A stretch of DNA of 64,000 nucleotides from Callorhinchus milii (taxonomy: Eukaryota): NCBI RefSeq assembly GCF_018977255.1, contig NW_024704747.1:19468001-19532000 (forward strand), in the 5' to 3' direction. Shown piece after piece: positions 1-64,000 of this stretch. Position 1 is the stretch's first letter. Each line of letters starts with the position of its first letter. The notes beneath the pieces were generated by a model. That model was not told the origin of the DNA. It saw only the letters and a program-made list of their open reading frames with translations, and ran no database searches. Made by a program: the position numbers and the translations under genes.

Positions 1-350
1 GGAGGAACAAAGTGGTGGCTGTTCTCTTAACATTTCCACTGGTGGTGAGTCAGTGAGTAGAGGACATTAATTTAACATCAATAGCAAGGCAGCAAAAGGG
101 GAGTTTAAGAGATTTATTTTTTTACACAGAGGGTTGTTAGGGCGTAGAACTATTAAGTGTGGTGGTCGAGACAGAAATCATATAGCTTTCAAGAGGGAAC
201 TTGATATATATCTAAAGAGGGATAATTTGTGGGTATATGTGTAGGGAAAAGGCAGGTAAATGGAGCTGAATGGATTGCTCTTTTAACAAGTTAGCACAAA
301 CATGATGGGTGACTGACCTTCTTCTGTGCTGTAAATATCTATGATTCTAT
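1..350 (+). mobile_element. CR1 LINE 3' end
   Basis: Degenerate ORF2 end (ttttacacagagggttgttagg...ctttcaagagggaacttgat) and 3' tail ending ctgtgctgtaaatatctatgattctat. Confidence 0.8.
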
Positions 351-789
351 TTATCCAGCCTGAACATAGGCCATCAGCTGAATGAAAATGCCACCATAGA
401 AGATTTGTTGCTGAATAATTTAAAACAGTGTAAGGACTTTGAGATATCCACCAAAACAAACTAGGTAACTGCATTGTTTTTACACTTGCTGGGATGCCAG
501 GTTTATGTGAGCACAGAAACAACATCCACACTTTAAGGTCAACCTAAGCAACTCCTCAATAGACAACCAATATAACATCAGCAACCAACACCAGCAATCA
601 GCAATAGAAAATGGTTAATCTCATGCAAATTGTGCTCCGTTAACTAGGATATTAAAACAATGCCAATTAATATGAGGTAGCTCAACCTGTTCGGCATTTA
701 TTATAATGATAAGAAAGCCATTCTTAAAATGTCCAAAAGGTACATAGAAGCCACTTTTGTTGGTTTAGTTTTAAAACAACCACTTTACA

Positions 790-1040
790 AGATCATAAGG
801 TTAGTCTGGATGAAGAAAGCCCTTTGGCCTATCCAATCACATCTCTCCAGAACACCCACCCTACCGTCCCCCATCACAGCATCGAGCTGTCTTTTTAAAA
901 CAAGTCCAATATCCTAGTCTCAACTTCCCTTCCTGGCAACATGTCCCAGTCGTTAATTACAATCAAAGTAAAAAATCACTTCCGAGCATCTGTCCTGATA
1001 TTGCCCCTAACAACTCTGAAACTGTGTCCTCTTATTCTTT
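790..1040 (-). mobile_element. CR1 LINE 3' fragment, old
   Basis: Reverse-complement similarity to the other CR1 tails in the window. Confidence 0.5.
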
Positions 1041-1367
1041 TAAATTCTCCTTCAGAAAGACAGTTCTGGAGTCTGAGAATGCCACATGATCACAAGCGAT
1101 ATGCAGAACATGTGACTCACACGCAGTTACAAAAATAACACCATACATAGTCCAACACGTAGTGCAGTGATGTCATGAACAACCAGCTGACATAAAAACA
1201 AAGGCCCAGTAACGTTCATTAGGCAAATATTGCCATTTTAGGATCTCAAAGGATTTACATCATGATTTTTTTCCTTGCAGCTACTCATTTTGATCAGTCC
1301 TGTAGATAAGAGCATTTAAGTGTTTATTATTATGAATATTTGTCCTATTATTATGAATGTCCATACC

Positions 1368-1510
1368 AGGTATCAGCCTTGGCTCAATTGGTAGTATTCC
1401 CGCGTCTGAGTCAGAAAATTTAGGTTGCGGGTTGTGTACCGAGCCCCACGTTATCGATTTTGAATGCATAGTCTAGGATGATGAATGAAGCACTGAACTG
1501 TCCTCCTAAC
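1368..1510 (+). mobile_element. tRNA-derived Deu-type SINE head fragment
   Basis: cagccttggctcaattggtagtattcccgcgtctgagtcagaa matches the heads at 5318, 17558, 28665, 32365 and 55460. Confidence 0.65.
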
Positions 1511-2639
1511 ATGAAATCAAAATAAAAGTAGCATTTATTATTTCTGTATCCGTGACTTTTCGTCAGGGATAGCAAGCAGGATTTTTCTTCCCACAAATCC
1601 AGAGCCCTGAGGCCAACTGAGATCAGGGATGTGACTGAGCACTGCATCAGGCTACACTTTAATCGTTGTGCCCATGGGGGAACCTGGAGATAGCTCCAAG
1701 TGTATTGCCAAATAAAATGTTCTGCTCTTTTAAAATATCTGTGCGCACTCGGTATCCACATAATCCACAGAAGGCATAAATTATTTCAGTGGTAATGGTG
1801 AGTATCAGCTGAGAAAGCAAATTGCCTGTTACGAAGGATGAAACATATTGTGGAAGGTGCCTGCAATAAGCGCTCTGGGATTCTGGTGCGGGGTTCTATA
1901 TAAATGCAAGTTGTTGTTGAGGCAATGATTCACAGAGATAGAGAGAGTGAGAACCACCCCCCCAACCCACCACCTGCATCTGCTTGTCTGTTTTGCTTCC
2001 TGGTAAGCATCCATCTACTGCATGGCATTGACCAGACCTGCTGGTTACATTGCTTGAATTTCACTGTATGCTGGCCTCTTCCAAAAGGTCGTCACTCACT
2101 TACATTTACACATCATTTCCATACGGGCAAAACAGGCAGTCACTTTCTGGTCTCCCAATGCAGGCAGGCGGATGAATAATTTGCATGCCCTCCAATTAGC
2201 AAATATAAGACTCTGTAACCTGTTGGATTTGTCTGCTTAAATTAAACATGACTTGAAATACATTATCCTGTCAATACTCATTTAATTGTAGTTTGCACGG
2301 GTCTGGATTTGTGTCGCTCGCCTGAAACTGGCTCATTTTGTGCATTTCCCCCACCTGATTTGCACATTCACGTCAGCCAGTGCCAAGTCCATTAAAACGC
2401 AGCCCAGAGCACAAGAATAAAATGCTGCCTATCTGAGGAGAAATACTTTCAAAAAACAGAACTGTACCAGCCAAGGAGTTGCTGGGTTCCTCTATGTGAG
2501 GGAGAGTTGCAATGTCACTTATATGAGTGTAACACCAGAGAGAACACTAAACACTAGAGGACAAATACTTACCTTGGGTACCAAGAGAGAGGATGTCAAG
2601 TTTGCTACATGATCTGCCAAAATGTACCAGTGACACCCA

Positions 2640-3335
2640 GTTACATTAGAATATACAGCACAGAAACAGGCCATTCGGCCCAACTGGTCTATGCTGGTGT
2701 TTATGCTCCACATTGAGCCTCCTCCTGCCCTTCCTCAACTAAGCCTTCAATAATAATAATAATAATCCTTGCATTTGATCTAGCACTTTTCACGTCGGGA
2801 GGACGTCCCAAAGCGCTTCACAGAACACACTGTAAAGTGAATTGACTGTATATTTGTGGGCGAACGCAGCAGCCAATTGCGCACAGCAATGTCCCACAAA
2901 CAGTCGTAGATTGAAAATGACCAATTTATTATTGTTTTTGGTTTTGGAGGGATTATTATTCAAGCATAACCTTCTATTCCTTTCTCCCCATGTAACTATC
3001 TCGCTTCCCCTTAAATACAACTATGCTATTTGCCTCAACAACTCATTGTGGTAGCATGTTCCACATTCCCACTACTCTGTGTAAAGACATTTCTTCTAAC
3101 TTCCCTATTTGGTCTATTTGTGACTATTTTATATTGTTGACCTTTGGTTTTGGTCTCCCCATAAGTGGAAACATTTTCCCTATATCTACCCTATCAAAAC
3201 TTTCATAATTTTAAAGACCTCTATGAGATCACCCCTTACCCTCCTCTTTTCAAGAGACAAGAGTCCAAGAATGTTCAGCCTTTCCTGGTAGGTATAATCT
3301 CTCAGTTCTGGGATCATCCTTGTGAATCTTCTTTC
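2640..3335 (-). mobile_element. CR1 LINE 3' fragment interrupted by a young SINE (2749-2960)
   Basis: Typical CR1 tail tacagcacagaaacaggccattcggccc; ORF2 end resumes after 2960. Confidence 0.8.
2749..2960 (-). mobile_element. Young SINE, 5'-truncated (Deu 3' core, L2-like tail, (ATT)n)
   Basis: Nearly identical to 40756-40972. Confidence 0.85.
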
Positions 3336-4589
3336 ACCAGGCAAATGATTAAGTTGTTGTTGGTGCCACTGGTTTGCCTCCCAGACCCAGTCCTAGTTCC
3401 TGTCCCCAGTTCCCAGCCCCCAGAAAGTCCCCAGCTCCTGGTACTTGTCTCTTGGACCCAAACCCTAATCCCATCTCCCAATTTTCTGGAAACATGCGAA
3501 TTGCAGAGACCCATGTGAATAACAAAGCAGAGACTCAAGGACTGAGATGTGGGTGATATGTTGCACAGAGAGGGATTGTTAAAATATATGATCTACAACC
3601 ACCATCACAATCTTTTAGTAATGCAGATGATCAACAGCTGTTATGGCAGTAAAAGGGTAAGGCTATTGAGTCAATGGAGAAACAGTTAACAGTTGGCATA
3701 ATTGACAATGTCACACTGACTTGTTTACCTCACCAGAATGACGGAGTTACTGACATGTCCAGTGTATAGTACGCAATATGTGACATATGGCTGCCAAAGG
3801 AGCAATAAATATGGACTGTGACCTTTTGTCAATAACTAATAGTATTTTTCATTGGTGATTTCAAGGTAAGTGATTGTGTGGAGCATGACATGCTTCAAGC
3901 ATCTAGTTAGAGAGAGAAAGAAAGAGAGAAAGAGACAGGAGTAACGATTTAACTTAAACAACCCTAGGGACAATGGAGAAGAAGAAATTCACCAGAAAGG
4001 AAGGATGGAAAATGTTTATGAAGCAAAGCAAGTGGAACAATACAATTAAAAATAGGAGAAACAAGAACAAAATAAAAAAAGTAAGGTGAAAAAATTAAAT
4101 GCCTACATTTCACTGTTGTTAATTTGCTTCCTTTATTTATCTGGTTACAAAATTGGCAGTTACTGTTTTTGACAGTAATTATTATGCATTTTCAGATATT
4201 TAAATGTTCGAAGGCATTACAGCAATACACCTTATTATTTGTTTGTCTTTGTGATTAGTAAACTAGTGAGAGGATCACATAAGAGGTAGGGGGAAAAGTG
4301 TCAAGATTGGGGAATCTGATATTATCACTGGTAATATCAGTTATTAACTTTGAGAATTACTGCATACGATCACTAAAAAGGCAATCAGTAACTTTCACTG
4401 TTACCACCTCTAAATAACTATTGACTGCTTCAATCACAGAACATTATGGCACACATAGGGGCCATTCCGCTCATTAAGTCTGTGCTGATGCATCTCTTCA
4501 CATCAGGCACCTAGCTTTATCTCACATTTCATCCGATACAGTGTAAGTCTTGTTGATACCCCACCTGGTGCTGCCTCCGTGGTCAAGGC

Positions 4590-4779
4590 CAGAGTGATCC
4601 AACTGCCGGCCCATGGGCCGCATCCGGCCCACAGGCAGATTTCATCCCCGCCCTACCATTTCATCTGGCCCACCCGTAAATGTTATGTTATGGAAGGGAA
4701 ACATGTTGCTTATGTGGCCTGTGGACTTATGTCAAGTAGGCCATCCAGGCCTCAGCAGCCAAAAGGTTGGAACACCCCG
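4590..4779. mobile_element. Non-autonomous hAT (Charlie-type) MITE
   Basis: Imperfect TIRs cagagtgatccaac...gttggaacaccccg, subterminal ggccc motifs, and an 8-bp TSD gtcaaggc / gtctaggc (7/8). Confidence 0.75.
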
Positions 4780-5317
4780 GTCTAGGCTAATGCTCCAGTG
4801 AAGAGCTGGGGGGTGGTTGTTAAAATTTCTCCTGGTATCCTGACCAGCAATTACTCAGATAAAATTAATCATTCACTTCAGGGCTGTTTGTGAAACATTA
4901 CAGTGCACAAATCGGCTGCTTCATTCCAACAAAATAGTCACTGCAGTCAGCAGTGAATCATATGAGGCTCTTTGAGACATGAAAGGCGCTATATTGAATG
5001 CAAGGATTATTATTAATTATTATTATTAATGACAGCATTTGAATGGATGTCAATTCTACTACCACTCACTCAAGACTCCACTTCCTTAATGGTGATGATG
5101 GCTTACCATTTAAGCAAACATTCAAAAAGTCAACAGAAACAATGGAAAAGGATGTTCATCATAATTCTTTTTATGGGCTCAATTCTCTAAAGGTTACTGG
5201 TGCTTAGACTTCCTGGTTTAAGAGCAGATTTGTGCACTTTGCATAAGAGCCTGAGAGGTTAGAATGGAGACAGCCTTTTGACCTATTTCATTTCATCCTT
5301 CCATAACATAATTCTGA

Positions 5318-5720
5318 GTCAACCTGGCTCAGTTGGTAGCACTCTCACCTCCGAGTCGGAGGATTGCGGTATCAAGCCCTATGTTGGGACTTGGAACCCA
5401 TGCACAGTAATTTTCTTCTGACACTACAATGCAGTGTTGGAGGTGCTGTCCTTCGGATTAGATGTTAAACCAAGGTTCTACCTGCCTGTTCCGGTGAACG
5501 TTAAAGACACGACTCAAAAAGTGAAGGGAGTTAATCCATATATCCTGGCCAGCAGACCCCCCAAATAAAATTGATCATTCACTTCATGGCTGTTTGTTGT
5601 ACATTGCTGTGTCTACGAATGCACATTCATCACAAAATTCACAGTAAAATTCTGTGAAGCGCTCTGAGACATCTTAATGATGTGATAAGATGCTATAGCA
5701 AATGCAAGGATTATTATGTA
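5318..5720 (+). mobile_element. Near-full-length Deu-domain SINE (AmnSINE1/SacSINE1-like)
   Basis: tRNA-like head; Deu core (ggtgctgtccttcggattagatgttaaaccaagg...ggctgtttgt); tail tgtgaagcgctctgagac...aaatgcaaggattatt. Confidence 0.8.
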
Positions 5721-6291
5721 TATATTATGTACAGTGAACAAAATTTGGTGGAGACTGGAGGTAATGAAGAATCAGATTGAAGATAAGCTGGAAACTCTCT
5801 CATTGAAGAAATAAAAAATCTCTTCATTGTAAACAAGTAAAGGATGTGTTTTAATCTGAAAGGAATTTAGAATAATAGAACTACAATTCTAAAAAAATTA
5901 AAAAAAATTCTGGTTCCCATTTTTGCTCCCTACTAGATTTCTTACACTCACTATTGTTTTTGGCCCTTAATTCACTTTTTCTTCTGTTTCCTTCAGATGG
6001 TTCCTTCCAGAATTACCAGGAAATATGAACTTGTTTTCAACCAGCTGTTATGATCATTGCCAAGTGATTGCTCATCGGTGCAAACAATGGGCAAAACATA
6101 CAGCAACAAGGGCTTAAAATAGAATGAAAAGTGAAAGAGATTCTGGCATTATAATAATGTGGCTCAGAAATAACAGGTCCTCTTCCAAGCTATTGTGAGG
6201 CTTGTGTAATGACTGAGATATGCAAGCACAGTATCTAATTGTCCAGTCACCCATTCAAAGGCCATCAACCATTCTTTTTCACATGGACAAA

Positions 6292-6690
6292 TAATAATAA
6301 TAATCCTTGCATTTGAGATAGATTTCATTTCAGGAGAATGTCTTAACGTACTTCACAGGATGTGCTATAAAGTGCAGTGACTATTAATTTTGTGGGGGAA
6401 CATACAGCCAGTTTGCACACAGCAATATCCGTATTTGGGAGCATTGTTCGCCAGGACACCAGGAGAAATTCCCTTCTCCTTTCAAATCGTACTATCAAAT
6501 CGTTAACATCCATGGAAACAGGCAGATGGTTCAGTTTAACATTTCATGCAAAGAACAGCACCTCCAGCATACACCCAGCACTATATTGGAGAGTAAGCCT
6601 AAACTAAACGAGTTCCAAATCCCGACCTGGGCTTGAACCACAACCTCCTGACTCGGAGCAAGAATGCTACTAATTGAGCAAGGTTCACAA
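6292..6690 (-). mobile_element. Deu-domain SINE
   Basis: Reverse complement of the family at 5318. Confidence 0.75.
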
Positions 6691-7489
6691 GCAAGGTAAC
6701 GCATATTGGAACAAGAAAAGTAAATATGTACATAAAAGGAAGGGCTGTGCATTGAAGAAGCCAAAATTGAAAAGAATCTGGGCATGATTTTTGATCATTC
6801 ACTGAAGCTTTTAAGTGCAGGTGAAACTGCTGTCGACAAAGCTAATCAAATACGAAGTTGCACCTACCTTGAGGGTATTTTACTTTAAGACGAAATAAAC
6901 TTTGTACCGTCTCTTGATCAAATAAAAGTGGGATGTTAGCAACCTATCTTTAAAAGGCTAAGAGAAGAACATAAAGGTTAAGTCTTTCAGTTTTAAGGAG
7001 AGATCTATGAAGGAAAGCAGGCCAAAGCTTCACCTGGCTGGACAAGCAACAGAAAGCCAGTGCTTTTAATAGCAAACTCTGAGGTTTTAGCTGGTTAAAC
7101 TCCAGCAGTACCCCAAGTCCCTAAGCTTTGGCTCTTGCCAATCTGCACCTAATACGCTACAGAATTTGGTAAGCAGGATATGTCCCTCCAGGAACAGAGT
7201 GTGCTTTCCATTCCATACACAAGTAAATTGCCATGTGTAGGCGGCATACATATGTGGAGCTCTCAGTCTCTTTGGAATAGTGATGAGTTTCCGTATGCAT
7301 TAGACCCCCGGCTGACCAAAGTAGAAATTATAAAATTTTGCCCTAGATACAAAATGTATATTTGTGAATGTTGAGTGAACAGATCAGATGCAAGATCTTC
7401 TGTATAACATACTGAGACATTGATGAGATTCACACTTGAGGAATCGGTACTTGTGTGAAGTATTAGGCAGCATCATGGAGCCATACTCT

Positions 7490-8812
7490 ACAATAGCAAC
7501 AATAACAACAAAATTACATTTCTATAGTGCCTTTCATGTCCAGAAGACGTCCCAAGGTGCTGGACAATCAGTGTTTCGGACCCAAGCTCAGGGTTGGGAT
7601 CAGGGAGGGTGGAGCGCAGGGGAGGGAAGGAGGGTGACCAAAGGTATGGTTGAAGAGGAGGGTCTTGAGATGGGTCTTGAAGGAGGCAAGGGAGGGGGCG
7701 AGGTGGAGGGACTGTGGGATGGAGTTCCAGAGGGTGGGGGCAGAGTGGTAGAAAGCCCACCCGCCAATGGTGGGCATGTGAGGCGGCGGGCCGTAAAGCA
7801 GGCCGGAGCCCGCTGAGCGGAGGGAGCGAGCAGGCTGGTAGGGGGTTAGAAGGTCACAGAGGTAGGGGGGAATAAGGCCTTGGAGGGCTTTGAAGATGAG
7901 GACCAGGATCTTGAACGGTAGCCTCTGTGTGATGGGAAGCCAGTGGAGTCAGGCGAGGATGGGGGTGATAGGGTCACGGATCCTGGTGCGGGAGAGGACA
8001 CGGGCTGCAGAGTTTTGGATGATCTCTGGATGATTCTGGATGGAGGAGTTAGGGAGGCCGATAAGCAGGGAGTTTGCGTAGTCGAGCCTGGATGTTATGA
8101 ATGCGTGTGTGAGGGTCTTGGCGGCCTCCAGTGTGAGACAGTGATGGGGCCGGGCAATGGTGTGGAGGTGGGGGCAAGCAGAGCGGGACATGCCACGGAT
8201 GTGGGGTAGAAAGGATAGTTTTGGGTCCAGCAAGACGCCAAGGTTCTGAACTGGCTTAGTGAGTGGAGTGTGCATCCTTGGATGATGATGCTGTCAGCGC
8301 CTGAGGTGTGGAGGCGCTGACGGGAGCCAATCAGGAGGGCCCTTGGTCTTGTTGACATTCAACTGTAGAAAGTTAACTCTCATCTGGGACTGACAGACGT
8401 ACTTCAGGACAGCAGTGGTCCTGGAGTCAAGGGTGGAGGCAGAGAGATAGAGTTGGGTGTCATCCACATACATATGGAAGTTGACCCCATGTCTGTGGAT
8501 GATGTCACCAAGAAGGAGCATATAGATATTGAAAAGGAGGGGACCAAGCTCAGAGCTCTGAGGAACTCTGCACGAAACAGTGGGGGCTAGAGGAGGAGCC
8601 ATTTGTGGAGATGAAGTGGAGACGGTGTGAGATGTAGGATCTGAACCATTCAAGGACAGAACCATGAACAACAACAACAAAAATTTAATTTATAGAGCAC
8701 CTTTCACGTCGGGAGTACGTCCCAAGGTACTGAGTCCCAAGACGCTGCCTTGGAGGTTGAAGTGAGAGGAGAGGTAGTGGAGGAGGATAGAGTGATCAAC
8801 AGTATCGAAGTA
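7490..8812 (-). mobile_element. L2 LINE 3' portion (degenerate RT and tail), with a second L2 tail at ~8665-8735
   Basis: Fragmented ORFs with [71 protein letters not shown]; (GTT)n tail. Confidence 0.92.
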
Positions 8813-8819
8813 GATACTC

Positions 8820-9130
8820 TAATAATAATAATTCTTGCATTTGATATAGCGCTTTTCACGTCTTCTAGTCTCAAAGCGCTTCACACAATACATGGAAAAG
8901 GTGAATTGACTGTATATTTGTGGGAGAAACATGGCAGCCACTTGCACACAGCAGTGTCCCACAAACAGTCGTGGATTGAAGAGACCAATTTATCATTGTT
9001 TTTTTTTCTTGAGGGATTATTATCAGGTGTGTGGAGTAGGAAACTTGCCCAGGTTTCGACCTGCCGGGAATCAAACCTAGGTACCTTGCTTGGGAGGCGA
9101 GTGCTCTAACCACTGAGCTACAGGACTCCA
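8820..9130 (-). mobile_element. Full-length young tRNA-derived SINE
   Basis: Head ggagtcctgtagctcagtggttagagc, Deu 3' core and (ATT)n tail; same family as 40756-41082. Confidence 0.85.
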
Positions 9131-9844
9131 AGAAGAGTCATAGACTTTAGGAAAGAGAAAAAATGTACATTATCATGAATTTAATATGTAGTCAAGTTGT
9201 ACGATTTGTGCGGACGTTTCAAGCATCTCCTGTGAATTCACCTACGTTGGTTTCACATTACAACACCCACACACTATCCAGCAAAGTAGGGCAGTTTAAA
9301 GCTGAATTACACAAGTTTCGCTGCTGCGAATTATTCAACTCCATTTTGTATGCATTGAACATTTTATTGTACACTGCACAAAGCAAATCGATTGCCTTCT
9401 TTCAAGATTTTATTTTCAGAGAGAAATTGAGAATTGGCAAGATTGGATTAAGTGGCCTGCTTTGCATGGAGTCATGCCTTGTAAGTACGCTGCATATCAA
9501 AGGCAATGTTGTACGTCATTTCCAACCATAGTTGACATTTTCATTATCCACCCACTCAACCTAAGCCATCCAAGGGCAATTTTATTATGTAACTAACACT
9601 GTGCAGTGTCCTTCAAGAGCCTAACAGACCTTTACTTTGCTTATAACACTGACATGAATAAAATCCAACATGAGACATTACAATATCTTTAATTTTAACA
9701 AAGATCTTTGAACATAAGGATGTACAAGTCCGAGTAAGACTACTGTAGTCCATTTGGCTCAAATAAGGTACAGGAAAAACAATTCAAATAAGATAAGTAA
9801 GCCTAGAGTACTGTTAACTTCATATGTCTTCAAGCCACGTTATT

Positions 9845-10345
9845 ATTGTTATTATTAATAAATAATAATCTTTACATTTGATTATAGCACTTTGGAATGT
9901 CCTCCCAACATGAAAGGCTCCATACAAATGGAATTTGTTGTTGTTGTTTCACGTCAGGCAGACTGTCAAAACACTTCACATGATATACTGTAAAATGTAG
10001 TGACTGTGTGGGAATTTCTTTGTGTTTTTTTGTGGGTGAACACAGCAGCCCAGTTGGGCAAGGCAATGGGCCATAAGCAGCTAAGACAAGTATAACCATT
10101 ATTATATTTTTCGGGGGGAAGGATTATTGGGCAATAGAACCATGTGAGGTCCACCTGAACAGGATAACGGGGCTCATATTAATGTCTCATCCAAAGGAGA
10201 GTGCCTCAAACAATGCAGTGCACCACCAGCACTGCATTGTAGTGACATCTTACACTATACAAGTCCAATGCTGGCCAGCACTCAAGAATTATAGGGAGGG
10301 TGACTCAGAGGAAAGAGTGCTATCACATAAAACAGGCTGAAACAC
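9845..10345 (-). mobile_element. Cluster of SINE/L2 tails and an old Deu SINE
   Basis: Head-to-head tail motifs, then degenerate Deu core and head. Confidence 0.6.
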
Positions 10346-12219
10346 GTCAAAGTCTTATGCTTAAGACTTCAATTTATCTTTGCATCTATGAGTTAGAGAT
10401 CAATCCAAATCAATAGAAACACAAGCACCATTAAGAATTATGGTCGGTGTCATGCTCAGGTACAAGTGAACCTATGTTCAAACCATGAGCCATATACGAG
10501 TGAGATGTGCTTCCGCCTCAAACTCACCGTTTCAATTCTTGAATAGATTCATTCACTGTTCTGCACAGGGACACAAAACAGAATTTAAGAGAACAAATTC
10601 AAAAAGAAAAATGACAAAATAGGCAATCTAATAGTTATTCATTGCATTAAAAGTTCATGCGTTGATCTAAATCACGCTGGGGTCAATATTAGCTCTCACG
10701 TCTACCTTGTCCATTGCCTACAAAAGCTGAACACATACATTCATTCATCATACCCTAACCTAAACCGGGAAAATCTACCCAACAGTTTGCTGGTGCCATG
10801 GGACCCATTGCCATGGAGACAATTCAGATAGCTACTCAAGCAGAAGCCTTGTTGTGTGCCAGACCCATTGATCCATCAATAGAGCACCAGAACATTCAAA
10901 GAGTTCTGGCGCAGGTCAGACTACTTCAGTACAGCCCTGTGCAAATACGAAATTGCACCAAGCATGGAAAATAAAAGACTGATAGTACCACCATTACCAC
11001 TCATTACCATTCCTGAAAGCCAGTAATGACCACAGTGTCCCTCAAAATAATGAAATTATAAATATTTATTTGCTGTGCGTATATTTTATGATGGTGTGCA
11101 TGCTCTCCAGAGCATTGACTGGTACGTAAAGTATAATGAGCTGTCTTCCTCTCGACTTCTCTTTGCCTGTCAGTAAGTGAGCAATTCCTAAGAGGCACCA
11201 TTCTTAGAATTGCCTTCCTGAACTCTTATGTCACCTCGAATGGAAACTTGCGTGCAGAAGAAAAGAAGGGGAGGTTTTAAAACATTGTTTTATACACAGA
11301 CACACTCAGCCACACAGGTTGTTAGAACTTGGATGGCTCAGACGCTGTTGAAACTGAATCCATAACAGCACTTAAAGAGTAATTGGATAAAAATTCGAAC
11401 AAGATCTCACACGAGGTGAATGGCTAATTAATGTGGAAGATTGTTGGCTCGGTCACCAGGAGAAACTCTCTTGCCTCTATCTAACGTGTGGTGGAATCTT
11501 TACTGTTCATGTCTAAAAACAAGCAGATAGAACCTCAGTTTAGAGTTCCAACCAAAAGACAATACTTTTGACTAAGCAACGGAGGCTCCCCGAGTACTGC
11601 AGCAGAGTGTTGGCTAATACTACCTCCAAACCCACCATGGAGCTGGGACCCACACACTTCAGACATAAAGACTTGTTAAACAAAACCACAAAATCACTTA
11701 TTCAAACCTAAAAAATACAGTCACTACACTTTACAGTAAATATTGTGAAACATTTTGAGTCGTCCTCCTGATGCGAAAGGTGCTATACCAATTATAAGGC
11801 TTATTACTATTATCGTCATAACACTAATTTCCTGTATTTTATTCACTGAATTTGTTTCCTGTACGTAAACAAGGAAATTTTAATGGCCTTAAGTACCCAT
11901 TATTTAGGAAACTCTCCATGCAATGATTTGTTTAAAATTACTTTTGCTTGTTCAGCAGGTAACCTTCATATTTTACTATAAGGTGTTGCATTTCCCAAGA
12001 TTGGGTGGTTTTATTCAAGCCAATTTCAAAGGAAAACTTAAGTGAATAGTGAAGGGCTCAAAATACAGAGCAATTGCACTACTGCTGGTTCACAACCATT
12101 GCAGTTATAGCCTCAAATGCCAGCACCTCACTGTGTTCTGCTGAACTTTAATTGTAGCTCCCTGCATTAGACTTAACATTGTCTAGGACTCCAACAAACA
12201 CCACCAATTTGCATTCATG

Positions 12220-13320
12220 TAGTTGTCTCCACAAAGGGCTTCTCCCCTAGGCCCCGTACCGTTTCGTGTGGAATTCCTCAGTGCTCTGTCCTTGGTCCCC
12301 TCCTTTTCAAGGTCTACATGCTCCCGCTACAGACATGGGGTCATCTTCCAACTGTATGCGGATGTCACCCAACTCTATCCCTCTGCCTCCACTCTAGATT
12401 CCAAGTCCTCTGCTGTCCTGACAGAATGTCTGGCAGAATGTCTGTCAGACATCAAGTCCTGGATGAGAGCCAACCTTCTTCAGTTGAATGTTAACAAGAC
12501 CGAGGCTCTCCTGATTGACTCCCGTCAGAGCCTCCACACCTCAGGCACTGACAGCATCATCACCCCCTATGCATACTTTCCCTTACTAAGCCAGTTCATA
12601 ACCTTGGCATCTTGTTTGACCCCAAACTATCCTTTCTACCCCACATCCATGCCATGTCCTGCTCTGCCTTCCCCCACCTCCGCTCCATTGTCCGGTTCCC
12701 TCACTGCCTCGCACCGCAGGCCAGAAAGACCCTCATACACACATTCATAACATCCAGGCTTGACTACGCAAACTCCCTGCTTGTCGGCCTCCCCAACCCC
12801 TCTCTCCATAGTCTGCAGATAATCCAAAACTCTGCAGCCCGTGTCCTCTCCCGCACCTATCACCCCCATCCTCGCTCAACTCCACTGGCTTTCCATCACA
12901 CAGAGGATACAGTTCAATATCCTGTTTTTCACCTTTAAAGCCCTCCATGGCATTGTTCTACCTCTGCGACCTTCTAACCCCCTACCAGCCTGCCCGCTTC
13001 CTCCACTCAGGGGGCTCCAGCCTGCTCCACGTCTCCCACCTCGCCTGGCCCACCATTGGCGGACGGGTCTTCTGGCACTCTGCCCCCACTCTCTGGAATG
13101 CCATCCCACAGTGCCTCCGCCTCGCCACCTCCCTTGTTTCTTTCAAGACCGGTATCAAGACCCTCCTCTTTGACTGTACCTTCGGTCACCCTCGTTCCCC
13201 CCTGCTCTCCACCCTCCCCAATTCCGACCCCCAGCTTGGGTCGGAAACACTGATAGTTCAGCACCCTGGGACGTCCTCCTGACATTAAAGGCGCTATACT
13301 AAATGTAATTTTGTTGTTGT
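12220..13320 (+). mobile_element. L2 LINE 3' portion (degenerate RT and tail)
   Basis: [61 protein letters not shown]; tail gggacgtcctcctgacattaaaggcgctat...(GTT)n. Confidence 0.92.
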
Positions 13321-14699
13321 CCACACGTGATAGGGTCTCAGAGCACTTAACAATGATATAGTTTGACACCAGAAAGTTGAGGTGACATTTGGCATGGTCA
13401 TAGAGAAAAGACTTCAGGTGGAATCTGAAGGCAGGCAAACAGTGAAGGGATTGAGGCAGAGAGACGAGTGACTGATTATTATTCATGATCACAAAAGACA
13501 CGCGTGCCACGTGAACAGCTGCACACAGGAAGCCCTTGACTAAACTGCTGCAGTTCAGCAACATAATCAACTGAAATGTTTTCTTCCAATTATTCTCCAC
13601 TTCCTTGCTTAAAACAGGCAACAGAGCACAGTTCAGATCACTCATCATTGATATATAATTTTAACAACACCAAGGAAGTAGAGCTGAGGCGTTGAGAGCC
13701 CTTGTGAAGCTGGCTATGAGTTGTAGGCACTTGACTTGTGTTTGCAAAAAAGTCACACTTTTTTTTAAGACCTTCATTAGTTACTAGCGTCTTACTTGAC
13801 TAACAAGAGAATGGCGCCAAGCTTGGCTTTGACGAGAAAGGCTTGCTCAGAGATGAAACGCTTGGTCACAAAACCCAGCACAGTCACTGATGCACAACAT
13901 TTCACAATATGCCTTTATCTTGTCGATTATAATAATAATCCTTGATATGGCGTCTTATCACGTCTTCTTCGTGACGTCTCAAAATGTATACTGTAAAGTG
14001 AATGAACTGTTTATCTTTCAAGTCTTTTTCTACATCTTTCATTTCAATAAAAGCAAACCCCTAACAATATTTCCAACAGGCTCTTTCCCTTTATGTGAAA
14101 GTGCTGCAGAAGATGCAAATCTAACACTTGTGCAGACCGCATTTGCATTTCTGAAAAATTCAATTTCGATTTTTATGTTTGCTGTACAATAATCTGGCCT
14201 CAGATACGCTGCATGGTTTTGCACAGTTCCTTATGATGCTTTGTGACATGCTAGACTAAAAAATTATTTTATAGGAAGCCCCCTTTTTTGTAGAGCATTA
14301 AAACAGAGCATTTTCTGAAAGCTGCAAAGTCCATTCAAGTGATTTACTCATCTATACCTAACGTCACTAAATAAATAATAGATCTAGGCACGTCTATTTT
14401 CATTCTGTAAATACCTTGCGTCCACACAGAACCACTGAAAGATTGTTATATTTTTACTCCTGTTTATGAATTCATAATAACTCACCTTCAGAATAATTCA
14501 AAAAAGGTTTATTATTTTGCTGTGTTTGGTAGGTACTTGCCAATATTGACATTTATCTTTTAGTCACTGGATACACAGAGAACTAACTTTTTTTTAATTG
14601 ATCTCCACACAGATCAACACTTAAAAATTGGGAGCGCTTGAATCCGAGATTTAGTCTACCCTTACCAACTTGGCCGCTACCTTTGTTCAGCATGTTACA

Positions 14700-14972
14700 G
14701 ATACCCCCACGCCCCTCCCAATCTGCTCCATCATTGGCGTGTGGGCTTTCAGCCATTTCTGCCTCTGTTCCCTAGAACTGCATTCTAGAGTCCTTCCAAC
14801 TTGCTCCCTCTCATGTACAAGGTTCATCGCAAGACATACCTTTTTAACAGCTCTTTCGGTCACCTTTCTCTTCCCTACTCCCTTTAGCTCCCATCTCTAG
14901 CTTGGGTGCCATCAAAAGCACTTGGAGACATTCCTCCTGTGTGAAAGACACAAAATGTATAAATTGTAATGT
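14700..14972 (+). mobile_element. L2 3' fragment, old
   Basis: ccatcattggcgtgtgggctttcagcc, then the L2 tail motif. Confidence 0.6.
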
Positions 14973-16554
14973 AATTTGCTGGGAGCATTCTGAACCATTT
15001 CTTCTTCATGTGGCACAAGAGCTGCATTCTCCATTTAATCTGACCTCATGCTCTTCAATCAATGGTTAATAGGAGATGGGTGAACTAGATCTATATGTTG
15101 CTGGGATTCCACACGCAGATAATTAATGGTTGTGAGCAAGTTTAGGATTTTGCTGGTCAATAAAGCTCTATCTATCCATAAGGGTAAAGAGTACTGTTAC
15201 TTCCTAAAAAAAATTACTTGAAGCTTACATCTGCCACTGACTGAGGAATCTTATTTCTACCCCAGCCCCCCCACCAATGGTATATAAGGAGGAAATAATG
15301 TTTCTCAGGATGAAAGTTCTCAGGGGACTGAGTGAATTTGGCTTTGATACTGACTTTTGGCTCGTCTTAACTAGACGCGATTAGTTGGCCCTCAAAATAC
15401 ACAGTCACTACTATTTACAGGAAATGCTGTGAACCCACAAGTTTCTGACTGAAGGCAAGAGCGCTACCAACTAAGCCAGGCTAACACCCATGCTTTGGGT
15501 TAGTAATGCAAGGATCATTATTATTTCTATAGCATGTTTTATCTGAATTACTGAAATTTACACATTTGCTGTGACAGGAGTTCAGCCTTTATACTCAGCA
15601 ATGGAGAAATATCCTCAGCAGCTTTCCATTTTGTTCAACAAAGTAAAAAGCTGTGCAAAATTCAACAATGAAACTGAACAAATTGGTTCTACAGACGAAC
15701 GATAAAGCCGCACATCTGATAACAAAGTCAACAATAAAGACTAATAATGCTTTGAGTGCTCACCCCACCCACCTTTTTATACCATAACCCAAGTAGGAGA
15801 GCAGATGATACATGAAAAAAAACATTGTGAATTAAGTGCAAAACTCTCAACTGTTGAGCTGGTATCTTGTATAGGAAGCACTTTATCACAGTGAAAATCT
15901 GAACGATCCAGTGTTGTGGGTGTTCCTGTTATATACTGTATTCAGCTGGGCCTGTCAGCTTTGCCACAGAAAACGAGACACACTTCATTGACTGAACTTG
16001 GTAGAAGGTGCTGCCTTTGGTAAGGCAGGCAGTGCTATAATAAGTCGACCCTATTTTTCTTGCAATAAGCAATTAAAATAAATCATTTGAGTGGTTAGGA
16101 AACATGTCATAGACTGAAGCAAAAGTTGATGGGAAAAGTCTGCTCTGCTTCAAACAACAGCCTAACCTCCAAGAAGCGTAGGTGGGAGGTACATGCAAAA
16201 AGTACCGACAAAACTAATAGCTCGACTATAATAAGCATGTTCTCTCTTGAAGAGCTGGCCATTTTTCTTTAATGGAAGCTGTTCTGTGAAATAGTTGTGC
16301 CGGAGACAAAAGGGAACATTCGCTTGAGTTAAAAAGAAAGTGTGAAACATCTGCTTCCTTTTTTCAGAGAAAAATATTATCGTGTTATCAATTTCCTCAA
16401 AAACCACGGTTCGAGCAGTGCCTAGCTTATTGTGTGTGAGATTTAACCCACATTCTACCCCAGTATGTGCTCACCTAGCACTTTTATCACGATTTCCTTC
16501 GGTTACACCTTTGCCAGAATTAATTAAGAATCTTTCTGTGTTTGTATTATAAAA

Positions 16555-17160
16555 AATAATCCTTGCACTTGATGTTGCGCGCTTTCACGTCAGCAGAGCA
16601 TCTCAAAGGACTTCACGAGATTTACTGCAAAGTGTCGTGATTGCTGCAGGCAATTTACGCACAGCAACGTCTCACAAATATCCATGAAGTGAATGACCAG
16701 TTTTATCTGGGGGATTGTTGCCAGGACACCGGGAGAAACTCCCCTATCCCTGGGATCTTTAAAGTTCATCTGAACAGTCAGAGGGAACCTCGGTTTAACG
16801 TTTCATCCAAAGTACAGCACCTCTGCCAATCCTTACATTTGATATAGTGCCTTATCATATTTCAAGAATGTCTCAAACACTGTAATGTCAGCTAGAGTAT
16901 AAGCTCAAATTCCCGACATGAGGCTTGAACCCACAAACATGAATCAGAAGCAAGAATGCTACCCAATTTTAAGGTCACTCTCAAGACCTAGTTCTCTGAC
17001 TCCATTTTGGTCATCTTTCCCCTTCTCATCCAACTTGGCTCTCACTCCCATCTTGGGGGGCAAGCCACTCCACTTTATAATATATCCTGTGATGTGCTTT
17101 AGGATGTCCTCCAGACATGAATAGGCGCTATTTAAATGTAAATTTGTATTATATTGTAAC
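16555..17160. mobile_element. Deu SINE (minus, 16555-16965) abutting an L2 tail (plus, 16970-17160)
   Basis: Family motifs as above. Confidence 0.65.
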
Positions 17161-17557
17161 TGAGCAGGACTGACACCTGTTAGTTAAAATCTTCAGTTAT
17201 TTTGTTACCTGATAAATAATAATAATACTTACATTTCTACATCCATTAGCAGCACAGACCCCAATTGAATTAATAAGAATCAAAGCATTAGATGCAGTGC
17301 TGTAAACAACATTCAACACAATGAGGTCCAACTAAGAAGCCTTATTGTATTCCTACTTTAAAGATATGGATCCTTGTTTCAGTGTTCCATGTAGTATATA
17401 TTTTTTCCATCTGAATTGTTTACAAAGTATGTTTCATTTGCAGATTTTAAATTACACCTATTCTTCATATCAAATGGCTTAGGAGAGTCCAGTTCATTTA
17501 TCAAAATTATACATTTGCTTGCCACATATATTCACTTAAGAATCGACTTGGTGGTTT

Positions 17558-18145
17558 CAGCCCAGCTCAGTTGGTGGCGCACTCCTCTCTGAGTCAAAAG
17601 GTTGTGGGTTCAAGCCTCACGTCAGGACTTTGAACTCACATCCGATCCCTGACCAAGACCGCCTTCCGCCCTATCAGCCACATAGCCCGTACCTTACCCC
17701 AAATGCAGCTGAAACCCTCGTGCGTGTGTTTGTCACCTCCCGCCTCGATTACTCTATCCCATTCCTCGCTGGTCTCCCCAGCTCCACTATTCAAAAAATC
17801 CATCTCATTCAGAACTCTGATGCCCGTTACTTACGCGGACCAAACTCCGTACCCCCATCTCACCAGCTCTGGTCAGGCTCCCCTGGCTCCCCATCACCGG
17901 CTCGGAGTCAGACTCCGCAATTGTTAAGCGCTCTGAGATGCTACCCTGTGGGGAGGGTACTTTATATATGCAAGTTGTTGCTTGTGGAACATTGCTGTGT
18001 GCAAATTGGGTGTCACATTCGCCCATATATATATATATATATATATAAAATGTTCAGTCTCTACTTTTACAGTATCTCTTATGAAGCACATTGAGACATC
18101 CCTTGTGCACGAAAGGTGCTATTCCAAATGTAGGGATTATTATTC
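17558..18145 (+). mobile_element. Mosaic: SINE head, L2 RT fragment, L2 tail, SINE core and tail with (TA)n at 18025-18047
   Basis: ORF 17630 contains PYLTPNAAETLVRVFVTSRLDYS (L2), flanked by SINE head and tail pieces. Confidence 0.75.
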
Positions 18146-18399
18146 GCATAAATCACGATTAGACTTTGTTTCGTTCTAGACAATAAAATGTCCTTTTTAT
18201 ATTTTTATGGCTTCATTAAATATTCATTATATTCCTTTGGTTTATAGCATGCTAGCTTCTCATACAGAACCTTGTCTCTGAACCCATTATAATCATAATT
18301 ACTCTGTTACCAGTTATTGTATATCCAGACTGGGTGGCATGTGTTTTTGTTATGGCTGCTAATTACATAAATTAAAGGCACCTATAATTCCCTCTAAAC

Positions 18400-19470
18400 A
18401 TTCAATCCTCCTCCACCGCCTCTCCTCCCACCTCAACCTTCAAGGTTCTGTCCTTGACTGGTTCAGGTCCTACCTTTCACACCGCCTCCACTTCGCCGCA
18501 GCAAATGGCTTCTCCTCCTCCGTCTCATGCGGTGTTCCTCAGGGCTCTGTCCTGGGTCCCCTCCTCTTCACCCTCTACATGCTCCCACTTGGTGACATCA
18601 TCCGCAGAAATGGGATAAAGTTCCCCATGTATGCAGATGACATCCAACTCTATCTCTCTGCCTCCACCCTCAACTCCAGGACTACTGGCATCCTGACCGA
18701 CTGCCTATCCGACATCAAGTCCTGGATGAGGGACAACTTTCTCCAACTCAACGTCAGCAAGACTGAGGCCCTCCTGATTGGCTCACGCCAGCACCTCCAC
18801 ACTCAACCTCACGAAGCCAGTCAGGAACCTGGGTGTTCTTTTTGCCCCTGAACTGTCCTTTCTCCCCCACATCCGTGCCATGACCAGCACTGCCTACCAA
18901 CACCTCTGCAACATTGCCAGACTCCACCATTGCTTTCCCAACTCTTCCCTTCACAAGCTGCAGATCATCCAAAACTCTGCAGCTCGTGTACTCTCATGCA
19001 CCAGGTTCTGCGACCCCATCACTCCCACCCTCGCCCGACTCCACTGGCTCCGCATCCCTCACAGAATCGAATTCAAGATCCTCGTCCTCACTTTCAAGGC
19101 CACCCATGGCCTTGCCCCCTCCTACTCTCTGACCTGCTGACTCTCTACCAACCTGCCCACTCCCAATCCCTCCGTTCAGCAGGCTGCTCCATGTCTCCCG
19201 CCCGACTTGCCCCTACCATCAGTGGCAGGGATCTCAGCCTCTCTGCCCCCACACTCTGGAACTCCGTCCCACAGTCCCTTCACCTCGTTTCCTTCCTTGC
19301 CTCCTTCAAGGCCATTCTCAAGACCCTTCTCTTAGATCGTGCCTTCGGTCTCCCACCCATCTCTGCCTTCCCTCACCCCTACCCCACCCCTCCCCCATGT
19401 TGGGTCCCGACCCCGGACGTCCTCCCGACGTGAAAGGTGCGCTATAAATGGAATTTGTTGTTGCTGTTGC
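18400..19470 (+). mobile_element. L2 LINE 3' portion (degenerate RT and tail)
   Basis: GVPQGSVLGPLLFTLYMLPLGDII, MYADDIQLY, IIQNSAARVL, LHWLRIPHRIEFKILVLTFKA; (GTT)n tail. Confidence 0.93.
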
Positions 19471-21615
19471 TACACATCCAACACATTTACACATGGTTTA
19501 CATATATCTAAAAGATACAAGATATGTATTTATGTTGCCGAAGATAAACATAAAAATTAGGCCATTGTTATTTTTGGCTGGAAAGCAGTATTATCACTTT
19601 AAAGTTGCTGCTTAAGTTACTCAAAGAAAAAAGTCCTTAGTCTCTGCATTAATATAACACTTGATCACATCGATATAACCCTTTCTAGTCTTACAATAAA
19701 GTGTAGTGGCTGTGATGCTAAATATTCAAATAGCACTAATTGAAAAGAGAAGGGAGTTTTCTCCCACTGTCCTGGTCGGCAATCCCCTGGATAAAATTAG
19801 TCATTCAATTCGTGGCTGTTCAGGTGATATTAGTTACTCGTTCAGCTGTGGAATCCAGTCAGTACACTTTACTGTAAATCCTGTGAAGCACTGAGATGCT
19901 TCAACACTGCGATAAGACATGATATCAAATGCAAGAATTATTACTATTAATTACTATTATCATCATTTTGCAAACGGCAGCTTGAAAGTCTAACCTGCTT
20001 TATGTGCCTTTTTGATAAACTGATTGTCAAAACCATGTAGAAAGGGCAACCGAAATAGCAGAGCTGCTTTGAAATGGCTGCAGGATATGAGTGCGGAAAA
20101 AAAACAGAATGACACAACCCTAACAGCTACGTGAGCAGGAAACCTTTTCCCAAAATAACCACAGCAATTCCACAGCTACAGCCTGCTGATTGATTGTTGC
20201 TGATACATTGGTGGCAGTCGCATTTTTCACACAACTATAATAAAGGAAATTTACATGGAGGAAGCAGTCACACAGATCAAGCTACCACCGCCCACACAGC
20301 ATTCAGCCTTTAACTGCTCGTATTCCAGTGAGACAACATTGCAGCGATTACGCTGGAAAGTGCTCTTTATGGATGTTAATGTGGGTGATGCCCATCATCT
20401 GTCAATTTAGGAGAAATACTCTCCTAAACTGCAAATTTTACACCGCTAAAAGACAGTCTAACGAAAAAACACAGACTGTGGTTTCTGATGGCTGTAGCTG
20501 TGCGATTTGTTTTATCAATGTTTTAAACCGCATGGATAGACTTCCTTAACAGACAGTGTTGATCACGTGACGGGAAGCCTAACCGGGGCTGTGTAACCAG
20601 GGCTGTAAACAGTCACTGTAACAATGCAGAATGCAGCAGGCACATTTGTTAAGCCTTGTAATCAGTGGCATAGCAGATGTGGGTCAAACTGAGGTGATGG
20701 TTCCCTGTAAATGTGATTCCCAGTATTTCTTAAAAGGTTGCAAGGCAGGAAGTTATTATTCCAGCTCAAGACATGGTTTGACTATTGATACGTAATTCTG
20801 CATGTCTTGAGTGTCAAGCAGCCCGAGAATGGGGCTCCGAAATGCTACCCCACGTGAAGGGTGCTATATAAATCATGATGTTGTTGTTATTATAAGATCC
20901 TGGTATAAAGCCAACTTTGTAATGGAAGAGGGCCACAGAAGTGAATCCTTTAAGGCAAATAAGTTTGAATCACTTTTGCTACTGAATTGCACAGGTGGTG
21001 CTTTTAGCTTCTAAGTCAATACACCTATTTGTGAAATTTTATCTGGTGTACAAAGTCTCGCAAAAAGACTCAATCTCATGCAGGCATGTGTACTGTAACA
21101 CGCGTGTGGAAGATGTACTATCTCTCCCACCCGTGCACAGTGCTCTCTTCACAATGTTAAAGACATGCAAACACGTACGTCTCTCATTCTGTTGATCTCA
21201 TATCAACGGATAGCGCAACCCAAGTTGAAATATTATCACTTCAATCAAATAACTGATGATTATTTTTATTTTGGCTCCGTGTGCATGCGTCTGTGTGTGT
21301 ATGTGCGAGAGAACAGAAGGGGAGTGGAGGTATGAATATTCCTAAGACATAACTGACGAGAAGTTTCATTCACTTACTTGGAGCCAAAACATTGGGGAGG
21401 GCGCATTGAAGAGAATGGATGGGAATAAATGGGACTTTGAAGATACAGAGACTTTACCAATCTAAAATATGGGCACGTCTGTGTTTGTGAATGGATTCAC
21501 TATGCACTAGTGGAATTCCAAAGTGAAAACACCACGTTTGACATTGAGTGTCTTTTCTCTTCTTAAGCATGTTGCAGACCAGATGACACTCAAGGTAGAG
21601 AGACTGCTTTTATAC

Positions 21616-21647
21616 TGTGTGTGTGTGTGTAGTGGGGGGGGGGGGGG
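21616..21647. repeat. (TG)n microsatellite plus poly-G run
   Basis: tgtgtgtgtgtgtgtagt followed by G14. Confidence 0.9.
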
Positions 21648-22129
21648 TGATGAGAAGAAGGAGAGGAAATAGGGGACATAACCTTAAAAAGCAATCAATA
21701 TTATAGATATACATTTAAAACATATTCCCATTTTCTCTCATTCTACCCTAGTCTGGAAAGACGTTGTTAAGCAACAGTGGATCTATTGCTTTCATTAAAG
21801 TCCCCACATCCTGAAGGAAATATTCTGGATTTTTAATGGGGTCTATCTGACACTGATCTCTAAAACTTGCGGTTGTTTTGCTCTGAATTTTTAATGGACT
21901 TGCCTATTATAAAGACACATGGAAAGATTACTATTTTTAGATAGATATCCCTCCTCCCCCATGTCATACTATTTATTACATAACAGCACAAACTTTTGAC
22001 CTCCAGTGGATAATTTTTTTAATTGCACTGAAGATAAGAGTGGGATGTGCAGAGAAAGATTACTGCAATACACACACAATTTACATTTATGCAGCACCTT
22101 TCACATGAGGAAGAGATCTAATAGACTTC

Positions 22130-22400
22130 TCATTTCAAGCTTTCTCAGGTAAGGTATAGCACAGCAAGGGGGAAAGCTCCCTCTACTCTCTTCCAACAAT
22201 GTGATTTTATTCAATTGGAAAGAGAGCACCCCCTACAGCACCAATGTGAATTTCCTACATCAGTCACTCCTTTGACCTGACATTGCAAATGACATGAGTG
22301 ACAAATGAAATACACCTGGGTACTGCAAGCTGGGCTGAGACTGTGCAAACTATTTTCCCAAAGAACTCTTGCCCACAACAGACCATGATGTCCTTCCCTT
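22130..22400 (-). mobile_element. Old SINE remnant, possibly LF-SINE-related
   Basis: ggtatagcacagcaagggggaaagctccctctac...caatgtg...gagcaccccctacag resembles the reverse complement of the LF-SINE 3' half as I recall it; weak. Confidence 0.35.
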
Positions 22401-22609
22401 TGATACATTTTGGATGGTCTGAGATGCTACATAAATAGAGTAAATCTAACCCAGGTGGAAAATCTACCCTCGGAATCAGTAAATAGGCAACTCATTGACT
22501 AAAGAATATCAATATAAGAGAGTTAAATCAGACTCCACTACTGTCAAGCACTCCGAGACGCAACTCTGCGTGAAGTGCACTACATAAATGCAAGTTGTTG
22601 TTGTAGAAT

Positions 22610-22872
22610 GCAAATGAATGAAAGGGAATGCTAGGAGAAACTTCTTTACAGATAGAATAGTTAGGATATGGAATGCCCTGCAAGGAGTGGTGGTTGAGGC
22701 AGAATCCATATGAGCTTTCAAAAGGGAAATAGACAAATGCCTAAAAAGTAGTCATCTACAGGGGTACTGGGAAAGGGCAGGTAAAATGGACTAAACAAAT
22801 TGCTCTTAAAGGAGCTAGCACAGACATGATGAACTGAATAGGCCTTGTTTGTGCTGTACGTTTCTATGGTTC
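22610..22872 (+). mobile_element. CR1 LINE 3' end
   Basis: RRNFFTDRIVRIWNALQGVVVEAESI*AFKREIDK (CR1 ORF2 C-terminus) plus tail. Confidence 0.85.
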
Positions 22873-23429
22873 TTTGCCTTTAAGGTCAGATGTACTAGGA
22901 CTCCTGCATTTTGATCTTCACACATCTTACCTTATTATTTGTAACCAGTTAACCTGTGTGGTTGATTTATCACACAAAAGGGGTAACAATTAACAAAGTG
23001 CTACAAAGCATTGGTTTTCTATGGGATTTTTCCTTCCATTACGCAGGGAAAGGAAGAAGCATGGCTACAAGATGTTAAAGGTGTGGTGGGGGGGGGTGGG
23101 GAAAAATTCAAAACGGAGAAAAATAAAACTTAAAAAACATATAGTTTAAGCATCGAGAAATGGCCAAAAAAGAATTGATCTAAACGTCCACATCGGTTCC
23201 AGCAAATACACTCCATGATCATGATTTAGGTACATTTCCAGGGCAGCATTTCAGTGTTGCAGATTTAGGAAAATGATGTCATGTTTGCAACTGCCTTTAT
23301 TGTTGCCAACGTGACATTACAGTGCTGTTTCACCTGGTACCAGTTTAGTTAAAACCGAGCCAATCTGCCCCAAACAGTCTGTTGCTTCAATTAGTTCCAG
23401 TGGAGAAAGACTCCACATCCGATGGGCAT

Positions 23430-23632
23430 GAAAGGGTGGTGAAAACAGATTCAATAACAACTTTCAAAGGGGAATTGGATAGGTACTTGAAAAGGAAAAA
23501 TTTGCAAGGATATGGGGAAAGAGAGAGGGAGTGGGACTGATTGGGTAGCTCTTCCAAAGAGCTGGCACAAGCACAATGGGTCGAATGACCTTCATCTGTG
23601 CTGTAATATTCTATAATTTTATTCTATGATTT
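23430..23632 (+). mobile_element. CR1 LINE 3' end
   Basis: ctttcaaaggggaattggataggtacttg...ctgtgctgtaatattctat. Confidence 0.8.
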
Positions 23633-24459
23633 CAGCTCGAGGAGTGTAGCTGGTGCGATTACATTAAAATCCTACTGGACAACTTAAAAGTGCACAAGCT
23701 GGCTGCCACATTTCCCAAATGCGGGGTCACTAAACTATACAGTGATTCCTGCGAAGCCCTTTGAAATGTCTCAATGATGTGATAAGGTGTTAAATCAACG
23801 CAAGTAGTATTATTTAACAAGCTATAGTACAGTGAAACCTCAATTATTTATTAATTCCAATTATATACCAGAATTCTCTTCCAATGTGGCAGCCAAAGGA
23901 GATCCCGCTGTACAGATATTAAATATTTATCTGTTTGCCTCCCCCGCTTCTCCCCATGCCCCCATTAATACTCTTTCAAAATGATCAAAGAGTCTCCTCA
24001 AAATTAAAGCTAAAAGCAGCGAAGATATGATCAAACAAGTTCTTTTGCACTTCATTTTCACTTTTAGTAACAACTTGAGATTTAGACAATATTGTAAGCG
24101 TGTGGGGGATTGACAATTAAATGTAACCTCTGTTCTAGCAGTGGTGTCATCAAACAAAGTTCCAAGCGAAAGCTCACTTTAAATACTGCAAGTGATTGCA
24201 AAAAAATACACACGTTTATAGTTGTGGCAGACATGATCCATATTAATGACCAGCAAAACTAGTTCCTCTGAAATAATGACGATAGATGCATCTTCCAGCC
24301 CTAGATTCTTTACACGTAAGTTATGTGAATGAAGCTTTCTTAGGTTCATTGCCAGTTCCCAGAAACAAAGTTCCTGGCTCTAGACAACCTTGAAACCAGT
24401 GACAGGTAGCCCATATTCTCAGGCTGCTAACATCAAGGTTTAGAGTGTAACATACTTTT

Positions 24460-24866
24460 GTCCACAAAACATATAGTCAATTCACTTTACAGTGAATTCT
24501 GTGAAGTGCTTTAAACCTCTCAAAGATGTGATAAGGCCTATATCAAATGCGAGAATTATTATTTTTATTACTTTGCAAGACATATGGAACAAGATCTAGC
24601 AGATCAACAGGACAGAATGACTAAAAGCTAAGAGTCCACCTTTCTTCAATAGCTCACATTCACAAGATTAGCTTCAGAACATCCACCCTTTTTTTATTTT
24701 CTTTCCACGACTGTTTGTGGGACACTGCCGTGCGCAATTGGCTGCTGCGTTTTGCCCACAAATATACAGACAATTGACGTTACAGAACATTCTGTGAAGC
24801 GCTTTGAGACGTCTAGAAGACGTGAAAAGCGCTATATCAAATGCAAGGATTATTATTATTATTATA
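24460..24866 (+). mobile_element. Two SINE 3' fragments (24460-24570 old; 24690-24866 young)
   Basis: Deu 3' core and tail with (ATT)n. Confidence 0.75.
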
Positions 24867-27239
24867 AAATTGGAAGTATAAAGATGCTAACTTCAAACCA
24901 GCACTGAGGTTAGGCAGTAAGAGGTAGAGGTAGCAGATGTGGTTCACACACACTGTGGTATATTTTTAGTGCCTCAAGCATGTTATGCAGTTTGCAGCAG
25001 CAGGTGTTAAATTATACTCAAACAATTTCAATATCAAATCTTGGCAATCATGTGCTCTCACAGCATGATCAATAACTGAAGTGAGCAGCCCGACTGCTCT
25101 ACCTAAAGGCAGAATTGATCCAAGTGTAAATTTGCTGTATTTATTTATGCTTTCCAGGGTCAATTGGGAACTGTATAATATGCTGGTCCAGTTTGTTGCA
25201 TTGATACATGTTTAGTGGATTTTAACAATAAGACTTGAATTCATTCAGTTGAGTGAGTTTGAGAATTGGGATGAAAAGTGCAGGGTTCTGAGCAACGGAG
25301 AACAATATCAGTTTAAGCCTGAAAGGAACAGTTTTGTTTGAGAAGCAATGCTTCCTAACTGAGCTTTGTATTTCAAGTTTTCTAAAATAATCAAAATCGA
25401 TCAGTAGGTCTGTTTGAATTACAGGTGTAGAAAAATGCCCTGGATAACTCATGAGAGATAGATAGAAAGATGACAGATGTTCACAGTTGATCTAGACATG
25501 TTTGCTTTACAGTGGAAATAAACATAGCTCGATCAATATAGAAGGGGATTTGAAAAATAGTTATATGTCAAACCAATAGAGTAAAATTAATCTCTCTCTC
25601 ACAAATTCTAATGATCAAATGCATCAATAAAATCTCACTACAGAAGTGCAAACTTATTCCTCATCCTTTCTCCTGGTAAAATATAAAAGATGATTCTTTG
25701 AATGAAAAGAATTTAAAATAATGGTACATAATGTCGCTAAAGTGTCTAAAAACACTCCACAGGATTATACTATAATGGGTAGTGATTGTGCATTTTGTAG
25801 GCTAACATGGCAGACAATTTGAGCGTAGCAATGTCAAGCCATGAAATGAATGACACATTTTATTTTGAGGAATTGTTGGCCAGGAAACCAGGAGATTGGG
25901 AACAGGCAAATGGGACCTTGATTTAAGGTCTCATCTGAAGGATGATGCAATGCTCCCAAAGCACTGCACTGCAGTGTTAGCTTAGACTGAGCTCAAAGAC
26001 TCATCTTCTCCCTCATGTATACTAAATTTGCATGTTGCAAGGCACCCATAGTTTTTTCAAACCCATAGTGTTCTTTGATTTAATTCATCCATTTAAGATA
26101 CAACCAATTTGGAGGATTTTAAGTTGCTATTCTTTCTTTAAAGCTCTCTTCTGCACCAAATTCAAATCACAGAGGTGAAACCATCTCAATAAATCAGCCT
26201 GACATCCAAACCCACATGCTGGCCAAATATTAGGATACTGACATCAGTTTGTATATGTCCAAGCTTAGACAGAATGGACAAAAGCACCACCAAATTGCTT
26301 TGGATCAATAGATCTGAAGTCAAATTCAATCTCTCACTGTAAATGAAACCGACTATAGTAGTGCTCCAGTCAGTTGCTAGGAGAATGTTAATTTTTATAA
26401 GTGACCCTGTCTTCAGTTCATAAGACACCCAAGTACTAAGGAATTTCAAACAGTGCAACTGAGCCACAGCTTGCCACATCCACTGTGATTCTGAGTACTT
26501 TCCAATGAATCAACAACAGCAACTTGCATTTATATAGTGCCCTTGACGCCGGACGGAGTCTCAGCGCTTTCATTAAGAAAATTGCAATTATTCACAATAA
26601 TACTTTAAGATTAAATGCTTTTGGTTGCTTTATGTTTTACGATTGTACTTTTGCCGTTCCCTCAATGTAGAAATGCACCGCCCAACTGTGGCGTTGAGCT
26701 ACACAGATCAGAATGATAAGATTTTATCACTGTTCTGTGCTGAGTTAGCTATTCTCAGCCAGTGTGGTTGAAGGCCACAACAGTTGACCTTGGTATCTTA
26801 AGTCTGAGAAGGAAAGAAGAAAAAAATAGATGAATGTAGGGACCCTGCTTAGTGCACACCAAAAAGAGTAAGGCACATTCCAAGCAACAGCACAAGCCAA
26901 CTGTTCACACACCGAAAATTCCATTAACATGGAGATAATGGCAAAGCTGAATCGATCAGCTATTTTTAAAAGCAGAAAGAACCAGTTCTTTTCTCTTCCC
27001 CCTTCAGATGATGGGGGAAAATAACGAAAAATAGTGGCTGAATTTACAATATTCCTGAGTGGGATTCCTGCCAATCCATGGGAATCTCATTCTGGAATTA
27101 GATTGCTTCAAAGTGGAGTTTCCACAGTCGCTTGACATAACTCCGATTAACATAAGGATTCCCCAGATGTGCAATTCAGATTGTTAATTAAGCAATCCAG
27201 TTAATAAATAACACAAACTAGATCCCAATTTCATTCCTA

Positions 27240-27590
27240 GAATGAGACGTTAAACCAAAACATCTGTCTGCTTTTTCAGGTGGATGTTAAAAATCCCATG
27301 GCACTATTTGAAAAGAGAAGGGAGTTTCTCCTGGCCAACAATCCCCAAAATAAAATTGATCACTCACTTCATGGTTGTATTTTGCCCACAAAATACATAG
27401 TCAATTAACTTTACAGTATATTCTGTGAAGCATTTTGAGATGTCTCAAAGACATGATAAGGCGCAAATGTATATCAAATGTAAGGATTATTATTGTTAGT
27501 AATTATATCCTGTGAAGCACTTTGGGATGTCCTCTGGTTGTGAATGGCACTATACCAAATGTAAAGATTATTAATTATTATTATGATGAT
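27240..27590 (+). mobile_element. Deu SINE core with doubled tail
   Basis: atgagacgttaaacc...ggatgttaaaaatcccatggcactatttgaa, then two consecutive tail units. Confidence 0.8.
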
Positions 27591-28749
27591 CATGATTAAT
27601 ATCTTGAACAAACAATTGTTACAAAGGAAAGGACCTGAACGTTATGTACAAACAAGGAACTCATAGGTCATCCCCCAGTTAGATGACTTTCACAAGGTTG
27701 AGAAGAGAAATATGTTTTGGAATATGAAAATGATATGAGGAAGGATGGCTGGAAGTAGATCACAATTTCTTCAAATATATGGAATACTAGTCTTTATTAT
27801 TAGATTTATTGACTGCCAAGTAAAGAACATGGGGTCATGACTTATGATTTTTAAAAAAATCTCAATGCACTAGGATATCTCTGTGGAACTTCTTCAAGAA
27901 TGGAAAGAATTTGTTTGAGGTGAACATGGGCCTGTGAAAAACTGGGCTTAAGAATGCAGTAATGTGAATATTTCACCCAACAGATGAAAAAGGCCACTGC
28001 ATTATATCACTCCCTTGAGGAAATGGAACATGATTTACAGGATATTGGATCAATGTTAGAAAAGGATGTCAACCAAGGCGTCACCACTTCCCACCTACCC
28101 CCACCCCTGGGAACAAATGCATCGTAACTAGGTTAAAAAGTCACTGGAAATAAATGGATTCCAAGAGGCCAAACTGTGGTGGGGCTAATGTTAATGCCAT
28201 AGTAATTCATTCAGAGTGTGAAGTGAAGAGTTATGTTGTGCTGGATTGACATAAGGATTCCCCATATATGCAATTCAGATTCCTGAATGCCTAAAGCATT
28301 GTATATACAGGATGAAGTGGGACAAGGAAAAGTCAAGTAGACTTCAATAATCCTCAATATAACACAAATGAGTCTAGCTTTTCTGACAAAACAAGAGCAT
28401 GTGCAGTAAATTGTTTAACAAGCTAATTTAAGTCAAGAACAGAATCTTGCATGGTAATTTAACAAGAGTGTGCTGTCCTTATGAAAACTGAGAACAGGAC
28501 ATACCAGAGGTTACTGCAACCTAACCCAGCCTGCAATAAGTAGCCACCGAGAGCAAATGGCCTTGTGCTGCTGCAGCTGTAACAAACTGTACCCCCACCT
28601 GCGGGAGTTTAATGCTTTTGGGAAGAGAACGGTCTAAACATTGCACATCTCCACCATTAGATCGGTTAGCTCAGTTAGTAGCACCCTTGCCTGTCAGTCA
28701 GAAGGTTGTGGGTCCAAGCCCCATATCGGTGCATTGAGTACTGGGGAAA

Positions 28750-29030
28750 AGTACACGTGTGAAGTATGCCCAACTGTGTGCACTTGAGCTCAAAGTTGCT
28801 GAGCTTGAGGAGCAGCTGGTGACACTCTGTCACATCCAGGAGGTTGAGGGGTTCCTGGACCACATGCTCCAGGACATAGCCACTCTACAGTCAGCAAGAC
28901 AGAGTGAGGAAGGGAAGTGTGTGACTGTACATGGGGTGGTTGGAAAAGCAGCCAGGAGAAAGTGCAGGGATCCACTGAGAATTTTGTCAGCGCAGAGATA
29001 TCAGGCATTGAATGCCTGTGATAAGGCCAC
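28750..29030 (+). mobile_element. CR1-clade LINE ORF1 N-terminal fragment, preceded by a SINE head (28662-28750)
   Basis: CVKYAQLCALELKVAELEEQLVTLCHIQEVEGFLD...LSAQRYQAL matches the degenerate Zn-finger/leucine-zipper and NRYxxL pattern of CR1 ORF1. Confidence 0.7.
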
Positions 29031-30891
29031 CTAGTGACCACAAACTTATGAAATGTGTCCAAAGCACACTATTGAGCTTGATATTGAACAGATGACAAAC
29101 ACCCTTGAGAAATGCACTACCTAACCTTTATAATATATCAGAAACTTAGTGAGCTCAGAAAACTGTACAGAGTGCACTCAGCTCCAGATGATTCAGATAC
29201 TGATTTACCAAATGATGGAGAGGAAATGAATGCAGGTACTGGGGATACTGAACAATAGGCTGTATCCAAAATAAGTGGAGTATTGGGATTAGCCATATTT
29301 TTGAATGTAATAGATAGACGGCTACAAGTAAAATGAGATAATGGAGTAGATTATACTCACAAGGGATACTTTGTACAATATCACCCGCAAGAAAATGACG
29401 AATATGAAATTGACCAGGACAATTCAAACTCAATTTTTGAGCAACTCTAGGACTGGGGTGAACAATATGAAACTCTTCAGCCAATTAGACACCACATTTT
29501 CTATCTCATTTTACAGACAATCTTTAGTGTGGACAACATGGGAAAGCAATATCTTTCTGATCCAAATCCTGATTCAAACTGATCCAGTAGGACTAGATGT
29601 GAGATTAGGGTTAAGGTGCACATTGAGGGAAGAATTGGCGTAGAAGAAATTATATCTTGACCTGAAGTGTTTTATGCTGACAATACACAACAAACCTTGA
29701 ATCATGTTTCATCCTCTGCATTGGCTCCTCTTCTTTACAATCGCCTGCTAAAACATAAACTGGAGCATAGCTAGCAAGATATGAATTACATATTTCACTG
29801 TGAATTATCATATGACACTTTTCCCGATTTTTTTCAGCGACTAACATTTATTGTCCTTTTTGTTGGAAGAACGCCTATTTGGGAGCAGCATCATCATATG
29901 ACATGTTTAGCTATCCTGCAATCTTTAGAAGCCACCGTGTACATTGGAGGGGAATTTTACAAGGGTCATTTACTAAGGAGCTAACAACAGACTGGAAACT
30001 GCCGTGTTTTTTGGTAAATCAACCTCAGCCTTCAGGAAGCACTGAAGGATATTCCCATTTCAATCACCATTCCTCATTATGGCCTTCCTGAGTGAGAAGG
30101 TTCACTGTGGGCTGGAATACTTCCCACTTGGTTTCTGTTAACTCTGCAGGCCAAAGCACAAATCGGGTTAGAGGTCTGCACTGGATAAGTAGTGTGAAGC
30201 TTGTCAGCCAGTGTTATTGACAACTTGTGCTGAATGATGAGCAGCTTTGAGGTGGACACTCAAACCCATTAGCAAATGCTCATGTCGGGCCTTGAAAACA
30301 GGGAAAGGGAGAACCAAGATATACTATTCTGTACATTGACAGCAAAAAAACTACTACTGAGGTCTTAAAGCTAAAAGTTATACGAGAGATCAAAGGGTCT
30401 GAACTCAAGAAGCTGCATGCCATCTTATTTTAGACATCAGTAATACCAGGCATCATTGATGAGTATCATTGATATGCAACTAGTTAATCCTCAAAGTGTT
30501 TTAAACCTTAACTTAGTTATAACTATAGTAGGAAAGTTGCAGGGAGGTCATATTTTTAAATTTGAATAAAAGTAGACAGTTTCACAGGTTGGATATATTC
30601 CAAGGGACCCTCAAAGAAGCATTCCTTGTTGGAACCTTGGGTGATCTACTATTGGATATGAATACTGTGTCATTAGTCACAGTGAAAATAAGACACAGAT
30701 CTGATATTGAGTTACCTATTGACTACTATATATAAAAAAAATCTCTCAATCACTTTGCTCTTTTAGCTACTCTTTACAAATGCTTTTGTATTTTGAGACA
30801 AAGGAATGTAGATATGAGATGCATGTTCAAATCTGACAAAATACATGCACACTAGAAATGTATTGATGCAAACCCATGTGAAGGGCACTAT

Positions 30892-31070
30892 ATACAACAA
30901 CAACAAGATTGCATTTATAGAGCGCCTTTCACGTCGGGAGGACGTCCCAAGGCGCTGGACAGTTGAGTCGGGACCCGAGCAGGGGGGAAGTGGTCAGGGT
31001 GAGGGGAGGGAAGGGAGCGAAGAGGGGGCAGAGAGTCGAGAGGGGAGCTGAAGGCACGGTTGAAGAGAAC
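30892..31070 (-). mobile_element. L2 3' tail, young
   Basis: (AAC)n, gcgcctttcacgtcgggaggacgtcccaagg; same as 47950-48107 (+). Confidence 0.8.
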
Positions 31071-32779
31071 CGCAAGCAGCAATCATTAGAGGTGAACCTT
31101 TATCCAAGACTCAGACATCTGATGGCTGATAGAATTGAATAAAGGCATCACTTGCCTTTGAGACTGCTGTTGGAAGCTTGTTTAATGCAGGTTGTCTGTG
31201 CAGTGACTATCTGTGTCAGAGCTATTGACAAAATGATGCTACCTTTGATCCTAGTAAAAAGCTTTGTGGTCAACAATTAAATAAAATGTACCTTAGCCCT
31301 AGAGATTCTGAAAAATCAACTCTGCCCACAAATAACCTGGTTTAGAAAGTGACCCAACAGCTGTTTGGAAACATCTCTCCTGCACTGGTAGCAGCACTTG
31401 ATGAACAAATCAATGAGTCTGTCAATTCATACAGCAGCTGAAAATTTTCGATTAAATCATTAACATGCTGCTTTCAGGCTTCACTTCCAATTCACAGTAT
31501 TATTAAAGTACAGGGTAGCTTACAGAATGCATTCAGTGAAAGGGAGTTTATAATGATCTCCAATTCTGATAGGTCAAAAGACACAAAGTTGAACTTAATA
31601 CCAGGATTCAATCTCTTGTCACTTCTGATACCTTTACTATTCAAGGTCTCAGACTGAAGCAGAACATTAAAAATTAGATATTACACAAAAATGCCTTATT
31701 AACTGTATTGCCTGCTATAGTACTGAGACATACAGACCAGGAGTTAATCTCTTCTGATACCCTAGGCCCAAAGTAAAGGGTATACCTCCTCCAACACAAC
31801 AAGGCCATTTTTTAAAGTTTAAGCTCTAGGAATTGGAGATCACAGCAAATTTCCTGTAAATTTCATGCACCTATCAATTCAATTCGGCAGAACTTAATGT
31901 GGAAAAAAAATAAAATTCCCAAATGGCAAATAAAAAAAATTGCAACGTGAATTTTCTCAGAGTTTCTGTATTAAACCCTGAATAGCTAAATCCTTTGTCA
32001 ATTCATTTTAATCTCATGTAACCCTTTTAGCCTTTAGCCTGCTGAAAATGCACTTGAAAGCGCATTATGAAGCAGACCAAGGTTAAAGAGGAATGTTGTT
32101 AAGTAAAGCTTTAGTTCCATTTGGTTGACTTTAGTGTCAGGGGATTAGATTTTCACAAGAACTATGATGTAATAGACCCATTTACCTACAATTATTTACA
32201 CACAAAACACGATGGTCTAAATATAAATGACCACAACATATTTTGGCCAATCGCAAATAGAATTTATCTGAAAACATTCACAAAAATTAAAAAGAGAGAA
32301 GAGGAAACAAGGCAACATGTCTTCAGCTCACCGATACAGCAATGATCATAGCAGAACAGTAGTGCTTGTCTCAGTTGGTGATACTTTTACCTCTGAGTCA
32401 GAAGGTTGTAGGTTCCATCCCCACGTTGGTAATTTAAGTTGAAACGCTAATGCAATGCTGGGGGAGCACAGCATTGAGAGAGTATGTTATTATTAATAAT
32501 TATTATTATTTTTCTTCTACTTTGCAAATGGAAAATAATCTTTTCCAGGAGCTGCTAATGTGATAAGGTTCCCATTTCACAAATGTATTAGACCAGTGCT
32601 AAATGAGGGTCCAACAAAAGCACCAGAGCCTATTAAGAACAGGTAGAGAAGACGAAGTGGCAAAGTGTTTGCATCAGACCTCATCTCATATCACCAAGCA
32701 CTCAGCCAAACTCACACACACACTCAAGCTTCCTGAAAATGGAGGTTTTTATGGTAAAGTTGGTGTTGAAGGTGAAATG

Positions 32780-33065
32780 CAGGAGACAATTTCCACAAGG
32801 CAGCGTCCCCAAAGCCATCAAGTGAATGACCAATTTTATTTGGGGATTGCTAACCAGGACATGGGAGAAACTCGTCTTGTTTAATGTCTCTTTTGAAGGT
32901 TGTCACCACCAACAATGCAACCCCCACATGCCCCCCCACCGCCATCCCCTCAAGCACTGGATTGGAGTGTCAGCCTAGACTATGCGAGTTCAAAGTCGTG
33001 ACGTGGGGTTTGAACCTGCAACCTTCTAACCCAGAGGAAAGAGTGATACAAACTGAGCCAGACTG
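32780..33065 (-). mobile_element. Deu SINE, degenerate
   Basis: Core and head motifs in reverse complement. Confidence 0.6.
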
Positions 33066-34984
33066 AAATATGAAGGTTAATAGATAACCTTCACGTTTTG
33101 AGATGCAACACACACACACACACACAAATCATTCAGAATCATTGGAGTTTAGTTTTTGATCACATGTTTCACAAACAGCTGTTAATTCAGTTTACAAAAA
33201 GATTGACATCTTACCACAGATCTTTTCCAACTTCTCAGTTACTTGTGCTTCCAACAAAAACAATTCCCAAAAAAGATCCTTTATGGATGTTTCCATCACA
33301 TTAATTGTGACTAAAACCCGGTTAGAATTGGACAAATGATGTAGTAAATTCCCCATTGCCAGTGTTTTGAGAATAGCACTTTGCTTATTCATTTCTGCTG
33401 CGGCTATTCAAGGACCACACTTGTTACATCACTCAGACTAGCGTTTCCATAGTGCTTGTGACCAACAGCACCATGGTAACTCCACAAGTTGAACCTTGAA
33501 ACGATGCAGGAAAGAAAAGAAAACATTTTCAATTTAAGAGACTGATTCAGCAAATCAATGGAACTTTCAACCATTAATGAAGAATTAAGAAAACCAAAGG
33601 ACTGTTATTTCTTCTTTCACTCAGTCAAGGTTCAGAAGCCTAGATTCTAGTGTCAAAATGGTCTCGGAGAATATTTATGCCACTGTCTTTAGTGTGCTGG
33701 GAACTTTTCTCTTTTTAGAAGCTTGAGCTGCAATTATTTCACTTCCACAGGACAATAAATGGATCCAAGTGCTCAACAAGTTCTACATTGCTATAAAATA
33801 GTAATGATATATCTTACATTTATTATAGCTCCTTTCACATCAGGAGAATGTCTCATAGTGCTTCACAGGACTTGGTGTAAAGTATATTAATTATATTTTG
33901 CAGGTGAATGCAACCTCTAATTTCTAAAAGCATTATCTCAGAACACAGCCATGAAGTGAATGATCAGTTTTATTTTATTTGCTGGATTGTTGTCAGGACT
34001 CCATTTGTAAAATATTGAGAAGTAGATATTAATGTTAATAATTTGTATGATTCGCATAGTGGTGAAAACATTCAAATGTTTCAAAGAGCTTCACACAATT
34101 GCTGAAAAATGTAGTGACTGTGTATTTGTAGCTAAACGCAGGAGCCATTTTGGACAAAGTAGGGTCCGTAACCAGTCACAAAGTAACTGATCAAGTTTAC
34201 TTCCACAATGCTGGGAGAAACTCGCTTCTGTTTTTGAATAATACCATGGGATCTTAGCCTCCACCTGAGCAGGCAGACGTGACCAAGGCTAATGCTTCAT
34301 TCAAAGGATACCTTGCAAATTGATACCCTATGTGGTAGGGAGGTCTCTTCTGATGGCTGATACAAAGTTAGCTCAGCAAGGAAAGGAGCGCAGATGTTAC
34401 AGCAGAAGGCGAAAGGTAGAAAGGAACAGTCCCCTCCATAAGGCTGAGCTAATCTTGTTGATTCCACCACACCCAGTTAAAGCAAATCTGGGTAAACTCT
34501 TCACTCCAGTATTGCCAATGACAAGGCACCACTTTTCTTTATTGTATCTGGAAAATAGGTTTGCTATTGCTGCAAACTTATTGCTGCTTACAGATAGTTT
34601 ACTGCAATCCTTTACATGAATATGGATTTGATTCCCAGTGGTATTGAACAATGCGCAGCAGAAAAAGCCACAATGGCTGCAGACTTACCAGCTGCTTAGA
34701 CTGATTGATGAACATGATCTTTGCTCTATGACTCTACTCCTGCTCGTCGCAGACTTGATGACTGCAACACAAGAGCCCATATTCATCCATCTCTTCATGT
34801 AAATAGCATTATAAAGAGAGCAGCTGTCTGTATCCTGATATATACCCATTCTCCGGTGTTGCTTGCCAGCCTGTGCACTGTATCTCCTTGTCACCCTGCA
34901 TCTCTTTGTTTCTGAGAGTTGCTTATGGTTAAATGTAGCTCTGATTCACTCTCACCACTTTTTCGTTTCACCTGAATCTGCTTA

Positions 34985-35335
34985 ACTGAATCTGAGAAGA
35001 GCTCAGCGTCCTGCTGGGATTGAAATTCATTGAGGTGGGGGCGTAGGGGGGTGAAGCTGAGGTCTTTACTGAGGACGGATCATTCGGGATCAGGGAGTGG
35101 GAGTTCAGAGGGAATAGTGAAGATATGGCAAGGAGTGGGATTGGGGGAGGGGATGGGGTCAGAGGAAGGCAAAGGGGAGGAGGGGTCAGGAGAGGGGTTG
35201 GCATCCACGAGTCATTGAAATTTGTGATCCTTGCCATACTGCCCTTTCACCTCCTCCCATACCACTGTCCAGGGGCGCAAACACAGTTTTCAAGTGAGAC
35301 AGCGATTTACGTGAAGAGCCATCAATGTAGTATCC
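34985..35335. mobile_element. Penelope-like retroelement fragments in inverted orientation
   Basis: Minus strand ~35025-35112 reads PSELPLPDPE*SVLSKDLSFT(fs)LRPHLNEF (PLE N-terminal region). Plus strand ~35240-35332 reads CPFTSSHTTVQGRKHSFQVRQRFT*RAINVV (lead-in to the GIY-YIG endonuclease). Confidence 0.7.
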
Positions 35336-37619
35336 ACCAATCGATGAACAACTGGGTTCCTACTTATTGCTAGGTAAACAGAGGCATGTTGAGTAAGGAA
35401 ACTTGCCCAACGTTTATCAATGATCAACGGCAAATCATTCTATAATGTGATTGAATCACAAATCGCTCTAACCTCTCAGACATAAAAACCCTGCATAAAC
35501 TAATCACAAAACCCAGCTAATGTTACACTCCAGACGAGGGGCAGATTTAACACGCGTGGCCTCTTCATCTTATTCTAAACACACTGACAGTACCAGGTTT
35601 GATTTTAATGGTGTTTTGGCTTAAGATGAGGGAAATGAAATAAATCTGTCTATAAAGTAATTTTGCAATAGTTAAGTTCCTTTGGTACATTGATGCAAAT
35701 CCTAAGAAGAGACAAGCATAGTTAGTGAGAAAGAGAGAGAAAAAAATCAGGTACTTCCTCATTCTCTCAAGTCACCATTACAAAAAGCACCACAATTTCA
35801 AGATCACCAACATCAACCTCAACTCCAAAGAGAGTGCATGAAAAATTTATTTTGCCTCTGGGTTATTTTTTAACAACAATTTTCTGTGTTAGCAGCTTAA
35901 GGTTTTAGAAGTGTGTGAGACAGCAATGTGTGGATGAGAATGAAACACAGAGACAAATATAATAGCCTTGGCAGACAGGTCTCATCAGTAGGACACTCAA
36001 CCCTTCAGAGAGATCCCAGGAGACCTGAGTGAATTAGCAGTCATTCTTGCCTAACCTAAAGAACTACATTTTTTTGAAGAGTTAATGGAGGTGTGGGATT
36101 TGGACTATTGCAAATCGCACAGCAACCAAGCAGACCCTGCAGCCAAACCCTAACCAGAATGTTCAGGAGAGGAATGAGAGAATTCCTCTGCTCATTTTGC
36201 TGGGATAGAGAATTTGTTATTGAGGATGAACCCCACTTATTCTGCTTCATTTTGTTACGTGTCACTGATTTAACCACATGCCTTTAGAGACGATTAATGC
36301 AAGTTAGTTATTTCTACATTTCTTTTTATGTCTAACTAATCAATCACTACACTTACAGAACTTTGCAAGGCAGCTTGAAATGTTTCTGATGTTAAATCAA
36401 ATAATATTCCTTGCATTTGATATAATGCCTTATCACGTCATTGAGACATCTCAAAGTGCTACACAGGATTTTGCTGTGAAGTGTAGTGGCTGTATTTGTA
36501 GATAAATACAGCAGCCAATTTGGGCCCAGCATTGTCCCACAAACAGCCATGAAATGAATCATGAATTTGATTTTATAAATGCAAGGATTATCATAGATAT
36601 ATATTCTATACAAGTGTTCAATTGCAATAATTTAAACTTGTGGTTTTCACGCTAGACATAGCAAATCTCCTTAAATCACAAGAGAGGTTCAGATGAAGAA
36701 AGTTCTTCTACCCATTGGATCTCATTCTTCCCACTCTACAATCTTCCCATTACAGAATCAAGCAATTTCTTAAATGATTCCAGGCTTTAACCTATTCCTG
36801 CACTCTCAATCCTCAACTACTAAATTTGCTCCATGAATTAAAATTTTTGTTCTTAATCCATCCAATTTAACTTTCCTCATCCCTATCTTAGAATTCCCTT
36901 CCTTACTTCAATTGCACTTTGGGATTTGAGGACTGCTTTAAAGAGGACATTTATTGAAGGGCATTTGGTTAGTCATCCTTGATAAATTGGAGATTGAGAA
37001 AAGCAAATTAAACTGCATTAGACTCTTGCTAACCAACCCTTAATAGATTACTTTCTCGGATTAGGTGAGAAGCCTTTGTCTCTTTAGGGAAAGAGAGTGT
37101 GCAGACCATGTGATGCAAATGTCCATGTATATGTGGAATTCCCAATAATTTGGTTTGGATACTCTAAAGCATGGTGTTGAGTTTGGTTTGTGTCAGAAAT
37201 GTGGCTTCCCCCTGCCCTCAAATGCCGATCAATATACTGACAGAACTCAGTGTAATCTCTTCTACTCAATCTCCACCCCCGCGCACACATGTGCGCCCAT
37301 AAACAGAATGTGAAATACAGTGTATAAACTTTTAGCTCATCTTTGAATCAACCATTCCCTGACTGTCCAGCGCCTTGGGACATCCTCCCAACTTGAAAGG
37401 CGCTATACAAATTGAATTTTTTATTGTATTGTAACAATGGTAAGGATTTAAGCTTCTGTTCTCATGATCTAAAATTACAATTACTTCCAAGAATCTTCAA
37501 AGCAAAACTTAAACACAACCAGAGAGAGAAAACACCTCTCTAAGGGTGAGAATTTAGACCCTAAATTGAAGTATTACATCCAGCTCATGTGGTTTCTGTA
37601 TATCATGATACTATACAGG

Positions 37620-38620
37620 TTTTCGTACCCAATTCACCAGAGAGATCCGTCTCATTTATCAAACCGATGATGCTGAGCTCTGGATCAACATTCCTCATTC
37701 CAGAAAATAAGAACCCTTCTCCAATATTCTGGATTGAACAGCAACACTCATAGAGATGAACAATTTTCCAACAGAAGATTGAATATCTGACAATGATGCA
37801 TTGCTAATACTAGAAATGGACCTACTGGCAGGCTATATGAGCTGTGAGTCATTCTGTAGTCACACGATTAATTAGGAACCTAACATTCATTTTTAAAATA
37901 AATTAAAATGTATAAACATTGTTAAGTTTAAACAACTAGGTAGACTGTTGGATCAGAATGCAGTATGTTTGATGTATTCAGTGCCCCACACATTGTTCTT
38001 ATCCCTAACCATGAAAGTTACACCTTGCCTCAGGCTTCTATAATTCTCACAACAGACACATTCTGTGTCAGGATAACCCCCAACCCCATCATGAACCAGT
38101 TTCTCCCGTACTGTTACTGGAAAATGGAATGAACTGCCAGGGGGTAGCTGTCAGAGCAGAATTGATCAAGATATTTAAAAGGGGAGGGAGGGGGTGAGAA
38201 AGACATTAGATGGGCTTATTTGCTGGAAGAATATTCAAGGGTACGAGGAAATGCATCAGTCCACAGGGGACAAGAATGGTTAAGCTCTGCCCTCTTTTCT
38301 TGTTATGATATTGGACAGACCCCCTGCTTGGGTGAGGATCAATGGGATTTTCACACACTGACATATCTGCCTGCTATACAGTCCCTCAGGACACAACCTT
38401 CTCCAAACTAAAGGAAGTTGACGTGACAGTACTGAAGGTTTTTCCTAATAAATCAGAATTTATTCACGGAATCAGCCCAAGTCCACTGAAGGGTCAGAAG
38501 AGCAGAACAATCGATTAGCACTAATGACTGTTTTGTGGTTACCCGAGGTCTATTTATACCTCGCACACTGTGTTGTTGAGATCACTGCTGTTTTGCAGCT
38601 GAAGGCAACATCAATGCAGC
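37620..38620 (-). pseudogene. Possible highly eroded beta/gamma-crystallin relic with orphan promoter
   Basis: TATAAATAGACC and CTGCAAAACAGCAG promoter-like motifs, followed by three collinear weak crystallin-like peptide patches (see findings). By-eye alignment only. Confidence 0.25.
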
Positions 38621-38989
38621 AGCTAGTCAAAAGCAACGGACAAGACAATCATTAAAAGGCATTTTCAAAGAAGGCAAACAAATCTAATGATAATGTTAGT
38701 CAATAGATTTAAATCCATGCTGACTACAAGATATTTGTGTGCACCTTAACTTTAAGATGAGACCTTGCATTTGCAGAAGAGGTTTATGTCGTTGCCTAAA
38801 ATCAGACACTCAGTTATACTGCAGTTTCCAGTTTGGCATAGGTACCTGTTTCACTGGACAGTGCCACAATGTCTCCTTATGCTATTCATGTGCAGCACTC
38901 CATTAACCAGGACCTAAAGGGTGATGAAATTTTAATCTCAGGGAAGAGTTGACCACCTTGTTTCTTGGCTGTTCAGTAATATTACTCAA

Positions 38990-39272
38990 TCACTCAATGC
39001 ACAACTGTTTGTGAGGCAATGCTGTGCACAATTGGCTGTTGTATTTTGCCCTCAAAATATACTGTCAATTCACTTGACAGTATATTCTGTGAAGCGCTTT
39101 GAGACATCTCAAAGACATTTCGCGCACAAATATACAGTCAATTCACTTTACAGTATATTCTGTGAAGGGCTTTGAGACGTCTAGAAGACGTGAAAAGCGC
39201 TAAATCAAATGCAAGGATTATTATTATTATAAAGCACTACATCAAATGCAAGGAATATTGTTATTATTATTA
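38990..39272 (+). mobile_element. Nested SINE tails: young 3' fragment (~39120-39230) inside an older copy
   Basis: The tail unit occurs twice, and the old copy's final aaagcactacatcaaatgcaagg follows the young (ATT)n. Confidence 0.75.
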
Positions 39273-39689
39273 ATAAACACCCAAAACTTGCCAGCCCAAA
39301 AGCCTGAGAACTCTTCAAGCTATAAATTTTAAACAGGTTGTTCCACAAAAGTTTTTTTTCACCTTGCATTTGATATAGCGCCTTTTCGTATGGTCAAGAT
39401 GCCTCAAAGTGCTTCAGAGGATTTGTAAAGTAGTGTGACTGTGGTTAGCACCTGCAAAACAACAACAACAACTTGTCTCAGAGCACTTTACAGTAACGGA
39501 TCCCAGGACTGAGCCAGGGGGAGGGGGAGTTACATTACACGATTGTCACTGCTGTCTAAGATACTGGTCCTTTGATAAAGAGCGTTTCTGATTTTAGATG
39601 GATTAATGTTACATTGAAGCGAACAAGGATTTCAGTTAATAATTCTCAATACAGTTACCGGTACGCTGTCTGGAGGAAAACAGCCATAG

Positions 39690-39895
39690 CGATTAGAAGG
39701 ACCTGGATTTGATCCTGTTCCGTGCTCAATTAGCTGATCTCTGCCAGGATAGCACTTGAGGCTCTCAATGTCTCTGGGCTAGAGAGATGAAAAGTCAGCC
39801 AGGATTTTGGCTAACTGATCGCTATTCAGTGACCTCTGCTGCAAGTACTTGCTATCTGAGGGTCAAACCAGGCTTAGTTGTGATGTTCCTCTCTC
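39690..39895 (+). mobile_element. Old non-Deu SINE-like repeat (family unassigned)
   Basis: gtgctcaattagctgatctctgccagg...tcagccagg...gatcgctattcagtgacc; related pieces at 26690-26815 (+) and 49780-50110 (-). Confidence 0.5.
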
Positions 39896-39914
39896 TTTCC
39901 CCACCCCACCCCAA

Positions 39915-40130
39915 CTAGATTTTTACACAGGGGGTGTTGGGAATGTGGAACTGTAGAGAGCTGTAATTGAAGCAAAAAGCATCATTGTATTTAAGAGTAA
40001 ATTTAATGACACATAAGAGAAAAGGGATAGAGGAGTATAGAACAGGAAAATCGGAGGAGTAGAACAAGACACCATAATAGACTAGTTGGACCAAATGGCC
40101 TGTTTCTCTCTATGAAATTCTATGAATTAC
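39915..40130 (+). mobile_element. CR1 LINE 3' end
   Basis: tttttacacagggggtgttgggaatgtggaac...ttggaccaaatggcctgtttc...attctatg. Confidence 0.75.
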
Positions 40131-40755
40131 CAGCCTCATTCATTATCTAGGTTCTTGTAAGCAGAATGGTCACTCGTGTTGGGGGCTCAGTGGGAGTGGG
40201 AGCTTGTGGAGTCATGTACAGTATAAGTGCAAGTTCGGTCTGGTTTCCGCAGGATGTGGGGTGGAGGGAAGAGAGGAGAAATGGGAGGGGAAAATAGAAA
40301 ATTATTTTTGACAGGAATTAAAAAGGAACAATTGTAAAATTTCAGTACATCAGGGATCACAAAATTCTAATCAGCTGCAGAGAGAGCTTGAAAGACCACT
40401 GTGGTAAGAAGGGAATCATTTTAGCTGAATTTCACTTAAACTAAAACAATGCAGTGCAGTGCTGGGATCACATAACACAAGCTGATTTTGAGCAGCTGCA
40501 ATCTGGAGGATGTAGAGAGAGAAAGCGACTGCTATTAAATGCTTCACCTTTACACTCTGGCCTAAGCTGTACAGGAAGCAATTGTTGAATTACTTTCTTC
40601 ACGAAAATGAAGAGTAGATCATTGTACATTGCTGAACAAGACAGATTGAACCCGCACCAGCAAAATACAACAAAGAGTGCTCAATATTAACTTCTAAACA
40701 CCTGCCCAAATTCAACAAGGTGACCGTTCCCCAATGCTCAAACGGATGGATGTTA

Positions 40756-41082
40756 AATAATAATAATAATAATAATAATCCTTGCATTTGATGTAGCGCT
40801 TTTCACGTCAGGAGGACGTCCCAAAGCGCTTCACAGAACACACTGTAAAGTGAATTGACTGTATATTTGTGGGCGAACGCGGCAGCCAATTGCGCACAGC
40901 AATGTCCCACAAACAGTCATGGGTTGAAAATGACCAATTTATTATTGTTTTTGGTTTTGGAGGGATTATTATTAGGCTCTGTGTGGAGTAAGGAAACTTC
41001 CCCAAGGTTTCGCCCTGCCTGGAATTGAACTCGGGTCTCTCGCTTGCAAAGCGAGTGCTCAACCATTGAGCTACAGGACTCC
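40756..41082 (-). mobile_element. Full-length young tRNA(Ala)-derived SINE
   Basis: Box A TAGCTCAATGG, anticodon arm CTCGC-TTTGCAA-GCGAG, box B GAGTTCAATTCC, Deu 3' core, L2-like tail, (ATT)8. Confidence 0.92.
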
Positions 41083-42879
41083 ACCTAAATACCTATTCCT
41101 CAAATAATTCCCAATGAAAGCTCATAGATCAAACGTGATGTCATATCTTAAAGCAATCAAAGAGCCTGAAATATATGTACCCTGGGCTTGACAGTCTCTG
41201 CTTGAAGTCTGTTTTACAAACAATTAATGTTGACAGGCAATGGGACTACAAAAGCAGTCAGAACCTAAGTGATGTCTATGATCCCAAGTGCAGTCAGAAA
41301 AAAATCTTGAAACATGAGCCACAAATAAACTATTGGCCTTTCAACTAAGGGCTTGCAAACATTTTCTATGAAACTGCAATAGAAGAGGTTCGTTTGGAGG
41401 AACTTGCTTGTTGGGAACCATATGATCTGGTACTAATTCATTCCTCATGCATTCTGTTGAAATGGAACAACTTAATCGAAGAAGATGGAAGGTTTCCTCC
41501 ACAAATACTTGTCCCAATCGGACAATCCAACTTTATCTGAGGCACTGATAATGCCACAGTCAGTGAGAGGGAATTAAACTCAAGTCTTAGATGTTCAATG
41601 TTATATCTCTCAGATCCACTGGTGGCCACATCCACTTAAAAGCTATTGGTGGAAAATCAGACGGTATAGAGATTTAATCACAAATATAAATCAGCAGTCT
41701 AATGGACAACTTTATTTGGGATCAGTGAGAATCTGTGCTGCAGTAATTTACATTCCAGTCACAGAATATAAATGCATAATTCTCACAGGGTAACTCTCTG
41801 GTTTCAAATTGACAGATTGTAAGAGGTTATTATGTAGAACTGATCTGGATCTTGTTACACTGGAGATTGTGTGAGATAACGAGGAAACAGTCAAGGATGC
41901 ATCGCTACTACTCCTTGAGGCAAAGTAAAAGAGGTAATACTCCCAAACAATTGCTCTTTGTCATAGTCAAGATCCAACTAAAACCTGCCAGAGTACATGT
42001 GCAATGACATTTTCACATTTGGTAACAAACATAGGCACATTTAGTAAGACAATTGCACTCACAAAAACAACATTAATATGAAATAATTTGATCCCTGTAC
42101 ACAAACCACTATTACCCTTCATTTGCACATCTGCAACTACAAAACCAGTCGCTACACGTTACTTGTGTAGTGCATAATTAGGTAACACACAAGAGTTCAT
42201 CAGAGGAACAGCCTTTGGACTTGGGTTGAAAATCTTCTCTTTCTTCCAGAAGTAAAGCTCCAAAGTGATTTTTTTGGCAATCTTAATGCAAAATAATGGC
42301 TGCATTTCACAAACCCAGCTCATAACTTCAGTAACAACTTAGCCGTCTATGCACACAGAGACAGGCAACGCATGAAGCCACTTAAAGGCTGGAATTGGCC
42401 ATGTTGAAAGGGCTATTAACATCATTATGTTCACCTGAATGCATTCGGTGTGATACTGGGTGCAAAGGGTGGGAAAATATTCAATTCCCTAATGAAACTA
42501 ATAGGAAATAGGTTCAGAAAGGGAAATTATTTCTCCCAGACAGGACACATTTCATTTTTGTTCGTGTTGCTTTCACTCGAAGTACATAAAACAACCAGAT
42601 TTGTTGAATGATACTTAATTACTCAAATAGTTCATGTGAGAAATGCATCTTACAACTACAGTATTGACAGGCTACTGGTGCTTGAAGCAAACTGAAAGGA
42701 AGCAGATATGCCCCCTAGTGCTGAATAATGCCGTGTATAACATCTTTCTCCTTTGAAAGGGGATTATTTTACAATAATCCCAACAAATCCTATTTAGAGA
42801 TGTGCCTCACTTCCAATAATATCTTGCTTTTGCTTCCCCTTTCCATCTTGCCATTGGTCTTCTTGCTAGAACTCACATA

Positions 42880-43210
42880 CAAATAATTACATTGTCAAAA
42901 CCTCACAAAGGACTTGACAGGATTTACTGTTGAATATAGTGACTGTCTTTTATTAGTGAATGCACCAGCTAATTTGTGCACAGCAATGTCCACAAACTAC
43001 CATGAAGTAAATAACCAATTTTATCTGGAGGATTATTGGTCCGGACACTAGGATAAATTCCCTTCTCTGTTTGAATACTACCTTTAACATCCACCTACAC
43101 AGAGAAACTGGGACTTTGGTTTAATGTCTGATCCAAAGGAAAGCACCTCCAATGATACAATGCACTCCCAGCACTGCACTGGAGTGTCAGCCTGGACTAT
43201 GAGCTCAAGT
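42880..43210 (-). mobile_element. Deu SINE, degenerate
   Basis: Core motifs ...ggtttaatgtctgatccaaaggaaagcacctcc...gcactggagtgtcagcc. Confidence 0.7.
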
Positions 43211-44659
43211 GAACATTGGTTCCTGATTATAATAAGAGCAAAAGCAATTTGGAATGTTGAAGAAGCCCAAACTTTGTTGGTATAAAGAAATGAGCACCAA
43301 TTAATTGAGTTTTCTGATCAGCAGCACTTGAACAGTTAACAATGAGAGAATCTTGTGCTGGAGATGGGACTTCATAACTAGTAGATTTATTGTGCATTCC
43401 AAAAACTGGAGCATTCACCCTCAAAAGCTGCCAATTTCTTGCAAAGGGAAATCTTTCACTTAATGCATTTTTGTCATGGAAAAAGTAATTGTGCTGCACT
43501 ATGTGTCATGGATGTGCTTAATAGGGGAATGATGTTGAGAATTAGGAAGATTGCGGTCTCCCTATATTTTATACTCCACCATCTATTAACCTCCCTGGAA
43601 AGTGGCGAGGATTACTTATCACAAATTGCTTTCCTTTCTAGCCTGCTCTGTTCATTCATTCAGCTAGAGGATGATTGAAATATGCTGCAATTTATGCTCC
43701 GCTGTGATACAGACTACAAAATCATTCTTGAACCACAATGTATTGTATAATGAGCTCAAGCAATGCTCATTTTCAACTATAAATCTTCAATGAAGTTCCA
43801 ATACCCTAATAAAACATGTCAAATATCTGTCCGCAATGTTGTTCTCTCCCCTTGCCCCAACCCTTGCCGAGGTGGATACAATTCCTCAAACACAATGTTA
43901 TTTTAATATTGTTGCAGTACATCCCATCAAACTATGTTCATAACAGATGCACCTAGACACCAATAATTTCTAAAGAACCAGGAGCATGGAAAACTAGTCT
44001 AAAAATGTAAATTGGCACAGAAAGCTCATTTCTTTCTTTCCAGTGGAAATAAGGGCAGCTAATTTTTGCTTTGACGAACAGGCTGGAGATACTGATGTCA
44101 ACCACAGCTGTTTTTGATTTCCTTTCGGCAACATTCCTGCATTTAAACTGTACATGAAATTGACATGCGCTTTTCTGAAATGGTAACATTCAAAGGTCAA
44201 GATGGGGTGGGGGAGGCAAAGGGTAATAAAAGGAAAGGAAACATATTAAGAAGACTTTGCAAACTCAATGAAGATTATTTGTGTGACGCAGTAAACTTAA
44301 ATCTTGCACAGATGTCCCATTTAAAATAACACTAAACTACTGGAGAAATGTGACCCTTCATTGCCATATTTGTCATATACTGGATTTGCTTCGCAGGTTG
44401 AGTGATTTTTGTACTTTTTGCCTATTTAATGCCTTGTGGTCCACTTTCCCAGCAATGAGGTGAACCTTTGGAAGGGAAGGAATCCACTGTGTCCAATTCA
44501 TACCAATTGAAGAAACAGTTGGACAGGTATTTAATACAATACCAGAAAAAATAACTGGTGAAAATCCAGTTACTGAGCAGATTCATTGATTTAATGAGGA
44601 CAAACTAAATAAAATGTAACATATTATTTCATCAAAGTGGTAAAGACTTGGTATAAGAA

Positions 44660-44872
44660 TATAATAATAAGGATCCTTGCATTTGCTATAGGGCCTTATC
44701 ACGTCATTGAGACGTCTTAAAGAACTTTGCAGGATATACTGTAAAGTGATGTAACTGTGTGTATTTTGTGGGCGAATGTGGCAGTCAATTTGAGCACAGC
44801 AATGCCCCACAAACAGCCATGAGTTAACGACCAATTTTATTTGGAAGATTGTTGGTCAGGACACCAGGAGAA
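44660..44872 (-). mobile_element. Deu SINE 3' half
   Basis: Tail and core in reverse complement. Confidence 0.75.
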
Positions 44873-45639
44873 AGAGCTCAGTGAATCTAGGCATCAAATA
44901 AAGCACACAATTCACACAGATTCCAACTTCTACCTGCCATTCATCATATGCCCATTGGATTTGGGCTGCCAAAATGTTGATGCTGCATTTTATGCTTCTT
45001 TAAGGGGCTTTCTATAAGACCCCTTCATTCACCTCTTTATTATCTTCTCTTATAATATTATATCAGTTTGATATTATGCACTCTCCTTTAATCATGCATA
45101 TGTGATAGAGCAGAAGATGTATTACATAGAAGCTTTCCATTCAGTGCATTTGTTGATGGGAGTGTTGTTACAAAGGGAATGGTTGTTGTTTTGTCCACAA
45201 TTTTCCACAGCACTGGGACTGAGGGGAAGCAGTTGCCACTAGTTTAAAAATGCATTACATTCAGGATGCCCATTTAGAGATTGAAAACATTTACTCGGAA
45301 TAGGTGTTCAAAACATCAGAGAGTTGAAAAATGCAGCCCAAGCTACAGAGGATATTTCTTCCACAGGATCATATCCTTGCAGGGCAGATAGATATTAACT
45401 GAATTTTTCATTCACTTTGTGGTCAATTAAGCTTCCGAGGGAGAACATTAATTAAGTTCTGCCCAAACAGCTGCAGGCTTGTTAAATCCACCCAACCTCA
45501 ATTCAAAGCGGTCGTTGCTTTTAACCATAAAGTTGTTCCGAGTGAGCACAGAGAAAAAACAGCTTCATCTCTTAATGCAATTCTCATTAAGAGAATAAAC
45601 CTTCTGATCATCCTGACGAGCTGGTACCTCTGACGTGGC

Positions 45640-45920
45640 TGAAATAGGTTTAAACCATGGTCTGCTCCTGTTCAGATGAACTTGAAAGACCCCATGGGGC
45701 TATTCGAAAAGAGCGGCGGTTTCTCCACAGTGTCTTGGCCAGCAATCCTCCCGATAAAACATTGGTCATTCACCCATGGCTGTTTGTGGGACATTGCTGG
45801 GTGAACGTTGGCTGCTGAACTCTCCCACAAAATGCACAGTCACTCCACTCTATAGCATTTATCCACAAAACACTTTCAAACATTTTGACGTTGTAGGGCC
45901 AAATGAAAGGATTATTACTT
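45640..45920 (+). mobile_element. Deu SINE core and tail, degenerate
   Basis: ttaaaccatggtctg...aagaccccatggggctattcgaa...ggctgtttgtgggacattgctg. Confidence 0.7.
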
Positions 45921-47949
45921 TTTACTGTTATAAATAATTACTTAAAAGCAAAACACATAATGGAGAATATTCTTAATTAAAAATGAAATGGGCGATCAAT
46001 TAATCTGGAGGATTATTGGCCAGGGCACTTGGAGAAATTCCCTTCTTTTAGTGAATAATGTCATGGCTTCTTCAACACCAGAAACATAATAATAAAGAGC
46101 AGAAGAAGCTATTCGACAGTTCTTCAGAATGCTATCCAGTGTGAAGGGCACCATAGAAATGCAAGTTGTGATAATAGTTCACAAACTCTCCAACACATTA
46201 TCCAGTGAAAGGTCAGTTAGTGTTATCGAGTGCTAGTTTTGCTTTCAATACTGATGCTCTGGATGGTTGCCTTTACCTCCCAGAACTGTGGAGACTCCTG
46301 TATTACGTAGGGTGGTGTGTATTGACTGAGTTTATGCAAGGGGACAAGAAATGAGATGGGCTGCAATGACCCTGGAGGTTGAAGAGTCTGCTATCAGTCA
46401 CTCTCTAACCTCAGTTATGAAGAACAGTCTCTTGGTCAACGATGCTTGTCCTTTAGGATTATCCTGGCATTCATCATTTGCTTTGGGAATGTTAAGAGCA
46501 AAATTGGGAATAAACATGTCTATTATGTAGAAACATTTCAGTTCAAGTAATAAGAACAAGCAATTCCTTCTGAATTAATGAACTGCAAGTGGTTCCACTG
46601 GCTCCAGGGTTGAATATATATAATAGTACAATACTGTGCTGTAATCCTCAATCAGTATTTGACTGCTGAACCTAAATATGAATTGTATTTGTTCAAATTG
46701 TGTTGCGGTTCTCGTGCTCTGTACACAGAGGGCAGTGTGGTACTGTGGCTGACTGTGGCTGAAATAGGGTTAAATCGAGGTCTGTGCCTCTTCAGGTGGA
46801 TGGTAAAGACCTATTCGAAAAAGAGAAGGGAGTTTCCTTGCTAAATCACTCTCTCTTATTATTTCCCCATTCTCCATAATGTTTTTGTCTTGTGAAAAAT
46901 AATTCAGCACCATCTAGATCTATGGGATGTGATATTAGTAGGGTCCTCAAGAACTGCTGAATTAACAATGAGGTTTCGGGGATTCAGATTGCACTTCACT
47001 AGTGCAAGGTGTGAATCGCACACTTCGTGCAACCCACATGTGTTATTTTGCCACTGCCAAGCCCCACTCTTTATAGTTTCAAATTGAGCTATTAGTTTTC
47101 GAGAGCGCTGGCAACAGTGTAATTGTTTTGGATTGCAATCTGGAACCCAACTCCAACAGCAAAAGCTTGTGGCCTTTATCATGTGTTTGAGCCCAAAATG
47201 AGGCTGCAGCCTTGAAAATACTCCTAGGTTTGTGCGTGTGTGCGTTTTTTATATGATTTTGAAGTACACACTGTGCAGTTTGCAGTGCTTAAATTGTTAG
47301 TGATCAATGCACCTAGTTAATCATCCTGGTTATATCACACAAAGCTGTCGTTCGTACTTGTGAGAGATGCCGGCTTAGTCATTGGCAAGAGCCCTTCAAT
47401 TTCACCAACTGCGTTGACCGCTCACAGACGTACACAGCACAACTAAGTGAAATTACGTTTCTCATGGTGCACAGATCCTAGCTTTTTAATCCCCGTTCCC
47501 CCAGTTGGCCACCAAGAGAGTAACTGGCTGCAAAAGCTGAGTTCTCCCTTCATCACACCAGCAAAATAAATGCTGTAGCTGTATCTGGTGTATCTAATGC
47601 TATGGAATTCTACCATGAAACAATACAGCTTGAATAAGTGTTTTGAGGGCCATCAGAATTGCTTTGACAACTTTCAGCAGTCAATTTTGAAATTATCCCC
47701 AAATATTTTACTTTTTCTGCTTCCTATGAGAAAATCATCATATCCGAGTTTAATAATTGTGACCTATTTTAGACTCATTTTCCCTAAAGGTGTATGAATT
47801 TTACACTTTGAATTCTCGTTGTTGTTACCACCTGGAAGGGTGGTTGAAGCCTGCACCCTGTTCTTTTGCAAACCAGCTTGATTTTATAATGGGAAGAATG
47901 TATGTTGGGATCAAATGGGCCGAAGGGTCTCTTCATACAAGAGTCTCCG

Positions 47950-48107
47950 TGCCTTCAGCTCCCTTCTCGACTCTCTACCCCCTCCTCGCTCCCTCCCTTC
48001 CCTCCCCTCACCCTGACCATTTCCCCCCTGCTCGGGTCCTGACCCAACTGTCCAACACCTTGGGACGTCCTCCCGAAACGAAATCTTGTTGTTGTTGTTG
48101 TTGTTAA
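47950..48107 (+). mobile_element. L2 3' tail
   Basis: Near reverse complement of 30892-31070; ends in (GTT)n. Confidence 0.8.
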
Positions 48108-48954
48108 TTCCTGTTTATGTCCTTCGTGATTGAATTGCGTTATGTATATATATTCCCAAACCAGCTGTGGCTTCCTGCCACTCAGCAAACATAATGCCTT
48201 GGAAAATCTCCTTTAAAAATATATATATTTTTAGATTTCTGACGTCCTTTACATAAAGCAGCATTTCCCTTTTCCCATGGATTGCTGAAATGCCACACTG
48301 TCAAAACAAGCTTTCAGCTGCTAATAGTTTCCAGATTTACCCTGGTTTGTACTTGTGTATATTTAACAAAAATACACATATATATATATAAACTAGCTGC
48401 GCATTTGACAATGACTTGAGAATTGAAAAATGCTTTCCAATTTGCTGTGCGTACGAGATGCACTTACGACTACAAGCAGACTTTGAGATCATTAATGCTT
48501 TCTTTTTCTGGTGTTATTTCGGGATCGACAACCAGATTACATCACAAGGTTACAAGGATAATCTTGCACGAACTGTAATACGAAAAAACAATTTAATCCT
48601 CTGGTGTGAGATAAACCTTCACTGTCTTCATAAATTTATACAAAAAAGAAGCAGATTGGAGAAAGCTTTGAAGTCTTCTTGCTTTTCTGAAGGGGGGCGG
48701 GTGGCACTGAATAATAGACATGGGACATGGTACTACTGGAGGACAAATTAGCTGATATAGTAATAAAGTATGAGCACAGATTTGCGGAAGAATCAAAATA
48801 ATGAATATTTCAGTTCTGCTTCCTGCTACTATTTTTCGGGGTGGGAGGGAGGGAGGGGGAAGAGTTTTGCTTTAGTTGGAATGAAAACATCTCCATCCTC
48901 TGACAGGGCTCTCCTTTCCCCTCCAATTCTCAATCACATCCAGTTCATAGCAGA

Positions 48955-49210
48955 GGAACATCAAGAAACAATAACAGGAGGAAGCCATTCAGCCCACCTA
49001 GCCTGTTTTTGGCAGATCTTTTCAACCCAATGTCCAACCTTTTCCTATACCCTTGAATACATCTATCACCCTGTATATGTCTCTTTTAAACATTTCTATT
49101 AATTCCCCCTCTACAGCTTTCTGGGGCAGAGCATTCCAGTGGAACCAATTGAAATTTACTTACATGCAGAGGAAGGCCACTTGGCCCATTTTCACAACAC
49201 TTTGTGTGAA
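48955..49210 (-). mobile_element. CR1 3' fragment just downstream of crystallin A
   Basis: acaggaggaagccattcagccc...acagctttctggggcagagcattcca. Confidence 0.65.
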
Positions 49211-49269
49211 GAAGCACAAACAAAATCAACAAGAAAATACTTAAAGCGAAATGATGTCTGAAATCTACT

Positions 49270-49275
49270 TTTATT
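49270..49275 (-). terminator. Polyadenylation signal of crystallin A
   Basis: AATAAA about 45 nt after the stop codon. Confidence 0.7.
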
Positions 49276-49320
49276 TTCTGCTATTTGCTTTTTAATGGAT
49301 ATCCATGAGGTTTAAGAAGT

Positions 49321-49596
49321 TTAGAAGTCTGTGATACGACGGAAAGCACCAACTGTGGCTCCGCTTGCTCCCCAATCACTGAATCGCTTGTATTCCCCAG
49401 GTCTAAGGAAGTACTGTTTGCCTTTGTAGTTGGGATGTTCGTAGAAGGTCCAGTAGCCATCCATTACATGGCAGGAGTGGATGTCGTGGTGGCGGAATCG
49501 TTCGTACACAGATGGGCAGTCATCCAGAAACTCCATCATGGACCCTCCCAATTCAGCTCTCTCGTAAACCTTTATTTTGTACGATGCCCCGCTAGT
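49321..49596 (-). CDS. CRYG: Gamma-crystallin A exon 3 (linker and Greek keys 3-4)
   Basis: Lies within ORF 49321..49623; TTTCACAG acceptor, TAA stop, 276 nt. Confidence 0.97.
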
Positions 49597-50652
49597 CTGT
49601 GAAATGAAGCAAAGTGTTTTCACTTAATATAAAATATGATACATTATCCTCCCCACTGGCACTCGAGGCCACAGCATTGTTCTCTGAAGGTCACAGAGGA
49701 TGGATGTACTGTTTTTTTGTTGCCTATTCAACTTAACTACCTAACTCTTAAACCACATCATTAAAGAATTCCATTTTCCCTAGCCTTCTCCCATCCACCC
49801 CAAACCTACTAACTGACACTGGGTTTTGGTTCCATCAGGGCCATTGGTTCTCTGATACCCAGTCAAGTGGCTATTCAGGTTAGAGTCAATGTGAGCTAAG
49901 ATCGTGAATGTCATGGCCTTTTCGACTTTTCGAATGTCGTCACAGCCAAATCCAACCCTGTTCTCATCCACCATTTGCCAGCAGTGATCACTGGATAACA
50001 ATGTGAATATTTGGATGAATTTTCCATTCCACAGCCAAGGGAGAGCTGGGACCTAACTCAGAACATACTTTGCATTGAACCTGAGAGGTTCCTGGTTTAC
50101 AGGGCTTGGTATTGCAACTCTGTGAATCAAAGGGGAATTATTTCCCTATAGTAATGCTCAAAATACATTTTAAGGATACGTTTTGTGTATATTGATTAAG
50201 TTAGCTTTGGTTTACACAACAAAGTGCAAACTTTATGGGCAATAATAAAATGTGAACTTAAAGTATTGGCTGGTAAAATAAGGACACATGTGAATAATTA
50301 TATCAGTTCACTTACATAGTTGTACACCCGGCATGATCTGATGCTATCATTAAAGCCCATCCAGCGCTGGTACTCAGGATACTCTCCCCTGGTCAGCACA
50401 TACTGGTATCCCATGTAATTGGGTTTCTCGTACAGAACCCAACAGGCACTGTCGAGGCGGATGGAGTTACAGCGGCTGAAGTATGACTGCAGGTCGGCAC
50501 AGTCAGTGCTGCACTCATAGCGTCGACCCTGGAAGTTCTTGTCCTCGTAGAAGATGACCTGCAGGATTATAAAGCTGTTAGCTAAATTGAAGCACAACCG
50601 GATTGAATAGTGAAACACTTCACAGAAAAGGAATGATTCTTACCTTAGCCAT
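49321..50652 (-). CDS. CRYG: Gamma-crystallin gene A (shark gamma-S1/gamma-M-like), join complement(50644..50652, 50316..50558, 49321..49596), 175 aa
   Basis: Exon 1 ATG GCT AAG|GTAAG. Exon 2 is 243 nt (cag|[20 protein letters not shown]...[10 protein letters not shown]|gtaag). Exon 3 is 276 nt (cag|[13 protein letters not shown]...[13 protein letters not shown]). Four Greek-key motifs and the classic 3-codon/81-codon/terminal exon layout. Symbol is family-level only. Confidence 0.96.
50316..50558 (-). CDS. CRYG: Gamma-crystallin A exon 2 (Greek keys 1-2)
   Basis: Lies within ORF 50298..50618; CTGCAG acceptor, GTAAGT donor, 243 nt. Confidence 0.97.
50644..50652 (-). CDS. CRYG: Gamma-crystallin A exon 1 coding part (MAK)
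   Basis: Minus strand AAAATGGCTAAG|GTAAGA, about 55 nt downstream of TATAAAA. Confidence 0.9.
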
Positions 50653-50705
50653 TTTGATGACAATCCCTAAGTTGCAGCCGTGTGCCACAGTTAGAAGAGG
50701 CAGCC

Positions 50706-50712
50706 TTTTATA
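50706..50712 (-). promoter_or_regulatory. TATA box of crystallin A
   Basis: TATAAAA on the minus strand, about 55 nt upstream of the ATG. Confidence 0.8.
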
Positions 50713-51154
50713 CACCAAAAGTTTGTTATTTTATCAAAGAATTCGAAAACTTTTTCCAATTCAGCAGATTCCTCCGTGACATGTCTTGCACTCTTTGCTG
50801 GCAAACACTTGACTTATTGATGCATGAAGTACAGACCAAGTACCAGTGTTTGTTCAGTGGATTTAGACATCCACCCACAGACAGTCACCATGAGAGGCTA
50901 CAAAGGCAACACCGTTTTCTACTTTCATTTAAAATATCAAGCTCACGAATAAATGGAAAATAATTTTGTTTGAAGCTGTTGATTTTCGTTGCACACATTA
51001 AACAAAGTAAAACATTGAGGAGGTTTTGAATGCTGATCCTTTTTTGTTTTAAGAATGAAAATTTATTTTTATATTGGATAAGCATGAAGTCACAGTAATT
51101 ATATCTTTTTGTAGTTTACAGTAATATGTGAAGGATTGTGAACTTTGAACTCTC

Positions 51155-51507
51155 GATTTTGAGCTCACAGTCTAGGATAACAAACCAATATTGTGTTGGG
51201 GGCATGATCCATTGCTGGAGGTGCCTTCTTTCCAATGAAATGTTCAGCCGAGGTCCCATCTGCCTAGTCAGGTGGACGTTAAAGATCCCATAGTACGACT
51301 CAAAAAGAGAAGGGAGTTTTTCCTGGTGTCCTGGCCAACAATTGGGCATTCACTTCATTACTGTTTGTGGAACATTACTGTGTGCAAATTGACTGCTGCG
51401 TCCACCCACAAAATACTCCGTTTCTACACTTTACAACAAATGCAGTGAAATACGTTGAGACATCCTCCTGCTGCGAAAGGTGTTATAACAAAAGCAAGGA
51501 TTATTAG
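51155..51507 (+). mobile_element. Deu SINE upstream of crystallin A
   Basis: ggaggtgccttctttccaatgaaatgttcagccgagg...ggtggacgttaaagatccca, then tail. Confidence 0.8.
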
Positions 51508-54420
51508 AAAGTTACTATTTGGGCTGATTATGATGGACTGATATTGCTATTTACCACTTCAGATGATTGACTGCAACTGGGCCATTCATCAATTGCTGAC
51601 ATGTTGCACAACTGCACAATGAATGACCTTTCGTCACTTTTATATCTAAAAATAAAAAGCGTGAAGTCATTAAAGTTAACAGATGAAAGATAAATCTAAT
51701 CACTGGCAGCATTTCCTGTACATTTTTATATGCGGTAAATCTTCAGTCACTGAACCATTCATTGAACACTTCTACAAAATGGTTTTGCTGAAAATCCTTA
51801 CCAGAAGGAACTGCTCAGGACAGAAACTGAAGGTAGGAACGGTTTAAAAGTGCTCGAGAACAGATCGGTTCCCCATTTCCCTTCACCTATTGCTAAATAT
51901 GACATTTGTTTAGTGTATGATTGATCGCAAAGGCTGCTTTCACACACTTCCTTGCAAACTATTACAGTAAAACAAGAGCAGCAAATTTCAGGAATGTCAT
52001 TGTTTGTAAATACTGGGTTTTGGCTGAAAGTCCTGAAAGGCCTTATAATCGTTTTCATATATTGTTGCCAAAATGCAGCAGTTACAACAACAACTTGCAT
52101 TTATATAGCACCTTTCACATGGTAGTGTCTTGGAGCGCTTAATAGTGGCGGAGCCTAATGATAAACCGGGGGGATGGAGGAGATGACCGTAAGCGTGGTT
52201 GAAGAGGAAGGTCTTTAGTCGTGATCTAAGGAGGGGGCACGGCAGAATTTAATTGGAAAGCGTTCCAAAGCTTTGGTGCATAGAGGCTGAAAATTTTGAA
52301 ATTTGCTGTTCTTGTTTTACAGTAATTTTTCCATGTTAATCCTGTCGTCATCCCCAGACCTGCTCTTTCAGCTGACAAGGTTGGGTTGACAACACAAGGG
52401 TCAAAGGCATTGACAAAGAGAGTTAAAGATGTTCACTACTAGCACTACACAGCATAATAAATTGATGTTTATTTTAATGTATGTTACAATACGTTTAAAA
52501 ACATCAAATCAGTCTAGAAGAATTGTCCATACCAAAGTTAGGCAAAGACAGATGCTGAACAACAATTTCTGCTTGAAAATATAGCCATATAATTAGTAAT
52601 AGTACCCAATTGTGCAGATCGCTGAAACAAATGAAGCCCATTGGCATCTGCCTCTCAGCCTGGACTAATTGGTGTGTGTTGTGTGTGTTACTAGTGACCG
52701 GAGAGGTGGATAACAACAAAATCAGCAACTTGTCCCAATGTTGTGCCTTTCTTGTTAAAGATCCTCTCAAAGCTTACTGAATGTTTCTATTACTCCTTTA
52801 ATATAGTGAGGGACAGCAATTTGCCTAACTCCTGAGTGTCTTATTTGTTGATCTGCAGACACAGTGATTGAGAGTATTCGTACCCATCACTGCCAATGGT
52901 GCCCATCAATGTCATTGGTGTGTAATCCTAACTGCTGGACTGTCGATGTAGGTCTTTATGGATTAACTAGCACTGTTCAGTCATAGCCTCCAAGTTAGTA
53001 TTAGTGAAACGGCTTCTCATGCACTGTTCCTCTACTATGGCCAGGGCAGCTCATTCTATTATGATACATCTGCTGCCTGTCTACAAGCTTTTATCCTCAT
53101 TACACTGCAGAAATATTTCCTCTCCACTATGATAAACCTGCCAAAATAGCCAATACACCCAAGCTCTTCAGCAGAACACATTTCTATACCATTCACTTTG
53201 GTTAAACTCACTAACACAAGATCTAACCCAGAACCATACAAATTTACAGTACAGACATAGGTCATTCACCTATCATGACTATGCTGGTTCTTTTCCACAG
53301 CAATCCATTCAGACCCATTTACCTTCCTTTTCCTTATTAACCTTTTCCCCATTTCCCATTAATCTACTTTTCAATGTACCTTCTGCAACTGTGAAATAAT
53401 TTCCTCCTCATCAGCATGTGACAATGACTTAACAAGCTGAAATGGCCTTTTTTCCTCACTTTTCATTCAAGGTTTTAAATGAGTTTCCTGAAAGGTAATA
53501 ATAAACATTCAAAAATTCATTCATTAGTGCTAAGGACCAGCAATTTATTAGTACTGTCTCTTGCTTTGATTTTACACGTCTACACGTTTTTGCTAAAAAC
53601 AGTGAACTCTGGAATGTCAGGCCCTATGTTTAACATGTCCCTCTCATTCATGCCTCAATCAAGAAATTCTATGAAGAAAAACATTTTTAGAACAAAACAG
53701 TTTGTACAATATGATTTGAGCCCAGTATAAAAAATGCTATTGCTATCACAAAGGATGACTGAAGAAAATTGACAACTTTTCTAGTGAAGTACATGCTTTT
53801 GAAAGTGAACAGGAATTTCAGTTTAAGTCAATCCCAAAGCAGTTTTGTACAGGTTATGCTTTGCATGAAAAATAGAGTTAGAGGTGCTCGACTGATCAAA
53901 GGCCTCCACATTCCTTGCAGAAATACGTCTGTTCCATTGATCCATCATAATGAATTGATTTAACATTCCTGGCCGTACAGTACCATGCGTCTTCCAGTAC
54001 ATGTCAGGCCAGACACGAGCAGGTCTATTGTTCTTCTGCCAGTACAATGTAAGGGCTGACATTCTCTTGTCTGGTCAAGCCACAGCTGCTGGCGTTTACT
54101 TTGAAGAGGGAGCATGCTTTTCTCCGATGTGCAAAGTAGCATGGCATGCATTGGTGTTTTAGAGGGTTTACTGTGTCAGTGCACACTTTCTTAAGGTTAA
54201 GAAAACGCGAAACAGGTTTTGCTGAAACCTTCTGGGCTCTGGATTCCGAAAGGGTTCTGATGCATGAAGGTGAACACAATTAATTCAGTTTTCGATTTGA
54301 ATTTCAAATAAAATTTTTGATATGTGAGTAACAGACACAGATACTAAACTGAGTCTCAGAACTCAATTTCCTCACGTCCCATTGTCTTTTGTGAACGACA
54401 TCATGTTACAAAACAAACGC

Positions 54421-54460
54421 CATACTTTGTTGAACAAAGCCATACTTTGTTGAACAAAGC
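54421..54460. repeat. Perfect 20-bp tandem duplication
   Basis: catactttgttgaacaaagc x2. Confidence 0.95.
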
Positions 54461-54649
54461 AGCAGGTGGGGTTCAAAGTGCGAACGGATGCATTTGGGGA
54501 GGAATCCATTTCAATCTGGATTTGTTCAGATGTCAGTAGGTGGGCAAATTCGAACCTCTGAACTGCTCGAATATAACGTTAAATGATATGATTAATTCTC
54601 CTCTGAGATGGAATCTCCCATGTATTTATATCAATTGCAGTTTCAGAGA

Positions 54650-54652
<3 letters not shown>

Positions 54653-54682
<30 letters not shown>
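54653..54682. repeat. (TC)15 microsatellite
   Basis: Read directly. Confidence 0.95.
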
Positions 54683-54687
<5 letters not shown>

Positions 54688-56031
54688 TCACTTCTGCTGG
54701 GAATAATAAACCTTGCATTTGATATAACACCTTTTACGTCAAGAGGACATCTCAAAGCGCTTCACAGGATTTACTATAAATTGCAGTGACTGTGTATTTT
54801 GTAAGCAAATAATATCTGATGTGAAAGTTTTTTCTCAGAAGCAATCCTTTCTCCCTTGACATTGGACCCCATTTTAACACAGTGGATATTATGGAGCTGT
54901 CATGCTAGCCATTGTGTTTAATATGTGTTAGTGTATCGACTGTACAGAAGCAAAGCCTTTGCTCCTGCTGTAGGGAAGTTCTATGTGGGTATGTCCTAAT
55001 AACATAAGTTGACTCCCTCTGCATTTGCATTGTTTGTAATTTACACTGGTGCTCTCACCCAAATGGTTGCAAGGATGGTGTGTGCTGCAAGTGAACATAT
55101 CACCAATGGTGCAGGAAAGGGTTACTCTATTGAGATAGGCATTAAAGCATGTTGATTGTAGGCTGGTTTCAAAAGAATTCTTGCATTGGAAAACATGCTG
55201 AATGTAGAAGATCCGAGCAACGTGTGGGGCGGAACAGATAATTGTGGACAGATGAGTGATCAGAATCAAAGTCCATCATCTGTCCACCTGCAAAACTATT
55301 TGTCTCAGATGTATGTCTTTTGTGTGGACCCCGGTCAGTAACATGGAATTGAATCAAGAGCCAAGTCTACTTTTATGTGTTGAATGTTTGATAAAAATCT
55401 TCAGTGGTGTTTATTGAAAAATGGAAGTTTGAGACTTTAATACAAATTGTTATACTGTCTTAGTTGGTTGCACTTTAGCCTTTGGGTCAGAAAGTGTGGG
55501 TTCAAGCCCCCTATCGGGAATTGAGATTCAATAGTTTCAGCTGACAGCCCAGTGCAGTGCTGGGGAGAGCAGTGCTATGTCAGGTGTGCAAGTTGTTGCA
55601 ATTACAACAACTACAGTAAATCGATTTTACGTGCTATATGAAGTGCAAGGGTTATTATTACACGTATAACCTCAAAATAATTGTTCCCTCATAACGCTTC
55701 CAGTAGATTACATTTTAAACAATGAAATAGCTTTAATTTACTCAGTTTAGTATTCATTTAAATAAACAGAACTCACATCCACCCTTCTGTACTCAAAAAC
55801 ATTCTTTGTGCTTTCATTTTCCCCTCTTTTCATTTACAAATAGACACATTACCTTGCAGTAAGTCCACAGTACATTTCTAGACCCTTGGCCAAGAAGAGC
55901 TACTAAATATGACAATATTAACAGTGCTTTTAAAATAAGCACTGTAATTTATACCTATGTGTCACCTTTAATGTAATTAAATTAGCATTTCAAGCGTTGT
56001 GCAACAATAAAATACCATTAAGGCTGATTTA

Positions 56032-56239
56032 AACTTGTCTCCTTGGGGCTATTTTTATCCCTATTCAGATATAAATAGTCTTCGGATTTCTGATCTATTG
56101 CCTTGTAAAATCACTTTCTCATTGAATTCAAGGGTGAATCCGATTGAAGCTTATCTCCTTGGGCTTATTTTTTCCACCATTCAGATATAAATAGTCTTTG
56201 GATTCCTGATCTATTACCTTGTAAATCACGTTCTCATTA
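56032..56239. repeat. Imperfect ~90-bp direct repeat, period ~117 bp
   Basis: ctt(g/a)tctccttggg...attcagatataaatagtctt(c/t)ggatt(t/c)ctgatctatt(g/a)ccttgtaaa...ttctcatt occurs twice. Confidence 0.9.
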
Positions 56240-56939
56240 ATAATCCGTTCTGTTTTATTTTAAGTAATTTAACAATGCAATTTAGATTGAATGAAAACCT
56301 TAACCCAACTGTATAAAGAAGCATCATTATAGTTGTTCAAATATTAATCTTTACTTCACCAGGCACCTAGCACTTAAAAGGATACTGTGATCTTTATTGC
56401 TGACAGTATTATTCAATAGGACTGTCCTCTATACTGCTATATGGGAAGATACATTTTGTAGCTTGAGCCAAAGGAGGATTGTATGTGAATGTGTATTAAA
56501 GAGCAAGAACACCAGTACTGGAGTAAGACTATCAATGCTACTGATGTGGCCTTGATCTTGTGAGATCACTGGGCTCTTGCACTTTACCTGCTCCCATTTA
56601 ACTATTCAGCAAAGTAAAGTAAATATTGTAAAAGATTCAATGCGGATTGAATGAACTTTTACACCCCAAAGTGACATCAGTGGGATTTTGTGTATATAGC
56701 ACACATGTTGAACGCAGAGGAAATGATATCAGCGATGCTTCCTGCACATAACGCTCATGTTCACACTGCACAGTAAGTTACGTAAGAGATGACCGGATGA
56801 CCAGGAAGGTGGTCATTTTCTGACTCAGGAAGATGGCTAGTAAGTTACTGGAAGCCACCTCCCATAGAGCACAGGGGCACCATATGCCCGTGCTATATGT
56901 AAACCAGCACTGCACCTTATAAAAAGTTGTTTTGTAGTA

Positions 56940-57292
56940 ACGCTGATACTCCAATACTCCAGTTAGAGCGCTGCATTGTCAGAGTTGATGTCCTTTGGAT
57001 GAAACATTAAACCAAGGTCCCGTCTGTTCAGGTGGACTTTAAAGATCCCACAACACTATTCAAAAAGATAAGGAAGTTTCTCCCAGTGTTTAGACCAACA
57101 ATCCCCCGGATAAAATTGGTCACTTGCTCACTCCATAGCCGTTTGTGGGATATTATCATACCCAAATTAGCTGCTGTGTTTGCCTGCAAATACATAGTCA
57201 CTAAACTCTACAGTAAAATTCCGTGAAGTGCTTTTAGATGTTTTGATGTTGTGGTGAGGCACTTCGCAAATGCAAGAATAATTATTACTATA
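56940..57292 (+). mobile_element. Deu SINE downstream of crystallin B
   Basis: tgtcctttggatgaaacattaaaccaaggtcccgtctgttcaggtggactttaaagatccca, then tail. Confidence 0.8.
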
Positions 57293-57557
57293 TTATATTA
57301 TTTTAGAGCAATTTCAAATTTGAATACTTGCTTAAATGGTATGCATGGCACCATGGATACTTTACCTACTCTTCAGAGAAACGTTGATCCAGGGGTAAAC
57401 CTAGCTGACAATATCCGTGCTTAACAGAATTCAAATGTATTTTGAAATAAGTATTAAAACTGCATGTGTGTCAACAATAAATATTTTGTGCACAAAGAAT
57501 CTACTGCACAGAAATTTTGCAGGGAAGACATAAGACTGAATAAAATGAAGTTATATT

Positions 57558-57563
57558 TTTATT
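57558..57563 (-). terminator. Polyadenylation signal of crystallin B
   Basis: AATAAA about 40 nt after the stop codon. Confidence 0.7.
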
Positions 57564-57601
57564 TGTGAATGTTGATGTCGCTCACAAGTTTCTGAGGCTG
57601 C

Positions 57602-57877
57602 TTAGAATTCTCGAACATGCCGGAAAGAGCCGATAGATGGGCAGGTTGCACCCCAGTCGCTGAATCGCCTGTACTCTCCGGGTCTCATGAAGTACTGGCG
57701 GCCTCTGTAGTTGGGCTGATCATACATGGTCCAGTAGCCATCCATCACGTTGCAGGAGTGGATGTCACGGTGGTGGAAACGGTCATAGACGGATGGGCAG
57801 TCATCCATGAATTCCATCATCTGTCCTCCAAAGTCAGGTCTCTCGTACAGCCTCATCTTGTAAGAGCTGCTGCTGGA
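57602..57877 (-). CDS. CRYG: Gamma-crystallin B exon 3
   Basis: ORF 57602..57856 extended upstream to a CTGTAG acceptor; 276 nt. Confidence 0.96.
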
Positions 57878-58855
57878 CTACAGTGTGGAGAAATATTTAT
57901 TGGAAAGATATTAATATTTTGCTAGAAAACTGAAGAGCCCTCAGTTATATTAAAATATGCTGCAATTAGGAGACCCTTTTTACTTTGTACAGTGCTGGTT
58001 ATTCATCACTATACAACATTCGGGGTCACATTTTCAATCAACATTATGGGTTTTCCTGTCAAATGTCTAACAGTGATCGACAGTTGCTCAGAAATAGATC
58101 ACAGGATTCATGAGCCTTTGGATAGATAAGGGTTACATTGCACCACTTCACGTGGAATAATGGAAGAGAAAACACAGCAAGAGGAGCAGAAAATTATAGG
58201 CATATTCAAATGTAATTTTTTTGCACTTATTTCCACAGGAATTATTTAAGATAAATAGGATTATTGTGGCGCCTGTAATCTTAAGAATCTTTAATCCTCA
58301 GTGAGCTTTCTACAGTTGTATTTAACATTGGTTCAATGAAGCCAGGGTAAAGCCAACGCAAATGAAGCAAATTCAATCAAATTTAGGTTTTTAAGCTGAA
58401 CAGGTTGAATAGTGCTTTTCTTCCCAAACCCTTACTGATTTTAAGATAAAAAAAGAGCTTAAGCACTGGTGCACTTCCACATTATCCAAGCAGCATTTTG
58501 TATTTACGTAGTTGTATGTACGGCATGATCTGATGCTGTCATTGTAGCCCATCCAGCGCTGGTAGTCAGGATACTCTCCCCTGGTCAGAACATACTGGTA
58601 TCCCATGTAATTGGGTTTCTCATACAGAACCCAGAAGTCACTGTCAACGCGGATAGAGTTACAGCGGCTGAAGTGGGACTGCAGGTCCTCACAGTCGGCA
58701 CTGCACTCATAGTGCTGTCCCTGGAAGTTCTTGTCCTCGTAAAAGATGATCTGGAAATATAACATTAACAATTTAAACAGTAGCAGTAATTATATATTGA
58801 TCCTAACAGTCGTGAGGTTTTTCCAGTATTACAAAGAGAGACCTACCTTTCCCAT
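57602..58855 (-). CDS. CRYG: Gamma-crystallin gene B (shark gamma-S1-like), join complement(58847..58855, 58508..58750, 57602..57877), 175 aa
   Basis: Exon 1 ATG GGA AAG|GTAGG. Exon 2 is 243 nt ([16 protein letters not shown]...SCRTYNY|gtaaa). Exon 3 is 276 nt (tag|[29 protein letters not shown]...[13 protein letters not shown]). All splice sites are GT-AG and the frame is intact. Confidence 0.96.
58508..58750 (-). CDS. CRYG: Gamma-crystallin B exon 2
   Basis: Lies within ORF 58391..58771; TTTCCAG acceptor, GTAAAT donor, 243 nt. Confidence 0.97.
58847..58855 (-). CDS. CRYG: Gamma-crystallin B exon 1 coding part (MGK)
   Basis: GAAAATGGGAAAG|GTAGGT on the minus strand. Confidence 0.9.
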
Positions 58856-58903
58856 TTTCAGCTTGGATCTCTGGAACTGTGTTCCCTGATAGCCATTACT
58901 GTG

Positions 58904-58978
58904 TTTTAATACATATACAGCAGAGTGCACTGCAGCAAAATACATTGTTATTACAATGAGATAAGTTTTGTGTCAGCA
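58904..58978 (-). promoter_or_regulatory. Proximal promoter of crystallin B: TATA-like element, inverted SOX pair, Maf half-site
   Basis: Minus strand TATATGTATTAAAA; CATTGT-tatt-ACAATG at 58943-58958; TGCTGACA (minus) at 58971-58978. Confidence 0.6.
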
Positions 58979-60430
58979 CATCGCTCATGCGATTACTCTC
59001 TGTTGAAATTCCCTAACTAACCACTGTGCATTGTTAAGCTTTTGTGGTGAAAGCTTTTTAAAGAATCAGATCAAAGTGCACATTTACAGCAAATAACGAT
59101 AGTCATCAAATTACAGAACAGATTTTAGACAGGAATACTTTGACATTCTGTGTTTAAGTGACAATTATTAACTTTCAAACGCTCCTGCAACTGCCTACAA
59201 ATTGCATCATCACTCTACTTCACAGTAAACCACCCTCAACTCAGGTGTAAACCTTGGATTGTTCAGCACCTTGGAATGTTTTCCCGACATGAAAGGCAAT
59301 ATAAAAATGTAAATTTGTATTGTATTGTTTACTAATTGTCGAGTACTGTTCTGTCACTGTTTACCTCTAACTGCTAATAGTAATGTGAAAGTTCCATCTT
59401 ATTGAAGAGCTTACCTTTACACCTCCCTCCCGCATCTCCCGTTTTCCCCTCGCTCTTTCCTCTTCCCCACTTCCACTCTTAATTCCTCCACCTCCACATA
59501 CATGTATTGTTTGAAAATATATCCACCATAAATAAAACCATTTTGTTTCGATTAGATTTATTCACAAACTGGAAGCAAAAAAAAACCTTCGTACTACCAT
59601 GGGTTTAGAAATGCACAATATGATCCAAGACACATTCAGTGACTGAATCACTCAGTGAATTGGGGCCTAACGACCATGCCTTAGGAATCAATGTCTGGCT
59701 CCTCAGTCGGGCAAGCTCAATACAATGCAATTTTCATTTATAAAGCATATTTTCACTCTGGAAGAATGTCTCAAAGCATTTTACACAGCTGGCTTGGCAC
59801 CCAAGCTGGGAGGGGAAACTGAAGAGAGAGATGGACGGCTGAGGAGAAGATTAGTGAAAGTGCGGTTAAAGAAGTACATCCAGAGACGGGCTTTGATAAT
59901 GGGATGAGTAGGCAGGGGCAGAGAGATTCCAGGTCCAGAATGCACATTGCAATTCTGCAACCTTCCCTGTTTGTGAGGGTTTTAACTGCGAAAATCCTGT
60001 TTGAGATTTTGTCCGTTGAGTAAAATTGGGTGAGGAATGCAACAAAACATGCAACTGTGAGGCCAATAATTTATTCTATTCATTAGTGTCTAGAAAGATA
60101 GAGGGGAATTTCTACTTGAGGTTTGCTCTATTTATGTAATGTTTCAGAGCATCCAGAAATCGGCAACTCGTTGAATTCAGTCTTAACTTTAAGGTGGGTT
60201 TTCTGTGGTTCTTCAAAGAATTTCCAGAAAGCTGGCTTCAATCCACTCAGTCACATTTACCTGCTATGTCCTCCTTTCAATTATTCATTTTTAGTTATTT
60301 AGATATTAGGTATTTATTTTGCTCTTGAAAGTTTTGATGGATTGTGCCTCAAACATGACACCAGACAGAACATTCTATATCCTAACAACCCTCAATGTGA
60401 AAACATTGTCCTAATCTCCCCCTTTGTTAT

Positions 60431-60776
60431 ATAATCCTTGCACTTGATATAGCACATCATCACATCTTCGAGACGTCTTAAAGCGCTTCACAGAATATGA
60501 TGTAAAGTGAATTGACTGTATACTTTGTGGGCGAAACGTGACAGCCAATTGCGCACAGCAGTGTCCCACAAACAGTCGTGGATTGAGTGACCAAATTTTA
60601 ATTTTTTTAAATCAATTTTTACCCTCCAAAGAAGAGATCCACCAATTGACTAACAATCAGGTTTCTACTTACTGCTAGATAAACAGAGGCGTGCGGAGTA
60701 ACGAAACTTGCCCAATGTTTCACCCTGCTGGAAATCAAACCCAGGTCTCTCTCTTGTGAGGTGAGCTCTAACCATT
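60431..60776 (-). mobile_element. tRNA-derived SINE, long variant, adjoining a CR1 remnant (60290-60430)
   Basis: Same head and tail as 40756-41082, plus an extra internal segment at ~60625-60690. Confidence 0.8.
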
Positions 60777-61419
60777 AAATTGATGTTCTTTCATCATGGA
60801 AACATTGAAACAGTGGAGAAAAGATTTGATTTGAATTTGATCATAGCTGTAAAGAAAACCGACAAGCTACTAACTTTTTTCTAGGTAAAGTACAGACATT
60901 GGGAGCCAACTTGCAATGAGGTCTGAGGGAATTCCTTCATAAGGAAAGTGCTATTATATCATGCTGATGTGCACAGCATAATTCTGGAGCTAAGCAAATC
61001 TTCTTAGCATTTATATTTCATGCCCTGTTTGGTGATCTGCAATATTTTTGTTTGACTGAGATAACTTTGGTCACTCTGTGACCTCATGATCTCAATATTC
61101 TGGAACAAGGCTTTGCAAATGTCATAGTACTTTCTGGATTAGGTGAGCAGGGTGCGTCCCTCCAGGGATAGAGCATGCATTCCATTCCAGACACAGAGCA
61201 ACACAGGGAAATGCCCATGTGAAAGTGGGATACGTAAGTGGAACTCTCAATCTGGCTTGGATCCACTTAAGGGTGGTGATGCAAATGAAAATGACCCATC
61301 AGAGATTAAACGAGAACAGATTTAAGCACAGTCAGTGAACATCTGAAGTTTTATTTTGTTCCAGGTTCAGGAACCTGCTGGTGCATTGAAAGAAAAGAAA
61401 GGTCATACTTAAAAAGCAT

Positions 61420-61425
61420 TTTATT
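61420..61425 (-). terminator. Polyadenylation signal of crystallin C
   Basis: AATAAA about 47 nt after the ancestral stop codon. Confidence 0.6.
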
Positions 61426-62149
61426 CGAAACAGTTTTCTGAGGGTGGGATTGACTGCTGGAATGTGACGGTTTACAGAAATATAAGAAAACGGAAGGAGC
61501 CAACATTGGGGGGCACTTGCACCCCACATGCTAAATTGCTTGAATTCCCCAGGTCTCATGAAATACTGTCGGCCTTCGTAATTGGACTGTTCGTAGAAGA
61601 TCCAGTAACCATCCATCACATGGCAAGAGAGAATATCACGGTAAGGGAAATGGTCAGGGACAGATGGGCATCCATGAATTCCATTATCTGCCCTTCAAAG
61701 TCAGGCCTCTCGTAAATCCTCATCCTGTAGTTATCACCTTTGGACTATAATTTGGCAACATATTAGTGAGAAGAAATGGCTTTGTCCGAGGTATATAAAT
61801 GAGTTAAACAAGAGATGATAAATGATTGACGACGCTTAGTGCTGGGCAGAGTGTTCAAACAGATATTTATTTTCCATCTGAGTATATTTTCCCATTCTTA
61901 TTTTCGTGCATGACGTTAGCAGCCCGGACCTCTGGAAAAATGTGGGAGGGTTGCTCTTTCGAGGACCAGTGCAGTTGGCGCCATACACATGTAATTTGTT
62001 GTTGTTGTTTACTCGAGAAGTGGTGGCCCGATTTTTCTGAACCTGTTGTCTGCTTCTAAAAGCGAAAACTTTTAAAAACAGTACTGCACTGCTAGGAAAA
62101 GTAGAAAAAAAAAGTGACAGCAAGAGGAATATTCACATTGCATATACAA

Positions 62150-62530
62150 ATCATTGAAATTACAGCACAGAAAGAGGCCATTCGGCCCATTGAGCATCAA
62201 GCTGCTTTACCTGAGCTGTATGCTCCAACCCCAATTCCCTGCTCATTCCACATTTCCTTAGATATTCTTATTCTTCAAACATTTATCCAATTCCCTTTTA
62301 ACTGTTATTGCCTTACTTTCAACAAATACCTCTAACGAAACGTTCCTGGTTTTCTTAACACTGCGTGAAAATATTCCTTTTAACCTCCCTCTTAACTCTT
62401 CCAATAATAATCCAGTAATAACCCGTAATAATCTATGTCTATATATTTTTCCAGTTAAGCACCCAGTGGAAACAATCTTTCAATATTTATCATCTCAAAC
62501 CATTTCTGGATTGTAAAATTTTCCAGTAGA
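62150..62530 (-). mobile_element. CR1 3' fragment in intron 2 of crystallin C
   Basis: tacagcacagaaagaggccattcggccc...catttatccaattccc. Confidence 0.75.
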
Positions 62531-62731
62531 CATGTTCGCTAAAAGCACTAAAGTACGTAGTAATTTAAGCTTTCGACCTAATAATGGTAATAATAATAAC
62601 TTTAAAGTTATCCCCGAAACTGCATGACTTTAAAGCAACTGTTTATTACGAAAAATGTCTAAAAAATCAGAAATGTACTGAATAGCGTTAAAAAACAGCA
62701 ACAGTGCACATCGTTAGGTTTGAAAACTCAC

Positions 62732-62974
62732 GTATCTGTGTGTGCGGCATGATCCAATGCTGTCATTGAAGCCCATCCAGCGCTGGTAGTCAGGATACTC
62801 TCCCCTGGTTAGAACGTACTGGTATCCCATGTAACTGGGTTTCTCATAGATGACCCAACAGCCACTGTCAACGCGGATGGAGTTACAGCGGCTGAAGTAA
62901 GACTGCAGGTCGGCACAGTCAGCACTGCACTCATAGCGTCGACCCTGGAAGTTCCTGTCCTCGTAAAAGATGAT
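62732..62974 (-). CDS. CRYG: Gamma-crystallin C exon 2 (open; missed by the ORF track)
   Basis: TTTTCAG acceptor, 81 open codons, GTGAGT donor. Confidence 0.9.
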
Positions 62975-63129
62975 CTGAAAATAAAAGTTATTTTACCAAG
63001 TTAAAAATAAAGCCAAATTGAAAAATAATTACAAAAGAGACTAAGCAAATTAAATGTCAGGTTACCTTTCCCATTCTGATACTAAGGAGATGGCTTCACT
63101 AAATACACCATGAGTTTGAGATTGGTGCT

Positions 63130-63138
63130 TTTTATATA
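63130..63138 (-). promoter_or_regulatory. TATA box of crystallin C
   Basis: TATATAAAA on the minus strand, about 55-60 nt upstream of the ATG. Confidence 0.75.
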
Positions 63139-64000
63139 TCCCTAAAACCTCTACAGTGGTGATAACGTTTGTTATTTTAATGACCCAACAAATAGCTCTA
63201 GTGCTTTTGCTATGAGCTTTGTAGAGATCATCTGACTAAAGGTTTTCAATCTGCTGGTTCTTTCTGTATCTTTCTTGTTTGTAATGTACCCAGTGTTTTT
63301 TAGTACGCAAAATGACACAACAGTAAATCCAAATAGTTACCAGTATAAAATATCATAAAGTCATTTTAGATGACTCAAGTTTTACATTGGAGTGACTGAG
63401 CCCGTAAACCTGTAGTTTCAACTATGATCAAAAAATCCCCTCTGATAAAATTGGTCATTCACCTCATCACTGTTTGTGGGACATTGATGTGTGCAAATTG
63501 GTGGCGACATTTCGCTACAAAATACACACAGTGACAGAATCCTAGAATCCTAGAAATTTACCCCACTGGAGGAAGTCATTCCACCCATCGGGTCTGCATT
63601 GGCTCTCGGACCAAGGTTCATTCAATCCCACCGCCATGCCTTATCTGCATATCCCTTCAAGCCCTAGACATTGTCCCAACATAAAAAGCGCTATATAAAT
63701 GCAAGTTGTTGTTTTCTTGAGGATGAGATTGAGCTGTTGCAGAACATGAGCGAGAATCTGAAAATTGTCGTCAACGTAGAATTGTTCCAACTCTGAACAA
63801 ACAGAAAGATGTTGACAATACTTGAGGTTGTTACGGTGTGGGAAGATCATAATTATTTCTTTATAAATTTTGTATTGATCAAGAGAATCCAGTGTGAGGG
63901 AAAGAGTAGAACCAGTCACACTTCAACCTGCTTAATCTTATATTGCAGGAACGCATGATGAAAGTTATACTGACCTTTTTTTTGGTCCTTATAAGTGAGT

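What the first reader, a model, noticed from the sequence alone, without database searches (positions are those of the whole stretch)
61472..61744. Third gamma-crystallin is frameshifted into a single intact domain with a hydrophobic tail; a second indel restores the frame too late
Seen: relative to gene B, exon 3 lacks GTCA at 61670/61671, so translation gives ...[29 protein letters not shown] (TGA 61616-61618), 126 aa in total. A +1 in the G6 run (61508-61513) makes the net change -3, but it lies after the premature stop. TATA box, exon 1, exon 2, all splice sites and AATAAA are intact. Established: stops in the last exon usually escape NMD, and truncated or frameshifted gamma-crystallins cause dominant cataract in mouse and human. 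Inference: this is either a recently dead and silenced gene, or an expressed N-domain crystallin with a 17-residue uncharged tail that could associate with membranes or aggregate. Further exon-3 substitutions (PNY>SNY, SDW>SMW) favour relaxed selection.
Basis: partly seen in the sequence, partly recalled or inferred. Interest (0 to 1): 0.7.

Follow-up and report, generated by a model that had tools for sequence, protein, structure and literature searches.

The report
Young broken gamma-crystallin gene copy
One of 33 tandem eye-lens gamma-crystallin gene copies in a cartilaginous fish carries a real 4-base deletion that cuts off half the protein and adds a short greasy tail; it is most likely a recently dead spare copy in a cluster that keeps gaining and losing genes, which is ordinary.

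Summary
The 4-base loss at 61670/71, TGA 61616-18, 126-aa product and extra G are in the sequence. Contigs of 4 of 4 other DNA samples (one study) bridge the deletion without a gap, so it is not an assembly error. The gene is the third of 33 loci in a 170-kb tandem array: 29 intact, 4 broken. Such arrays with pseudogenes are published for chondrichthyans. Exon 3 evolved mostly under purifying selection in the old frame, so the break is young. The tail's length and stop are inherited: 27 of 30 paralogues give the same 17 residues. Its hydrophobicity (KD 1.75 against -0.19 to 0.73) comes largely from C-to-T changes silent in the old frame; chance p is 0.004-0.07 by null. One asymmetry keeps the novel reading alive: exon 2 and promoter show no decay, while exon 3 past the break scores like a dead neighbour (p 0.08-0.10; an intact gene gives a stronger false signal). 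Verdict: young pseudogene (0.70); retained N-domain protein with tail (0.18). Expression is untested. The scan had not noted this elsewhere.

The parts
63168..63183 (-). Promoter element conserved across the array, about 30 bases upstream of the TATA box (SOX-type site by recalled consensus); intact, same as in sister gene g04
   Evidence: promoter alignment; coordinates
63128..63138 (-). TATA box
63066..63074 (-). Exon 1 coding part (Met-Gly-Lys), GT donor
62732..62974 (-). Exon 2, 81 codons, N-terminal domain (Greek keys 1-2), open and undecayed
   Evidence: PF00030 113.3 bits; branch omega 0.09; 170 bits against outside profile, intact range 151-175
61745..62731 (-). Intron 2, GT..AG, with two high-copy repeat pieces (about 61960-62025, 62158-62223); 3' end has a counterpart in organism B
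61670..61744 (-). Exon 3 first 25 codons: linker and first hairpin of Greek key 3, in frame
61670..61671 (-). Site of the 4-base deletion (three equivalent placements, 2-base TG microhomology)
   Evidence: bridged without gap in 4 of 4 runs
61619..61669 (-). Shifted-frame tail of 17 residues [19 protein letters not shown] mean 1.75, no charged residue
61616..61618 (-). Premature TGA, at a place where 27 of 30 other exon-3 copies have a stop in the same shifted frame
61556..61558 (-). Second TGA in the shifted frame
61509..61667 (-). Remnant of Greek keys 3-4, open in the old frame, no longer reachable
   Evidence: PF00030 60.6 bits
61508..61513 (-). G6 run (C6 on the gene strand) with one extra base
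61472..61474 (-). Old stop codon TAA
61420..61425 (-). AATAAA (a second one at 61350-61355)
57602..58855 (-). Neighbour gene B (g02), intact gamma-crystallin
49321..50652 (-). Neighbour gene A (g01), intact, last gene of the array on this side

Best explanation
This is a gamma-crystallin gene with a real 4-base deletion and a real 1-base insertion in its last exon, and it is likely a young pseudogene, lost at little cost from a tandem array that still holds 29 intact copies. Shown: gene anatomy, both indels, their presence in other individuals, the array, the inherited stop. Inferred: the copy arose with its neighbour g04 by an old tandem duplication and worked as a normal two-domain crystallin for most of its life; the deletion arose by slippage between two TG pairs and spread by drift; the gene has been free of selection for at most about 0.02-0.025 substitutions per site, under a third of the time since the split from organism B. 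The 17-residue tail is the family's built-in shifted frame, made greasier mostly by C-to-T changes that are silent in the old frame (a T at the old third position becomes a middle T, and all such codons are hydrophobic). If the intact promoter still fires, the mRNA would likely escape NMD (stop in last exon; recalled rule) and the short product would likely be cleared as a hydrophobic-tailed orphan (BAG6 route) or be diluted among the other copies; this is untested.
For: 33 loci in G000:C6 over about 170 kb, 4 of 33 broken (this one, g06, g30, an orphan exon 3) plus two exon-3 scraps. Exon 3 old-frame omega on its branch 0.42 (p against 1 = 0.03; against background 0.22 p = 0.10), core 0.29; 10 intact genes span 0.10-0.45. 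Pairwise with g12, codons 28-86: dN 0.209, omega 0.11; five comparably distant intact genes dN 0.16-0.19, omega 0.12-0.20, g10 0.31 and 0.48. One shared neutral phase for exon 2 and exon 3 is not rejected (p 0.28; p 0.08-0.10). 'Exon 2 close, exon 3 far' is also seen in intact g01 and g31. Same 4-base loss in silico gives 17 residues then stop in 27 of 30 other copies. 6 of the 11 inferred base changes under the tail are at old third positions, 5 of them silent there; their number is not in excess (11/51 against 28/186, p 0.29). Published: chondrichthyan gamma-crystallin duplication hotspot with an eye-transcribed pseudogene in catshark (PMC11979771, passages). C-domain truncations of human gamma-D aggregate (PMC10994683, PMC7549552, abstracts), which makes a useful truncated form less likely.
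Against: Exon 2 has no trace of decay (neutral phase 0-0.01 codon units; 0 private bases at codon positions 1-2), whereas the two older dead genes do decay in exon 2 (0.06 and 0.02; 14 and 9 private bases at positions 1-2). Exon 3 past the break scores 112 bits, below 28 of 29 intact genes and next to dead g30 (114.5), with the lowest mean BLOSUM of 13 genes tested, 8 private second-position bases, a second indel and five unalignable last codons. After the new stop omega is 0.61 (p 0.036 against background). The tail is more hydrophobic than all three nulls expect (p 0.004-0.010, 0.027, 0.067).
Confidence: 0.7

Rival explanations
1. The gene is alive as a half crystallin: the N-terminal domain (plus one hairpin) is kept by selection and the 17-residue tail ties it to membranes, or acts as a degradation tag that makes the truncation harmless; exon 3 past the stop is now 3' UTR and decays.
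For: Undecayed exon 2, promoter motifs and splice sites; exon 3 after the stop best fitted with a neutral phase of 0.06 (p 0.03-0.04 against none); tail hydrophobicity p 0.004-0.07; hydrophobic C-tails from new frames can be routed to membranes or the proteasome by BAG6 (bioRxiv 10.1101/2022.07.20.500724, passages).
Against: Asymmetry not significant (p 0.08-0.10), and intact g10 fails the same test harder (p about 0.001; 1 of 10 controls). Tail length and stop are inherited; the hydrophobic core is 15 residues with 3 Ser and 2 Thr and no basic end, marginal for a membrane anchor (scale values recalled). The tail was singled out because it looked hydrophobic. No such tail among the 108 proteins returned.
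Confidence: 0.18
2. The gene died longer ago; exon 2 looks fresh only because gene conversion from paralogues keeps overwriting it, while exon 3 is too diverged to be converted.
For: Exon 2 is 86-90% identical to most paralogues whatever their exon-3 distance; identical tracts of 60 and 53 bases; all 4 inferred amino-acid changes in exon 2 are to residues seen in paralogues.
Against: dS of exon 2 to the closest paralogue is still 0.22, to most 0.3 or more; dead g06 and g30 were not repaired; promoter motifs are intact too.
Confidence: 0.08
3. Both indels are assembly errors and the gene is ordinary.
For: The +1 lies in a homopolymer run.
Against: 4 of 4 runs bridge the deletion and 3 of 4 the run with no gap; three 'RNA?' runs do not cover the gene, but paralogue contigs in two of them keep the four bases, as expected.
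Confidence: 0.02
4. A cryptic acceptor at the first AG after the deletion (61587-61592, in the old frame's phase) lets exon 2 skip the broken part.
For: Branch-point-like heptamer at 61653-61659 followed by a pyrimidine-rich, AG-free stretch (sequence).
Against: No splice score could be run; the product would lack most of Greek key 3 and run into the +1 shift, so no C-domain results.
Confidence: 0.02

Closest known systems
Chondrichthyan gamma-crystallin tandem cluster (catshark 40 genes; clade of 26 duplicates in Callorhinchus milii; one eye-transcribed catshark pseudogene), PMC11979771, passages read
   Same: Dense tandem array, lineage-specific duplicates, broken members; shark 'gamma-crystallin S-1-like' proteins are the closest named relatives of the exon-3 remnant (67-77% identity).
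   Different: The passages read do not describe this locus or a frameshift tail; here 33 loci were counted in one array.
Human CRYGEP/CRYGFP pseudogenes (PMC3554465, passages read)
   Same: Largely intact three-exon gamma-crystallin genes dead inside a cluster.
   Different: Those are reported without expression; here the promoter motifs look intact and the stop lies in the last exon.
Primate CRYGN (PMC3554465, PMC9812405, passages read)
   Same: A gamma-crystallin gene with an altered C-terminal end whose status (dying or alive) is debated.
   Different: CRYGN is single-copy with a four-exon build, lost its stop codon, and has an isoform predicted to fold both domains; here no frame gives a C-domain.
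Cataract alleles CRYGD Y134X and p.Ala159ProfsTer9 (PMC10994683, PMC7549552, abstracts)
   Same: Last-exon truncation or frameshift leaving the N-domain and part of the C-domain; exposed hydrophobic surface.
   Different: Those are rare dominant alleles of one of few major genes; this one is shared by all individuals seen and is 1 of 33 loci.
BAG6-cleared hydrophobic C-tails from non-canonical frames (bioRxiv 10.1101/2022.07.20.500724, passages read)
   Same: Middle-U codons make hydrophobic tails by nucleotide bias; such tails are degraded or sent to membranes.
   Different: Shown in human cell reporters, mostly 30-residue tails; not tested for this 17-residue tail or in lens fibres.

Membership tests
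Vertebrate gamma-crystallin gene | Three exons: 3-codon exon 1, one exon per domain, phase-0 introns | tested here: met
   (three-exon build also in PMC3554465 passage)
Vertebrate gamma-crystallin gene | N-terminal beta/gamma (PF00030) domain | tested here: met
   113.3 bits, cut-off 25; best solved relatives are gamma-crystallins
Vertebrate gamma-crystallin gene | Open frame through a second domain | tested here: not met
   frameshift after codon 25 of exon 3; two stops
Vertebrate gamma-crystallin gene | Lens expression | not testable with these tools
   no run on record as RNA holds the stretch
Duplicated (unprocessed) pseudogene | Disabling lesion, real and shared by individuals | tested here: met
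   4 of 4 runs, one study
Duplicated (unprocessed) pseudogene | Introns kept, lies among intact paralogues | tested here: met
Duplicated (unprocessed) pseudogene | Neutral decay over the whole gene | tested here: inconclusive
   none in exon 2, weak in exon 3; fits a young death
Duplicated (unprocessed) pseudogene | No functional product | not testable with these tools
   needs lens RNA and protein
Tail-anchored membrane protein | Single hydrophobic segment at the C-terminus long enough to span a membrane | tested here: inconclusive
   best 15-residue KD 2.07, 19-residue 1.53; no dedicated predictor available
Tail-anchored membrane protein | Tail conserved by selection across species | tested here: inconclusive
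   organism B contig stops two bases into exon 3; no orthologous protein found

The most novel reading that the evidence does not exclude
A frameshift has turned one gamma-crystallin into a living single-domain protein with a new hydrophobic tail, kept by selection on the N-terminal exon while the old C-domain exon decays: either a membrane-tethered lens crystallin, or a cataract-type allele that could spread because its tail tags the product for destruction.
Probability: 0.18. Interest if true: 0.7.

Novelty: new member of a known kind. Interest (0 to 1): 0.27.

Why it matters
As a young pseudogene it is one more datum for birth and death in the fish gamma-crystallin cluster: minor. It has some use as a natural test of how a cataract-type allele (last-exon frameshift, intact promoter) can become common when 29 other copies exist. 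If the novel case held, it would be a gamma-crystallin that gained a new C-terminal function by frameshift, or a case of a degradation tag sheltering a toxic truncation; I found no such case (listings only).

Tried and rejected
Expression: no RNA holder listed among 24 runs; 3 guessed-RNA runs laid on exon 3 gave no cover of this gene, only one low-depth paralogue contig in each of two; no evidence either way, tissue unknown. Orthologue: organism B (X7, depth under 5) has a contig for intron 2 (24 differences in 178 bases) that ends two bases into exon 3; its two exon-3 contigs look by eye like other paralogues. Protein searches: exon-3 remnant gave 12 shark proteins at 67-77% among longer proteins and none among 29-93 aa proteins; exon 2 gave 96 proteins of 44-142 aa, none above 81% and none this gene; word-based, so weak. 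'Exon 2 conserved, exon 3 diverged' as proof of domain retention: rejected, intact genes show it too. Polymorphism contrasts (intron 2 14/987, promoter-to-intron-1 1/298, coding exon 3 0/129, after the stop 3/144): all p over 0.2; exon-2 variants belong to paralogues (8 of 8 match g04). Compensating-indel and read-through rescue: rejected, two stops lie between the indels. No fold of the 126-aa product was run (it is spliced; the folding tool takes contiguous translations). PMC1950927 (conversion in gamma-crystallins) was not held; one search listed nothing on crystallins. Supplements of PMC11979771 (gene trees) were not read and may list this locus; bioRxiv supplements were closed. Search of earlier findings by words found none. 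Codon models are my own code with fixed tree and scaled branch lengths; g06, g30 and the orphan exon were left out of the trees (30 of 33 loci used) and g06, g30 added singly as controls; conversion violates the tree assumption.

Full report
OBSERVATION. The gene ('C', g03) lies on the minus strand: TATA 63128-63138, exon 1 63066-63074, exon 2 62732-62974, exon 3 61472-61744, all splice sites GT/AG, AATAAA 61420-61425. Four bases that all 29 intact paralogues have are missing at 61670/71; the new frame gives [17 protein letters not shown] and TGA 61616-61618, 126 aa in all. The G6 run at 61508-61513 has one extra base. A second stop at 61556-61558 lies between the indels, so neither read-through nor the second indel can rescue the C-domain. 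In four DNA runs of the same species (one study, each with its own SNPs), single-copy-depth contigs bridge the deletion without a gap in 4 of 4 and the G run in 3 of 4. The lesions are real and widespread; contigs cannot prove fixation.

SETTING. The window is G000:C6:19468001-19532000 of a 992-Mb genome. The closest named proteins are shark gamma-crystallins; two earlier scan notes call the genome the elephant shark, which I did not test. Fetching 200 kb beyond the window showed an array from 49 to 219 kb past the window start: 32 exon-2 copies and one exon 3 without exon 2, so 33 loci; 29 have both exons open and an exon 1, and 4 are broken (gene C; g06 with no start or exon 3; g30 with a stop in exon 2 and a 2-base loss in exon 3; the orphan exon 3, dS 0.02, omega 1.17 against g12), plus two exon-3 scraps. 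Promoter, intron ends and 3' UTR align best with neighbour g04 (69-79% over aligned bases), so the two are an old duplicate pair. PMC11979771 (passages) describes this locus type in chondrichthyans as a duplication hotspot with high loss, 26 duplicates in a C. milii clade and an eye-transcribed pseudogene in catshark.

SELECTION. On 30 genes (81 and 91 codons; gaps at the deletion, extra base dropped) I fitted codon models of my own. Gene C's branch: exon 2 omega 0.09 (12.7 silent, 4.9 replacement changes; p 7e-5 against 1); exon 3 in the old frame 0.42 (p 0.03 against 1; p 0.10 against background), 0.29 for codons 6-87, 0.61 after the new stop (p 0.036 against background). Ten intact genes span 0.10-0.45 in exon 3. 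Pairwise, codons 28-86 against g12 give dN 0.209 and omega 0.11, close to five intact distant paralogues (dN 0.16-0.19). So most of exon 3's divergence was gained while the C-domain was in use, and the break is young. A model with a functional then a neutral phase puts the neutral phase at 0-0.01 silent changes per codon in exon 2 (below about 0.025 substitutions per site) and at 0.04 (0-0.10) in exon 3 codons 28-86; the difference has p 0.28 with one omega and 0.08-0.10 with site classes. Of 10 intact controls, one (g10, a very distant paralogue) gives a stronger signal (p about 0.001). Dead g06 and g30 do show decay in exon 2 (0.06, p 5e-7; 0.02, p 0.05). Against profiles built only from other species' proteins, gene C's N-domain scores 170 bits (intact 151-175, dead 126 and 134) and its C piece 112 bits (28 of 29 intact genes higher; dead g30 114.5; intact g31 115.2). 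The asymmetry points the same way in every test but passes none. Intron 2 differs from organism B by 24 of 178 bases (0.15 corrected), so under the pseudogene reading the gene died within the last third of the time since that split, if rates are equal.

THE TAIL. Removing the same four bases in silico from the 30 other exon-3 copies gives 17 residues and a stop in 27, nearly all uncharged; KD means are -0.19 to 0.73, against 1.75 for gene C. Length, stop and lack of charge are therefore inherited. The extra hydrophobicity comes from T at old third positions (9 of 17 codons; 2 to 5 of 17 in the 29 others), which become middle T in the new frame; all middle-U codons are hydrophobic (also stated in bioRxiv 10.1101/2022.07.20.500724). 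Of 11 inferred base changes under the tail 6 are at old third positions; C-to-T there is 5 of 10 against 4 of 22 elsewhere in exon 3 (p 0.10), and the total is not in excess (p 0.29). Chance of KD 1.75 or more: 0.004-0.010 under five stationary codon nulls, 0.027 with the branch's own spectrum, 0.067 given the observed number of changes by position. This is unusual but modest, the tail was picked for looking hydrophobic, and a young break leaves time for only a few of these changes after the shift (inference). The hydrophobic core is 15 residues with five Ser/Thr and no basic end: marginal as a membrane anchor (scales recalled).

HOW IT MOST LIKELY WORKS. A spare copy took a 4-base deletion (2-base microhomology; slippage inferred), drifted to high frequency under the cover of 29 intact genes, and has begun to decay; the order of the two indels cannot be told. 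The promoter element shared by the array and the TATA box are intact, so silence is not shown. A stop in the last exon usually escapes NMD (recalled). If made, the product resembles human cataract truncations that aggregate (PMC10994683, PMC7549552, abstracts); its hydrophobic end would fit clearance by the BAG6 route, untested here. I give this 0.70; a living N-domain protein with a selected tail 0.18; an older death masked by conversion of exon 2 0.08; assembly error and cryptic splicing 0.02 each.

COMPARISON AND NOVELTY. It is a gamma-crystallin gene by build and N-domain but fails the two-domain test; it meets the lesion and context tests of a duplicated pseudogene, while whole-gene decay is inconclusive. 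Nearest known cases: the catshark cluster pseudogene, human CRYGEP/CRYGFP and primate CRYGN (passages). Searches (listings) showed no paper on this locus; supplements were not read. Class: new member of a known kind. Interest 0.27; the novel case has probability 0.18 and interest 0.7.

Noticed in passing
G000:C6, 49-219 kb from window start (window 49321-63200, L031-L046): The array has 33 gamma-crystallin loci, all on the minus strand except one inverted gene near 212 kb; the paper read counts 26 in its C. milii clade.
   Followed up: yes
whole array: Exon 2 is far more uniform (mostly 86-95%) than exon 3, even in edge genes g01 and g31 whose exon 3 is deeply diverged: looks like domain-biased gene conversion or stronger constraint on the N-domain exon.
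   Followed up: partly
L036, L037, L041 (genes g13, g15, g22 at 119, 129, 164 kb): Three otherwise intact genes have a GC instead of GT donor at intron 1.
   Followed up: no
L034 (g10, 97-99 kb): An intact but very distant paralogue sits inside the array; its exon 3 after codon 45 fits a relaxed or very old lineage.
   Followed up: partly
L032, L045 (g06 at 76 kb; orphan exon 3 at 203 kb; g30 at 207-208 kb) and scraps at 82 and 164 kb: Dead loci of different ages; g06's exon 2 is decayed yet has no stop in 81 codons; the 82-kb scrap is inverted.
   Followed up: partly
window 61472-61489: The last five codons of gene C's old frame are all unlike any paralogue and T-rich; 8 of 15 bases differ from the inferred ancestor, or further small indels are hidden there.
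   Followed up: partly
window 61587-61659: Branch-point-like heptamer, pyrimidine-rich AG-free stretch and an in-phase AG just after the deletion: possible cryptic acceptor.
   Followed up: no
window 62684 and 61513: A 13-base intron-2 deletion in run X2; a G>A at the edge of the G run in X4.
   Followed up: no
window 8297-19430: Several open stretches of 130-217 codons that read like decayed LINE reverse-transcriptase pieces (recalled motif resemblance only).
   Followed up: no
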